Origin: Massalongia carnosa
Lineage: Eukaryota
DNA: 64,000 bases
Direction: 5' to 3'
NCBI GenBank assembly: GCA_965645245.1
Contig: OZ287074.1
Span: 2,108,001 to 2,172,000 of the forward strand
Positions 1-64,000 of the stretch are shown one piece after another (positions within the stretch are counted from its first letter, which is position 1; every line of letters starts with the position of its first letter). Position numbers and translations under genes: made by a program. The notes beneath the pieces were generated by a model. It worked only from the letters and a program-made list of their open reading frames with translations, did not search any database and was not told where the DNA came from.

Positions 1-229
1 GTTTGGCTTGGTGGGTAAAAAGGCCGAAAGCTGGATAGATGAACGTCAGCCTTTGATTTTGAATAGCTTCATTTTGAAAGGGTCAATCAATGGATATAAT
101 GTAAATAGTGTGAGAAATGCGTCATGGAGATGATAGCGTCATGGAGGTGAGCCGCACCTGGAGCGTAGCTCCGGGTGCGGTCCATCGGATTTACCTCGGT
201 CGCACGGTTACCTGATATACCATTTAACT
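1..229 (+). mobile_element. Partial copia-type LTR, 3' end CCTGATATACCATTTAACT
   Basis: Last 19 nt are identical to the end of the LTR at 53385-53538 (minus), which is followed by a copia PBS; contains a GC hairpin at 152-180. Confidence 0.5.
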
Positions 230-284
230 GCTCGTATCAAATGACGATCTGATCACCCAACAATCATTAGGAAAACAACGGAAA

Positions 285-1916
285 ATGAATACGACAACGA
301 GTGTCGAAGCCCAAGGGCAAGAGATAAGTGAAACTCACGAGCTAACAAGCAAAGCAAGAGAATTTCTGGAAAGAGCAGATGTGATTGTAGCCGGCGCGGA
401 GGCGAGGCGTTGGATACTCGATCTTGTTGAGTTCATAGAAAAAACCTCATCGGAACGCGACGCGCTCGACGCGTCGACGCAGGAAAATTTTCAAGATACA
501 TTGCAGGATATTCAGCAAAGATTGAAGAAGATAGAAAAACAGGGCGAGAATAACGGCAAGGCTCTCAGCTACGCGGCGGTCGCAGCAGGAAAGCGTAAAA
601 GCGGACAGGAAACCGAAGTGAAGAATCAAGGCCTCAACGAGGAAAACACCCTCAGAGAGAAGAGAAAAATGAAGGAAATCATAGTGAGAATAGAAGACCC
701 CAAGGAGCAGGAAGCCCTAGGTAAAAAGACCACAAAGGAAATAGTAGACGCCCTACGAGTCTCTAACGAAGAGGTGACGGGCATCCGACGACTACCAAGT
801 GGAGATCTAAAAATTCACGTAAAAACACCGGAAGTCAAGGAAACCTTGCAAGCACACTCGGAATGGATAAAGAGAGTTGCTGCATCAGCGACGATACGCA
901 AAGAAGGCTATGCAATTCTAGCTCACGGAGTAAAAATGAACGAAGTCAGAGGGTCAAAGCAAGCGAAAGCATTGGAATACTTGACAAAGGAAAACGCAGG
1001 ATTGCATGAAGGACTGAAAATCAATCGAGTAGCCTGGAGCGCCAGAGCCCGCAAACAAAACAAGCGCTACGCCTCGTTACACATCGAGGTAGAAACTGCA
1101 GAAATGGCCAATCGTTTGATCCTCGTAGGACTGGCGGACGAAGGGGAAATAAAAACATGCGAGCTCTTCGAAGCCGGCTGCAAGCTCACGCAATGCTTCA
1201 ATTGTCAGTAATACGGACACATCGCGAAGTTTTGCAAAAATCCCACCGTCTGCGGGTACTGCGTCGGAAGGCACGACAGCAGAAACTGCCCATGCAGCAG
1301 AACCGGAAGGTCCCTACGATGCGCAGTGTGCGGGGACAAGGGACACCCAGCGTGGGCAGCGGAATGCCAAGTCAGGAAAGAGAAAAAACACCGCACGGAA
1401 ATCACAAGAGAATCACGCCGGCGCTTGTACGCAGTGCCGCCCCCACCCAAAGGAAATAAAGCAATCCTCAGCCAAGCGCAGGGGGGGCGTATGGAAGTCG
1501 TAGTCGAGGACGAAACCGAAGCAGGTCATGGGAATCAACAACACCAATCAAACAAACCCACCGACGCCTCACAAAACGAGTTCCCATCGACACACATCAC
1601 CAACGAGGCGGAGCCGCAGGAAGGAGAAGAGGCGGAAAACGAAGTGGAAATGACAGAAACTACGAAGACGATAAGTAAGAGAAAAGAAAGTGCGAGATCA
1701 ATTAGAGAACTGAGAGTCACTCGGTCGCGCTCGTTATCACCACAAGAAGCACAAGAACGGAGGATTCTACGAGGGAGGGAAGAATGGGGGTCGACGAGGG
1801 CAAAAATAATGAACCCAGAAAACAGAGAGTCGGTCTTCGCCAAACCGAAAAGAGGACGTCCGATGACTAGAGCAAGAAACACCAACGAGATACAACTCAA
1901 CGAAAGAATGCTATGA
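285..1916 (+). pseudogene. LINE ORF1 (gag-like, zinc knuckles) with one in-frame stop
   Basis: ORFs 285-1211 and 1326-1916 share a frame: CFNCQ*YGHIAKFC...CGYCVGRHDSRNC...CAVCGDKGHPAWAAEC; TAA at 1209-1211. Confidence 0.9.
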
Positions 1917-4900
1917 AGAACACAGAAACCCTTACGATACTGCAGTACAATGTCAGGAAAAGTGCAAAAGGCACACTGATACCCTTGCTGTCAGATAAAA
2001 GAACACAGGATTTCGACATCATAGCTATTCAAGAACCGTGGAAAAACCCTACGACGTCCCTACTTCTTAACCCCTATCAAAGTGGGTTCCATCTTCTTTA
2101 TAAACCAGGGGGCGACACGCGAGTTTGCTTTTATATCAATAACAAAATAGACCAAGAAAGCTGGGAAGTGGAATACCCGTCAAAGGATATGAGCACATTG
2201 AAAATAAAAGTAAAAATCGGAAACGGAACAAAAATGATTCACATACACTACGTATACAATCCATCGCCCTTATCCACTTCCTCGATAACTAGCCCGTCCA
2301 CCCTATCGACCGTATTACACCAATTACAAGACCCCGGAGAGCATATTCTTCTAGGAGACTTCAATCTCCATCACCCATACTGGGGTGGAGCAGGGGTACG
2401 AGGACAGCACGAGGCGTCCGAACAACTGCTGGACATTATAGAAAACAAAAATCTCTCTCTCACACTTCCAAGAGGAACAATTACATGGGAAGCAAGAAAC
2501 TCGACCAGCACCATTGATCTGGTGTTCATGACAGAAGATTTAACGGAGAGATTAGAACACTGCACCACGGTCCCGGAGATGAATCAAGATTCCGATCACA
2601 TACCGATTTCAACGAGACTGCGGCTCTCCTGCGAACCCCTGACAAAGCTCCCACGAAGGGCCTGGAAACTTCTAAACATGGACAAGGTAAAAGAAATCGA
2701 GAAAAGAACCCCCGCACCACGCATGCCGCACAGCATCGAGGAAATCGATCAATATACCAAGGAAATCCAGGATTACCTCAAGGAAATCGTAGATAAAGCA
2801 GTACCATGGGCCAGACCAAGCCCGGAGGCGAAACCCTTTTGGAATAAGGAATGCGACGACGCAACAAGAGAGACTCGTAGGCTACGAAGAATCTGGACCG
2901 CGGAAAGAAACCTAGCGGATTGGAAAAACTACGTTAAAGCAAACGATAAGAAACAAAAAATTATCGGTAAAGCAAAAAATCTCTGCTTCAAACAGCAAAT
3001 AGCCACAATCACAACTTCCCAATCCGGACTCTTCCGTCTAGCAAAGTGGGGTAAAAACAAAAGTGACGCCCCCAGAGAAATCCCAAAAATGCCCCCCCTG
3101 GCCACAACCCAGGACCCTAATACGATAGCCAATACCTTCGAAGAGAAAGCGAAAATACTAAAGAAATCTTTCTTCCCCCTACCCCCGGACGCAGATCTTA
3201 GCGACATCGTAGGATACACGTACCCGCAAACCCCAGACTGCCCCATCCTGATCACGAAAGAAGAAGTGGCGGCAGCGCTTCGTAGGTCGAAACCAGACAA
3301 GGCACCCGGTCCGGACGGGATCACAAATAGAATTCTCAAGGCATGCTCGGAAAATCTGATCAAGTTGCTGACACCACTGTTCCAGGCCTGCGCAGAGCAG
3401 GGTTATCATCCTCGAGCGTTCAAAACCGCCAACACCATCACGCTGAAGAAACCAGGAAAGAGTAATTACGCGGATCCTAAGGCGTGGAGACCCATTGCGC
3501 TCCTAAACACGCTTGGAAAAATGCTAGAATCCATTATAGCAACGAAAATAAGCTATTTAACGGAAAAACTCAGATTAATTCCAGACACGCAAATGGGAGC
3601 AAGACCAGGCCGCGCAACGGACACAGCGCTCGAACTACTCACGGAGCAGGTACACACGGTCTGGAATCAAGGGAAAGACAAAGTAGCATCGCTTCTTAGT
3701 ATCGACGTCTCAGGCGCCTTCGATACGGTTTCACATCGTAGGCTCATTCATAATCTGAGAAAGAGAAAAATTCCGGAATGGATCACGAAATGGACAGAAA
3801 GCTTCCTCAAGGAAAGAGAAACCACTCTCACTATCAATCAACGAACAACCAACGCATTCCAGCTGAATATAAGAATTCCGCAAGGATCTCCTTTGTCTCC
3901 CATTCTATATCTCTTTTATAATGCAGACTTACTCGATATTTGCAATAGACCAGGTACCAACGCAGCGGGCATGGGTTTCGTAGACGACGTCAATATACTG
4001 GCGTACGGAAAGTCCACCGAAGAGAATTGCAAAACGCTGGAAAAAATACACAACGACTGCGAACGATGGGCCGCTCGCCACGGCTCCGTATTCGCGCCAC
4101 ACAAATACGAGCTGATACACCTGGCAAAGAATCCAAAGAAATTCAACCTGGACGCATCCTTCGCGGTAAGAGGCAAGATCCTGAAGACCAAGACTTCGAT
4201 AAGAGTCCTGGGAGTATACATTGACACTAGACTCGATTGGGCAGCGCATTACAAGGAAATTCAGAAGAAAATGACGAGACAAACAATGGCACTGACCAAA
4301 ATCGCAGCCTCAACCTGGGGGGCGACCCTCCTACGAGCCCGCCACGTGTACACAGCAGTGATACGCCCCGCCATGTCGCACGGCTCGATAGCATGGCACA
4401 TGCCAGCCGAAGCAAGAAAGAAAGCCAAAGTCGAATCAAGAAGCAAACTCGAAGTCATACAAAACAAGTGTTTACGAGTCATAGCCGGAGCGTACAAGGC
4501 TACCCCAATTGAAGTATTACAGGCAGAAACCCACATCCCTCCCTTAACGCAACATCTAGACCGCTTACAAGCAAAAACGAGATCCAGAATCTCGAACAGC
4601 GAACAGGAAAAAATTATAAAGCAGGCGTGCAATAGAATTCAAGTGAAACTCAGAGGCAAAAGAGGTCAATCGCGAGTCGCAGAGAAAACACCGGGAACTC
4701 GTAAACGAGAATGGGTAACAAAGATGACGAAAGACGAACCGAAAACAGTTAAACTGGATCAACCCTCTCCCCCTCCCTGGACAACGATCGACGAGGCACA
4801 GAAGAGACAACGCACAGCGCAAGTAACGACGCAGAACCAACGAGACGGGATAATAAAGAAGCACTTTGAGAATCAGTGGATCAACAAGTGGAAAGCATAT

Positions 4901-5320
4901 CAAGCAAAACACACGTTATATCCCACGATCGCACAACAGGCGCCTATACACAGGAAAAGGCTTAACGCACACAAGTTACTAGACAAAGCGCAAAGCTCAC
5001 TAGCAACACAGATAAGAACGGAAAAAATCGGATTGGCCAACTTTCTATATCGGCGCAAGGTCCCAGGTGTGAACTCGGCGGCATGTCCCTGCGGAAGCCT
5101 CTTACAAACAGCCAAACATGTAATCATGTTCTGCAGACTGCACGAACACAGAACGCACATGCTACGAACGGCAGGCTCGTCAGACTACCGCAAGCTAATC
5201 ACCGAACCCAAAGCTCTCAAAGTAGTAACCGCGTGGCTCATGCGCACAGGTATTTTAACACAGTATTCCATTGCCACGCAACTGCTTGAACAGCAGCCGG
5301 GCAGTCTCTCTTCAGTTTGA
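1913..5320 (+). CDS. LINE ORF2: APE endonuclease, reverse transcriptase, C-terminal CCHC finger (1135 aa)
   Basis: ILQYNV, IQEP, GDFNLHH, SDH (APE); KAPGPDG, PQGSPLSP, FVDD (RT); CPCGSLLQTAKHVIMFC; ATGA overlap with the ORF1 stop. Confidence 0.97.
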   Translation: MKNTETLTILQYNVRKSAKGTLIPLLSDKRTQDFDIIAIQEPWKNPTTSLLLNPYQSGFHLLYKPGGDTRVCFYINNKIDQESWEVEYPSKDMSTLKIKVKIGNGTKMIHIHYVYNPSPLSTSSITSPSTLSTVLHQLQDPGEHILLGDFNLHHPYWGGAGVRGQHEASEQLLDIIENKNLSLTLPRGTITWEARNSTSTIDLVFMTEDLTERLEHCTTVPEMNQDSDHIPISTRLRLSCEPLTKLPRRAWKLLNMDKVKEIEKRTPAPRMPHSIEEIDQYTKEIQDYLKEIVDKAVPWARPSPEAKPFWNKECDDATRETRRLRRIWTAERNLADWKNYVKANDKKQKIIGKAKNLCFKQQIATITTSQSGLFRLAKWGKNKSDAPREIPKMPPLATTQDPNTIANTFEEKAKILKKSFFPLPPDADLSDIVGYTYPQTPDCPILITKEEVAAALRRSKPDKAPGPDGITNRILKACSENLIKLLTPLFQACAEQGYHPRAFKTANTITLKKPGKSNYADPKAWRPIALLNTLGKMLESIIATKISYLTEKLRLIPDTQMGARPGRATDTALELLTEQVHTVWNQGKDKVASLLSIDVSGAFDTVSHRRLIHNLRKRKIPEWITKWTESFLKERETTLTINQRTTNAFQLNIRIPQGSPLSPILYLFYNADLLDICNRPGTNAAGMGFVDDVNILAYGKSTEENCKTLEKIHNDCERWAARHGSVFAPHKYELIHLAKNPKKFNLDASFAVRGKILKTKTSIRVLGVYIDTRLDWAAHYKEIQKKMTRQTMALTKIAASTWGATLLRARHVYTAVIRPAMSHGSIAWHMPAEARKKAKVESRSKLEVIQNKCLRVIAGAYKATPIEVLQAETHIPPLTQHLDRLQAKTRSRISNSEQEKIIKQACNRIQVKLRGKRGQSRVAEKTPGTRKREWVTKMTKDEPKTVKLDQPSPPPWTTIDEAQKRQRTAQVTTQNQRDGIIKKHFENQWINKWKAYQAKHTLYPTIAQQAPIHRKRLNAHKLLDKAQSSLATQIRTEKIGLANFLYRRKVPGVNSAACPCGSLLQTAKHVIMFCRLHEHRTHMLRTAGSSDYRKLITEPKALKVVTAWLMRTGILTQYSIATQLLEQQPGSLSSV

Positions 5321-5512
5321 AAAACAGGTATCGCAGATTTTCGAGATACAGGAATCAATCCGCGGGAGCGGCGAACCCCCGATGAAGCGGATACGCAGGA
5401 GTAGTTTTTCACCTTTGGGTTTTCTACTTATTACATAGCTTATATAGCATCTCCCGCATGGGCCGGCCTTCGGCCGGTGACACAACGGCGTAAGAATAAT
5501 CAAATCAAATCA

Positions 5513-5838
5513 AAATGACGATCTTCTCGTGCTGTGGTTATTTTGGGCCGACCAGATCGTACTTCCGATTTGTGGTCGTCGCGTGTTGTAGCCTTCTTCA
5601 AAGTGTCTACTATGGTGGAACGACCCCATTGCGGAAACTTTTCGTGTATAGTACTAACGGAGGCGCCGGCGAGGCCCATAACGTACATTTTAGCTCTGAT
5701 TATGACGGGCACTTCTTTGTGCGTAGTTTTGGGCTGTTTAGAGCTACGTGGTGGTGGCATGATGGATTGAAAGGTGGTTGTTTACTTTTCAAAACTAAAA
5801 AAATTCTCGCCTATCCGGACACTTCTGACCCCGCATAA
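5513..5838 (-). mobile_element. 5' part of a Tc1-like transposon (HTH), interrupted by the LINE
   Basis: ORF 5760-5513 ends RSGRPKITTAREDRH and continues as LIRA at 250-230 after removing the LINE and one TSD copy. Confidence 0.75.
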
Positions 5839-6023
5839 TAACTAGTGCCCAACGGCTCAAAGACCAAATTAACTATGCATGTTCAATTTGACTACGGAAA
5901 ACCTTCCACCATTTGGTCCTTTCTGTTGGAACTGTGACTGCAACAGGCGGAATGGTAGCACTAGGCAATTGATATGACTAGTTCGACAAACGAGTTCTTG
6001 CACATGCAAAACAAGCTGGGAGA

Positions 6024-6236
6024 TGTCAGGACTCGGGTGTGGGAGCGCTAAATCCAACGGCTCTTTCCGACCGAAGCTTCGGAGATAAGCTTCTAGAGCC
6101 GGATGGAAACTTCGAGAAGAAGGGCAAACGGGCATATAGATTTCACATTCTTCTTTGTAGATAGATTTCTCTTCTTCATGCTTAGTCTCTTAGGTAGCTG
6201 ACTACTATTCGTCTTCCCTGGATAGTGGTTCTTACA
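6024..6236 (+). mobile_element. Solo LTR (213 bp)
   Basis: TG...CA ends, TSD GGAGA, near-identical copy at 55593-55806. Confidence 0.9.
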
Positions 6237-6632
6237 GGAGAAACGATTGACTTTCTACTACTACGTAGGGTAAAACTGCTCCTATTTATGCCCGTCCACC
6301 AGCCATTCCAGAAGCCTTCATTCCCATCTGATCGGTTCCCTCTTCCGATGCGATTTCCGACTTCATACAAATTTGCCACCGTCACAGGCCTTTTCTTGCC
6401 GTTGCCTCAGTACCTCAGACGAAATAGTGCCATCTCAGACCTGAGATGTTTCGAATGAAAAAATCTAATTTACTACTACTTTTCATTTACTTACTATTTG
6501 GCTTGCTATTTTTTCATGCGAATCTCAAAATATCTCTGATTTCTGCTCCGGACCTGCTCCGCTTCGCTCCGCAACGGCCCTGCGCCATCTCCTCCTTGGC
6601 ACCCGCCGAAGCATCTGTCAAAGCATCTTCCA

Positions 6633-7120
6633 AATAGTCTCCCAGATAGCCTCCGCTGATTTTTATAAGGCCCACATCTAGCTCCTAAATAGCCTTTCAA
6701 ATAGTCTCCGCTGCCTTTCAAATTGTCTCCGCTGCTTTTCAAATTGTCTCCCAGATAGCCTCCTAAAAGCCTCCCAAAAAGCCTTTCAAATAGCCTCCTA
6801 AAAAGCCTTTCAAATAGCCTCCCAAATAGCCTTTCAAATTATCTCCCAAGTATCTCTCAAATATCTCCCAAATAGCCTCCCAAATATTCCCTCAAATAGC
6901 TACCAAATAGCCTCCCAAAGAGTCTCCGCTGCTTTTCAGATAGCATCTCAAATAGCCTCCCAAATAGCCTTTCAAATAGCCTCGCATAAAGCCTCCCAAA
7001 TAGCCTCCCAGATAGTCTTCACCGATTTCAAATAGTCTCCCAAATAGCTTCCCAAATAGCCTTCCAGATATTCTGCGCTGCTTTCAAATAACTCTTCAAA
7101 TAGCCTCCCAGATAGCTATC
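6633..7120. repeat. Degenerate 12-bp minisatellite (AAATAGCCTCCC)n; continues at 13177-13330
   Basis: Dozens of imperfect aaatagcctccc / aaatagcctttc / agatagcctccc units on both sides of the gypsy element. Confidence 0.9.
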
Positions 7121-7338
7121 TGTCAGGGTCCTGAGGTCACCTGACATCAGACTAGCATCGATTAGGTAATGTGCCGAGGAACCGACTTTTCAGGGGTTAT
7201 ATAGAACTCCGCCCGAGTAAAGCTTTTAGACTTCGTCTGAAGATTTTGGTGTAGAACTAGGCTATTGAAATTGAACTCGTTTTATCCCTCACACAATCTT
7301 CAGACCTACAATCAGAATCATTAGGCTAATCAGAAAAC

Positions 7339-8931
7339 ATGAACTCATTAGAATCATCCAGCAGAGATGTCGCTCCCTCGGGGCCGGCCTTCAACACTAG
7401 AGCTCGCTCCATGTCGCGACAATCGACACAGAGCATACCAGGCGAATATGAACCCGCCGACGAAGAGGTGGGAAATGACACTGTTTTGCCGACAAACAAA
7501 GACAAAGGCAGGGAACCGAAGATCGAGGCCCCGACCTCAGAACCGAAAATCGACATAAGCAATTATGCCATTTATCGAAGTCTGACGGAAAGCAATCCGT
7601 CGAAATCAGCTATGATCATCAAGGTGGCCAATCGAGAAGAGTTGAGAAGGGCCCTTGTCCTAAAGGGAGACGGCGACATATGGTACACTGTTCTAGCCGG
7701 CACGCTCCTACAACATGAGGTCTTGATCGAGAAATATCAGGACTTGAAAAAAAGAAACAAAGATCTAAAAGGTCTACAGGCAGAATGGACCCGAATGATA
7801 AAGAGCTGGGATCACGAGAGACTAGTATTTGAGGAGGATATCGCGGCTGAAAAATTGGAGACTCAGAAGGTCAAAGCGGAAAACTCGGACCTCATTCGTG
7901 AAATATCAGAGATGAAACGTCTAGCTCGCGAAGCTACTCAGACGTCGACCTCATCGACTGGTCAAACTGAAGATCAATCCGCCGTCGCTGCCCCCTTAAG
8001 CAATTATCGACCCAAAGGCACCAACCCGAAGGAGGCCCTCGACGGTTCCAACTCAGACGCCTATAGTGCATGGGCGTTTACGGTGGAAAGAAAAATCAGA
8101 ACCGACTCCCCAATGTACACTAGTGAGGAGTTGAAAATCGACTACGCCTTATCGCAGATGAAGGATCCCATTTTCGACGCCATACACACCTGGGTAGTGG
8201 ATGCCGGTCCCACTCTCTCTTTGAATACGTTCTTCAAGGAAATTGAGAGCTATCTCGGGATAGCATATTTGACAAAGGACGCGAAGAAGGAATTGAAAGA
8301 AATAAGCATGAACAAAGATGAAACGGTGACTGAATACTATCATCGAATGTTCAAACTCTGGCAACGTGCAAAAACCCCCGCGGATGAGAGAATTGAGACG
8401 TTCAAGGACACCCTGCGGCCGAACATCGCGCTGTCTCTATTGGGACGGGACTTCATCAGTCTAGAAACCCTCTTGCATGAAGCCAGGAAAATCGAACAGG
8501 GAAGAAAGGAGATGAATCAGAAGTACGCGAAGTCGGAATCTCAGAAGCCCGCGAAAACGACGACTTCTCCTTCTTCTTCCGTCGGTCGTGGTTTAAACAA
8601 AACCACGACCGCCACCTCCAGTACCTCGATCACAGTCAAACCAAAAGCGACTACGACCAACTCCGCCATCTCCGCCAACCCGAACTCGAAATTCGGACAG
8701 GTCTCGACCAAACCGGAAGGATGGGTAGGAGCTTGGTACGAGGGGACGCTTCACCCGCCCAAGTTGGAGGACGGGGAACGAGAGACTCTGTCACGACAGG
8801 GCCGATGTTGGTCGTGCAGAGGATCAGGGCATAGGGGCCGAGACCCCTGTTGCATTAGGCAAGCAGTGAATCTCAGTAGAGTCGCCATTCGAGAAGACTC
8901 ATCCGAGTCCGAGGACTCGGAAAAAGAATGA
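7339..8931 (+). CDS. gag: Gypsy Gag with C-terminal zinc knuckle
   Basis: 530-aa ORF, retrotransposon-gag-like core (ETVTEYYHRMFKL), CWSCRGSGHRGRDPCC. Confidence 0.9.
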   Translation: MNSLESSSRDVAPSGPAFNTRARSMSRQSTQSIPGEYEPADEEVGNDTVLPTNKDKGREPKIEAPTSEPKIDISNYAIYRSLTESNPSKSAMIIKVANREELRRALVLKGDGDIWYTVLAGTLLQHEVLIEKYQDLKKRNKDLKGLQAEWTRMIKSWDHERLVFEEDIAAEKLETQKVKAENSDLIREISEMKRLAREATQTSTSSTGQTEDQSAVAAPLSNYRPKGTNPKEALDGSNSDAYSAWAFTVERKIRTDSPMYTSEELKIDYALSQMKDPIFDAIHTWVVDAGPTLSLNTFFKEIESYLGIAYLTKDAKKELKEISMNKDETVTEYYHRMFKLWQRAKTPADERIETFKDTLRPNIALSLLGRDFISLETLLHEARKIEQGRKEMNQKYAKSESQKPAKTTTSPSSSVGRGLNKTTTATSSTSITVKPKATTTNSAISANPNSKFGQVSTKPEGWVGAWYEGTLHPPKLEDGERETLSRQGRCWSCRGSGHRGRDPCCIRQAVNLSRVAIREDSSESEDSEKE

Positions 8932-11900
8932 TTCCTGATGATAGTCGCCATCAGGAATGTCGAGAAGTTTCATTAAGGGTTGTTAGAGCATCTGTTCTTT
9001 CTGTCGATCATCTCGTTCCGGGCAAGCATCTTTTATTTAGATGTAGTATAGCCTCTAATGAAAATCAGTTGATGATCGATAACGGAAGTGAAGCTCAATT
9101 TCTTCATGAATCCTTTGCGCGCAAAAGAAAACTAGAGACCATTAGACTAAAAAAAAGAGACAGGGTCAGACTGGAACTTGGGGATGGAAAAGTCCATCAA
9201 ATCATTGATAAGGCCGTTATCGTTCCCGTCAGAATCGGAGATCATGAGGAAAAGTTATTCTGCTATCTGGCCGACATAGGTAATCATACCTTGATCATCG
9301 GTGATGGATGGCTGCAGGAGCATAACCCTCACATTGATTGGGTTGAACGCACCATGACGTTCTCCAATCGGTGCGTCAGTAAGGGATGCGCACCTCGATC
9401 TCATTCAGTCTCAAAATTTGAATCCACAATCTTGGAGAAGGAAACGACTGCCTCAGCAAAGAACGAGGCCTTTGAAAATTTCGATATTCAGTCCCTCACC
9501 CCGAAGCGATTTATGAAACTTCTTCGAAGATCGGGTCATCAGACTTACTGTTTCTATCCGAGGGAAAAGCTCAACAAGAAGTTAGATAGGTACGAGAAGA
9601 AGCTTCTGACTGCTTCAAGTATCAACGCAGTCACCAGCGACGATCATGAGAAGTTCATGAAAGACAAAGTCGAATATACTCTGGAAGAATTGAAAAAACG
9701 AGTACCCGAGGCCTATCATGGCGAGATTGAAGTCTTCATGAGGGCTAAGGCAGACGAGTTGGCACCTCATCGAAAAGAGGATCACGAAATCAATTTGATG
9801 CCCGGGATCGAGCCCCCGTTCATCAAGAATTATCGGCCCATGTCCGAACAGGAATTGACCGCGGTAAGAAAATATCTAGATGAGCACTTAGCAAAAGGGT
9901 TTATTCGTCCGAGCTCGTCAAAGGCGGCCGCGCCGGTACTATTGGTCAGGAAACCAGGCGGGGGTCTTCGCTTTTGCGTAGATTATCGAGATCTGAATAA
10001 TATCACGGAGAAAAGTCGATACCCCATTCCATTGATCAGCGAGACATTGGCGAAACTCGCCAAAGCAAAGTGGTTTACTAAATTGGACGTCATTCATGCA
10101 TTCAATAGGATGAGGATTAAAGAGGGACAAGAGTGGCTCACGGCGTTCAATACTCGATACGGTCAATTTGAATATCTTGTGATGCCCTTCGGACTATGCA
10201 ACGCTCCATCAACATTTCAGAGCTATATCAATAACTCCCTGCGAGAATACTTAGATTATTTCGTCACCGCCTATCTGGACGACGTACTGGTGTTCAGTGA
10301 AACAGAAACGGAGCACATCGAGCAGGTACTGAAGGTACTTCGTCGTCTGAAAGAAAGAGGACTTCAACTGGACATAGACAAGTGTGAATTCTCTGTCTCC
10401 GAAGTCAAGTACCTCGGAATGTTCGTAGGGGTGAATGGCGTTAGAATGGACCCAGAAAAGGTGACGGCCATACTAGAATGGAAGACGCCCGCGTCAGTAA
10501 AAGAGGTGCAGTCCTTTCTTGGATTCGCTAACTTCTATCGTCGCTTCATTGAGCGATTCTCCGAAAAGGTGAAGTGTCTGACCGAGCTAACCCGCGGAGA
10601 GCAATATGTCACGAAAGGCGGAAAGAGACGCACCAAGTATCAAGACTTCGTGTGGACCACTGAATGTCAGCAAGCTTTCGAAGACATGAAGATTTCTTTT
10701 ACCTCTGCGCCGATTCTTGCTCATTACGACCCAAGGCTAGAGACCTGGGTGGAGACAGACGCATCTGACTTCGTAGTATCGGGGATACTCTCTCAGATGC
10801 ATGAAGGCGTTCTGAAACCCGTGGCTTATTTCTCGAAGAAGATGAGCCCCGCCGAATGCAATTATGAGATCTACGATAAAGAACTCCTAGCCATCGTAGA
10901 AAGTTTCGTCATCTGGAGACCGGAGCTAGCGGGAGTGGAGCAATCAACAAAGGTCTACTCAGATCATAAGAATCTGGAGACCTTCATGACTTTGAAACAA
11001 CTAAATCGCCGTCAAGTGCGTTGGGCTGAGATGCTGGCGGAATATAATTTTCGCATTATGTATAGACCAGGCAAGCAAGGGGGCAAACCGGACGCCCTCA
11101 CCAGAAGAGAGCAAGATCTGCCGATGGACGCGGAGGATGATCGCACCAGATATCAATATCAGGTGCTGCTAAAAGAAAATCAGCTGGACGATGAAGTGAA
11201 ACAGGACCTGAAGCTGTACGTGACAACCAGATCCATGGCCAATCGAGAACGGGTTGAAGACAACATTACTACTGACTCATCCGATCAAATCAGGGATGAG
11301 GAAGTAGAGGACTTGACGGTAGAGGAGTTCACAATCAATTCGAATGATGATTCGGATGCAGAAAAGCCTGATGAATTATTAGAAAATCTTTTAGCGGAGG
11401 CATATCAAGAAGACGCAATGATTCAGGAAGTCATGAAGGCTAAGTTGGAAAATCTGAAGAAATTGCCCGATAAAATTCTAAGCAACGGGCTGAGACTGGC
11501 GATGGGTGACTTGGAAGTCCGTCACGAAAGACTATACTACAAAACACGCCTCTTCATTCCGAATTTCGACAAGCTGAAGCTGCGTCTTTTATCGGATCAT
11601 CATAATCCCCCGATGCAAGGACACCCCGGGTATCGAGGCATGTATGCCAAAATGCTGGAGAACTATTTCTGGATGTCCATGAAGGATGATTGTCGAAGAT
11701 ACGCTACTAACTGCTCTACATGCCGAAGGTCCAAGGCGTACAACGATCAGAAACAGGGACTATTAGCCCCACTACCCATACCTCAAAGAAAATGGACAGA
11801 CTTATCTCTGGACTTTGTAGTCAAACTGCCCAAATGTCACAGACGGGGCCGGACGTACGAAAATATCTTGGTTATCGTGGACAGATTGACCAAACGTAGG

Positions 11901-12998
11901 TTGTACGAACCTATGGTGGATATAGGCACGAAGGACGTACTAGAAGTCCTCAAACGTCGGGTCTTTTCAACATACGGCTTGCCAAACTCCATCGTCCACG
12001 ATCGCGGGACGCAATTGACAGCCCATCTGTGGAAGCGAATTTGTCAGCGATTAGGAGTCAAATCGAAACCGTCCTCCGCGCATCATCCAGAAACAGATGG
12101 TCAAACCGAAAATGCGAATAAGGTTATGAAGAACTACCTGAGAGCATACGTCAGACATGCTCAAGACGACTGGGTGGACTACTTACCAGATGCCGAATTT
12201 GCAGTCAATAATCATACGAACGCTTCAACCGGAATGTCCCCCTTCTTCGCTGATCACGGTTATCACCCTCGTAGTGGCTCGGAGCCGCCTCAGCCTTTTG
12301 ACTCAAATGTCACCGGACGCGCGGAACTGATGTCGGCAGACAAAATAACCGCCCGACAAGAAGCCATGACCAAATGGCTTATCGAGCACCTAACCTGGGC
12401 ACAGGCAGATCAGATGAGATATGCCAATGAGTCGCGGGCCCCACATCCAGACTACAAGATAGGAGACATGGTATATGTCAACACCAAAGATTTCTCCGTC
12501 GACAAGCAGAGTCGCTCCCTGAGTTCCAAAAACGCGGGGCCATGGAAAATCATCCGAAACATAGATAACAAGGCCTATGAATTGGAAATTCCCGAACACT
12601 TGAAAAGAGTGGGGCTCACACCCATATTTCATCCATGGAAACTTCATCTGGCTCCTACGAACCCATTCCCCGGTCAACTTATTGAACCGGGTCCCCCGAT
12701 ACTGATTCAAGAAGACGCCGAATCCAGTCCTCATGAAGAATATGAAGTCCTCGAAATCGTCGACTGCCGTGAAACTAAGAAATACGGCACTCAGTATAAA
12801 GCAACCTATATCGGCTCATGGGATGACTGGAACGCAAACCCACCTTGGCAGCCATGGACTGATTTCATTCGCGCCAAAGAAGAAATCAGAAAATTTCATA
12901 CAGACAATAAAGGAAAACCCAACGCCCCAAAGGATGTCCTATTCATGAATAACAGTCAACCATCGACGTCCGGAGCCGCCGTCTCAGAGGAGGGGTAG
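8928..12998 (+). CDS. pol: Gypsy Pol: protease, RT, RNase H, integrase, chromodomain
   Basis: IDNGS protease; LRFCVDYR, MPFGL, YLDD; TDAS, YDKELLA; HHCC and DDE integrase; GPW; EYEVLEIVD chromodomain. Confidence 0.97.
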   Translation: MIPDDSRHQECREVSLRVVRASVLSVDHLVPGKHLLFRCSIASNENQLMIDNGSEAQFLHESFARKRKLETIRLKKRDRVRLELGDGKVHQIIDKAVIVPVRIGDHEEKLFCYLADIGNHTLIIGDGWLQEHNPHIDWVERTMTFSNRCVSKGCAPRSHSVSKFESTILEKETTASAKNEAFENFDIQSLTPKRFMKLLRRSGHQTYCFYPREKLNKKLDRYEKKLLTASSINAVTSDDHEKFMKDKVEYTLEELKKRVPEAYHGEIEVFMRAKADELAPHRKEDHEINLMPGIEPPFIKNYRPMSEQELTAVRKYLDEHLAKGFIRPSSSKAAAPVLLVRKPGGGLRFCVDYRDLNNITEKSRYPIPLISETLAKLAKAKWFTKLDVIHAFNRMRIKEGQEWLTAFNTRYGQFEYLVMPFGLCNAPSTFQSYINNSLREYLDYFVTAYLDDVLVFSETETEHIEQVLKVLRRLKERGLQLDIDKCEFSVSEVKYLGMFVGVNGVRMDPEKVTAILEWKTPASVKEVQSFLGFANFYRRFIERFSEKVKCLTELTRGEQYVTKGGKRRTKYQDFVWTTECQQAFEDMKISFTSAPILAHYDPRLETWVETDASDFVVSGILSQMHEGVLKPVAYFSKKMSPAECNYEIYDKELLAIVESFVIWRPELAGVEQSTKVYSDHKNLETFMTLKQLNRRQVRWAEMLAEYNFRIMYRPGKQGGKPDALTRREQDLPMDAEDDRTRYQYQVLLKENQLDDEVKQDLKLYVTTRSMANRERVEDNITTDSSDQIRDEEVEDLTVEEFTINSNDDSDAEKPDELLENLLAEAYQEDAMIQEVMKAKLENLKKLPDKILSNGLRLAMGDLEVRHERLYYKTRLFIPNFDKLKLRLLSDHHNPPMQGHPGYRGMYAKMLENYFWMSMKDDCRRYATNCSTCRRSKAYNDQKQGLLAPLPIPQRKWTDLSLDFVVKLPKCHRRGRTYENILVIVDRLTKRRLYEPMVDIGTKDVLEVLKRRVFSTYGLPNSIVHDRGTQLTAHLWKRICQRLGVKSKPSSAHHPETDGQTENANKVMKNYLRAYVRHAQDDWVDYLPDAEFAVNNHTNASTGMSPFFADHGYHPRSGSEPPQPFDSNVTGRAELMSADKITARQEAMTKWLIEHLTWAQADQMRYANESRAPHPDYKIGDMVYVNTKDFSVDKQSRSLSSKNAGPWKIIRNIDNKAYELEIPEHLKRVGLTPIFHPWKLHLAPTNPFPGQLIEPGPPILIQEDAESSPHEEYEVLEIVDCRETKKYGTQYKATYIGSWDDWNANPPWQPWTDFIRAKEEIRKFHTDNKGKPNAPKDVLFMNNSQPSTSGAAVSEEG

Positions 12999-13797
12999 TG
13001 TCAGGGTCCTGAGGTCACCTGACATCAGACTAGCATCGATTAGGTAATGTGCCGAGGAACCGACTTTTCAGGGGTTATATAGAACTCCGCCCGAGTAAAG
13101 CTTTTAGACTTCGTCTGAAGATTTTGGTGTAGAACTAGGCTATTGAAATTGAACTCGTTTTATCCCTCACACTATCAAATAATCTCCCAAATAGCCTCTC
13201 AAATAACTTGCCAATTAGCCTCCCAAATAGTCTCCCAGATAATCTCCGCGGCTTTTCAAATAGCCTTTCAAATAATCTCCCAAACAGTTTCCTAAATAGC
13301 TATCAGATAGCCTCTTGAATAGCCTCAATATCTATCTCCCCCGTTATCGATTTTCATTTTCCGCCGCTTTTAGCATAGCTTCTTCAGCTTTTTGATCTCG
13401 TGCATCTTGATTAGTCTATTTTCTCGAAGCTGTCGATAATGAGGCACTCTAGAAGCGGAAAAATAATCGACTCCCTTTCAACCCGATTTTTGTATTATAT
13501 GTCGTTTGACGTGGTTATAAGCCCGACTGTCTCGAGTCTTATCTATATCATCGTCAATTTTTTTCGTCAAAATATCTTCGGTTAACATTCCTGTATCGAG
13601 TTCACGTTGATAATCAGCAATCGTTTCTCGTGCGAGCGATAAATATTTTATTTTGCACCCAATAATTCGTCAACCCGAAATGGTGAAACGATAGAAGAAA
13701 AAATGAGAGCGTTTGAAGAAACAAAACGGGATCGCGAATGAATAACAGTATTGTGTTCTTGCACCTAATAAAATAATTAATCAAAACGTCAAAGTTC

Positions 13798-13967
13798 TGT
13801 AACGGTTCGACCATGCGTGGTGCGGACGGCAGGACCTACAGCGAACATAGCAGGAGTCCCAGTTATAGTAGAGTAGAGCCTGGTCTGCGGACTAAGTATT
13901 GTGCCTTTTGGTCGGGAGGGCAGGTGGCGCAATGGTAGAAATCTATTCACTATCTCGCTTCGTCACA
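13798..13967 (+). mobile_element. Solo LTR of the TGTAACGG family (170 bp)
   Basis: Near-identical to the LTRs at 62026-62195, 62425-62595 and 40421-40575 (minus). Confidence 0.85.
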
Positions 13968-14003
13968 TCTAGTTATCATGTAATATACGAAGTACTTTAT
14001 AAT

Positions 14004-14174
14004 TGTCAGGCAGCTTGCCCTGATATTATTCAGTAGCTATAAACTAGAATTTAACTACAAGGAAGGAAAGAAAAGAATAATCATCGCTGAACTCCTCAAC
14101 ATGATCTACCGTGGCGCGCTAGCTAGTCAAGCGACGCGCGCTACTGCTTAGGCGAGTCAAGCTGTCCCGTGACT
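14004..14174. mobile_element. Probable solo LTR remnant
   Basis: TGTCAGG start and CCGTGAC end, like other LTRs in the window; no TSD found. Confidence 0.4.
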
Positions 14175-14180
14175 AAGTTA

Positions 14181-16370
14181 CGGGATTTCCCGGTGAAACG
14201 CCGAACCCGGTGAGAACGCCGAAATTTCTAAATTTCGGCACTTTGCTATTTTTTGCTACCATGCGACAACCACCACGATTGATACACTGAAGCTTTGGTA
14301 AATTGTACATAGAAGGTGTCCAATTTGATGTATAGAAGAAAAATTCTATTCGCCAAAATGATTTGGCTTTCGCACCTCTCTCCCCCTAGATGTACGAGAA
14401 ATTATCATTTCCACTCCACCAACCACCTCGACATCATCACTTTGCTCCTGGGACTGCTTTCGACACTTTGGCACCTGCTTTGGCCCTGTAGATGTCGATT
14501 TCAACCTCAGCGATAATTCAGAAGGCTTAGTACTTGCGTTTTTCAATTCTTTTTGGGCCTGCTTTTCGACCGCTTTAGACTGCCTCGCCTCCTCGATCAA
14601 TCGTTTTTTTTCTATAGCAACTAGGGCCCGTTCTTGCTTTTCTTTTTCCTTCAGCGACTTGTTAAAAACTAATTGTGCCCGTTTTTCAGCGAGATCCTGT
14701 TGCCGTCGTGTCTTTTCGTCATCTTTTGAAGCCTGATAGGCTCTGGCCGCTGCCACCCTACCCGGACTGAAAAATTGAGGCCCAGAATCTTCTTCACCTA
14801 GCAAATTCAGGCGTTTACCACGTTTTCGTCGTTTCTTTTCCTCTTTAAGTGCCTCACATAGGCCCCTAATTACGTGTTGATCAATAGAACGATTAGCTGC
14901 GAGACGCTCATTTGCAGCAAATATCTTGGACAACAAAACTCTATTTGGCTCTTTTACGTAGGCTTTTTGTATGCGACGAACCGCCCGTCCCGTCATAGGT
15001 GTCTTGGGTGCTTGTGTGACGTTAGGTATCTCCTCTGGTGAAGGCGATTTGGTGATTTTATCTAGTAGGATGTTTGGATTGTACGGCCATATGCCTGTCT
15101 TCTCAAACCCAGAGTTTATGTTCTTTTCATTGAAGGCCTTCTGCCAGGCAGGCCAAAAAAACACCCCAGAAGACTCTTTTTGATATGTTCACTGTGCCCA
15201 ATGAGTTAAACATCATATCATTGAGGCCATTCGTATAATACCGGGCCAGGGGGGCAAACAATGAAACATCTAGGGGTTGCAACCGGTGCGTAGTATGCGA
15301 TGGTAGAATCATCAATAGAATTCGTAGTTCATCGCATTTATTGATGAATTTCATATTGACGTGGCTAGAATGACCATCCACCACCAGCAACCGCCTTCTA
15401 TGCCCCATTTGCTTCGTACATCGTTCAAAAACACGCTCAAGCCAGTTCAGACCAAGCAGGTCACAACTCCATCCATTGGAGGAGACCGCGAAGAAAGCTT
15501 GCTGATCTACACTCCAATCTTCTAACCATGTATCCTGAAGTGTCTTTGAATCGCCTCTATAGATCAGCGCGGGTGGTAAAGCGGTACCGTTTGCGCATAT
15601 GCAAGCCAGTAGACTGATGAATTCACGACTTCCATCTTGACTCGCATGGGTTATGCGCCCCGATTCTAGAGCTTCAAGAGTCATTATTCGCTTTACGGCA
15701 GAGGCCATGCCAATTAAAAAGCCCTTTTCGTCCCAATTATAGACGTTATCTGCTGTGATGTTATATTTTTCGATGCCCGCGATCAACTAGAAGAAATGTT
15801 GACTATTAGGCACAAATGCGACGCAATTAGGGGCAGTTATATTGTCAAAACTACGGACCTGATCATAGAATTGTTTGAATGTAGGTGCATACTCAGACTT
15901 TATGCGTAGACTGTCCATGTTGCGTAAATATAGACTTTTAAGTCTATCTTGATTTCGCTTAGTGAATTCTCCCGCCCAGTTCCTACCTACTGACGACTGG
16001 ATCATTTCTTCTGCCAAATTGCGCACAATTGTAGGGGTAGGAGGTATTCCTCTGTCGGTTAATCGATTGATTTGTGAGATTAGAGCCTCTTCTTGGACCG
16101 TTGTGAGGCGTTGCTTATGTGTGGATGAAGCCTCCCGTCGGGAGACCGATTGGCCTTTCCATCGCCGCCGAAGAGTACTTTCGACTAGGCCAAATTTCTT
16201 AGCAGTTGCAAGTATATTTGGTCGCTCTTGCGATTCTAAATTAGCAATTGCTTGGTCAATTGGCGCGGTGGTAGTAGTGTTATTCATGGTTGAAGAGGGT
16301 AAGGTGGTGCGGAGTAATTTTCTAAAATTCGGCGTTGTCACCGGGTTCGGCGTTTCACCGGGAAATCCCG
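14181..16370 (-). mobile_element. pogo/Fot1-like DNA transposon
   Basis: ~43-bp TIRs CGGGATTTCCCGGTGAAACGCCGAACCCGGTGA..., TA TSD at 14179-80 and 16371-72. Confidence 0.95.
14346..16288 (-). pseudogene. pogo/Fot1 DDE_1 transposase with a 72-nt intron (15787-15858) and a +1 frameshift in a T7 run near 15158
   Basis: HTH_psq/CENP-B N-terminus, YNWDEKGF, LVVDGHSSH, LQPLDV; GTCCGT...CTAAT...TAG intron; removing one T restores GVFWPAW. Confidence 0.85.
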
Positions 16371-16372
16371 TA

Positions 16373-19300
16373 CAGAGCATGTCAGGTCAGGCAGGACCCC
16401 TGACACTATCTCCTTCTATGGACGACGTCTCGGAGTCGTGATTAATCCGCTCCGTTCATCCAGTTCTTGATTAAAAGTAACGAATAATCGCTTATTCGAA
16501 GCTAAGCCTCATCGGGTCCATCTACGGAAACCGTAGATAGTCTGACGTTATCGATCGTCTGATCCATCCCTGTGAGGTCCTCTGGCACCTTCGGTTTTCG
16601 AGGATGTTCTCTATAATATTGCAGAACCTTTTCGATAGACTTTCTGAAGTCGTTCCACGATTGCCAAGGTGGGTCGGCGTTCCATTCGTCCCAATTTCCA
16701 ATATATGTGGCCTTATACTGTACCCCAAATTTCCTTGTCTCTCGACAGTCCACTATCTCTAAGACTTCCCACTCTTCATGTGTTGCCTCCTCATCGTTCT
16801 CGGTGATCAAGACAGGTGGGCCGGGAGGCAGTACTTGCTCTGGGAATGGATTGGACGGAGCGAGATGCAACTTCCATGGATGAAATATTGGGGTGAGTCC
16901 CACATTCTCTAAATTCTGTGGTATGTCAAGCTCATATGCCTTTTTAGCGATTATCCTAATAATTTTCCAGGGACCAACGTTTTTAAACCCGAGGGAACGA
17001 CTTGGACGCTCTGATGCGAAATGTTTAGCATTAATGTACACTAAATCGCCCACTTTGTATTCTGGTGCGGTTGACGATCTTTGTTAGCATGTCGTGTTTG
17101 TTCTTCCTGGGCCCATGTTAGCTGATTTCTTAACCATTCTCGCATTGCTTCCTGGCGAGCGACTATTTTGTCAGCATGAAGTATCTCGGCTTTTCCCTTT
17201 TCTTCATATGTTCCTAGAGGCTCTATTCCCGAACGAGGATGAAAGCCGTGATCTGCGAAGAATGGCGTCATTCCTGTCGAAACGTTAACATGATTATTGA
17301 CGGCGAACTCGGCATCTAAAAGATAGTCGACCCAGTTGTCCTGAGCATAATTGATGTATGATCGAAGGTAGTTCTTCATTACTTTATTTGCATTCTCAGT
17401 TTGACCATCCGTTTCTGGATGATGCGCTGAAGAGAACTTTATCTTCACTCTGTATCTTTCACAAATTCTTTTCCACAGATGAGCAGTCAGCTGACTGCCT
17501 CGATCGTTTACCGTTGACAATGGAAAGCTATACGAGGAGAAGAGTCGTCGAGACATGGCGTCCATTAATTCGTCGGTGGAGAGTGACGTAAGCGGCTCGT
17601 ATAATCGTCGTTTGGTTAGACGGTCTACTATCACTAATATGTGTTGATACACTCTATTCCTTCGCCGACATTCCGGCAAAAACTCCACAAAGTCTAAAGA
17701 GTCTGTCCATTTTCTGTTCGGTATGGATAGAGGATTCAGTAAGCCCTGTTTCTTGACATTGTATGATTTTGACCTTCGACAAATGGAGCAGTTCACTGCG
17801 TATCTTTTGCAGTGATCTTTCATGTCGAACCAGAAGTAGTTTTCCATCAGTGACTGATACATGCTTTTACATCCCGGGTGTCCTTGCAGAGGAGGTTCGT
17901 GATGTTTCTGCAACAGGCATAATTGAAGGGGTTCATGATCTGGGACATATAGCCTTTCTTTGACATATAGTCTTTCATCTTTCATTTTGAGATCTCCCAT
18001 GGCTAATTTGATCCCTTTCTTTATAAGATGCGATGGAAGCTTGCGAAGTTCTCGTGTTTTGGCAGCGATTATGTCTTGAACTACTTCATCTTTTTCATAA
18101 GCTTCTTCAATTAGTTCTTCTAGAGGTTTCGCTGATGGATCTTCTTCCGAATCGTCGCCTAGTTCTTTCACTGTATTTTCATCTAGAATCTGACTGTGAG
18201 CCTCATCATCGTCCTTGATGTCCTGAGGTTCTTCAGCTTCTTCGTCAGTGTCATGTGTTCTTGTGTTTGCACAGAAGATCACTGATAAGGCCTTCTTTAC
18301 GTCACCGTCCAGTTGATGCTCTTGTAGCAATGTCTGTAATTGATGTTATTGTCGAGAGTCATAAAACCCTTTCGGAAGATCTTGAGAACGTCGAGTAAGT
18401 GTGTCCGGCTTTCGCCTTGTCTGCCTGGTCAGTATATGATTTTGAAATTGAACTCCGAAAGGAATTCAGCCCATCGGGCCTGTCTGCGGTTCAGTTGCTT
18501 TGTCGTCACAAAGTGTTCCAGGTTTTTATGATCAGTATAAACTTTGATTGGCTGGTCAAGCGCAGCACTTGCTGCCTCGGGCCGCCAGACCTCGAAGCTC
18601 TTTATGATAGCGAGGAGTTCCTTATCATATATCATGTAATTGCATTCAGCCGGTGTCATCTTCTTGGAGAAATATGCTACCGATCTGAGCACTCCGTCAT
18701 GCATCTGAGATAAGATTCCGGCAGTGATGAAATCCGAAGAGTCTGTTTCTATCCATGTCTCTAGAGAAGGATCGTAGTGCGCTAACACTGGTGCAGTAGT
18801 GAAGGCCTCTTTCAAATCTTCGAAAGCTTTTTTACAATCTTCGGTCCAGATGAACACGTTATATCGGGTTCTCTTCTTGCTTGACTTGGTCGTTATTTGT
18901 TCCCCTTTTGTTAATTCCGTCAGAGACCTTGTACGCTGAGAGAACTTTGATATAAATCTTCGATAGAAGTTTGCAAAGCCTAGAAAAGCTTGCACGTCCT
19001 TCACGGACTCCGGAGTTTCCTATTTCAAAATCGCTTCAATCTTCTCGGAATCCATTTGTATTCCATCAGTGGTGACTATAAGTCCGAGGTATTTTACTTT
19101 AGTCACCGAGAATTCACATTTGTCAATGTCAACTTGAAGTCCTCGTTCCCCCAAGCGTTTAAGAACCTTCAAAACGTGATCTGAATGTTCTTCCTCATTA
19201 TCACTGTAGATCAAGATGTCATCCAGATAAGCAGTACAAAAGACGTCTAAATATTCCCGAACAGAATTATTTATATAACTCTGAAAAGTCCCTGGAGCAT

Positions 19301-22300
19301 TGCATAAACCGAAAGGCATGAACAAATATTCGAACTGGCCATATCTTGTATTAAAAGCGGTAAGCCATTCATGTCCTTCTTTTACTCGAAGACGATTGAA
19401 TGCCGTAATAACGTCTAGTTTCGTGAAGCGTTTTGCCTGCGAGAGTTTTCCGAGCGTCTCGTTAATTAGGGGAATAGGATATCGATTCTTTACTGTGATG
19501 GCGTTCAAGGCTCGATATTCCACACAAAATCTCAGTCCACCACCTGGTTTTCGAACTAGAAGGACTGGAGCAGCTGCTGTCGACGAACTAGGACGAATGA
19601 ATCCCTTTCCCATATGTTCGTCAATATACTTCTTGACAGCTTCCAACTCCTGTTCTGACATAGGCTTATAGTTCCTGACATAAGGGGGTTCTTTTCCGTC
19701 CATGAGGTTGATCTCGTGATCCTCCTTACGATGTTCCGGTAGTTCGTCTGCTTTATGCTTCATAAAGACTTCTATCATGCTATGATACTCTGAGGGAATT
19801 TTTTTCAACAATTCTTCGCGGGAGTACTCAGGTTTGCCTTTCATAAACTTGTCATAATCCTTTGAGGTGACGGCCCCAGTGGTTGTGGCACAGAAGGTCT
19901 TATGTTCTCGGGGAGTCCATAAGTATCCCTCGTGATCTTTCTTCCTAACCATCCGAAAGAAATGTTTCGCATTGACCGGAAGGACTTCGATATCGTCTTT
20001 TGTTCCGATCCTATTCTTTGCCCTACTTCCAACAGCAGATTCGGTGCAGGTTATTCCACGCGAAAGGCATCCCATTTCCAAGCAAATGGCAGAGTTAAAC
20101 TTCATAATTCGCTCTTTCCAGTCAATACTGGGGTTGTGAGTTTGTAGCCACCCATCTCCTAGAATAATCGCGTACACGTCCAGTTTTGCTACATAGCAAA
20201 GGACTTGTTCTTGATGATCCCCGATTTTGACGTCGACTAGGGCGGTCCTCGTGAGAAGTTGGGCAACCTCTCCGTTTCCAAGGGTCAGTTTAACCCCCGT
20301 TTCTAATTTAGAGGTGTTCAGTTTATTTACACGCGCGAAGGATTCATCAATGAGCTCAGCCTCACTTCCATTATCAACAAGTAAACGAGTTTTAATTCCA
20401 GCTATGCTAGTTTTAAATACTAGATGCTTGCCCTCGATCTTCTTTTCAGTATCGAGAACAGCACAACTAGAGAACCTTACTGTCTTCATTTCAGCGCTAC
20501 CAATTTCACAAATAACATCTTTCTTAAGACGTCCTTGATCGCGATTTTGATCAAGGACTAAGCTTTTCCCGACTCGGAGTCAGAGTCTATCTCAACAATT
20601 CTTGTATTGTTAAGCTTTTTTTCTTTAAATTGAGGGCAGATCGAGTCGTTTCCTCGATGACCTGACCCCCGACATGCCCAACAGCGTTCCTGACGCGACA
20701 ATGTATCTCGCTCTTCCTTCTCCAACTTTTTGGGGTTGGGGTCAGGATCGTACCAAACCCCTATCCAACCAACGGATTTGACTATCGTGGCGCTGAACTT
20801 GGAGTTTGGATGATCACCCGACTTCTTCTCTTTTGCACTCGATTGACGAGAATCGGAAATGGAGGTTTGTCCACTCGAGGACTTGCCTTCGCGACCAGAG
20901 TTCTTTGACGGACCAGACTTCTCTGGCCGAGGAAAGTAGTGAGCGACATCCTTGCGTCGATCTTCGATTCTCCTAGCTTTGTCGAGCAAGGGACGAAATT
21001 CGGTGAAAACTGAACCCATCAGTGGATTAGAGATGTTTGGCTTCAATGTTACAAGAAACTTCTCTATCCTCTCGTCGATGGGGGTTTTGGCCTTTTGCCA
21101 AAGCTTAAAAACTCGATGATAGTACTCGCTTACACTTTCACCACTTCTCATTATGATGGTGATGAGTTCTTTCTTGGCATCTCGACTCTGGAGATGTATG
21201 CCCATATAATGTTCAATCTCGTGAACAGAGCGTCAATGGTGAGAGAGTCGCCCATGTCGACGACCCAGGAGTGCATAGCCCCAAAGATAGGCGCTTCCAT
21301 CTGCGATAGAGCATAACTGACCTTTTCGCCCTCGTTGGCGTAAAGCGGAGAATCGGTCTTAAGCTTGTTTCGGACTGAGTATTGCCAAGGACTATATTCC
21401 TCAGCGTCTCCGCCTTTTAGAGGCTTGCTAGGGTGAATGTCACGTGGACGCCAGTTCTGGGGATTTATAGTGGTGCTCTGGGTTGTAGCAGTGTCCTCCC
21501 GTTGGCCACGAGAGGGGTCGGGAGCTGCTAGCCGTCGCTCAAGTTTCTCCTACTCTTTCTGTAAGTCCTATTGGGCCCGGAGGGCTTCTTCCAACTCAAT
21601 TTCTTTATGCGAAAGCTCTTCCTGAGCAAGAAGGATTTGGCGTTCGTCTTCATCCTTTTCGTCAGCGAAACAGTCATTAATCTGCTTATATTGTTCTAAA
21701 TGCTTCTTGGTCTTGATAAGCTTCTCATGAGCGCGAAGCTTTTTTCGTACAGTGTTTTGTCATAGGGAATTGCTCTGGACAAAAACTCATACCATCGAGG
21801 ACCTTCGTTCTCGTCTAGGACGGCATTTCGGAAGTCTTCTAGGTTGCGAATTTGTATCGTGCGGGATGTTTCCGAATTTCTCGTTCGTAGTATGGATGTT
21901 CCGAGATGTCAATCTCGCGAGCCCCTTCCTTCTCATTTCCTGACCCAGCCTTCGGGGTCGGTGTGCATTCTGTCTCGTCTCCCATCTGCTCACCGGGTGT
22001 AAGCTCGGAGTCTTCGAACGTCCCTGGCATACTATCAGAGCGAGCCGAATGACGGGACATGGAACGGGCGCGAGTGTTAAATGCAGGGCCTGCTTGAGCG
22101 TCTTCGCGAGGAGCGCCGGCCTTTCGAGCAGTCAGGGGAGTTTTCTAACTCATGACTTTGTTCTGGAGGTGAAAGAGCTCTGTCTTTCGATTCTGGAAGT
22201 TCTAAAGGTTCTGGAGTGAGGACCAGCTCGGATTCTCACGAGTGGTCGTTCTGGAAAGCTAAAGGAGCAGGTCGTTGTCCCTTTCTAAATGTACTGAAAG

Positions 22301-22330
22301 TTCTAGAAGACTGGAAGAGTTCTAATAAGC
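16373..22330 (-). mobile_element. Decayed chromovirus gypsy related to 7121-13171; no 5' LTR, 3' LTR cut by the Fot1 element
   Basis: gag (~22150-20558) shares GPAFNTRARSMSR with element 1; pol 20489-16502 broken by stops/frameshifts; PPT, then LTR start TGTCAGGGG at 16405. Confidence 0.92.
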
Positions 22331-25300
22331 ATTAAAAGGAACCAGTTATCTGACTTGTGACTGCGTAGTTCTGTGCCGAAGTCAGTGCGAAAGATGCTTA
22401 TTGGTTTCGCTTTCCCAGATTTGTTTTGAGCCATGTTGTTGTATGTCAACAAGTGATCAAACCATTCACTTTTTTTGTGTCCCGTATAAACATGAGTGTA
22501 TCTGCTGGCGTCACAGGTGAAGGTGAAGAAGTAGAGCTCTTCAAGGAGCCCTACTGGTTTGATTGGTCCTACCATGTCGGAGTTTATTTTCTGGAAGATC
22601 TCCGTGGCTTTCTCTTGTGGAGTTCGATTGTATATCTTGGTGGCTTTCCCCATCTCCCAAGTATGACAGAACCAACCCTGATTGATATCGTCAACAATGT
22701 TATGTTCAGTGTTTTCAGGTACTTTCGGCATGTCGGTATGTTGAGATGACCAAGACGTGCATGCTAAGTTATGAGCTTGAATTTTATGAAAATTTGATGA
22801 ATAGCGACGTTTTCTTCTTGATAAGTGTTCTCGTCAAGCTTGTTTATCCTCATATCTAGAGTGTCTATGGTTTGTAGCATGAAGTTGCTGTTAACTCTGG
22901 GTACATAACATATGATTTTCTTAGTAGGTTCAAGGAACAGTCTCCAGTTCGAGTTATCATAGAAAATAGAATGCTGATTGAGTAGTCCAAGGCTGACGAG
23001 GCTCACAGGGCATTGAGGAATGTAAAGTACATTGTTGAGGGTCAAAACTGAACAAGGTGATCCGTCCTCTGATGTCAAAGTTTTTTGAATAGTCCCTCTT
23101 CCTGGCGATGTGCCTGTGGACGTTGATCCTGCTAGTCCTGTAGGATAGTCTATGTAGTCAGTGAAAGAGGGTCTGTGATTGCATACATGCATATCTGCCG
23201 CGCTGTCCAATAGCCAAGAGACTTGTCATAGTCATGACCTTCTGTAGTCTAACGGTCATGACCTTTGTGAGTCAACTGCTCACAGTTGGTAGGTCTGTTG
23301 ATACAGTGGATGTCGGGACCGTTTCCGTTTTGGAATCAGAGGTCCTTGTTCCTCTTGTCTTCATAGACTCCAAGGGGTATGTTTGACGTCTCAGATTTGG
23401 GTATTTCTGAAAGCATTTCTCTAGTAAGTGGGAAGTCCGCCCTCTTCGGACACATTCTGGAAAGGTGCAAGTTCCTGGTGGTGCTTTTCCGTTGTTTCCG
23501 GCAACGCCAGTTCTGGAAGCATTGATGTGGAGTGCCTTCCTCTCTGGCCTGTTGATGGAGTAAGCGGTGATTGATCTGCATGCAGTCGTGAGGTTCGATC
23601 TGCCAGTAATCCAATCCCGACGAAGTTGAGCTATAAGGGGTAGATAGTCCTCGATGACGTTTCGTAACAAGTATCCTTGAAGGACTTGTTCTGCTCCCTT
23701 TGCGTTCAGTTCCGAGTCCTCATCTATCATGCCTTTTATGGAGTTCAATGCTTCTTCATACTCAGCGCAGTATTGAGTGACATTCTCATAATTCGTCATC
23801 TTCTTGGAGTTCATGTTGTAGAGAATGTCGGTGATGCTCATGGGTGCGATGTCCTGAAACTTGATCTTCAAGATTCTCCACATATCGCCAGCTGTGCGGG
23901 TTGATATCAGAGTGTGATGCTGTGGGGCGACACGCATTTGAATGATTCCTTCGGCCTTGAGCATGAGAAGGCTCTGCTTTTCAACGTCAGCTCCGACTTT
24001 GGTAAAGATTTGTTCATCCTTGAGATTCGCCTCGGTGAAGCCCATCTCCAAGTACTTGCGCTTGACTGTCTGATACGTGATAGCGGGAATGTTGTCTTGA
24101 ATAGCAAAGATACAATTCTTTTGCTTCAGAATGCCCTCGGTGTGCACAACCCATTGTGGCTAATCTTCCGCTTTTTCTAACAACTGAATTACGTCTTGAG
24201 TAAGAACTAGACCTCTTGTGAATGAAGAGTAGAAAGCTTGTGAATGAAGAACTTGATTTTATATCTTAGAGTTCTATAATACAATGTGTGAGGGATAAAG
24301 TAGAAGGATGATGTGTTGACTTCTCCTTATGAGAAAAACAAGCAGCATTCCTTTTACTTATCATCATGCACCTCATTGTCCTAGCAATATTTTCTCCAAG
24401 CCCATATCCTAGTGAAAATTTGTCTAACACTTGGTGGCTTGATTGTAGTCTGATGAACTTTGATATATCATCTGCTTGTATCCTAGTGAACTTTTACCTA
24501 TCACTTGGTGGCTTGATTGTAACCTGATGAACTTTGATCTATCATCGGCTTCTATCCTAGTGAACTTTTATCTATCACTTGGTGGCAAGGAAAAACAGAG
24601 TCTGAACAGGGATATACCGTTATCATTTAACAGGCACAGGGCCTGTTAAATGAAACAGGGATCTTCCACTTTCACTACTTCCATGTTTTCCCTTCTGTGG
24701 CGTTCAAGAAATCTCTTTTGGCAAGGAAGGACTACTTTCCAAAGATGGGTCTGTATCTCTTCCTGCTCCCTGAACCTAGTTGACATAGTGGTGTCCTTTG
24801 GTCTTTAGAGGTTCATCGTTCCTTCTAATCTCCAGGCATACACGCTATTCAAAGGTTTGTTGAGATTGCCTTGGGCCTTTAGGCTAAAGGCCTGTCTGGT
24901 GTCCAAGGTCTTTGTAGGTATTGTGCATTTGAATTGCGTGTAATGATTCATGTAGTTCACGATAGATAATCGTGGTGAGGTAAATTCTAAGTACGCAAAA
25001 GAAATTTTTAGTATTGCATCTAAGGGGTTTTTTTTTTGTAAACGATGATGCTTAGCTATTATGCACTGTAGTGCTGCGGATGAGCAATTCGATTCGTGAC
25101 TGAATCGATAGCGCCCTTCCGGGCTCATAACCTGTTGAAATAGGTATATGACTATGGCTATATGGCTATGATAAAAATGGTATGTATGACCGTGATGTTA
25201 AGGATGAAGAGTGCTGTTCAGCAATCTTGGTCCATAACTGGTCACCCTCTGCTAAGCGAGGTGATAAGATTATCTGAGCCGATCTTATCTAATATCTAGG

Positions 25301-25402
25301 CTAAGCCTAATACGGCATCTACGGTTTCTGTAGGTGCTCTGTCCATCTGGGGCAGTCGTAAGTGCTATGTTCATTGAACTGGTAGGAGTTGAATATTCAA
25401 CA
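22331..25402 (-). mobile_element. 5' half of a Ty1/copia element (LTR, PBS, leader, gag, protease, start of integrase), decayed
   Basis: LTR 25402-25133 followed by PBS GGTTATGAGCCC; gag 24147-23272; WLLDSAADMHVC protease; INSDMVGP...FRTDFGTE integrase. Joining the LTR to this gag is inferred from position. Confidence 0.75.
24405..24586. repeat. 74-bp tandem repeat, ~2.5 copies
   Basis: TATCCTAGTGAA...ACTTGGTGGC starting at 24405, 24479 and 24553. Confidence 0.85.
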
Positions 25403-25407
25403 CAAAC

Positions 25408-25667
25408 TGTTAAATGTTCAACTTCTACCAGCACAACAGATTAGATTAGATCAGTTCCAGTCTAACCGTATCGGTTACTTGAGACCTTTTAGGAGGTGCC
25501 TTAAGCAACCTAGGCTCGGATAAACTATTATCACTTCGCTTAGTAAAGGGTGACCACTTAAAAGGAGAAGACTGCTCCGTAGCAACTCTTCATCTTATAC
25601 ATCAGGGTCATACACATTGTCATTTATTACATAGCCATATAGTTATAATCATATACCTATTTCAACA
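25408..25667 (+). mobile_element. Solo copia LTR, inverted relative to the adjacent related LTR
   Basis: TGTTAAATGTTCAAC...CCTATTTCAACA, homologous along its length to the reverse complement of 25133-25402. Confidence 0.8.
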
Positions 25668-25699
25668 GTATTATTAATAGAAATATCATCGGTCAACTG

Positions 25700-25872
25700 T
25701 TCTTTAGGAAGATCTCTTGACGGAGACTCGGAGAGTATTCGTAGAATTATCGGATTACTTGGTTTTTCTTCCTCAAAAGGTTTTCCATGTATTATATAAT
25801 CCCATAGACTTGCCCGCATGGGCCGGCCCTCGGCCGGTACCACATCGGAATAAGAATTGTCATCATCATCAT
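25700..25872 (+). mobile_element. 5'-truncated LINE 3' end
   Basis: 3' UTR matches the LINE UTR at 56845-56915 (minus); CCGGCC-CTC-GGCCGG hairpin and (TCA)n tail; left boundary approximate. Confidence 0.75.
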
Positions 25873-26730
25873 AAGTTGGTTACAGTAGTGGTTAAGCTTT
25901 CTCTCTGCTGTCTCACGACTGATTCCAACCCGCGGCTGAAATGTGCGACATCTCGTGTGCTAGGCATCAGCCTCATCCGTGATATCTCCTCAATTTTCAA
26001 CGCCAGCCAACCATTCCAGTCATCCTTGCGTCCCCTGGCCGTAGCGTGCGAGGATGGGATATATGTTGGAATATCGGGCAACTTGACCACGATATAGAAC
26101 TCTGAGGTCATGGCGCAAACCCGTGTGGGTTGGCATTTGAATACTCGGACAGATGTGGTGGATCAGATCAATAGTTGAGGGTTGGGGGCGGCTTAACTGG
26201 TGAAGGGTTCTCTGATCTCCGAGACGGTGGAGATGGACCCCTGATTATGATTTGCATCACATTTTGTCATGGCATGATGTAAGTGTCAGCGGAATATGTA
26301 TTCCAACATCATTCTTACCGCGTAAGCCTCTCACGTTATTGGCTTCGACGTAAGTTTAGATGGTCAATTGGTTTACATTGTAGATAAGACATTGAGACGG
26401 TATATCATACGTCACAACAAAATCAAATCTACAAGATTCGCTGTAGACAGTGATGTGATCAACTTACTTCACTCTTCACATGCAGAGTCCATCTTCTAAG
26501 CCGCTAATGCATGATTCCAACGTCAGTTTTTCGTAGAAGTAGTACGAAGATTGCCTTGTCCAAGTTGAGAAAGTTGGTTTGAAATCAATACTTGTGCTCA
26601 ACTGATCCCACACCATCAACTTTAATATCATGGACATTCACGAATAATTCTAGCCAAACTCCAACTTTCTCAACGCTTCTTGATATACAAATAGTGTCTG
26701 ACCTTGCTTAGATTTTTTCGCATCTTCAAC

Positions 26731-28038
26731 ATGGCTGACTATAAGTTTGAAGGCTGGATGGCCTTCGATAAGGAAACTGGGGTTGGTAATATGAAATGGC
26801 AGGAATTTGAGCCTAAGGAGTTTGAGGAGACAGACGTGGACATTAAGATCACTCACTGCGGTTTGTAGATCGATCTTAGCGATGACAAATTCTTGCAAGA
26901 TCGCTGACATCTTTTGCAAATTCCTAGGAGTTTGTGGTACCGACGTTCATTCTCTTAGAAGCGGATTGTTTCCCACAGACTACCCGTGCTGTGCCGGCCA
27001 TGAGTACGGGCATTCCCAATCACTTTTACCGTTACCAGCTACTCATCCGAAGCAGAATCGTTGGTACCATCGCCCGAGTCGGATCCCAAGTTGCTCGCGG
27101 TCTTAAGGTCGGAACAATTGCGGGAGTAGGTTCCCAAATTGGATGTTAGCTTTCTCCTTTCGCTCTCTACTAAACTGGTATCTGACAAACCCACCAAGCC
27201 TGTGGCGAATGCGAAGCCTGCATCGCAGGAAAGCAAAATTACTGCCCCAAGATGATTCAAACATACAACAGCCGCTATCCAAACGGAGTTAAAACTTATG
27301 GCGGCTTCGCCAACTATTGGCGTGGGCCCTCTGCCTGGGTCTTCGCCATTCCTCCATCCATGCCACCAGCTGAAGCGGCGCCGATGCTCTGCGGTGGTAT
27401 TACGCTCTACGCGCCACTAAAGCGCTTCGGCTGTGGACCCGGTAAGAGCGTAGGCATCGTCGGCACAGGTGGATTGGGTCACTTCGGGATTCTATTCGCC
27501 AAAGCCCTTGGTGCAGATAAAGTCGTCGCGTTATCTCGGAGTAACAAGAAACGAGCCGACGTTCTCAATCTGGGCGCAAACGATTATATAGCGATGGAAG
27601 AGGACGCTGATTGGTCGACTAAGCATGCTAATTCTCTGGATATTATCATATGCACGGTGTCCTCTCCCCAGGTCAGTTAGCATCCACGCTACCTACAGGG
27701 TCTTTTGAGTGACTTCGTCTGGAATCCCTGTTGAATCTTACCAACGCTCATAGGTACCACTGGACGGATTTATCTCCCTCCTTCGCACCAATGGCGCCTT
27801 CGTCCAACTCGGCGCACCCGCCCTTCCTCCTGTCAACGTCGCCTACTTGATCTTCAAGGGTCTCACCCTTAGCGGCTCACTGATCGGCCCGCCAGACCAG
27901 ATCCGTGAGATGCTCGATTTCGCCGTGTCCCACAAGATTCATCCAATCGTTCAGGAGAGGTCGATGAAGGATGCAAACCAGGTGGTTCAAGACTTGGATA
28001 ATGGCATGGCTAGGTATAGGTATGTGTTGGTGAACTGA
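26731..28038 (+). CDS. Zinc-binding NADP(H) alcohol dehydrogenase, ADH6/cinnamyl-alcohol dehydrogenase-like, 5 exons
   Basis: Introns 26861-26927, 27004-27055, 27145-27198, 27672-27753 give CGVCGTD, GHEIVG, CGECEAC...NYC, APMLCGG, GTGGLGH, ARYRYVL. Confidence 0.93.
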
Positions 28039-28392
28039 GATAGTAGGTGACAATGGCACTGGCAATGGCATTGGCATAAAATAGTAGAGCCTTGTGCTTT
28101 GCACAGGAAGATAGTTTTTTTTTGCTGAATTGTTGTTACTGGGAGCATGTGTGCAATGCTTGAGCTGCAACCGCTATTGTGCCCCCGCTCGAATTCGGGA
28201 GCTACAAGCAGTCTCCATCGAGTCAGTCTCATTAATTAAAAGCAATGGCGGAATTATTTTAAGTTCCCTTACCAGCTTGCAAGCAACAATGCTTGCCCAA
28301 AGATGCGCAAATGAGATCATGAATAATTCAAACTGAATGATTTTCACAAAACAACGCTGTCAGCACTTATTCGTAGATCGTGAGACCTGTTA

Positions 28393-28679
28393 CGGGATTT
28401 CCCGGTTAAACACCGAACCCGGTGAGAACGCCGAAGTTTCTTCATTTCGACACATTGCTATTTTTGCTATCATGCGACAACTATCATGATTGATTAACTG
28501 AAAATTTGATGCAATGCACGTAGAAGATGTCCAATTTGATGCATAAAAGAAGAATTCATAAGTCAAAATGATTTGACTTTCGCACTTGTCTTTCGTTAAA
28601 TGTGCGAAATATTACAACTTCTTCACTCTCAATCACTTCGACATTATCACTTTGCTCCTAAAACTGCTTTCGATATTTT
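28393..28679 (-). mobile_element. Mutated end fragment of a Fot1-like element related to 14181-16370
   Basis: TA followed by the same TIR; aligns to 14181-14468 with many C>T and G>A changes. Confidence 0.85.
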
Positions 28680-29114
28680 TGTCAGGGGAGGGCTGGAGAA
28701 ATACAAGACTCTATCTTGCAGAACAGATATCTAGATATGCTAAAACTAGAAGTTGAGAATAATACACAAGACGTCCGATGAAGAGCTCTAAACACCTGGG
28801 AAACCACATAGACTTTATAGCCATGGCTTTCAACTCTCCTATTCTCGACTTGCCCCATCTCTGTTCCTATACTAATTTCCTTAACATGATTGCTTTGACC
28901 TATCCCGCCTTTATCTGTGCTGAAGCACTCTCAGTCATAAGCCTGGATAGTGGAGACGTGGAGATTGGATACGGATTGTAGGAGATTGATAGTGCGCTGA
29001 GGGCGGCAGAAGAACGCCTGAGCACGATGGGTGAGATTTCACAGCAATAGGCCCTGTTAAATACTAGAGTAACCCGATCAGGACAGGCGGGAGGGTGCGA
29101 AGCGATTCCGTGAC
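28680..29114. mobile_element. Probable solo LTR
   Basis: TGTCAGG start and CCGTGAC end; abruptly truncates the Fot1 fragment. Confidence 0.45.
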
Positions 29115-30060
29115 TGCAAGATATTTGCCTTGTTCTCGCTTCTTCGAATATGAATCAAATACACGTTTAAATCATTCGAAAGCGAGGTATTATTGATCCA
29201 GCTCTTGTCACTGATAGCGATGTTATTATCTCGCTTCAATTCATTCATTCAGGCCTTTCTTTGAATCTTTGCTTTAAAGATGACGAAAGCAAAAAGAAGT
29301 GCTCCATCTGCAGAAATACATTCAAGAAGAGACACTCATTCTCGGCTCTCATTTTGACACATGTATGCATTGAGATTTGCCTTTGAAATCACTACTTTCT
29401 GCTTACCTGCTTGACCTATTGCAAAGCCCTTCTCGTCTATATTATATACGTCTCTTTTTTCAATGTTGTATTGCTTCATTGTGTCCGGAAAGAGCTTAAA
29501 TCAATGATTGATTGTTTCGTAATTGACTGCATTGATGCGCTCTTTATCTAACGAAGTGCAAAAGCGAGATTTTAACGAATGATGTCGATTCAAGAACTTC
29601 TCCATTCAGTGACATCCCAATGAGGTATGATTTCCACTTTTTTTGAGAATCTCTTCTGCTTGTAACTTGATTCGATAAATTATTGAAGAGAAGCCCCATT
29701 TGATCAATAATTCGATCCAGTTTACTAAGCATTCCTTCTCAATGAAAGTGAGGCGTTGTTGAACTTGGTGAACTTTGTGATGAGAAAATGTTTCTTCTTT
29801 GTATCGTCGATATAATTTGGTATGACAAACATTGTATTTGTTGACATATTGACGGAATGAAGACTTCTCTTGCTTAGACTTTATTTCAGACTGAAATTCA
29901 TATTCATCCCACCGCTTGATAGCTTTGACAAAGAAGATCAGAGCAAACTTCATGCGCTCACGCTTTGAGATGATCTCTGTATCTGATTCCTCTTCTAATG
30001 GGTCTTCCTCAAGAGCTTGCATGATATTTTGATAACGAAGGGATGGCTAGGCCAGGCGCT
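29115..30060 (-). pseudogene. AT-rich pogo-like transposase remnant
   Basis: HTH-like ORF 30022-29606 (QRLTFIEKECLVNWI); YNIDEKGFAIG and LECISADG in broken frames. Confidence 0.75.
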
Positions 30061-30498
30061 GAGACCAATTATAGCTTCAATGGCCAGGGTTGAGGGTTGG
30101 AGAGTAGGTATAGGTCAATTGGCTGATTTGTAGAGACGCTATAGTATAAATTTTGGTAGGAATTCTTCAGGATAAACGCATTTGATAAACATCGGATATA
30201 AACCCCTACTAGTGCTGTTGCATATCCCAGTCATCCCGAGTAAAGTTTTTTCATTATTGTTAGTTGAAAGATCAATAATACATGCGAGTTTTGAGTTCTC
30301 CAACGATATGTTATTGAAATCTATAATTCTAAAATTTGTCGAGGAGGAAAATACAACAAGATCAAAGCTGAAGGGTAGCAGCATAATCAAAATATGAGAT
30401 GACAGCAAGCTCCTACATAGATTCCAAAACGCCTTGTGAAGGTGGTGCGTTCAAAAGTGCTGGTGCCGGACCGGGGTTCTCATCATTAATGCATCTAT

Positions 30499-32760
30499 CT
30501 ATTTTCCGCCAACGATCTCGGCAGCAATTTTCTCCGCCAGCGCGTCTACTCTTCTCATCAGCTCGTGTTTTTATTTGTTAGGAAGAAAGCTGGGAGGGTT
30601 GGGTTGAGGCTGCAGGGTGCGAAGAGATATGGTAATAAGACTTACAAACAGTCGCCATCGGATGACCAGGCGGCAGAAATGGAAAGGCACTCGCGTCAAC
30701 TACCCTCAAGCCGGTCACACCTATCACTTTCGCAGAGGTATCTACGACGGCGTTGATATCGGTTTTGCGGCCCATGGCGCAGGTGGCGGCTGCGTGGAAG
30801 ACGGTGGATACGGATTGCCGGATTAGGTGGAGGATGGCGTCGTCGGTGGAGACCTGTGGGTTGGAAAATGGAAAGAGTCAGTGAGTGATACTTTACTGTA
30901 TGTATGAGCGATTTGGAAGGGGAGGGGGTTGAAGTGTCATTTACGAAAGGCAGAGGCAGGGGGCATGCACGTACATTAGTTCCGGGGAAATATTCGCTTC
31001 CAATCACCACTTTTTGCATGGCCTTCGTCCCAAATAGCTCTCTCACCCTTTTGTACCCGGCTACGGCAACAGCCTGGTCCGTCGGGTGCGTGAGCCATTG
31101 TGGGTTGATGAGCGGCGGGTCCGCCATGTCCGGACTGTTGATGTCAATGGTGCCTCGTGACAGGGGCGCCTCAAGCGCCATGGCAACAGTAGCATAGTTG
31201 TAGCCATCGTTTGGGCTGTCTCGTAAGGGGTAATTCTGGTAGCCTAGGTAGCCACCAATGCTTAGGAACTCGATTTCCGGCCAGTCGGCGGGAAAAGTGG
31301 AGAGGGAGGTTCGGGTGACACTGCTGAGGTTTGCGCGGAGATGAGGGGGGAGTTTTTCCCATGCTCCAAAGTCGCCACCAGCGTTAGTGAGGATGCCGGA
31401 TTGGTTGTTGTCGAAGAGTGCTGCGGCTTCGGAGGCAAAGGTAGGATTCGCGAGCGAGGAGCCGGTGATGGCGTTTACTCGGTAGCTGGGACCCATGAGA
31501 ATATGATCCTGTGGATTTTTGATCAGTGATTTTTCAAAGATTCAGCTGGAGGTCTCCTTGAGCGGGGTTGTTGCTTACCTGCAAATTCTGACCTACACCA
31601 GATCGATCTGCTACAATTGGTATCTTGAACCTTGACAAACTTGCCGCGGGACCCACGCCAGACACCATCAAAAGCTGCGGCGATTGAAACGCTCCAGCGG
31701 ATAGGATAATTTCCTGCTTTGCTGACAAGGTATACTCTTCGCCTTTTGTGGACACGATGATGCCTGTGGCCTTCTTCTTTGAGTCGAAGAGAATTTTCTT
31801 GCCCAACGTCAGTTGATAGACCACCAGATTAGTCCTATTCAATGCGGGCGTTAAAAATGCGGTTTCGGACGACTCGCGTATTTGTGTGGAAGGGCGAATC
31901 GTTTCAAGGACATAAGAAGAGCCCAATAGCTTGCCACTTGTCAAGCCGTTGATGGGTTGAACTCCAAGCTCCTGAAGGCCTTTTTGAACAAAAGAGGATA
32001 CCGCCATGGCATAGTTCGAGAAGGTGACCGACAACGATCCGCCGCCCTTACCGAAGCTTGATAGGTCGTATTGTGGCGTGGCATTTGCAGCTCGCTTAGT
32101 CTCATCTGGAGGTGTAAAACTCAAACTTTTCTCAAAGAACGGCAGAAGTTGATCGTACGTGTAGCTTTGGTCTTCGACCATATCGGCCCATTTTGCATAC
32201 GAACCTTTGGTCCCTCGAAGGTAGCCCATGTAATTCCGAGCACTGCTTCCACCAAAACATTTTCCGCGAGCATAGTGAATCGACGCATTGAGCGCACCCT
32301 AGAAATGGTTATTTACCACATCAAAATAACGAGCTTCTCTTTTTTAGTTCTTAAACTCTGGGGCCGATCATTTGGGGAAGGGGCCAGTTTCACGTACTGC
32401 TTGGGGAGTAGTGACGAATCCCCAGTCAATTACAGCGTTGGAGTCTTTGGGATCCTTGCCAGTCCAGAGAGAGTCGTAAAAAGGAATCTGGCTGGAGTTC
32501 CCGGGTTGCTCATAAAAACTGCCAGCCTCAACGACCGCTACAGACACTGACGGATTTTCTGATAGTCTTGCCGCCATGACTAAGCCGGCAGTACCGCCGC
32601 CAACTACCACATAGTCGTAAGTTGCAGCTCCTGGTGCATTAGGCGACGAGCCAAATAGTCTGTTCCTAGCGAGAAAGTGTACAGCTCCTGGTGTTGGCGC
32701 TGCATTTGCCAGATATTCGCGAGCCAGGGTCAGCGTTGTGATAGCGAGCAGATACTTCAT
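30499..32760 (-). CDS. Secreted GMC oxidoreductase (AA3; resembles the versicolorin B synthase/PatE group), multi-exon
   Basis: Hydrophobic N-terminus MKYLLAITTLTLA; YDYVVVGGGTAG, VEAG, GGSSARN, LSAGAFQSPQLLMVSGVG, FHAAATCAMG, LRVVDAS, GHPMATVYALAEKIA; GT-AG introns. Confidence 0.92.
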
Positions 32761-34196
32761 GGTGAAATCTTGGATGTTTGACGTAACTCGAAACAAAGGA
32801 AATGTGCAAATGAAAGTGGATTGCAGAAAGGAAACAGGCGACAAGCTTCATATCAAATACAGGCCCCAAACCATTAGACTGCCCCCAAACCAATAGACAG
32901 CCCAACACATCTCAGTCAAGGCAAAGCTAACCGCCACGTGAGAAATATTATTGGGGCTATTGCTGATAATGTAAGAGAGATCATCCCGAAATGAAACCCT
33001 TGCCCTGGCACACCAAATATACATCAAAGTATAGCTAGTGCCGAGCATAAAGAGACACCAATGAGCTCAACATTCATGTTACGTTCGAGCCACATGAAGC
33101 AAGAGTGAGAAGTCGCACAGTAACAGATGAAATCATACAGTAACAGATGAAAACACACATATTTTTCTTCCTGATGAAACTCCAGCTACGCCACAGCAAC
33201 AGGACGACCATACCATGACTTTAATCCCATATAATCATTTCCGCCTTTGGGCTGATCATATTAGCCGTAAATAGAACCTGGCAATAAAATAGCAGACGCT
33301 AAGCAGCGATTGTGGCGCACTAGATCTTGAATGGGGCAAAACATCTTCTCAAGGATCAACGTCCGATGGCATATCACTAGGTGAGAATAGTGGTGTACTC
33401 AAAAAGCAGCCTTGCGGAAAGTATTGTCCGATGAATCTAGAGGTAGCACCTAATCAAGATCTCTCTTCGTTACTAGCTTTCTCAACAGAAACCAAAGATA
33501 AGTCAGTGGTTGATCAAGAAAATAGAACTTTGAGTCAACACGCGATGAACCCTTACCAAAAATCCAAGGGGTAAATTTTGCCACGTGGATGCCACACGGG
33601 AGCATTTCCATTGATATCATGTCGTTTCATCTATTTTTCTATTTTATGATGAAAAGTATGCCGCAGAAGCAATCCTGCTGTAAGCCTCAATATTGTTGTC
33701 TTACGTGATATTCTTACAAATTATAATGTGAGACTATGCAGTCTTATATCAGAATTATCTCATATTACGTTTCGACTATTTGAATGACAGAAGTCTGATT
33801 ACGTGATGCCGCATCAGTTTTATAAGGAGGATACATATCTCAGGAGTCTGACCTGACCTGACACCAGTGAAACGCAGCCACCTTGTGTATATTGCTATTC
33901 TAATGTTTGGGCAAAGTCCTGACCCTGGGGTGTGGCATGACACCGTTCGTGCGCTGTCCACGCAGGGTACGGAGCCGAATCGGGTAGGCTACGAGGTCCA
34001 TGGACGCTGTAGATGCGAACCCTGGGGTCAAGACATACTCCCAAAACCCCAAAACCGTGTTCCTCGCAGAGGAATGGGTTAGAGCGTGCGAAGTCTCGCG
34101 ATGATGCGGCTGCAGTGTAGATGTGAAGAGAGTTCGGGTAAAGCGTGGGATTTTTGTGAGATGGATCCGTCAAGATAAATGTGATATATGTGATTT

Positions 34197-37100
34197 TCAG
34201 GCTCTTTGATGTCGTTTCGAGGCATTCCATATAATTGAAGGATTTATGTGTATGTATAATCGGTAGGCGTCCGACTTCCAACGTCCTAGCAACTTGATTT
34301 CATCCTCGCTCAGGCCGGCGTTTTTCGCGGAAGTGGCGGCGCCTCTGCGAAAGGAGTGACCTGAATAATTTCCTTGGTATCCCTTGTCTTTTAAGACGTC
34401 TCGTAGTGTTTCGTGACGAAATTCCGCGTGAAGGCCTTTTTTGGATAGAATAAAGGTTGAGTGAGATCTGTGGGAAAGCGTTCGGTCAGAATTCCCAATG
34501 ATCGAACTGGGCAGGCTTCGTCGTTGACGGCCGCTACTCTAACAGTGACGCCTTGTCGGAAGGGGTCCGTCTTGGAGGCGGGGAGTGTCAGTTGTAATCT
34601 GTCCTCGGTTAGTAATAATGAACCTCTGGTTATGTGCCATTGGGCAAAGTCGTCTCCCCACATGTTTTCTTCCCATGTGAATTCTCCGATACGTAAAAAG
34701 GCCGCAAAGGTTAAGCAGCAGGCCGCGTGCAATGTGGCTCCTCTTAAGGAATTTTGGTCAAAAGTATTGGCTATTTCTTTTAGGATGGACCGGCTAATAG
34801 GTCGACGTTCTCGTGGCTGGACAGCGGGGCGGAGCCGGCGTATGCCTGCTACGATTCTTTCTAGTTGGGGATGATGAAATATATCTAATTCAGTCTTCGA
34901 CGCGCCTCGGTCGACTTGATAAGATCTGATGCCGCTTATGTATTGTTTTTTGGTTTTTGGATTAATTCCCCTATCGCCTGAATAGGCTGCCCAGTCGCAT
35001 AATGATCGGATAGACGGAGGAAAAGAGATGTGAGTCCATAACGCGCAATATTCGGTGTAGCTTCGTCGTGCCTGCTCATACGATGTTCTAGTCCCTGTAG
35101 CTAGGCCCCACCATAAATATCTCGCCGCTGAGTTTGACAATTCTTGATTTTGGAAGCAGTGTTCCGGTGGTTCACCGGTTGTGCCCCGTGGGCTAATGCC
35201 ATGTTCTGTAGTAAAGGATAATTGTCAGCAATTTGGTCCATTAACCGCGGGAAAGCATATCTGCCAGAGTGTTTTCTCTTGATGAGATCCAATGTGATTC
35301 AATGACGAAGTCATGTATTGCTAATAGCATGGCAATATCTCGTAGGGGTTTCATGGCCGGGCCACGTATGGAGCCGTTCCGTAGTCCATTTACGACCGCT
35401 TGATTGTCGCCATACATGACGAGTTTGGATCCTTTGAAAATAGGTAACCATTTACGTAATACGTGTAGTACAGCCATCATTTCTTTGACATTGATATGCT
35501 TTTTCATGTCTCTGGACGAGGTCCTTATCGAGAGTACCTCCGCAGATGAGACTAGAGAATCCTTTGAATGTCCTTCGTCGATTATCCCGGTTATTTCGTG
35601 ATGTGTCATGCGTGACGCATTATGTTCCCGGACGAGGTCCGATGAACCCTTGATACCTCGAGCAGATGCAGCGAGAAGTTCTTTAGAATTTTCTTCGTCT
35701 GTCATCCCGGCCATCCGCATCGAAGACACCTCGGTAGACACCTCCAGAAATTCGCTGTAACTTCCTTCTTCGGTTATCTCGGTTGTCCCGGATTTAAAGG
35801 TTCGCATTGCGATGTCCCCGGACGAGGTCCGTATGGCGGACATCCCGGCAGGTGTGACTAGGAATTCGCTGGAATTCTTGTCGTCTATCACCCCAAATAT
35901 CCCCTGAGCCTGCATGACCCGGACATCTTGTATCCTTAACTCGTTGTCTGAAGACGTCTCGAAAGAGGTTGAGTTCTTCTTTGAAGGCATCCAATGAGGG
36001 GGTCTCGTGAGAACACCCCGTCTTGGGAGAGATACCTCGGCAAACGCACGCTATGTTTCGGTCGTCTCTAATATTTGTGTGTTTGAACGACGAGAAAGCG
36101 TGCCCGCTTCGGTGGAGTGTGGGGTTCGGTGCACCGAATAGTACCCGCCCATTCCCCATGTTCCCGAAGCGTCTGTCCATAAACTTATCTCATCTCTAGT
36201 GTTCAGCGATCGCAAATTGTGAACGCCATTCCATCTGGGCAAGAAGTATTGCCACCATAATAGATCTAATCGCATGTCGCCAGCAATGCGGATCCGACTC
36301 GTGTCTTCGCCGAGGGCGGTAAATAGGCGGCGTAGAAAGGCTCTGCCTGGTTTGACCACTTTGGCCGCAAATGATAGAAACCCAAGAAGAGAACGTAATT
36401 CGTCTTTGATCATATAATCTTGCGTTAATGCGCTGTTGGCCCACTCGATAGCTATTTTTAGCTTGTCGGGAGGTAGACAGGCTTCCATGCGTTGGGTGTC
36501 TAGCGTTAACCTGAGAAAATCACAGATTTGTCCCGTCTCTCCCTTTGATGCGTTTTTCGCATGCCCAACTCGTCGCACAACGTGTCGAACGCGGACTCGG
36601 AACGAGAAGCTTCCTCGCTGGTCTTGACGATTGCGAGGAAGTAGTCTAAATAATGTAGGACTAGCCAGTTTTGAACGATAAACACCCAATTTATTCACTT
36701 GGCAAAGAGATCGAAAATGAATGGAGAGGTACGAAGACTAAATGGGAGGAAGATGTCCATCCAATACGAATTGTTCCACTGAAAACCTAGTAACCACCAG
36801 TCCGTTCTTGCGACGGGAATGTGCCGGAAGGCGTCCGCGAGGTCGCGTTTCACGAGATATGCTCCTCGTCCGACGTTAAGAAGAGCTTCTAATGCTTCGT
36901 CAAATGACGTGTATTCTAGGGCGCCCCATTCAGCGGGAATGTGATAATTGACCGAGCCTTTGCGTGGATGAGACAAGTGATGAATTCTTCGCCATTTGTC
37001 ATTGGGCTTGGGGACGAGGCCCAGCGGGGAGGACATAAAGTGAGACGGTGGTTCCCCTACGGGTATCACTCGGTGCTGTCGAATTTGTTCGTCTAGATCT

Positions 37101-39799
37101 TTGGATAACACTTCAGGTGCGTCTTTGGCCGAGGATAAGTTCGGGCTTATTATACGCTGTTTTGGTCCTGTGTAGCCAATTCTTGCCCCGTATCGAATGA
37201 TGTTAAGAATCGTCTTTTTGTAGACTCTATCTGGATGTTTCTCTAATCGTCGTTTCCATCCCGCTGACTTAAGCGGGCACCGTACCTTGTCCGCATCCTC
37301 GTCGGTGTCTATCCGGTATGGAAAACCTTCGGAAATAGACGAGAGGGCGCTTGGGACGGATAGTCATGAGGTGGGCTTGCTTTGTTGTTGAGGGTATGGA
37401 TTTACACGCGTACGACAATCGGGTTGAGGATGATGACGTCCGCATGACGCGCACACGTGACAAAAAGTGCAGTTGATTGGGCCTTCGCCACCGTTATTGT
37501 ATCGTCTGCACGCTATTATGCCGCGTTGATCGTCTTGACTTGATGTGCGTTGAACGAGGGAGTTCGTGCTTTGTATTCGACGAAGATTGGAACCCGCGTT
37601 GTATTCGATTTTCCGACGAAGGTTTCGTTCTTCTAAACCTCTGTTCGGGGTCCGCCAACCGCGTGGATCATCTACGCCCTCTACAAGGCGGGCTTTGTGA
37701 AAGCCGAAGTGAAATTGACGAATTGATTCGAATGTGTTTAGAAGAGACCAGCCTAGTAATTGATCAATGTAGACGTGCATTGCCGCCTGCAGTTCCATTT
37801 GTGTGCCCGCGTGAGCTATGTGAATGACGATTTAACAGCATATAAGGAACGCGCGAAGAAGATGTGTGATTCCTCTTGCGTCCGAGGCCAGAGCGTCCTC
37901 TTCCCGGTATTCCACCTCGGTTGATCCAATTCTTAAGTATTTGTTTTTGGGCTGAACTGACTCGTATTCGGTTGACAGCTTCATAATGTTTTCCACCTTG
38001 AACTTGTCGTCGCGGATGTTTTTGAAGTATTCCGTGTCCACCATTGGGAATCTCGCTATCAGAGAATGAAATATAGGGGACGCACCCTCACACGCGGGTG
38101 ACGAAATAAAATTTACACCAAAATTTCTACCCCACCAAAATCATCAGACTTTTCATCCACCATCATATTAAATAACCATGAATCGATCCATGACTCCACT
38201 TCTTGAAATTACAGGGCCTGGAGTCGAAGTTCCTACACCTAATAAGGCAAAAACTCAAGGAGCTGTAGAAGTTTGCGAAGCAATGGGAATATCTTATTAT
38301 AAGGAAGACGTTTTTCGTGTGTTCAATGTTTCATGACAATAAGACTACAAATATCTCCGCAGCGAATCTTAACGAAGACAGCATAATAATCCCGATATAT
38401 CAGAGCAGCGGGGTCGAAAATCTATCATAAATCTCAACATATACGAGAAATGGAGCGTATTCTTGAGACCGAAGGCATTGAAGCACGAGCTTTAACTTGG
38501 GAACAATTGGATTACGAAGTGGGCTTGGATTGTAGTGGTCGCACTGTTCAAAGAGCGATGGGTACAATGGATTATCATAAGTGTGTTTCTTGTAGAAAGG
38601 GCTGAGTCAATAAGAAAACAGCAGCGCATCGAGTCAGTTGGGCAACTGTAATGCTTGAGAAATATTCTGAGTGGGAGGATTGGCATCATGTACGATTCAG
38701 CGATGAGATTCATTTCGGCTGGGATCCTCAAGGAAAACTACGAATCATACGAAAACCTGGAGAAAGATATTGTCAGAATTGTATTCAAGAAGAGAATAAA
38801 GCAGACGAGAAGGACAAAAAGCGTCATCATTGCTGGGCTGCGATAGGACACAGTTTTAAATCAGATATCTTTTTTTACAATGTTTCGGGTAACACCAACG
38901 GAAAGATGAGTCAAAAGGCCTACATCGAGCAGATTTTGAATCCGATTATTCTTTTATGGCTGCAAACGGGTCTGAGGTTCTTTTTAGAAGAAGATGGTGA
39001 TTCAGGTCATGGACCAGGCAAATCGAATATTGTACGCACCTGGAAGGAGAAAAATGAGCTGAATCATTATTTCAATTGTGCTTCATCTCCTGATCTGTCT
39101 CCGATTGAGAATTGCTGGCAGCCTGTCAAACATTATCTTCGAAAATATCCTTATTGGGACGATGCTAATACTAAAGAGTTGATTTATGAGGGATGGAGTC
39201 ATGTTTCTCAACGATTTTTCAACGAACAGGTGGCCACGATGCTCAAACGACTGCAAGCGGAGATTGATAAAGGTAGAATGACTGGTTATCGTGGTAGCAA
39301 ATGAAATTCAAACATCATCAAATGAACTGAATAGACGTTACAATAATGGATGAAGAGTCTGATGATTTTGGTGTGGCATAAATTTTGGTGTAAATTTTAT
39401 TTTGTCACCCGCGTGCCTCAGCATGAAATGTCGCGAACGCGCTCGGTCTCGCTGGTAGTGTTAAAGGATATGTGGGGTGTGGGACGCCGCCGTCTCGTAT
39501 CTGAGGCGTTGTATTACGCGTTCGAGTTCCGCCTCCTCTTGTTCAATTTCACTAATTTTTGCTTCGGCTCGTAGTCTTTCGGCTTCCGCTCTGAGGGCCA
39601 CACGACGGTCTGGTGGCGGGGTCACCTCGGGGGAGGAGTGACGTTAATCATTTTCAATTGTGACTTCTCTGGAGTCTGGTTGGAATGTGACTCGACCTGT
39701 TCGGCTGCGTGCGCCTCTGCCTCGACCACGATTGGCGGGCGCGCCGCGAGGAGGATTCGTCTGGCGATTTTCTCGCCCGATTTGACTGCGTGAGTTCAT
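34197..39799 (-). mobile_element. Decayed Ngaro/DIRS-type tyrosine-recombinase retrotransposon (gag, RT, RNase H, YR)
   Basis: SPLGLVPK, DLADAFR, LHYLDYF (RT); WTDASG, HINVKE, GDNQAV, LADMLSR (RNase H); FLRIGE, SKTD, GHSFRRG, LGRWKS (YR); termini not resolved. Confidence 0.9.
38091..39415 (+). mobile_element. Tc1-like DD37E DNA transposon inserted in the Ngaro gag
   Basis: ~69-bp TIRs CACGCGGGTGAC(G/A)AAATAAAATTTACACC; FSDE, EDGDSGH, SPDLSPIE; N-terminal part has stops; CCTCA on both flanks. Confidence 0.9.
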
Positions 39800-40420
39800 G
39801 ATGTGAATTGGATATAGATAATAGGTTTGCTTTGTGTTTAAAATAGGAGGGATGGATGGAGAATGATGGACCCAATGCACAGAAAATAGGTGGCAGAGTG
39901 CCAGAAGTCTCTGGATAGTACAGAACTTCAATAATTCAGATTATTGCGACTGATCTCTAGGCTGTGCGTAGGAGTGATGCTATAAACATGTTGATCACAG
40001 AACATTCGAGATTCTCCTCGAATGTCTATAGACCTGAGTTTCTAAGCATCGAAGATACCAGAAATTCTCAGATGTAATTACTCCCATATTAGTAAAATAC
40101 GCGAAGGCATTCGCATATTACGTCAGATATGATCCAGCTGGCTTGGCATCGCAACACTTTGAGATGGGAATATGAAGAAACAGCGAAACACGATCTATGA
40201 TGAGTGTTGATGAGGAGAAAGAAAGAGGTGGAAGAGGTGGAAGAGGTGAAGAATTTTCACCTCCCTGCTAGCGTCCGGCTCTATCCAGCTCACACTAAGG
40301 GTGCCGCCCGTCACGGTGACAACGTTCTTGAAGATCGTCCAATCATGCAAGAACGAGTTATCTTGTATGAAAATTCCTGAAATTCAAAAAGTCAGTGAAA
40401 ACAAGATTTCTCGCTCGACA

Positions 40421-40575
40421 TAGTGAATAGATTTCTACCATTGCGCCACCTGTCCTCCCGACCAAAAGACACAATACTTAGTCCGCAGACCAAGCTCTAT
40501 TCTACTATAACTGGGACTCCTGCTATGTTCGCTGTAGGTCCTGCCGTCCGCACCACGCATGGTCGAACCGTTACA
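40421..40575 (-). mobile_element. Truncated solo LTR, TGTAACGG family
   Basis: Reverse complement of most of 13798-13967. Confidence 0.8.
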
Positions 40576-40694
40576 ACACCTACGACTGTCTTAAATAAAC
40601 AGATTATCTACGAAAATCGTAGATGTCGTATTGAACATAGTCTTAAGATAAGATAAGATTACTTCGTATATTAAAAGATTATTGTATAACAACT

Positions 40695-40926
40695 TGTTGA
40701 AATAGGTATATGACTATGGCTATATGACTATGTAATAATAAGTGTATGTATAACCGTGATGTTAAGGATGAAGAGTGCTGTTCAGCAGTCTTTATCCTAT
40801 TACTGGTCACCTTCTGTTAAGTGAGGTGATCTTTATCTTATCTTGGGACTAACTTAGGCCTAATGCGGCTTCTACGGTTTCCTAGATGCTATGTTCATTG
40901 TACTGATAGGAGTTGGATATTCAATA
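40695..40926 (-). mobile_element. Solo copia LTR nested in another copia-like LTR ending at 40994
   Basis: Same family as 25133-25402; TSD CAACT; host LTR ends CTATTTCAACA followed by GGTTAT. Confidence 0.8.
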
Positions 40927-41294
40927 CAACTCTTCATTCTTACGATCATATATAGTTATCTCTATTATTACACAATTATATTTCTATTTCAACAGGTTAT
41001 TTATCATTATGATTGCAGAAAACGTTGATTGATTAACTTCTGATTAAAATATTTGTGATTCGATAAAATATGCTCTTATGCGATACGCGTATCCGAATTC
41101 TAATAATCCGCCGGGAGGAGAATTGATCATCTTAATGCATGATACAGATAGTTAAACTCTGCAGAGATTTTACCCGAACTCCTAAAAGGCAAGCTAGCCT
41201 AATTGGATAATCGCAATCATCAACTGCCTGACCTCAATCTAGTTAGGCTAACACAGGCTAACATCAACAATTGGAGTCACTGGAATTGCAACCG

Positions 41295-42674
41295 CTAAGT
41301 ATCAAGCCCGTTCATCTGTCCGCGAAGAATCCTCTCGTGGCTGTATTCAAAGCATTCCGGCAACTTTGTATCACTCCATGTCCCCCCGAGGATCAGCTTC
41401 ACCAACCCTGGAGCGCAAGTAAAGATACGCGCCATCCCATGGCCATTGAACCCTGCACAGATATACTGGCCCGGTAGATCCTCCAATTCACCCACGTAGG
41501 GTACCTTGTCCGGCGTTACCGCAATGAGGCCTGTCCAAGCATGATCTAAACCTTCACCGTGGTGCTTCGGTTTCCCTTCTTGTGAATCTGGGAACAAAGT
41601 ATCAAATTGTTGGACGGCTTCATCGACGAGTCCCTGGTCGAAGGATGAATCATCGAACGTTATTCCCGCAGGTTTGGCCACACCGAAGATTATCATGCCG
41701 TCGCTTTTCATCTGGATCAGGGCGTAGAAGCGCTGCAACTCATACCGCAGTGCCATGGTAGTTTGCAGTACGTGCTCGCTGGAGAAGGCAGCTGTCGGGA
41801 CGAGAGAATGTACCTGAATTCTGATTGGGGTGAGGAGACTGGTAGAGAGTTTTGGGAGGAGATATCCTGCATATGCGTTGGTACAATGAATAATTCTCTG
41901 GCTTGAAACGATTCCTCGTGGCGTGTGAGCATCCCACTCCGCTCCTTTGCCTCGAGTGACTGCGGTGACGGGACAATTGGTCCATAGCTTGCATCCTCGG
42001 CCCACGACATTGGAGAGAAGCCACTGGGCGAGTTTGACTGGATGAATCGACGCTGCAGGCCATTCCCACGCTGTGATTGCATCCCGGACCCCCGTTCTTT
42101 CTACTGCTTCGTCGCCTTCGTACAGCTTGATCTGATGCATACTGCCACCAGCTTCAACGTAATCCTTGACATTTCTCGCTACATCTTCAACGATTTCCTG
42201 TGTGAGGCAAATGTCAAAGGTTGGTTTGGGGCTAAATTCACAGTGGATGTCATGCTCGTGCACAAATTTACTGACAAGCTCCAGAACGATATTCTCATTT
42301 TCCACAATCTTGAGGGCTTGCTCTACGCCATGGGCAGCCTTATAATCGCTAAATCCACGGAAGGCCTCTGGTCGAACGTGACCTGCGTTGCGGCCACTTG
42401 AGCCCGAAACTGCCTCGCGAGCTTCCAGGATGATAACCTTATCAGGCTTGATGCCAGCCTCCAGCAGTTCGAATGCTATCAAAGCTCCTGATATACCTGA
42501 ACCAATTATGACATGTTCGGCTGAAGCAGGTACAGGGTTAGTCTTGTTAATGTTTAGGTGAGGAAAGGCACGCGTTGTACGATGCCAGTAGGAAAGACAA
42601 GAGTTAGGATAAGGGATAGAAGGTTGCAACTGTTGTGCACATGGTTGATCAGGAGACCTCTCGTGTAAAGACAT
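41295..42674 (-). CDS. FAD-dependent oxidoreductase, DAO family (PuuB/OrdL-like), intronless, ~459 aa
   Basis: SYWH, IIGSGISG, LEAREAVSGSSGRNAGH, HCTNAY, WTG...TPD.VPYVG, AGFNGHGM; ATG at 42674. Confidence 0.92.
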   Translation of the reverse strand: MSLHERSPDQPCAQQLQPSIPYPNSCLSYWHRTTRAFPHLNINKTNPVPASAEHVIIGSGISGALIAFELLEAGIKPDKVIILEAREAVSGSSGRNAGHVRPEAFRGFSDYKAAHGVEQALKIVENENIVLELVSKFVHEHDIHCEFSPKPTFDICLTQEIVEDVARNVKDYVEAGGSMHQIKLYEGDEAVERTGVRDAITAWEWPAASIHPVKLAQWLLSNVVGRGCKLWTNCPVTAVTRGKGAEWDAHTPRGIVSSQRIIHCTNAYAGYLLPKLSTSLLTPIRIQVHSLVPTAAFSSEHVLQTTMALRYELQRFYALIQMKSDGMIIFGVAKPAGITFDDSSFDQGLVDEAVQQFDTLFPDSQEGKPKHHGEGLDHAWTGLIAVTPDKVPYVGELEDLPGQYICAGFNGHGMARIFTCAPGLVKLILGGTWSDTKLPECFEYSHERILRGQMNGLDT

Positions 42675-43585
42675 AGTAGTATCCGAGGATTTTGATGGTG
42701 CACTCAATATAAAAGAGAGCTCGTACAGGCGATCGATAATAAATCAGGCTTGGGAAAAGATATAATTGTGATATCTTGGATAACTTCTCATAACTGTCTT
42801 TATGCTAGACATCTAGAGGCGTCCACCGCAGGATCGTAAGAGAACATAGAGTTCGGGAATGATGAGCTTGACATTGAGCAATAACATGGAGGCTGTCTAC
42901 AGAGGTTATATTTCCCAGTAATCCCTAGATAGTGGCTGGTCTGTAAGCACTCATATTTCTCACTCTGAGAACCCGTTTATCTGCAGCATCATCCGGTGCT
43001 AATTATGCACGAACGCCTTCTCTCGTGAGTAGAAGCGACTGTCGCCACCTTATAGTAAGTCTTATCAAAGATGACTGAAAAGCCATCGACGAGCTCGATT
43101 GCAGATCGAAAGTCAAGATCAAGACTATCGTAAGTATCTCTTTAGCACTTAGTGTCTAAGCACATGAAATTAAGTGACTATGTTGGCTTACAATATGAGA
43201 AGATGTTATTCTGAGTAATTCGGTGATTCGATTCCTGATGGATCGTAATTCTTGCTGACGTGAGTTACCCGGATGACATAAAAACGATAAACCTATTTCT
43301 CATCTAGCTTATTCTCCCAGTCTAGAAGATCAACCCTCGTCGATTAATATCAAGATGAAGGAGATAATTGAAGTCAGTGCGAATGTCATTTTTCATAGTT
43401 TAAAGTCTCATCTGTAGCGCTGAATCTTAATGGAGCTGAAATGGAAGCTCTGTTGGCAGTGACTTGTCGAAAGATTTCTCGTGGCTCCTTATACTGAATC
43501 AAGGTTACCCAGATAACCAGTCTCTACATTTTCCACTTGTTCTAAGGCTATCGAGAAGAGGAGGGGAAAATAAGTGTAGAGTAAA

Positions 43586-44926
43586 ATGGCCACCATCGGA
43601 GTGTTGTGGTCAAACCTATCCAGTATCGATGCAGAATCTTTTACGTACGCAAACGATATTGCCAATGAATCCAACAATGCATTGCCTTTCGATATCCATC
43701 TACAGAGCCCCAAAACATCGATCAAAAATCTCCCGCACACTCAATCGACGGCTTTCGACGTCAACACAGAGATTGAACATTTTCGTCTGTCTTTTGAGAT
43801 CCTCGCTGTCCTCGAGAAGTACGGCCGACATGTAAATTCTAATGCCCAATGCAGCAACTTCATCATTGGCACTGCGTTGAAACCCCCGGCTTGGATCGGG
43901 AAATACAGGTTTCTCACTCATGTATATCATCATGTGAGACAAACGCAACCAGTGCAGCTGACACTGCCGGCTTTTCCTTGCAAGAGCGTATGTTCTATTC
44001 TTCATGTTTCGATTGGTACTCATTATGGGTCTTTTCGTTTCAAAGTAAAAGTTATGCTGACTTTTGAATCTTTAGTTAAATCGCGTAAATAAGGTGTTGG
44101 GTTATCTCCCTGATCTTGGAGAGGAGCTGGCTTTGTGTCGTCTGCACGCAATGGGTAAGGATATAGAGAAGGTGTATACCCCCGGGGCTCAGGTGAACAT
44201 CGCATCCGATGGTGTGCTATTCAACGGTGAGAGTAAAAGAGAGTCTATGATCGTCAGTCTTTTAGGCTGACCACTCTTTGACCAGATATCCTCGGAATTA
44301 CAGACCAAGATTGCTGGAACTACGGAGAAGCACTTCAAGAAATTATATTTGAAAAAGGGTTGACCACTATCCGATTCACCCGATGCATGAGCCTTCTCGG
44401 CCTTATGTCTGAGAAAGACACAAATAGGGAGACATACCTTGCGAACACAGAGACATGTCGGAGAGAGCTCGAAAGACGATTCGGCCCGTCAGAAGAGGCA
44501 TTAAATAGTTTGATCAAAAGCGACAAAGATACCAGCTTGACCTATTGCGGCATGGTCAAATTTCTTGAGTCTGAGATGGAGACCAGCCCGACTCTAGCGG
44601 GCCAGACACGCTCTGCCAAGATAAGGCTGTACAAGAAGATGGCGAAGAGGATGATGCAACGATCCGAGGCATTCACCTTGGCGATTCGGACCTTAAAACA
44701 TCTCCATGTCCGATTGTCCATGCACCCGTCATCCGGCGCAGTTAAGTTATCGATCCCATTGATCCCGACGTCAGATGGCAACTATCAGAAGTCGCCATGG
44801 CACAGTTGCGTGGCAGTCGGCTTGGACGGAGGATATCGGTGTGTTCATGTCGAGGAGGTAAAGGAATCTCACGATCTAGTATATCAGAATGGACGTCCAT
44901 ACTACTATTGCGAGAGGATTCGTTAA
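43586..44926 (+). CDS. Isocyanide synthase, DIT1/PvcA family, 3 exons, ~397 aa
   Basis: Introns 43988-44075 and 44227-44285 give [64 protein letters not shown], SPWH; true start may lie further upstream. Confidence 0.88.
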
Positions 44927-45106
44927 TCGAAAAGCAAATTGATTAAATAACGAAGCGAGAAAGAAAGGGACCGCGACAGTGGTGCCAGCCTAGACCTATT
45001 GTGCACAATTAATAGTTATCTATCGAATTGAAGCAAAATAATATACCGATGCGTACTTCATTATTCTGCCCGTATATCTTTTTGTATTTACTCATATTAA
45101 TTAAGC

Positions 45107-45149
45107 TCGGCCGGTGACACAACGGCGTAAGAATAATCAAATCAAATCA
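45107..45149 (+). mobile_element. 43-bp ultra-truncated copy of the LINE at 251-5512
   Basis: Identical to 5470-5512; 11-bp TSD ATTAATTAAGC (45096-45106, 45150-45160). Confidence 0.9.
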
Positions 45150-45394
45150 ATTAATTAAGCCAATTCAGAAATGAAAAGGCATTCGTAATTCGTGGGCTCC
45201 ATCGTGTCAGCTGAACATATACATTACTTCTATCCATATTTGGGCAACTCTACCCTCGCTACTGCCCTGCTGGCGCTTAGTTTTGCTGAGAGCCCCTCCT
45301 ATAATGGCTTTGTTAGGGTAGTAGTGAGGGGAAAAACTCCCAACCCCAAGTAGGGAATGGCCCACCTACGGTAGTGCTCGGAACGTGGTGGGGG

Positions 45395-47296
45395 GTCGTT
45401 GAAATGAAGGGAAGTCGCTATTAATTGGTCCGGGTGTGTCTGAATGTACAATTGATACGAGTCTGATTTCCATCGGCCCAAGGTCTGAATATCTTCCTCT
45501 AGCAAGCCCGAGTTCTTGGCCGTTGTTGCTGCACCCCGTCGAAACGAATGACCCGAGTAATTCCCTCGGACGCCAATTGCCCGGAGGCCACTCCGTAGAG
45601 CCTACACTAAATATTCACGAGTGAAGGCTTTGTCCTGAACTTGGAACAATGGGGACGATGCTGGTTTCGGGAATCGGGTAAACAAGTTCCGAGTGGAGGT
45701 GATCGAGCATGCTTCGTTGTTTGTTGCTGCGATATAAATTATTCTATCCCTTCGAAAAGGGTCCGGCTTGGATGACGGTAGGGAAAGAATTATTCGATTC
45801 GCTTGTAGATCCACCGATTTCCTAGTTAAATGTCATGAATCGAAGCTGAAGTCTTGTATTTCTCCCTGTTTATAGGTAAATTCTCCAGCTCTTAAGAAGG
45901 CGACAAATGCGATGCTGTATGCTGCATGTAGTGTTGCATGGACCTCGTTGGTAGTGTCTAGTTTCCGTAGCAATTTTATCAAAACGTTGCGTGTGATTGG
46001 TAGCCTTTTTCGTCTTTCTGGTTCACCGTGCATTCGTTTCATTCCCACTATTATTCTGTCTAGGACTGGATGGTGAAAGACCTCTAGGTCCCTAGGCCCA
46101 TGTTCAATTGGCTCGATCGTACTCCAGCTAAATAGTTTTTGATGATTTTGGGCGGAGCCCTCGCTGACCCAGGGCGGCTATCCATGCCGAAAGACTTCGA
46201 ATTGTCGCTGGAAAGGGAAGGAAATTCGTTGCCAAATGAAAGTGGGTCGTGTAGCTTTTCCGGGCTGCATCGTATAACCCTCGAGTCCTAATTGCTATGC
46301 CTCACCATAAATATCTGGCTGCTCGGCGATCCAGCGGAACCTCGTTATACCAAGTATCTGGGGGGCCGCGGGCGAGTGACGCCGTTATTTGTTCGATAAA
46401 ATGCCCTGTAGGTTGGGGTAATTGTCAGTGATTTTTCCAAATAGTCCTCGGGACAACCAAACTGCTAAGAAATTTCTTTGGTAGACAGCCAGTGAGGTTC
46501 AATCTCAATGTCACATTTGCCGCCATCATGGCGATATTCCGGAGGGGATGCATGGCCCCGCCCCGAATGGAGGCCTTTTTGACCCCGGACATTACAGCAA
46601 AGCTGTCGCAATAAAGAAGATGAGCTCCGTTGCACTAGGGAGCCACCGCCGTATGGCGTGCAGATCGCTGTCATCTCCTTCTCATTGATATTTTTGGCTC
46701 TGAGCCTGGTGTTATAACGTTCAGAAACCACTTGCTCAGCGGGCAATGTGTGTGGTCTGACCACCTTGAAGTATGTATGCCCCAATTCCGAAGTCCCCAC
46801 TGGCATCCGTCCGGAGACGGAGCAGGGGTCTCGAAGGGCTAATAATCATTGATATGTTCGGCTCTGAGCCTGGTGGTATAACGTTCAGAAACCACTTGAC
46901 CACCTTGAAGTATGTATGCCCCGATTCCAAAGTCCCCACTGGCATCCGTCTAGAGACGGAGCAGGGGTCTCGAAGGGCTAATAATGTGTATGCCGTTCCA
47001 TAATGGAAGGAAATGGATGCCACCATAAAAGATCAGCTTTTATGTGAGAACTGGTATTCATAAATGGGCGCGCGGGCCCGATTTTGCAGTTGAAAAGGCG
47101 TCGGAGAAAAGTTCTTTCCGGCACCACCACTTTGGCTACAAAGCCCAGAAATCCCAGGAAGAGTGTCTAGCTCGTTTCTGGTTATCGTGGATTTATTCAA
47201 TGTGTTTGGACGAGATCCTTCGCTTTCTGAAGCTTTTCGGCCGGGTAGTCGTGCCTGCATGAGGTGTGTGTCCAGCTCGATGCCCAGGAATTCGAC
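45395..47296 (-). mobile_element. Second Ngaro/DIRS remnant (RT end, RNase H, YR), heavily frameshifted
   Basis: VEFLGIELDT, RTDASGDFGIG, NINEKEM, FLRAGEF, SKPDPF, GHSFRRG, LGRWKSDSYQLY. Confidence 0.85.
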
Positions 47297-47298
47297 TA

Positions 47299-48964
47299 AT
47301 CGTCGGCTAGTCTCTCGCGGCCGACTCGAGGCGTTCGCTTCTAGTCGGGGAAAGCAAAGTTCGGCGGAAAGCAAAGTCAACTTTTACACGCAAAAAATCA
47401 ATCAAATAACGATGGGAATTTTTTTCTACAAAGATCAAGCATGAAAAGTGTTATAATAGTAGTTATACTAATTGCTCCTGAAAATCATCCTCGTCGCTGT
47501 CGTCGACATCGTCGCCTACTCCCTCTTCCATTTCAAAGGCAACGAAGTCTTTTTGTAGACGAATAGAATCGCCTTCACCTATAAATCGTAGATTTTGATC
47601 ACCTACAGTATCCATGATAAAGGTAGTCTCTGTCTCTTCCTCTTCATCATTGAATATATGAGTATCTTTTACTCCTTTCTTCGTCTTTTTTTTGGTCTCT
47701 TCCGTCTGCCAAGTAATGTCGCTCGCCTTCCAAATGGCCTTAGGATCATCAATTGGAGTCAACATTTCATCGGATATGCTAACTCCTTATTTTGCGAGAT
47801 CTTTAATATGTTTTATTCTGATCTTTTCATTCTTTCGAGCGATAACACCTTCCGCGTGTACACTATCTCTTTTCATTCGCCATATTCTCATGAAGTTGTT
47901 GTGCTCTCGTTTCTTTTCTATCTGCTCATCTTTTTACTGTCTTTCAACAATTGCTCATTGCGCATCCTCTTTCGTGAGTCCTAATCCTCCGTCTGTCGAG
48001 TAATTAGGTCTTAATCGCTTGCGAGAAGTTGCTCTCTGTAGTAATTCATTGCTTCTTCGCTCATGATGAAGTGACAGTTCGAATTTCGTAAACGTCGACT
48101 TGGCAACAACTTCCTTCGTATTACTCGCAAATTCCTCTAACTCCTGTTCCCGGACTGGATCACTCCATTGTGTATTATCGCGAATTTTGGGTAGCCATTC
48201 GAGTAATCCTCTTTCAACATCATCAAACGTTTTAGGTTGAACTCGTGGCAATGTTGGGAGAGATGATGTTGGAAAAGAAGAAGAATTACTCTCACTTTGC
48301 GAAGGTACAAACTTCTTTAGCTGTTCAGTGCATTTCTTCTCATTAATAGGCCACATTCCAGATTTTTCAAAGGCAGATTGAATAGTGGATTGCTTGAATG
48401 TGTTATCTCGTATTTTGGTGGGATCTTGACAAAATCGAGTTATTGTATACTCTACATTGAACTCCACATCGTATCTTGAATGGCCATATCATGCCAATGT
48501 TTATAAGGTTGAAACACTCCTATATAAAGCGGTTGCATATAATGCGTCAAGTGTGGTATCAAGGATAAAGACGAATCCAGTTTTCATTGGCAAGCTTGAT
48601 GAATTCAGGAGTAACATGACTACATTGATTATCCATGAGTATTAACTTCCAATTACTCTCAAATCCTGCATCAGAATTTTCAATGTAATATTGCAGATAT
48701 GCAATCGTTATTTTATCCGATGTGAATCCATTTTCTGACGAAACAATTCGAGTTCCTTTAGGCAGTTCGTCTGCAGACCAATTGCTTATCATATCATGAA
48801 CTTATATGACAAGTAAAGGAGGTGGCGCATAAGCACCGGCGGCGTTTATATTCTCGAAAATGGTGATAGATTTTCTATTCTCAGGACTAATAGAATAATA
48901 CTCCTTTACATCTGTTGGAACCAAAATTTCATGTCCCTTTATGCAACCAACTCGAAAACCAGCC
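47299..48964 (-). mobile_element. 3' part of a pogo-like element (ATCGT-ended family), decayed
   Basis: TA+ATCGTCGGC terminus as at 53607; GFRVGC, SPENRKS, LMDNQCSH, FQPYKHW motifs. Confidence 0.8.
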
Positions 48965-49060
48965 TACGCCGCGCAACGGGTTGGGTTAAACCCGTCGGGT
49001 TTGGGTCGGGTTCGGATTTTTTATGCGGGTTTCCGGGTTGAACCGTTCAACCAGGTCAGT
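48965..49060 (+). mobile_element. Terminal fragment of a hAT-like element
   Basis: TACGCCGCGCAACGGG terminus shared with 55990; CGGGTT subterminal repeats. Confidence 0.55.
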
Positions 49061-49155
49061 TTTTTCAGCAAATTAAATATAAAAATAGTTAAATAGTATG
49101 TCAGGTAGGGAGGAGAGAAGACTGCATGAAGGTGTGTTCTATTGAGATCTGTCTA

Positions 49156-51185
49156 ATCGTGCTAAACCACTTTCGGAATAGAAGGGCATCCCTTAGTGCT
49201 TACCATCTCAATGACGCATTGGGCTCAATGTCGTTTTTTTCACCATCTACCCGCCATCTTTGACACGTAAACACCCCACACTATGCCCTCTGATTCTTAT
49301 TATAAACTCGAAAATCATATTGAAGAGGCCATCGACGCGCTTCATGATGGTTGGTATAAGAATTGCACCAAGGCTGCGCGTGCATACGACGTGCCCATTC
49401 GTCAACTTCAAAGACGATGGAATGGGTCCAATTCGAAAAGCACCCGCCCTAGCACCAAAAAAGCTCTTACGAAGGAGCAAGAGAAGACAATTCGCGAGTA
49501 TATTGATCGATGTGACCGGTTCAATATGTGCGCTAGGCCAAAGATGATTGTGGGGGCGGCGAATTATCTGATTCGATCAGAGAATCGAAAGATGGGGGCA
49601 TCAGTGGTTCAATCGATTTCTTGAACGAAATCCACAGTACAACAAGCGCAAACAAAAGCCCCTGTCGACGGATCGAAAAAACAGTCACAGTCTCATAGAT
49701 ATGCGGGATTATTTCTATAAATTGAAGGCTGCTATTGAGAATAAGGGCATTACCGACGTGGACGTTTGGAGCATGGATGAAACAGGCTTTCGCATTGGCT
49801 GTGGGCGGGCTCAAATGGTGATTACTATGGACCCGAAAAAGCCTTTGCGAATGACGGACCCGGACAAACGTGATTATATCACAACGGTGGAGTGTATAAG
49901 TTCTGGAGGGGAGGTGATTCCCCCTTTGACCATCATTTCAGGGATGCAGATTTTACATAAATGGTGTCAGGAAAATGATCTACATGATAACATTCTCATT
50001 GGCACCAGCGACAGTGGTTATTCAAATGTTGATTTAGCTATGGACTGGTTGAATCACTTTATCGAGCATACGAGTAGCAAAAGGCAAGGTGCATGGCTAC
50101 TTTTAATCATTGACGGTTTTGGATCGCATATGACCATCCCATTTTTTGAAGTAGCGACTGCCAACAATATCGTTTTGTTTCGATTACCAGCTCATTCTAC
50201 TCACCTCACCCAGACAAGCCGGGCCGTGGATGGGCTTATGGTCCCGGAATGGACTGGGCCGCACGCGCGGTAAAACAATATTGTTTTGTTTCGATTACCA
50301 GCTCATTCTACTCACCTCACCCAGCTATTAGACGTAGGTGTTTTTCAACCGTTCAAACACTATCACACCGAGGAAATAGATCGGGCTGTCCGGTTGGGGA
50401 CTGTCAGTTTGGTAAGCTGGAATTTCTCGCTGCATTTCAGGGCTTCCGAAATGAAACGTTCAAACCATCCACCATCCGTCATGCGTTCAAATCAACCGGT
50501 ATCGTACCATTTGACCCAAACGTTGTCCTGGACAAAATTCGAGAAAAGGAGGCACGATTGAGGGAGTCAGTCATTCGAACTCCCTTCCCCCCCCCCTTCT
50601 ATTGAATCAACGCACACCCTATAGGCCCGAATCGGTTGTTCGGTACGGTCGAAAGCTTCAGAGAGCATTGGCAAAGCGGGACCCAATGATAAACTGAAGG
50701 TTCAACAGGTTGAACGGTTCGTTCGCGGTTCGGTGGCATCCGCTCATGCTGTAGATTTGACCACTTGAGACCTTCAAGCCATGCAGGAAGCAGTTTCATC
50801 ACGTCAGAAACGAGCCGTTCTTGGTAGATAGGTGGCCTCTCAGGGTGGAATCATCAAGGTAAGTCAGTGTAGGGAGCTTTGTTTAAAAAGAAAGCAGAAG
50901 GAGGAGGAAAAGGCGAAACGGACGAAGGCTAGGGAGGAGAAAGCGACTGAGGAAAAAAAAGATTCTCAGCTGAATCAAATAGCCTTTCTCATCAACGACA
51001 CACCTTTGGTAGATTTGTCAATTCCCTACGTATCAAAATTGAAACATTCACAATCGGGGTTGTTTTGATGATGTGGTGAATTTTTGGTGGGTAGATGGTG
51101 AAAAAAACGACATTGAGCCCAATGCGTCATTGAGATGGTAAGCACTAAGGAATGCCCTTCTATTCCGAAAGTGGTTTGGCACGAT
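49156..51185 (+). mobile_element. pogo-like DNA transposon with ~95-bp TIRs; frameshifted DDE_1 transposase (49283-51068)
   Basis: TIR ATCGTGC(T/C)AAACCACTTTCGG...CCATCTACCC; TA TSD confirmed by the empty site near 53452; SMDETGF, IIDGFGSH, TQLLDVG. Confidence 0.93.
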
Positions 51186-51227
51186 TACATGGCTATTATA
51201 TACTACCTAGCGCGCCAAGGCTCGTAG

Positions 51228-51390
51228 TGTTAGATACCAACCTATGGCGCTAGACATTATTATGGTCACGTGTAACAGTAGACCTATTGCGGTATGCGGC
51301 ACGCATCCTGGACTAGGATGATTTTAGACCTTAGAAGTAGAGTCATAGAATCATTAATATAACAAAAATGAATAACCTCATACTTCTACA
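51228..51390 (+). mobile_element. Solo LTR (163 bp)
   Basis: TG...CA ends, TSD CGTAG. Confidence 0.85.
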
Positions 51391-51530
51391 CGTAGGGCTG
51401 CGCTACATCTATAAAGGGGGTTGGAGGATAATTTAACACTCCCCTTTCCGATCAATTTCCTTATTCGGTGTAGCCGTGGTGAAGGCAATATGAAAATACA
51501 GCAACAGATCGAAGACAATATCACTCTCTC

Positions 51531-52142
51531 CCACCACAGAACGCATCAAGGAACGCTGGGACTCCAAATGGAAGACGTACCAGAACCGCATTCCCCGCCC
51601 GACAGAGGCACAGTTGGGATCCCTCAGTAGGACGAGACCGAAGATTCACAATAACCTGATGAAAGCGGAAAGCGCGCTAGCCACGCAAATCCGCACCGAA
51701 AAAATAGGCTTGGCAAACTTCCTGTTCAATCGTCGTGCGGATGGCAGAAGCAGACAGCCAAACACATTATTCTACAATGCAGGCTAATCGACGGCAGATA
51801 CGAAGTGCTAAAACAAATAGGCACCAAAGACTATCGAACGATCACGAGCTCGTCGAAAATGTTGAAAAACTAACCACATGGATAATAAAAGCAAATTTGA
51901 TGACCCAATTTTCACTAGCATCGCAACTGTTATACGAGTGATAACTCTCATTTTGTCAAGGATTTCACAGAACATCGAGCGAAGAATGTAGTCCAGAAAC
52001 GGAACACGTTTGGGATAATGGCGCAGTCTGCATGGTTTTTATCCCTTTAAAAGGGTTTCCCTGTAAGAATAAGTAGATAGCCGGCATGGGCCGGCCTTCG
52101 GCCGGTGTCAGATCGGTACAAGAATCAATCATCATCAGCATC
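51531..52142 (+). mobile_element. 5'-truncated Tad LINE
   Basis: 13-bp TSD ATATCACTCTCTC; KAESALATQIRTEKIGLANFL; hairpin and (ATC)n tail. Confidence 0.9.
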
Positions 52143-52329
52143 ATATCACTCTCTCATGTGAAAGAAAGTTAAAATTGAAAAAACCCCCTCGTGCCAACAA
52201 AACAGGTGCTAACGAAGTTTGTTGTTCTTCCTGCACTTCCCTCCATGATGGCAATCACAAGCGATGTGCTCCCTCATGCTAGTTGTCCTCTCTTCGCACC
52301 TTCCATCCCATCCCTTTAGGTGAAAGCAC

Positions 52330-52542
52330 AGCTGCTCCCTCATTTGGGTTATACTTCCTTCATGGTGGCAGGATATCTGCTCCCCTATTCGAGTTGTATT
52401 CCCCTCATGATGGCAGGGCATCTGCTTCCCCATTCGGGTTATACTCCCTTCATGGTGGGAGGACATCTGCTCCCCCATTCGGGTTGTACTCCATTCATGG
52501 TAGCAGGGCATCTGCTCACCCATTCGGGTTATACTCCCTTAT
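52330..52542. repeat. 48-bp tandem repeat, ~4.5 copies
   Basis: CATCTGCTCCCCCATTCGGGTTATACTCCCTTCATGGTGGCAGGG-like units. Confidence 0.85.
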
Positions 52543-53372
52543 CCCCTCCATCATAGCAGCTGTCTGCTTCTCATGTCGGTCTCTTCCTATACCCGATGGG
52601 TGTTCCTATTCCTTGAACGGAGTCCTCCCGCTATGATGGCAGCTTATCTGCTCTCTCATATCGGTAGTCCCGGACACCCTGCGGTACCTCCTTCATATAT
52701 CCCCTATCTCCCCCACGGCATTCGGTGAAACGATATCCGAAAGATAGAATGGTGATAGTTAGGGATTTTGCCTGAGGATGTCGTGTAGGCGGAGGTCGTA
52801 ATCTCTAAAAAAGGAATAAAGGTCTGAAATTAATATAAGACCGAAGGTCGAGATAAAGTTCGAATAAATTGGGTGGTGAGTGGGTTTTTGTGCGAATGGA
52901 TCACTGAGGTTGAGACTATTTTGGACGAAGGACATCGATAGTAGTAGTTAAATAGCTAGTAGTCGATGTGTTAGAAAAGAAATCGATCTGGAGGCCTTCA
53001 TAAAAACCGATCGATAATTGAAGTCGAAAGGGCAGTCTTTTGGGAACTGTATCGAGTTTGAATAGCGACGAGGCGGTTGGTAGGTTCAACTGTGTCGCTG
53101 GATGGCCGAGTGAATATTTGATTTGGCGACCTCTCATCGTCGCCGGTTTGGCTTGTTTGTCTTCCGCTAAAAACACGTATCGAGCTGCCGTTTTCACCTG
53201 ATTTGTCTCTTGACCCTCAAGAGACTCGTAAGCAGTTGCCGAAGTGCTAATTCTCTCTTACCAAAAGAGACCGTAAAAAGCTGCCGGAATTCAGAGAATT
53301 CACGCGCTCTGACCGTGGACACGCATACATCTCCCTTTATCCATGCCTACAAGGGGAAGCCTCATGCTAACC

Positions 53373-53538
53373 CGGGCTCATAACCAGTTAAATGGTATAT
53401 CAGGTAGGGAGGAGAGAAGACTGCATAAAGGTGTGTTCTATTGAGATCTGTCTACATGGCTATTATATACTGCCTAGCGCGCCAAGGCTCGCAGGGGTGC
53501 GCTACACCTTTAAAGGGGGTTGGAGGGTAATTTAACAC
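53373..53538 (-). mobile_element. Copia 5' LTR (53538-53385) with PBS GGTTATGAGCCC
   Basis: TGTTAAAT...ATTTAACT followed immediately by the PBS; downstream sequence has no recognisable gag. Confidence 0.75.
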
Positions 53539-54472
53539 GAACGAAATATTATTATCGTGTACATTATTTCTTTTCATTTTTCAAATTCTTGATAATAATA
53601 ATGATAATCGTCGGCCTCGCTTAGCTGCCTCCATACGAGGTGTACAAGGGTACCACCTCTAGTCGGGGAAAGCGGTCTGCGTAGGCAAGCGATCTGCGTA
53701 GTTGCAATCTCAGGATTCACCCATTTTACCACCTATTTTGTAGCTTTTTGCAACACTTCTCGACCACAACCTGCGACCGTTAGCTATTATTATTCATACC
53801 ATAGATAGATATCAACTGCATATCCTTACTACTCATTGATTAACCGGGATATTCACATTTATTCAATCGCGACCGCATCAGTTGCATGCCTCCTATTTCG
53901 TCAATCGCTCACTCCCTATTTCATCAACCGCTCCCCACCTCAAGCATGATTAGTAGCAGTATCGTGAATAAGAACCTTATTAAAACCAGTGATTGTATTG
54001 CAACGCGCGTGCAAAATGCTTAGCAGTTTTATTAAGAAACCCCAAGGAGAGTATCGTTTGCGCTGCTCGAATCTTCGACTTCGTCGACATCACTCTATAC
54101 AGTTCAATTGAACGTGAAAAGACGCCGCCGAAGAAATTTAAAGGGTAGAACAAAATACTGGAGGAGTATCAGGTCAGAGCCATTCACGAATCCATTCGAT
54201 CTCTGAATGCGTATGGCATTCAACCTACGCATAAAGTGGGTTTTGCTGCCATTAAGACTCTAAAACGTGCTCAAGATGCCGAATTCAATGATCAAGTCCG
54301 CGGTGGTTTAGGCAACGGTGGAAAGATAATGGCCTACACAAGATAAAGACTAAGCCACTGGCAGTTGTTCGATATACTGCGGCTCAGGAGCCAGATGTAA
54401 GATTATGGTTTTATCAATATCAGCGGGTTCTTGCAGAGTTGGGGATAACTCATTCACAAGATATCTGGAGTT

Positions 54473-54705
54473 TGTGACGAGAAGGACTCAATGAGATAAG
54501 ATCAGGTGGTACGAAGTCTTTGCTATATGTAGGCTATCGGATATTTACAAGACGTTCGACAAGGAAGAAAGAAAATCTCAACAGCGAAAGCAAAGATATA
54601 ATCTTTCCGTTGATCTCGCTAACCATGCTGAGCCTAGCCCTCGCTTATCATTCAAGCCTTAGCGCCGTGACTCGATTCGGGTGCTAGCGAGGCAGTACCG
54701 TGACA
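54473..54705. mobile_element. Solo LTR (233 bp)
   Basis: TG...CA ends, TSD GAGTT. Confidence 0.85.
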
Positions 54706-55592
54706 GAGTTTAGATAAAGCAGGATTTCGAGTTGAGTGTATGAAGGGTCATAAAATTCTAGTTCCATCAGATATTAAGAAGTTCTATTCAATCAGTCCAG
54801 AAAATCGCAAATCTCTCATCATAATCGAAAGTATCAACGCCGCCGTTAATCAACAACCTTTCCCCGTTTTAATTATGCAAGGTCGTAGAATAATGCAGAA
54901 CTGGTTCCAAGAGGGGCTGCCCACAGGGAATCTGACTGAAGTATCAAAAAGTGGTTTCATCACCGATAAAATAGCCACTGAATTTTTGAAGCATTTCATT
55001 ACGAATACAAACTCGGGGCCTACAAAGCAGTAGAAATTGATGCTCATGGATAATTATGGAACTTACTTATTGCACCCCTGAGTTTGTAAAGCTTGCAAAT
55101 GAAAATCACATTCGCCCTCTCTCCCTGATAGCACATCTTACTCATTGTATGCAACCCCTTGATGTGGGTGTATTTCAACCCTATAAGCATTGGCATGATA
55201 AAGCTATCCAAGATGTCCTTGCAGAGATCAATAGTAAGAATAATGAGAATGATGAGAATGATGAGAATGATGAGGGTAATGAGGGTGATGAGGATTAGCA
55301 GTTTAACTTTTATCAAGGGGGCTATCGTCAGACTAGGAGTAACTATTAGAACGCACAGTTGATATATATCTACTTATTAATAATATTTGCAGATGAGGTT
55401 GAAAATAAAGCAAATAGAGGTTGCAAATCATGATGAGACGGCGTCGCAAATGAGTCGTAAATAGGTGATTAAACTAGTGAAATTGGAAAAATATAATGTA
55501 TTCCCGGTTGATAAATGAGCAGTTAGGATGTGCAGTTGATATCTATCTATGTTATGAATAATAACAGCTATCGGTCGTAGGTTGCAGTCGAG

Positions 55593-55806
55593 TGTCAGGA
55601 CTCGGGTGTGGGAGCGCTAAATACAACGGCTCTTTCCGACCGAAGCTTCGGAGATAAGCTTCTAGAGCCAGATGGAAACTTCGAGAAGAAGGGCAAACGG
55701 GGCATATAGATTTCACATTCCTCTTTGTAGATAGATTTCTCTTCTTCATGCTTAGTCTCTTAGGTAGCTGACTACTATTCGTCTTCCCTGGATAGTGGTT
55801 CTTACA
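55593..55806 (+). mobile_element. Solo LTR inside the right TIR of the pogo element
   Basis: TSD TCGAG; near-identical to 6024-6236. Confidence 0.9.
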
Positions 55807-55989
55807 TCGAGAAGTGTTGCAAAAAGCTGAAAAATAGGTTGTAAAATGGGTGAATCCTGAGATTGAAACTACGCAGATCGCTTGCCTACGCAGACCGCTT
55901 TCCCCGAATAGAGGTGGTACATCTCGTATGCAGGCAGCTAAGCGAGGCAGACGATTAGTGATGATTCTTATTCCGATGTGGTACCGGCC

Positions 55990-56836
55990 TACGCCGCGCA
56001 ACGGGTCGGGTTTCTGAACTGAAAAACCAACCCGTTTGTGGCGTGTCATGGAGTGACTGGGCACCTGCAAGTTAGTTCATTGAATCAACCTTAGCTGCTT
56101 AAACGAAGTACTAGCCGGTTAGCCGATCCGAAAGGAACTAAGCTTAATCCGGTTCAGTCAGGGCAATGGTAAGTTTTCCGACTATCAATAGTGTCATGGC
56201 GATAGTTTCATGCTAGGGACTTGGGAAAATTGGATCAACAGCTGGATTAGGACTAGTTCCGTTCGCCAGAGTCTTATACTCGCCCACGTTAGATTTTCTG
56301 TTTCTTTTCTCCTTGTCGAACGTCTTGTCCACCTATCTAGACAATCAAGTAACACGTTGTAGAGGGGTGGAGTGGAACTCCACCGGGTCGGTGGCAAGTG
56401 AGGTGATGAGTCAGGTGATTGGTCATGTGGTCGGGTGCTGGCGTCTTGGCGTTCCGGTGATATGAGTCTTTTTCTCAAACTTTCCTTCTCATCTTTCGGG
56501 ATATCCATCTTCGGATCATACTGCTATCAACATATACAGCTATCATAGACACTATCATTAATACAGCTAGTCGGCCATTGATGGGCATGACGATTAATTC
56601 ATCGATGCAGTGAGGCTCTGTTGATTCGGTCATTTGTTTGTTTGTTTTATCCTTCTATCGTTCGCCACTACCCAGTTTATCCCTTCACAACGTTTGCAAC
56701 ACCTGAATTCCTACCTGACCTCGCACCCTGACATGGCGAACCCTATGATTTTTGGTGTGCGGGTTGAGTTTTAGAAGAAAAACCCGGGGGCGAAAAAGCA
56801 ATTTTATGGCGAAAACCGAACTGGTTGCGCGGCGTA
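55990..56836. mobile_element. Non-autonomous hAT-like TIR element
   Basis: TIR TACGCCGCGCAAC; 8-bp flanks TACCGGCC / GACAGGCC (6 of 8 match); no transposase. Confidence 0.65.
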
Positions 56837-57879
56837 GACAGGCCGAAGGCCGGCTTATGCGGGCGAGTATATCTAGTTGTATAGTACATGGAATACCTTT
56901 TGAGGAAGAAAAACTATGCAATCCTGTGACCGGCCGAGGACCCTCCGGGTCCTAGCCGTGTTTTCCATGAAAAAACCTTTGACCCAAGACAAGTATAAAA
57001 AAATGAAACAAAGTATGCCTACTGTTAGCAGTTCAGATGCTGTGCTGTCAGCGAAAATTGTGACCAATAACCTGTCTTTATTAGCCATTTTGTGCCTAAT
57101 TTTATTGCTTTAGATGACTCAATAATTAATCCATAGTTGTTTGTGCCTATCGTATTTAGCAGAGTTTGTCTGTAGTGATTGAGTTTGCAAAACATGATCA
57201 CATGTTTTGCACTTTGTTTGTGCCAGCCACATGAGCAGTTCGGGGCCGAGACATCTAGGACTCGGCGTCAATGTAGGAAGGCGGCTAGGCCTATCTTTTC
57301 TGAGCATATATAAATGGCTAACGGGCTCTCCGCTTTGGCTAGAGTTTCGTGCAATTTGATGCGTTTTTTAGATAGTAAACCTGATTATGCCGGGGTGGGA
57401 ACGGGTGTGCGTTCCTGATAAAATCTCCACGAGGCCTGCCATGCAACTGTGTATCGTTTTTTTATTTGAGCAGTTATTTTGTTGTGAGCGGCGCGTGCCT
57501 CCCCTATATCTCGGGCGAGATTCGGGGGGGCTTCGGCCCATGTTGGATTTGGTGTCGGTATTGGAGGGTTATATGCCTCCGATGTGATTCTCTTGGCTCA
57601 GGCGTATTTTAGCGTTCCTGAAGTGATAACTGGGGCCCTCTTGCGTCCTGCCCGACCTCGAAGTTTATTGGCTATTTTGTTGCATGCATTTATGATAAAA
57701 CTCTTTTGACCATTTCGACACAGGCGTTGTCTAGTCTGGGCCTGTAGTTGATCAAAATATATGTCAATCGAGGCTTTAAATGTCGCTGCTTCTAGGAAAG
57801 CTATGGGCGTTACTTTGAAGGCTCCAGCTATATTTCTTAGACATTTGTTTTGTATGACAGCCAGCTTGTTCGAGATAAC

Positions 57880-58180
57880 TATCACGGTGCGAGGGCGTGT
57901 AGTAATTCAGGTGGTGCAAACGTGAGACTTGATTGCCTAGCTAAAAAGACAAGACGTTCGACAAAGAGAAAAGAAACAGTAGAACGAAAAGACATGCCTA
58001 TTACTCCTGATAACGAAGCTAGTCTACCTTCGGACGTTGTCTGCCCTGATTACCATATTGACTTCGTCAGGCTTTCGGCATGCACTTCCGTAATGCCATT
58101 ATCTCATGACCGTTCTTAGCACCTCCGGAAGACTATTTCTTCCCGTTCCGACGTGGCATGTGCTTTGTCACCCTGTGACA
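57880..58180. mobile_element. Solo LTR, inverted copy of the 61794-62663 family
   Basis: Reverse-complement homology; flanks ATAAC / ACAAC. Confidence 0.8.
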
Positions 58181-58311
58181 ACAACGTTTGATTTTTAAAT
58201 TTCTTTTCGCATGTGCCAAATAGTGGAGCCGTACGTCATGGTCAGCCGGACTACGGCGGTGTAAACCTAGCGTGCCTTTAGAAGAGTGGCGCCCCATATG
58301 GAAGTGGATAT

Positions 58312-61206
58312 TGAAGAAGGGTAGTCGTGCGTGCTAATGGAAGGTGGTGGTACGTGATGATAGATGGCGAACTAAGCAGTGAACATACACACACACACAA
58401 ACGTCTAAATAGACCTACGACTACATAGACATGAAAAGAACTCGACGACTGAACGACTGAACGACTAGTTGATGCACGAAATAAACTTGTGTCGATGACT
58501 ACGTGACACGACGATGATGATGACAGCGTAGGTGATAGAAGATGATGTCCGGAGATGATGAAGAAAACGTCAGCAAAAAACCCGTTTTATCCCCACACAG
58601 GCCTGCCATGTCACCTGACCATAGATGACACATGTCGCCCCACCACATAGCCTCACACCCCAAAGATGCCGTCCCCTGGCATCTGTCAACACTTCGCCAG
58701 CTCACCTCTCCTGACCAATCAGAACTCGTCTCCGAGCCCTCGCCTCGCCTCTAGTCTGTCCGCCTCACTAGTCTGCCCTGCGGGCCAAGCACAGCTCACA
58801 TGATCACGTCACATGTGAAAAACACGACTCACATCGACCCCTATCCGCTGCTGAATAGCCTCCATCATCGTCACTATTGCCTGCCAGCCCTCGGGGGTGG
58901 ACACGAACTGAATAAATCGTTGTTGACTGACTGATAGGTCTGTTGACGGTGATCCGGACGACTGCATGGAGTTAGCCTGAGGCGGAATGAACGCACCGCT
59001 CGCCCGATAGGCCTCAAATGTTGACGACGTGACCGTTTCAGGTAATGGCAAGGCATCAACCGGTGGTGCAGCTGGTAGGGCTGATGATAACGACGGAGAT
59101 ACTGACGGTGCTGGTGCTGACGCTGACTGATTAGATAGGCCGGGCATGTCAAATGGAGTGGAACAATATGAAGCGGGAGGTCCAGGTAGTGTCCAGCGCG
59201 TACGTTTTGCACGTCTAGCCCGTGCGTGCCTAGCTCGGTCTGACTGCCATGGCCCTGACCTACATGGAGGTGGAAACGACCTCACCCGATTGGCTGACAC
59301 GGTGGCACTAGCTGATGACCGCGCGAGAATTTCTTTCACTTTTGCCAGCAACTCGGTCAAAATCTCTCGACCCACGACAGTGTGCAGCAGTATTTTCGTG
59401 TTATCAGCACCTGCTAGTTGATTTAGGGCTTCCGAAAGGGGAAGGCTGGACAGTCGACACATAGGAACTATCCAGGTGGAGGCCTGCAAATATAAAAACC
59501 CTAGTGCTCGACGAGAGATAGATGACTAAATGAGCGGCAAAGTAGACAGATATTCATCGACATTTGACGAAACGAAGGTTACTGATTGAACGAATGATGA
59601 CGTTGAATGTGTTGAACGTGCTGACCGAAAAGATGACGCTGAACGGGACGGTGATGCTGAACGAGAAGGTGCTAAATAGTCGTCAATTTCGACGTAGCTG
59701 ACGTCCGGAAGACGTCCGGCCATAGCTAGCTCCACATTGACCTCAGAGGCTGAATGAAATGATGTTGATTTTGGCCTTTCCGGCCCCTTTTTGATGACTC
59801 AATGACTGACTTAGTGTCAGCAGACGCAGTGACAGTAGACGCAGCGGACTCAGTGGTCGGCCTTTCCCCGGCCCGCGCTAGCTCAGTGCTAGAACGTAAA
59901 ATTGCTGATTTTGGCCCTTCCGGCCCACGTGTAGATGACTCAATTGCTGACTCAGTGTCAGCTGACTCGATAGCGGTGATGACAGGTGCCGAAGACACGG
60001 CAGAACGAAAAGCGGTGACGGGTGACGGTGGTGCGGTGGACGGTGCAGACATGAACGGTGCAGACGGTGCAGACATAGTGACCGGTGGTGACATGGCGAC
60101 TGCTGGACAAATAGGCAGCGATTCTGGACAGTTTGTATGGGCCACATAGGCCTTTTGTGCCCCATATTTCGCGAACAATTCCTCCATGCTCATGTATGAC
60201 CTTGTTGATGCAACCGAGGCAGTTGATGATGACACTGACGGTGCTGATGAACTGACAGACGATGCCCTCGACACGGAGATGGACCGGCGCTGTCTCGGCA
60301 GATGACGTCGCTGTCGCTTGCTCATAGGTCCGCTGGGTGAAGAAGAAGAAGCAGATAAAGATGAAGATGTAGATGGAGGTGCACTAGTGCTAGAGGTTGG
60401 TGCACTAGTGGTGGACGTGGAAGTGGACGACTCGAACGACTCGGACGACTCGGACGACTCGGAGGCAGAAACGGAGGCTCTTTTAGTAGGCCTACCACGT
60501 TTCGCTCGATTATGGTGTCGCTGTCGTTGACGTGCTCGTTTTGATGGTAGTGGAGTAGGTGAGGTCGGTCTAGTACTCTCGGACACGGTCGCATTGGCCC
60601 AAATGCAAAAGGTAAAGCACGAGGACATGGCCATCAGTGCAGTGAATAGAATGATTAGATAGTTCCTGGAATGTACGTCTAAAACGCATGCAGTCGGTGC
60701 TGGGATGGTGACGGAAGCGGTAGCGGTGGTAAAGAAGCTGAGGGGGGCCATGATGCTCGATTTAGTGCTGAAGGACTCGGTCGTGCACGGTCGGAGGTGG
60801 AGTAGTCAGAGTGATCAGAGGTGCAAAACAAGGAGGTTTTTCGACGTTTGATGCTCAGTTCAACAGCTCAATTGCACCAGTACAATCATATATCGCACCG
60901 TGGTCGCCAATGAAGAAGGGTAGTCGTGCGTGCTAATGGAAGGTGGTGGTACGTGATGATAGATGGCGAACTGAGCAGTGAACATACACATGAAAAGAAC
61001 TCGACGACTGAACGACTGAACGACTAGTTGATGCACGAAATGAACATGTGTCGATGACTACGTGACATGACGATGATGATGACAGCGTAAGTGATAGAAG
61101 ATGATGTCCGGAGATGATGAAGAAAACGCCAGCAAAAAACCCGTTTTATCCCCACACAGGCCTGCCATGTCACCTGACCACAGATGACACATGTCGCCCC
61201 ACCACA
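58312..61206 (-). mobile_element. 2.9-kb LTR element with no recognisable gag/pol
   Basis: LTRs 58312-58647 and 60911-61206; PBS TGGCGACCACG; G-rich tract GGGGTGTGAGG before the 3' LTR; 4-bp TSD ATAT restores the host LINE frame. Confidence 0.9.
58809..60751 (-). pseudogene. Internal ORF of the LTR element: hydrophobic N-terminal segment and Ser/Thr/Pro/Arg-rich body, unknown function
   Basis: ORFs 60751-59726, 59735-59526 and 59489-58809 join with one frameshift (near 59790) and one stop (59526) to ~645 codons. Confidence 0.55.
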
Positions 61207-61793
61207 ATATTTTTGTCAATTCCCTGGATTGTTTTGTCATTTTTTCCCCGGATTTTCCTTATGTGAGCACCCTATTTCAATTTTGAATCGATTTGAAGTC
61301 CCAGAATTCCGATGTCTGTCTTTAGTTTTATGATATTATTTCATACTTGAATAACAGTAAATATGTTGAATTTCTTCGGATTTCTTATCAGATGTATCAA
61401 ATCGTATTTCTTCGGAGCGAAGACTGAACCATGTCGATTTACCCATTTTTCACATTTTTTGTGAATTACATCTAGCGTCTTGCAATTTTCTTCGGTGCTT
61501 TTTTCTTATGCTACTACATTGATGTCATATACGAAGCCTAGAGCACTCGTGTTGAAGCCCGGACTTTCACATATATCTAGTAGGGCTGCATTGTAGAACA
61601 GATAAAGATTAGGAGAAATAGGGGAGCCTTATGGGATGTCAGTTTTTACATCGAATATGCCCGTGACTCGGCTGTGAATCACCAGGGTAGTGCTTCTTTC
61701 ATTTAGAAAACTGTTTACCCAGTCAGTGATCCTTTTTGGGATTTTCCTTTTGCGAAGATTGTGAATCAGTCTTCGATTTGTCACGGCTCCTGC

Positions 61794-62663
61794 TGTCACG
61801 GGGTGACAAAGTACATGCCACGTCGGAACAGGAAGAACTAGCCTTCCTGAGGTGCTAAGAACAGTCATGAGGTAATAGCATTGCGGAAGTGCAAGCCGAA
61901 AGCATAACGAAGTCAATATGGTAATAAGGACAGACAACGTCCGAAGGTAGACTAGCTTAGTTATCAGGAGTAATGTCTTTTCGTTCTACTGTTTCTTTTC
62001 TCTTTGTCGAACGTCTTGTATATTTTGTAACGGTTCGACCAAGCGTGGTGCGGACGGCAGAACCTATAGCGAACATAGCAGGAGTCCCAGTTATAGTAGA
62101 ATAGAGCTTGGTCTGCGGACTAAGTATTGTGCCTTTTGGTCTGGAGGACAGGTGGCGCAATGGTAGAAATCTATTCACTATCTCGCTTAGTCACAGAATA
62201 CTTAGTCATCAATCGGTGTACTAGTCGTGAGTTCGATTTCTGACCTGAGTTCCTCGCTTTTTCGCCTTGCTTCGACGGACTGAAGCTAGGACGAAACGGG
62301 AAAGCGTTGGATGAAAACTCTCTAAGTCGGATCGGCGAAGGCAGTACGCTAAGAAGAGCCCATTCTTTGGGGCTAACTATAACTGGAAGCGGCTAAGGGC
62401 TAGCCGCAGCTAGATAGGCGGTAGTGTAACGGTTCGTCCAAGCGTGGTGCGGACGGCAGGACCTACAGCGAACATAGCATGAGTCCCAATTATAGTAGAA
62501 TAGAGCTTAGTCTGCGAACTAAGTATTGTGCCTTTTGGTCGGGAAGGACAGGCGGCGCAATGGTAGAAATCTATTCACTATCTCGCTTCGTCACACATTT
62601 AACTCGATAATTAAGTCTCACGTTTGCATCATCTTAATTACTACACGCCCTCGCACCGTGACA
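61794..62663 (+). mobile_element. Solo LTR hosting the TRIM-like element, itself inside another LTR starting at 61779
   Basis: TGTCACGG...CCGTGACA, TSD CCTGC. Confidence 0.85.
62026..62595 (+). mobile_element. TRIM-like miniature LTR retrotransposon (570 bp)
   Basis: LTRs 62026-62195 and 62425-62595; 229-bp non-coding interior; purine-rich AGATAGGCGGTAG before the 3' LTR; flanks TATTT / CATTT. Confidence 0.88.
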
Positions 62664-63265
62664 CCTGCTACGTCTATGCTCAATAATGTAGCTACTTTAT
62701 CCGTGCCTTGACCCCACACTGTATAACTTTGTTCAGTCAACAATTCTATTGCAGATTCGGTTGATCTTCCTCGTCTGGCGCCTATCTAGGTGTCGGGCAG
62801 GAGTCGGAAGGTTTCCGCTAGATAGGTTATATTTTTTGACATAATAGATTCTATTACTTTTCCAAGCGTGTTTAGGGTGCTATGAGTCGATAGGCGTTCG
62901 AGGCCGAATAGTCATCCTTGCATGTTTTCTTTAGTATGATTGTATTGGCGGTTTTGAATGCACGAGGATAATATGCTTGTTCTACACATGCTTATAACAG
63001 TGGGGTGAGTAATTCGACTAGCTTTTCCGAGCATGCATTCCCAATTCTGTTGGCTATTCCGTCCGGACCCGGGGCCGTATCGGGCTTGAGTGGGTGTATA
63101 GCTTCCTATATCTCTAGTTCGGTTATGATCATTAGACATTATGGCGGGCTGGCGTAAAATAAACCCTCTATGTCGCTGAGGTCGGCCGGAGGGGCAGGTG
63201 GAAAGAATTTCTGTTTTAGCATGTCCGATTTCTCCTCGAACGTCTCTGCTACTTGATCGTCTCGA

Positions 63266-63558
63266 TGTCAGGACAGCTTCCTACAAGACATGAAGCGGTC
63301 GCACACTTCTGCAGGGGGTGCGTGGGAAGACACCCATGCGATAGTCTCAACCGGTCCAATCATGTAATAGTAATTAGTTTGACAAACGTGGCCTGATCAA
63401 GGTAGGGCTATAGGATAAAGAGCCCTTCGCCCACCTCTTTCGGAGGGCCACTGATCAATCTATTGATTACACTCCACCTACTGCTATTCCATAGCGACTC
63501 CTATTCTATCCTACCACTGTAGAGCCAAATACTCACACTATTCGTACTTCGCCTCACA
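63266..63558 (+). mobile_element. Solo LTR (293 bp)
   Basis: TG...CA ends, flanks CTCGA / CTTGA; LINE coding sequence on both sides. Confidence 0.8.
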
Positions 63559-63604
63559 CTTGAACGAGATTGAGCATTTTAGGAATTTCTCTTGTCTGGT
63601 CGCT

Positions 63605-64000
63605 TGTCAAGGACTGGGCAGGGGATTGAACTAATGTTCCTAGGAATTGGATTGGGTGATCAAGATGTCTTTATTAATAAGGCTATAGCTAGGTGATGAT
63701 TGCTATACAAGACGTCGGACAAGGAGTCAACTATCTAATTAACTTGTCCTTCCTTTTATATTTGTCTCGAACCCCTTTGCATGAAGATACGATCAGTGTT
63801 CATCTCCCCCTATTAGAAGACGTACGGCACGAAGGTTTGACGAGGTGTTTGACGATAAAAGGTGGAGATGAGGTTCTCCTGTCGTTGGTACGCTTTGATG
63901 GTGATGGTACAGCTTTGACCTGAAGCCGTTGAGAGGGGTCTAAACTCGATTTAGTTAATGAGATTCTGACTAAGCTGAATAGAGGAACGGGAGCTTAGTC
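63605..64000. mobile_element. Probable start of another LTR element, running off the window
   Basis: TGTCAAGG start exactly where LINE homology stops. Confidence 0.4.

What the first reader, a model, noticed from the sequence alone, without database searches (positions are those of the whole stretch)
41295..44926. Isocyanide synthase divergently paired with a DAO-family flavoenzyme: candidate new isocyanide pathway
Seen: a stand-alone DIT1/PvcA-domain gene and an FAD amine/amino-acid oxidase gene are head-to-head across a ~910-bp TE-free spacer and bounded by TEs. Known: ICS enzymes turn an amino-acid amine into an isocyanide; typical partners are a P450 (Dit2, XanG), a TauD-type dioxygenase (PvcB) or a fused NRPS-like module (CrmA). 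None of these is in the window. Inference: the flavoenzyme supplies or tailors the substrate, giving an uncharacterised, possibly metal-binding isocyanide or formamide. Caveat: 43355-43585 could be a frameshifted N-terminal extension, so the ICS may be decaying.
Basis: partly seen in the sequence, partly recalled or inferred. Interest (0 to 1): 0.72.

Follow-up and report, generated by a model that had tools for sequence, protein, structure and literature searches.

The report
Conserved isocyanide synthase–flavoenzyme gene pair
An intact isocyanide synthase gene and a dedicated FAD amine-oxidase-type gene sit head to head in a transposon-rich fungal genome, and the same pairing recurs across four classes of fungi, so it is a real but chemically uncharacterised biosynthetic module rather than a chance neighbourhood.

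Summary
A three-exon, 397-aa monodomain isocyanide synthase (ICS, 43586-44926 +) and a single-exon, 459-aa DAO-family flavoenzyme (42674-41295 -) diverge from a 911-bp single-copy spacer. Transposons bound the island on both sides. Both genes are full length, so the suspected frameshifted N-terminal extension is not supported.

The pair is conserved. All 3 metagenome loci found with the ICS alone carry the DAO gene divergently upstream. Eight named-genome clusters hold both genes, four of them adjacent. ICS-linked DAOs, including the window's, form their own clade (support 100) apart from a widespread paralogue group.

- Homologous clusters are already listed, but not discussed, in the 2023 fungal ICS catalogue. 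There they usually carry an aldehyde dehydrogenase, a TyrRS/TrpRS-like gene and an MFS transporter, and none of these is in the window.
- A GMC oxidoreductase (32760-30499 -) lies directly behind the DAO gene in two relatives. It is a syntenic third member here, pushed 8.5 kb away by transposons.

The product, expression and exact role of the flavoenzyme remain unknown. I read this as a new variant of a catalogued, uncharacterised ICS cluster family, of moderate interest.

The parts
43586..44926 (+). Isocyanide synthase gene (monodomain DIT1/PvcA family), 397 aa. Exons 43586-43987, 44076-44226 and 44286-44926 (stop TAA 44924-44926). Introns 43988-44075 (GTATGT..TTTAG) and 44227-44285 (GTGAGA..ACCAG).
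   Evidence: Pfam PF05141 covers 1-270 of 273 across the three exons. The spliced CDS is open, 1194 nt. It is 75.7% identical to P0001 over 395 aligned columns, with the same N- and C-termini. Intron positions are shared with L001-L003. A profile of the clade hits solved Tyr/Trp isonitrile synthases 9dhm/9dh4 (E 3e-40) and PvcA 3e59 (E 4e-33).
41295..42674 (-). DAO-family FAD oxidoreductase gene of the ICS-linked subfamily. Single exon, 459 aa, with GxGxxG at G58/G60/G63.
   Evidence: PF01266 E 4e-44. An identical protein is on record as the window's own (P0018). All 71 invariant columns of the 30-sequence alignment are kept. AlphaFold2 model pLDDT 85.3, pTM 0.88. Foldseek top matches are L-amino-acid deaminase, dimethylglycine dehydrogenase, L-proline dehydrogenase and glycine/sarcosine oxidases. 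It falls in the clade with all ICS-linked DAOs.
42675..43585 (.). 911-bp single-copy divergent promoter region between the two start codons. It holds a 9-mer, AGATGACTG (43069-43077), shared with the equivalent spacers of L001-L003.
   Evidence: Sequence. Single-copy unitig 41240-45136. The only ORF in it of 130 aa or more has no Pfam hit. Shared 9-mer: 1 observed, against none in 200 mononucleotide shuffles. This is weak evidence, because L001-L003 are related to one another.
30499..32760 (-). GMC oxidoreductase gene, probable third cluster member. Model of 5 exons (32760-32398, 32298-31579, 31508-30975, 30853-30646, 30545-30499), 623 aa, with a hydrophobic signal-peptide-like N-terminus.
   Evidence: GMC_oxred_N and GMC_oxred_C hits. 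It is collinear with, and 58-75% identical to, the GMC gene that lies directly behind the DAO gene in L002, and to the cut fragment in L003. The apparent frameshift at 31509-31578 and the C-terminal break at 30546-30645 are canonical introns. The open model is 514 of 623 identical to P0138. Introns 1 and 3 were chosen by best fit to the homologue, not by RNA.
32761..41294 (.). About 8.5 kb of inserted mobile-element DNA separating GMC from DAO. In L002 the equivalent gap is about 1.3 kb.
   Evidence: DDE_3 transposase at 38606-39304. A run of broken - strand ORFs at 34200-37831 has sub-threshold Phage_integrase (E 0.003) and RNase H-like (E 0.002-0.01) matches. This run is 43-54% identical at protein level to the element at 45.4-47.2 kb. 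Short repeats at 40416-40830 recur elsewhere in the window. Unitig depth jumps at 41141-41281.
45107..47200 (-). Right-hand boundary: a high-copy repeat, then a degraded tyrosine-recombinase-type element related to the one at 34.2-36.4 kb.
   Evidence: Unitig depth is about 59x the single-copy depth from 45089. Collinear tblastx matches to 34.2-36.4 kb. Phage_integrase E 0.11, sub-threshold.

Best explanation
The finding is the core of a conserved fungal isocyanide-synthase biosynthetic cluster, in a transposon-rich genome of a probable lichen-forming Lecanoromycete.

Anatomy. An intact monodomain ICS and an intact flavoenzyme are transcribed divergently from a shared 911-bp promoter region. 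The flavoenzyme belongs to a DAO subfamily that is specifically linked to this ICS clade. A GMC oxidoreductase abuts the DAO gene in relatives and belongs to the same unit here. Transposon insertions have moved it 8.5 kb away.

Most likely working (family chemistry established, application here inferred):
1. The ICS converts the alpha-amino group of an amino acid into an isocyanide.
2. The DAO-type enzyme oxidises a C-N bond of the precursor or of the isocyanide intermediate to an imine or aldehyde. Candidate sites are a second amino group or a cyclic or N-substituted amine.
3. The GMC oxidoreductase (in this variant) or the aldehyde dehydrogenase (in sister clusters) carries the alcohol or aldehyde to the next oxidation state.
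4. The result is an isocyano or formamido acid of unknown structure. Relatives export it through an MFS transporter.

Shown here: gene integrity, synteny, and the subfamily split of the DAO. Inferred: substrate, order of steps, product.
For: Integrity: both genes are open and full length against their homologues. The GMC gene can be modelled as an open 623-aa CDS.

Unbiased synteny test: a metagenome scan seeded with the ICS alone returned 3 loci. All 3 carry a DAO homologue (61-65% identical) immediately upstream on the opposite strand.

Named genomes, by consecutive accession numbers and by Table S4 of Nickles et al. 2023:
- ICS and DAO are adjacent in Lepidopterella palustris, Cucurbitaria berberidis, Cladosporium sp. 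NU13 and the record labelled Aureobasidium melanogenum KCU65.
- One gene lies between them in Aspergillus ellipticus, A. heteromorphus, Metarhizium acridum and M. album.
- These span Dothideomycetes, Eurotiomycetes and Sordariomycetes. The window's nearest relatives are lichen fungi.

DAO phylogeny: in a 126-row tree, the window DAO and all 10 other rows taken as ICS-linked fall in one 28-row group. A branch with support 100 separates it from 98 rows (FastTree). The split recurs with SH-aLRT 100 in a 60-row IQ-TREE. None of 10 accessions sampled from the large group is in the stored part of the ICS-cluster table.

GMC: the order and orientation GMC-DAO-ICS are the same in the window, L002 and L003. 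Orthologues of this GMC also sit in predicted ICS clusters of Xylona heveae and Periconia macrospinosa.

Fold: the DAO model matches amine and amino-acid C-N oxidases and dehydrogenases. The ICS clade matches solved Tyr/Trp isonitrile synthases.
Against: - There is no expression or product evidence of any kind.
- The window lacks the Aldedh, tRNA-synt_1b-like and MFS genes that accompany the pair in the six named clusters seen in full. Either the local pathway differs, or members lie outside the window.
- The GMC link is not universal. The GMC homologues of A. heteromorphus and of the KCU65 record lie 34 and 58 accession numbers from their ICS genes. The Lepidopterella homologue is on another contig.
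- The GMC N-terminus looks like a secretion signal, which would place it outside the cell.
- DAO is not universal among related clusters. The 4 rows of the Talaromyces rugulosus cluster show ICS and the tRNA-synt_1b-like gene but no DAO. The first 5 of 10 rows of the Fusarium avenaceum cluster show none either.
- One named member of the 'linked' DAO clade (Clohesyomyces ORY08600) is not in the stored ICS-cluster table.
- Linkage is unknown for 17 of the 28 rows of that clade. For P0019 it rests only on an equal contig length (8495).
- The named clusters were looked at because both genes had hits there, so that sample is biased. Only the 3-locus metagenome test is unbiased.
Confidence: 0.7

Rival explanations
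1. The genes are neighbours by descent and share a promoter region, but act in unrelated processes. The DAO would be an ordinary amine or amino-acid catabolic enzyme, and the ICS merely sits beside it.
For: The DAO family is very widespread in Pezizomycotina: 636 hits, most at 50-57% identity and most from genomes with no sign of this ICS. Its nearest curated relatives are catabolic enzymes such as L-pipecolate oxidase, sarcosine/glycine oxidase and proline dehydrogenase. The Clohesyomyces member of the clade is not listed in an ICS cluster.
Against: Adjacency survives across four fungal classes while the rest of the neighbourhood changes. All rows known to be linked fall in one clade, separated from the widespread group with support 100. 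All 3 loci found with the ICS alone have the DAO in the same divergent arrangement.
Confidence: 0.1
2. The module is functional but does not make a secreted metal-binding isocyanide. It would make an N-formyl or oxidised amino-acid building block for a wall or spore structure (as yeast Dit1 does), or salvage or detoxify an amine. The isocyanide would be only a transient intermediate.
For: The best-known monodomain fungal ICS, Dit1, yields N-formyl-tyrosine for the spore wall (established knowledge; abstract of PMC7345447 seen in the listing). The GMC partner looks secreted, which fits wall-side chemistry. No isocyanide hydratase (DJ-1/PfpI) self-protection gene appeared in the scanned ORFs.
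Against: No Dit2-type P450 is present. Relatives carry MFS exporters inside the cluster, which is typical of secreted metabolites. Nothing in the data bears directly on the fate of the isocyanide.
Confidence: 0.12
3. In this particular genome the cluster is a silent relic. The ORFs are still open, but transposons have cut the unit off from other members and from its regulation.
For: 8.5 kb of mobile DNA separates GMC from DAO, and transposons bound the island on both sides. No MFS, Aldedh or tRNA-synt_1b-like gene was found within the scanned parts of the 64 kb.
Against: Three multi-exon or long ORFs (ICS, DAO, GMC) remain completely open, with canonical splice sites and every invariant family residue. 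That is not expected after long neutral decay in a repeat-rich region. The divergent promoter region is intact and single copy.
Confidence: 0.08

Closest known systems
Predicted ICS clusters with DAO in the fungal ICS catalogue (Nickles et al. 2023, PMC10153163, Table S4): 560_Lepidopterella_palustris, 1128_Cucurbitaria_berberidis, 790_Aspergillus_heteromorphus, 796_Aspergillus_ellipticus, 81_Metarhizium_acridum, 304_Metarhizium_album
   Same: A monodomain ICS of the same clade (50-64% identical in exon 3) lies next to, or one gene from, a DAO of the same subfamily (52-60% identical). No P450, TauD or NRPS-like partner is listed.
   Different: Those clusters also hold an aldehyde dehydrogenase, a weak-scoring tRNA-synt_1b (TyrRS/TrpRS-like) gene and usually an MFS transporter. 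Metarhizium adds a Zn-ADH. None of the first three is in the window, which has a GMC oxidoreductase instead. The paper's main text does not mention DAO, FAD or tRNA. I could not see which GCF number, if any, these clusters received, because the stored supplement is cut inside Table S4.
Metagenome loci L002 and L003 (GMC-DAO-ICS, with MFS in L002)
   Same: Gene order, strands and intron positions are the same: GMC and DAO on one strand, ICS divergent.
   Different: These loci are compact: about 1.3 kb between GMC and DAO, and spacers of 585-618 bp. They have no transposons, and L002 has an MFS gene beyond the GMC gene. The organisms are unnamed Dothideomycete-like relatives, 61-65% identical at protein level.
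dit1/dit2 (yeast spore-wall dityrosine), xan (XanB ICS-TauD with XanG P450), crm (CrmA ICS-NRPS-like), bacterial pvcABCD and isnAB
   Same: The same ICS enzyme family (PF05141). The expected first step is amino-acid amine to isocyanide.
   Different: The defining partner of each system is absent: no P450, no TauD domain or gene, no adenylation, PP-binding or transferase module. The partners here are two flavoenzymes. PvcC/PvcD are also flavin-dependent, but they are a two-component monooxygenase of another family (recalled, not tested).
DAO plus aldehyde-dehydrogenase pairs of amine catabolism: AmaA/AmaB (L-pipecolate oxidase and piperideine-6-carboxylate dehydrogenase) and PuuB/PuuC (gamma-glutamylputrescine oxidase and aldehyde dehydrogenase)
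   Same: The best NCBIfam match of the window DAO is L-pipecolate oxidase AmaA (95 bits). Several homologues are named OrdL, a synonym of PuuB. The sister clusters pair this DAO with an Aldedh, as in those pathways.
   Different: The score is far below the family cutoff (95 against 600), so this is a working analogy and not membership. The pathway pairings are recalled knowledge. Here the Aldedh is replaced by a GMC oxidoreductase.
PatE / versicolorin B synthase-type GMC oxidoreductases of fungal secondary metabolism
   Same: Many homologues of the window GMC at 55-59% identity carry these names. It has a signal-peptide-like N-terminus. PatE is reported to act outside the cell in the last step of patulin synthesis (recalled).
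   Different: The names are automatic annotations. No substrate can be inferred.

Membership tests
Isocyanide synthase, DIT1/PvcA family (PF05141) | Full-length match to the family domain | tested here: met
   Profile positions 1-270 of 273 are covered over three exons, best E 6e-51. NCBIfam TyIsonSynPvcA matches at 44 bits, well below its equivalog cutoff of 600, so this is family-level membership only.
Isocyanide synthase, DIT1/PvcA family (PF05141) | Homology to structurally solved isonitrile synthases | tested here: met
   The profile of alignment A1 hits 9dhm/9dh4 (E 3e-40 and 5e-40) and PvcA 3e59 (E 4e-33).
Isocyanide synthase, DIT1/PvcA family (PF05141) | Uninterrupted, full-length coding sequence relative to homologues | tested here: met
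   397 aa, no internal stop, canonical GT..AG introns. The N-terminus MATIG.. compares with MATAG.. in P0001, and the C-terminus ..GRPYYYCERIR with ..GRPYFYRER.
Isocyanide synthase, DIT1/PvcA family (PF05141) | Catalytic conversion of an amino-acid amine to an isocyanide; substrate identity | not testable with these tools
   This needs enzyme assay or heterologous expression.
DAO family FAD-dependent oxidoreductase (PF01266) | Domain match, dinucleotide-binding GxGxxG, two-domain glutathione-reductase-type fold | tested here: met
   PF01266 covers 3-346 of 353, E 4e-44. G58, G60 and G63 are invariant. AF2 model pLDDT 85. Foldseek E 2e-24 to 1e-22 to L-amino-acid deaminase, DMGDH, L-proline dehydrogenase and glycine oxidase.
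DAO family FAD-dependent oxidoreductase (PF01266) | Membership of a named equivalog (pipecolate oxidase, glycine oxidase ThiO, MTOX, and so on) | tested here: not met
   The best hit is AmaA at 95 bits against a cutoff of 600. All others are lower.
ICS-linked DAO subfamily (defined here) | Falls on the ICS-linked side of the DAO tree split | tested here: met
   28-row group with support 100 (FastTree, 126 rows). 25-row group with SH-aLRT 100 (IQ-TREE, 60 rows).
ICS + DAO + Aldedh + tRNA-synt_1b-like (+MFS) cluster family of the 2023 catalogue | ICS and DAO orthologues adjacent | tested here: met
   Head to head, 911 bp apart.
ICS + DAO + Aldedh + tRNA-synt_1b-like (+MFS) cluster family of the 2023 catalogue | Aldehyde dehydrogenase (PF00171) in the cluster | tested here: not met
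   No PF00171 hit among the 34 + 121 + 137 window ORFs scanned. In 1-24 kb only ORFs of 130 aa or more were scanned.
ICS + DAO + Aldedh + tRNA-synt_1b-like (+MFS) cluster family of the 2023 catalogue | tRNA-synt_1b-like gene (PF00579) and MFS transporter in the cluster | tested here: not met
   No PF00579 or PF07690 hit in the same scans.
GMC-DAO-ICS variant (window, L002, L003) | GMC oxidoreductase on the DAO strand, behind the DAO gene, orthologous across loci | tested here: met
   Collinear and 58-75% identical to the L002 GMC; the cut fragment in L003 is 54% identical. Here transposons separate it from DAO by 8.5 kb.
dit (Dit1/Dit2), xan (ICS-TauD + P450), crm (ICS-NRPS-like), pvc/isn (ICS + TauD-type dioxygenase) | P450 partner, TauD domain or gene, or a fused or adjacent adenylation / PP-binding / transferase module | tested here: not met
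   None of these domains is in the ICS protein itself or in the scanned window ORFs.

The most novel reading that the evidence does not exclude
The ICS-linked DAO subfamily, with either a GMC oxidoreductase or an aldehyde dehydrogenase, defines an unrecognised branch of fungal isocyanide chemistry.

In it, flavin-dependent C-N oxidation makes or remodels the carbon skeleton. This step takes the place of the P450 coupling, Fe/2OG desaturation or NRPS-like loading used in known systems. One example would be turning a diamino or cyclic imino acid into an isocyano-dicarboxylate or isocyano-aldehyde.

The window would then encode the first such pathway in a lichen-forming fungus. GMC and Aldedh would be interchangeable solutions for the same oxidation step.
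Probability: 0.3. Interest if true: 0.7.

Novelty: new variant of a known kind. Interest (0 to 1): 0.5.

Why it matters
Only a handful of fungal isocyanide pathways (dit, xan, crm) have a known product, although thousands of ICS clusters have been catalogued.

This pair marks a family that spans at least four classes of Pezizomycotina. Its tailoring set consists of flavoenzymes and dehydrogenases, not a P450, dioxygenase or NRPS-like module, so its product is likely to be a new type of isocyanide or formamide.

The work here gives three concrete handles:
- a minimal conserved core (ICS plus a dedicated DAO paralogue) suited to heterologous expression;
- two natural variants of the third step (GMC or Aldedh) that can be swapped;
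- a phylogenetic marker, the DAO clade, for finding further members.

It also shows how transposon expansion in a lichen-fungus genome can stretch a compact cluster. Such stretching would hide a member from cluster callers that rely on proximity.

Tried and rejected
- Whole-genome search: no genome is held for this window.
I scanned individual ORFs instead.
- The first metagenome scan, with the DAO protein alone, found no relative. The second, with the ICS alignment, found 3 loci.
- Expression: no RNA holder was listed. The four runs laid were all DNA contigs without joints. Nothing can be said about transcription or splicing.
- Frameshifted N-terminal extension of the ICS (43355-43585): rejected. 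The ORF 43440-43835 has no Pfam hit. Homologue N-termini match only from the ATG at 43586 onward.
- Apparent frameshift and C-terminal divergence of the GMC gene: both are canonical introns.
- Copper-response element (motif recalled from memory, TTTGC[TG]C[AG]): found in none of the 4 spacers.
- GCF number of the family in Nickles et al.: not determinable.
- Test of the tree's prediction on Clohesyomyces: ORY08600 is not in the stored table. I could read only one of that genome's two ICS clusters, so the test is inconclusive.
- Literature: no paper holds 'isocyanide synthase' + 'aldehyde dehydrogenase' + 'tRNA synthetase', or 'DIT1_PvcA' + 'DAO'. Searches on isocyanide with FAD-dependent, Metarhizium, lichen and GMC oxidoreductase gave nothing on this family in the passages read.
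- Earlier findings of this scan: none by place, words or sequence.
- Zn-ADH at 26.7-28.0 kb as a cluster member: left open. ADHs occur in the Metarhizium and Xylona ICS clusters, but L002 has an MFS at that position, and I could not test orthology.

Full report
**What is there**

The window is transposon-rich fungal DNA. ORFs of 130 aa or more include a LINE, two Ty3/gypsy polyproteins, a copia gag, Tc5/pogo-type and DDE_3 transposases.

On the + strand, three ORFs carry consecutive parts of the DIT1_PvcA profile: positions 1-23, 24-71 and 72-270 of 273. With GT..AG introns of 88 and 59 nt they join into an open 1194-nt CDS: exons 43586-43987, 44076-44226 and 44286-44926, 397 aa.

On the - strand, one ORF from ATG 42674 to the stop at 41297-41295 encodes a 459-aa protein. 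PF01266 (DAO) covers 3-346 of 353, E 4e-44. The two start codons are 911 bp apart.

**Integrity**

The spliced ICS aligns end to end with its closest homologues. It is 75.7% identical to P0001 over 395 columns, starts MATIG.. against MATAG.., and ends at the same place.

A tblastn of seven homologue N-termini against the spacer finds only the real N-terminus at 43586. The ORF 43440-43835 has no family match. The suspected frameshifted N-terminal extension is not supported, and the ICS is not truncated.

The DAO protein keeps all 71 invariant columns of a 30-sequence alignment, including GxGxxG. It folds with pLDDT 85 into the amine-oxidase fold. Foldseek's top matches are L-amino-acid deaminase, dimethylglycine dehydrogenase, L-proline dehydrogenase and glycine and sarcosine oxidases.

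**Boundaries**

Public DNA assemblies that hold the stretch give one unitig, 41240-45136, at single-copy depth. Depth rises about 17-30-fold at 41141-41281 and about 59-fold from 45089.

To the left lie a DDE_3 transposase (38606-39304) and a run of broken ORFs (34200-37831). The broken ORFs have sub-threshold tyrosine-recombinase and RNase H matches. To the right, 45.4-47.2 kb is a diverged copy of the same kind of element, collinear and 43-54% identical in translation. 'Bounded by TEs' is confirmed.

**Is the pairing more than chance?**

The least biased test was a metagenome scan seeded with an alignment of the ICS alone. It returned 3 loci. All 3 carry a DAO homologue (61-65% identical to the window's) immediately upstream on the opposite strand.

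In named genomes, consecutive accession numbers place the two genes as follows:

| Genome | ICS | DAO | Arrangement |
|---|---|---|---|
| Lepidopterella palustris | OCK74769 | OCK74768 | adjacent |
| Cladosporium sp. NU13 | GAB7336005 | GAB7336003/4 | adjacent |
| Record labelled Aureobasidium melanogenum KCU65 | KAH0365162 | KAH0365161 | adjacent |
| Aspergillus ellipticus | PYH98634 | PYH98636 | one gene between |

The closest relative's ICS (P0001) and DAO (P0019) both have a longest contig of 8495 bases. This suggests one contig but does not prove it.

**Already catalogued**

Table S4 of Nickles et al. 2023 (PMC10153163; I read the abstract, sections 20, 21 and 31, passages, and rows of the stored supplement) lists predicted ICS clusters that contain these very proteins:

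| Cluster | Gene order |
|---|---|
| 560_Lepidopterella_palustris | Aldedh, tRNA-synt_1b, DAO, ICS |
| 1128_Cucurbitaria_berberidis | MFS, Aldedh, tRNA-synt_1b, DAO, ICS |
| 790_Aspergillus_heteromorphus | MFS, tRNA-synt_1b, Aldedh, DAO, x, ICS |
| 796_Aspergillus_ellipticus | ICS, x, DAO, Aldedh, tRNA-synt_1b, MFS |
| 81_Metarhizium_acridum | ADH, DAO, MFS, ICS, Aldedh, tRNA-synt_1b |
| 304_Metarhizium_album | the same genes as 81, in another order |

PF00579 occurs in 28 rows of the stored table, mostly Metarhizium and Fusarium. Two of these score like genuine synthetases and may be chance neighbours.

The main text never mentions DAO, FAD, PF01266, tRNA or aldehyde dehydrogenase. I could not see the tables that assign GCF numbers, because the stored file stops inside Table S4.

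Not every related cluster shows a DAO. The 4 rows of the Talaromyces rugulosus cluster, and the first 5 of 10 rows of the Fusarium avenaceum cluster, have none.

**The DAO is a dedicated subfamily**

The tree used the 119 listed homologues (leaving out P0018, the window's own record), three further cluster members, the three locus proteins and the window protein, 126 rows in all.

- The window and all 10 other rows taken as ICS-linked fall in one 28-row group. A branch with support 100 separates it from 98 rows that include the common Penicillium, Aspergillus, Hypoxylon and Aureobasidium pullulans proteins (FastTree).
- A 60-row subset, hand-picked to span both sides, gives the same split with SH-aLRT 100 under IQ-TREE.

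As a control, none of 10 accessions from the large group occurs in the stored ICS-cluster table.

Against a clean picture:
- The Clohesyomyces protein ORY08600 sits in the small group but is not in the table either.
- Linkage is unknown for 17 of the 28 rows.
- The root is not known, so 'clade' here means one side of a well-supported branch.

**A third member**

In L002 the gene order is MFS (+), GMC oxidoreductase (-), DAO (-), ICS (+). L003 begins inside the same GMC gene.

The window has a GMC gene at 32760-30499 on the DAO strand. It is collinear with the L002 gene and 58-75% identical to it.

What looked like a frameshift (31509-31578) and a divergent C-terminus (30546-30645) are canonical introns with CTGAT branch sites. 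A five-exon model is open, 623 aa, and 514 of 623 identical to P0138. Introns 1 and 3 were chosen by fit to the homologue.

The trio GMC-DAO-ICS is therefore syntenic. In the window, about 8.5 kb of mobile DNA has been inserted between GMC and DAO.

Orthologues of this GMC (61-65% identical) also lie in predicted ICS clusters of Xylona heveae and Periconia macrospinosa. Those clusters have a multicopper oxidase and no true DAO.

The link is not universal. The GMC homologues of A. heteromorphus and of the KCU65 record are 34 and 58 accession numbers from their ICS genes, and the Lepidopterella homologue is on another contig. The N-terminus (MKYLLAITTLTLAREYLANAAP..) looks like a secretion signal (my reading, no predictor was run).

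**What the window lacks**

Pfam scans found no Aldedh, tRNA-synt_1b, MFS, P450, TauD, NRPS-type or DJ-1/PfpI domain. The scans covered 34 ORFs of 130 aa or more across the window, 121 ORFs of 45 aa or more in 24.2-34.5, 39.3-41.0 and 45.0-48.5 kb, and 137 ORFs of 50 aa or more in 48.4-64.0 kb.

The only other host gene nearby is a multi-exon Zn-dependent alcohol dehydrogenase at about 26731-28038 (+), which looks complete.

**How it most likely works**

The ICS family chemistry, amino-acid amine to isocyanide, is established. It is supported here by homology to solved Tyr/Trp isonitrile synthases and PvcA.

The DAO fold is that of enzymes that oxidise a C-N bond next to a carboxylate or in a secondary amine. 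Its best curated match is L-pipecolate oxidase, far below threshold.

In sister clusters it is paired with an aldehyde dehydrogenase. That echoes the known oxidase-plus-dehydrogenase pairs of pipecolate and gamma-glutamylputrescine catabolism (recalled). In this variant a GMC oxidoreductase stands in that place.

My best reading, as inference:
1. The flavoenzyme oxidises an amine of the precursor or of the isocyanide intermediate to an imine or aldehyde.
2. The GMC enzyme, or the Aldedh in sister clusters, completes the oxidation.
3. The product is an isocyano or formamido acid, which relatives export.

The order of steps, the substrate and any metal binding are open.

**Regulation and expression**

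The four divergent spacers share one 9-mer, AGATGACTG (window 43069-43077). No 9-mer was shared in any of 200 shuffles. L001-L003 are related to one another, so this is a lead only.

A recalled copper-response motif is absent from all four spacers. No RNA run was available.

**Novelty and verdict**

The literature searches are named under Tried and rejected. Within the library searched, I found no study of the product or enzymology of this family.

The finding is a real, intact and conserved ICS module whose relatives are listed, but not discussed, in a public catalogue. The window carries a GMC-containing, transposon-stretched variant in a probable lichen fungus. The nearest named GMC homologues are Pseudocyphellaria, Alectoria and Xylographa, and the nearest named ICS is Calogaya.

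I rate it a new variant of a known kind, with interest 0.5.

Noticed in passing
window 26731-28038 (+): [quoted passage not shown] It looks complete and lies 2.5 kb beyond the GMC gene. Zn-ADHs also sit in the Metarhizium and Xylona ICS clusters of the 2023 catalogue, so it may be a fourth member. L002 has an MFS gene at that position instead.
   Followed up: partly
window 34200-37831 (-) and 45400-47200 (-): Two diverged copies (43-54% identical in translation, collinear, same strand) of an element with sub-threshold tyrosine-recombinase and RNase H-like matches. It may be a DIRS/Ngaro-type retroelement. One copy lies on each side of the DAO-ICS island.
   Followed up: partly
window 43069-43077; L002 8922-8930; L001 1260-1268; L003 2868-2876: The 9-mer AGATGACTG is shared by all four divergent ICS-DAO spacers. 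It resembles, but does not equal, a bZIP (TGACTCA-type) site (recalled). It could be a cluster-specific regulatory site.
   Followed up: partly
Sister clusters in Table S4 of PMC10153163 (for example OCK74767, PYH98638, KHN95589, EFY85730): A gene with only a weak tRNA-synt_1b (TyrRS/TrpRS) match (E 1e-8 to 1e-16) is a constant member of the ICS+DAO+Aldedh clusters. An aaRS-like enzyme inside an isocyanide cluster is unexplained. It could activate the amino or isocyano acid, or hint at the substrate.
   Followed up: no
Predicted clusters 505_Xylona_heveae and 784_Periconia_macrospinosa (Table S4 of PMC10153163): Orthologues of the window's GMC oxidoreductase (65% and 61% identical) lie in ICS clusters that carry a multicopper oxidase instead of a DAO. 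The same GMC lineage therefore recurs in two different ICS cluster types.
   Followed up: partly
window 41000-45200, run X4 (organism B, a different study): Low-depth contigs of a second coded organism match parts of the DAO-ICS island with no differences. The same or a nearly identical fungus therefore occurs in another sample set.
   Followed up: no
window 228-24159: A dense transposon field: a LINE with endonuclease and RT (1871-5320), a Ty3/gypsy element with gag (7330-12998), a Tc5/pogo DDE_1 element (14346-16386), a second, broken gypsy element on the - strand (16502-21232), and a copia-type gag (23272-24159).
   Followed up: no
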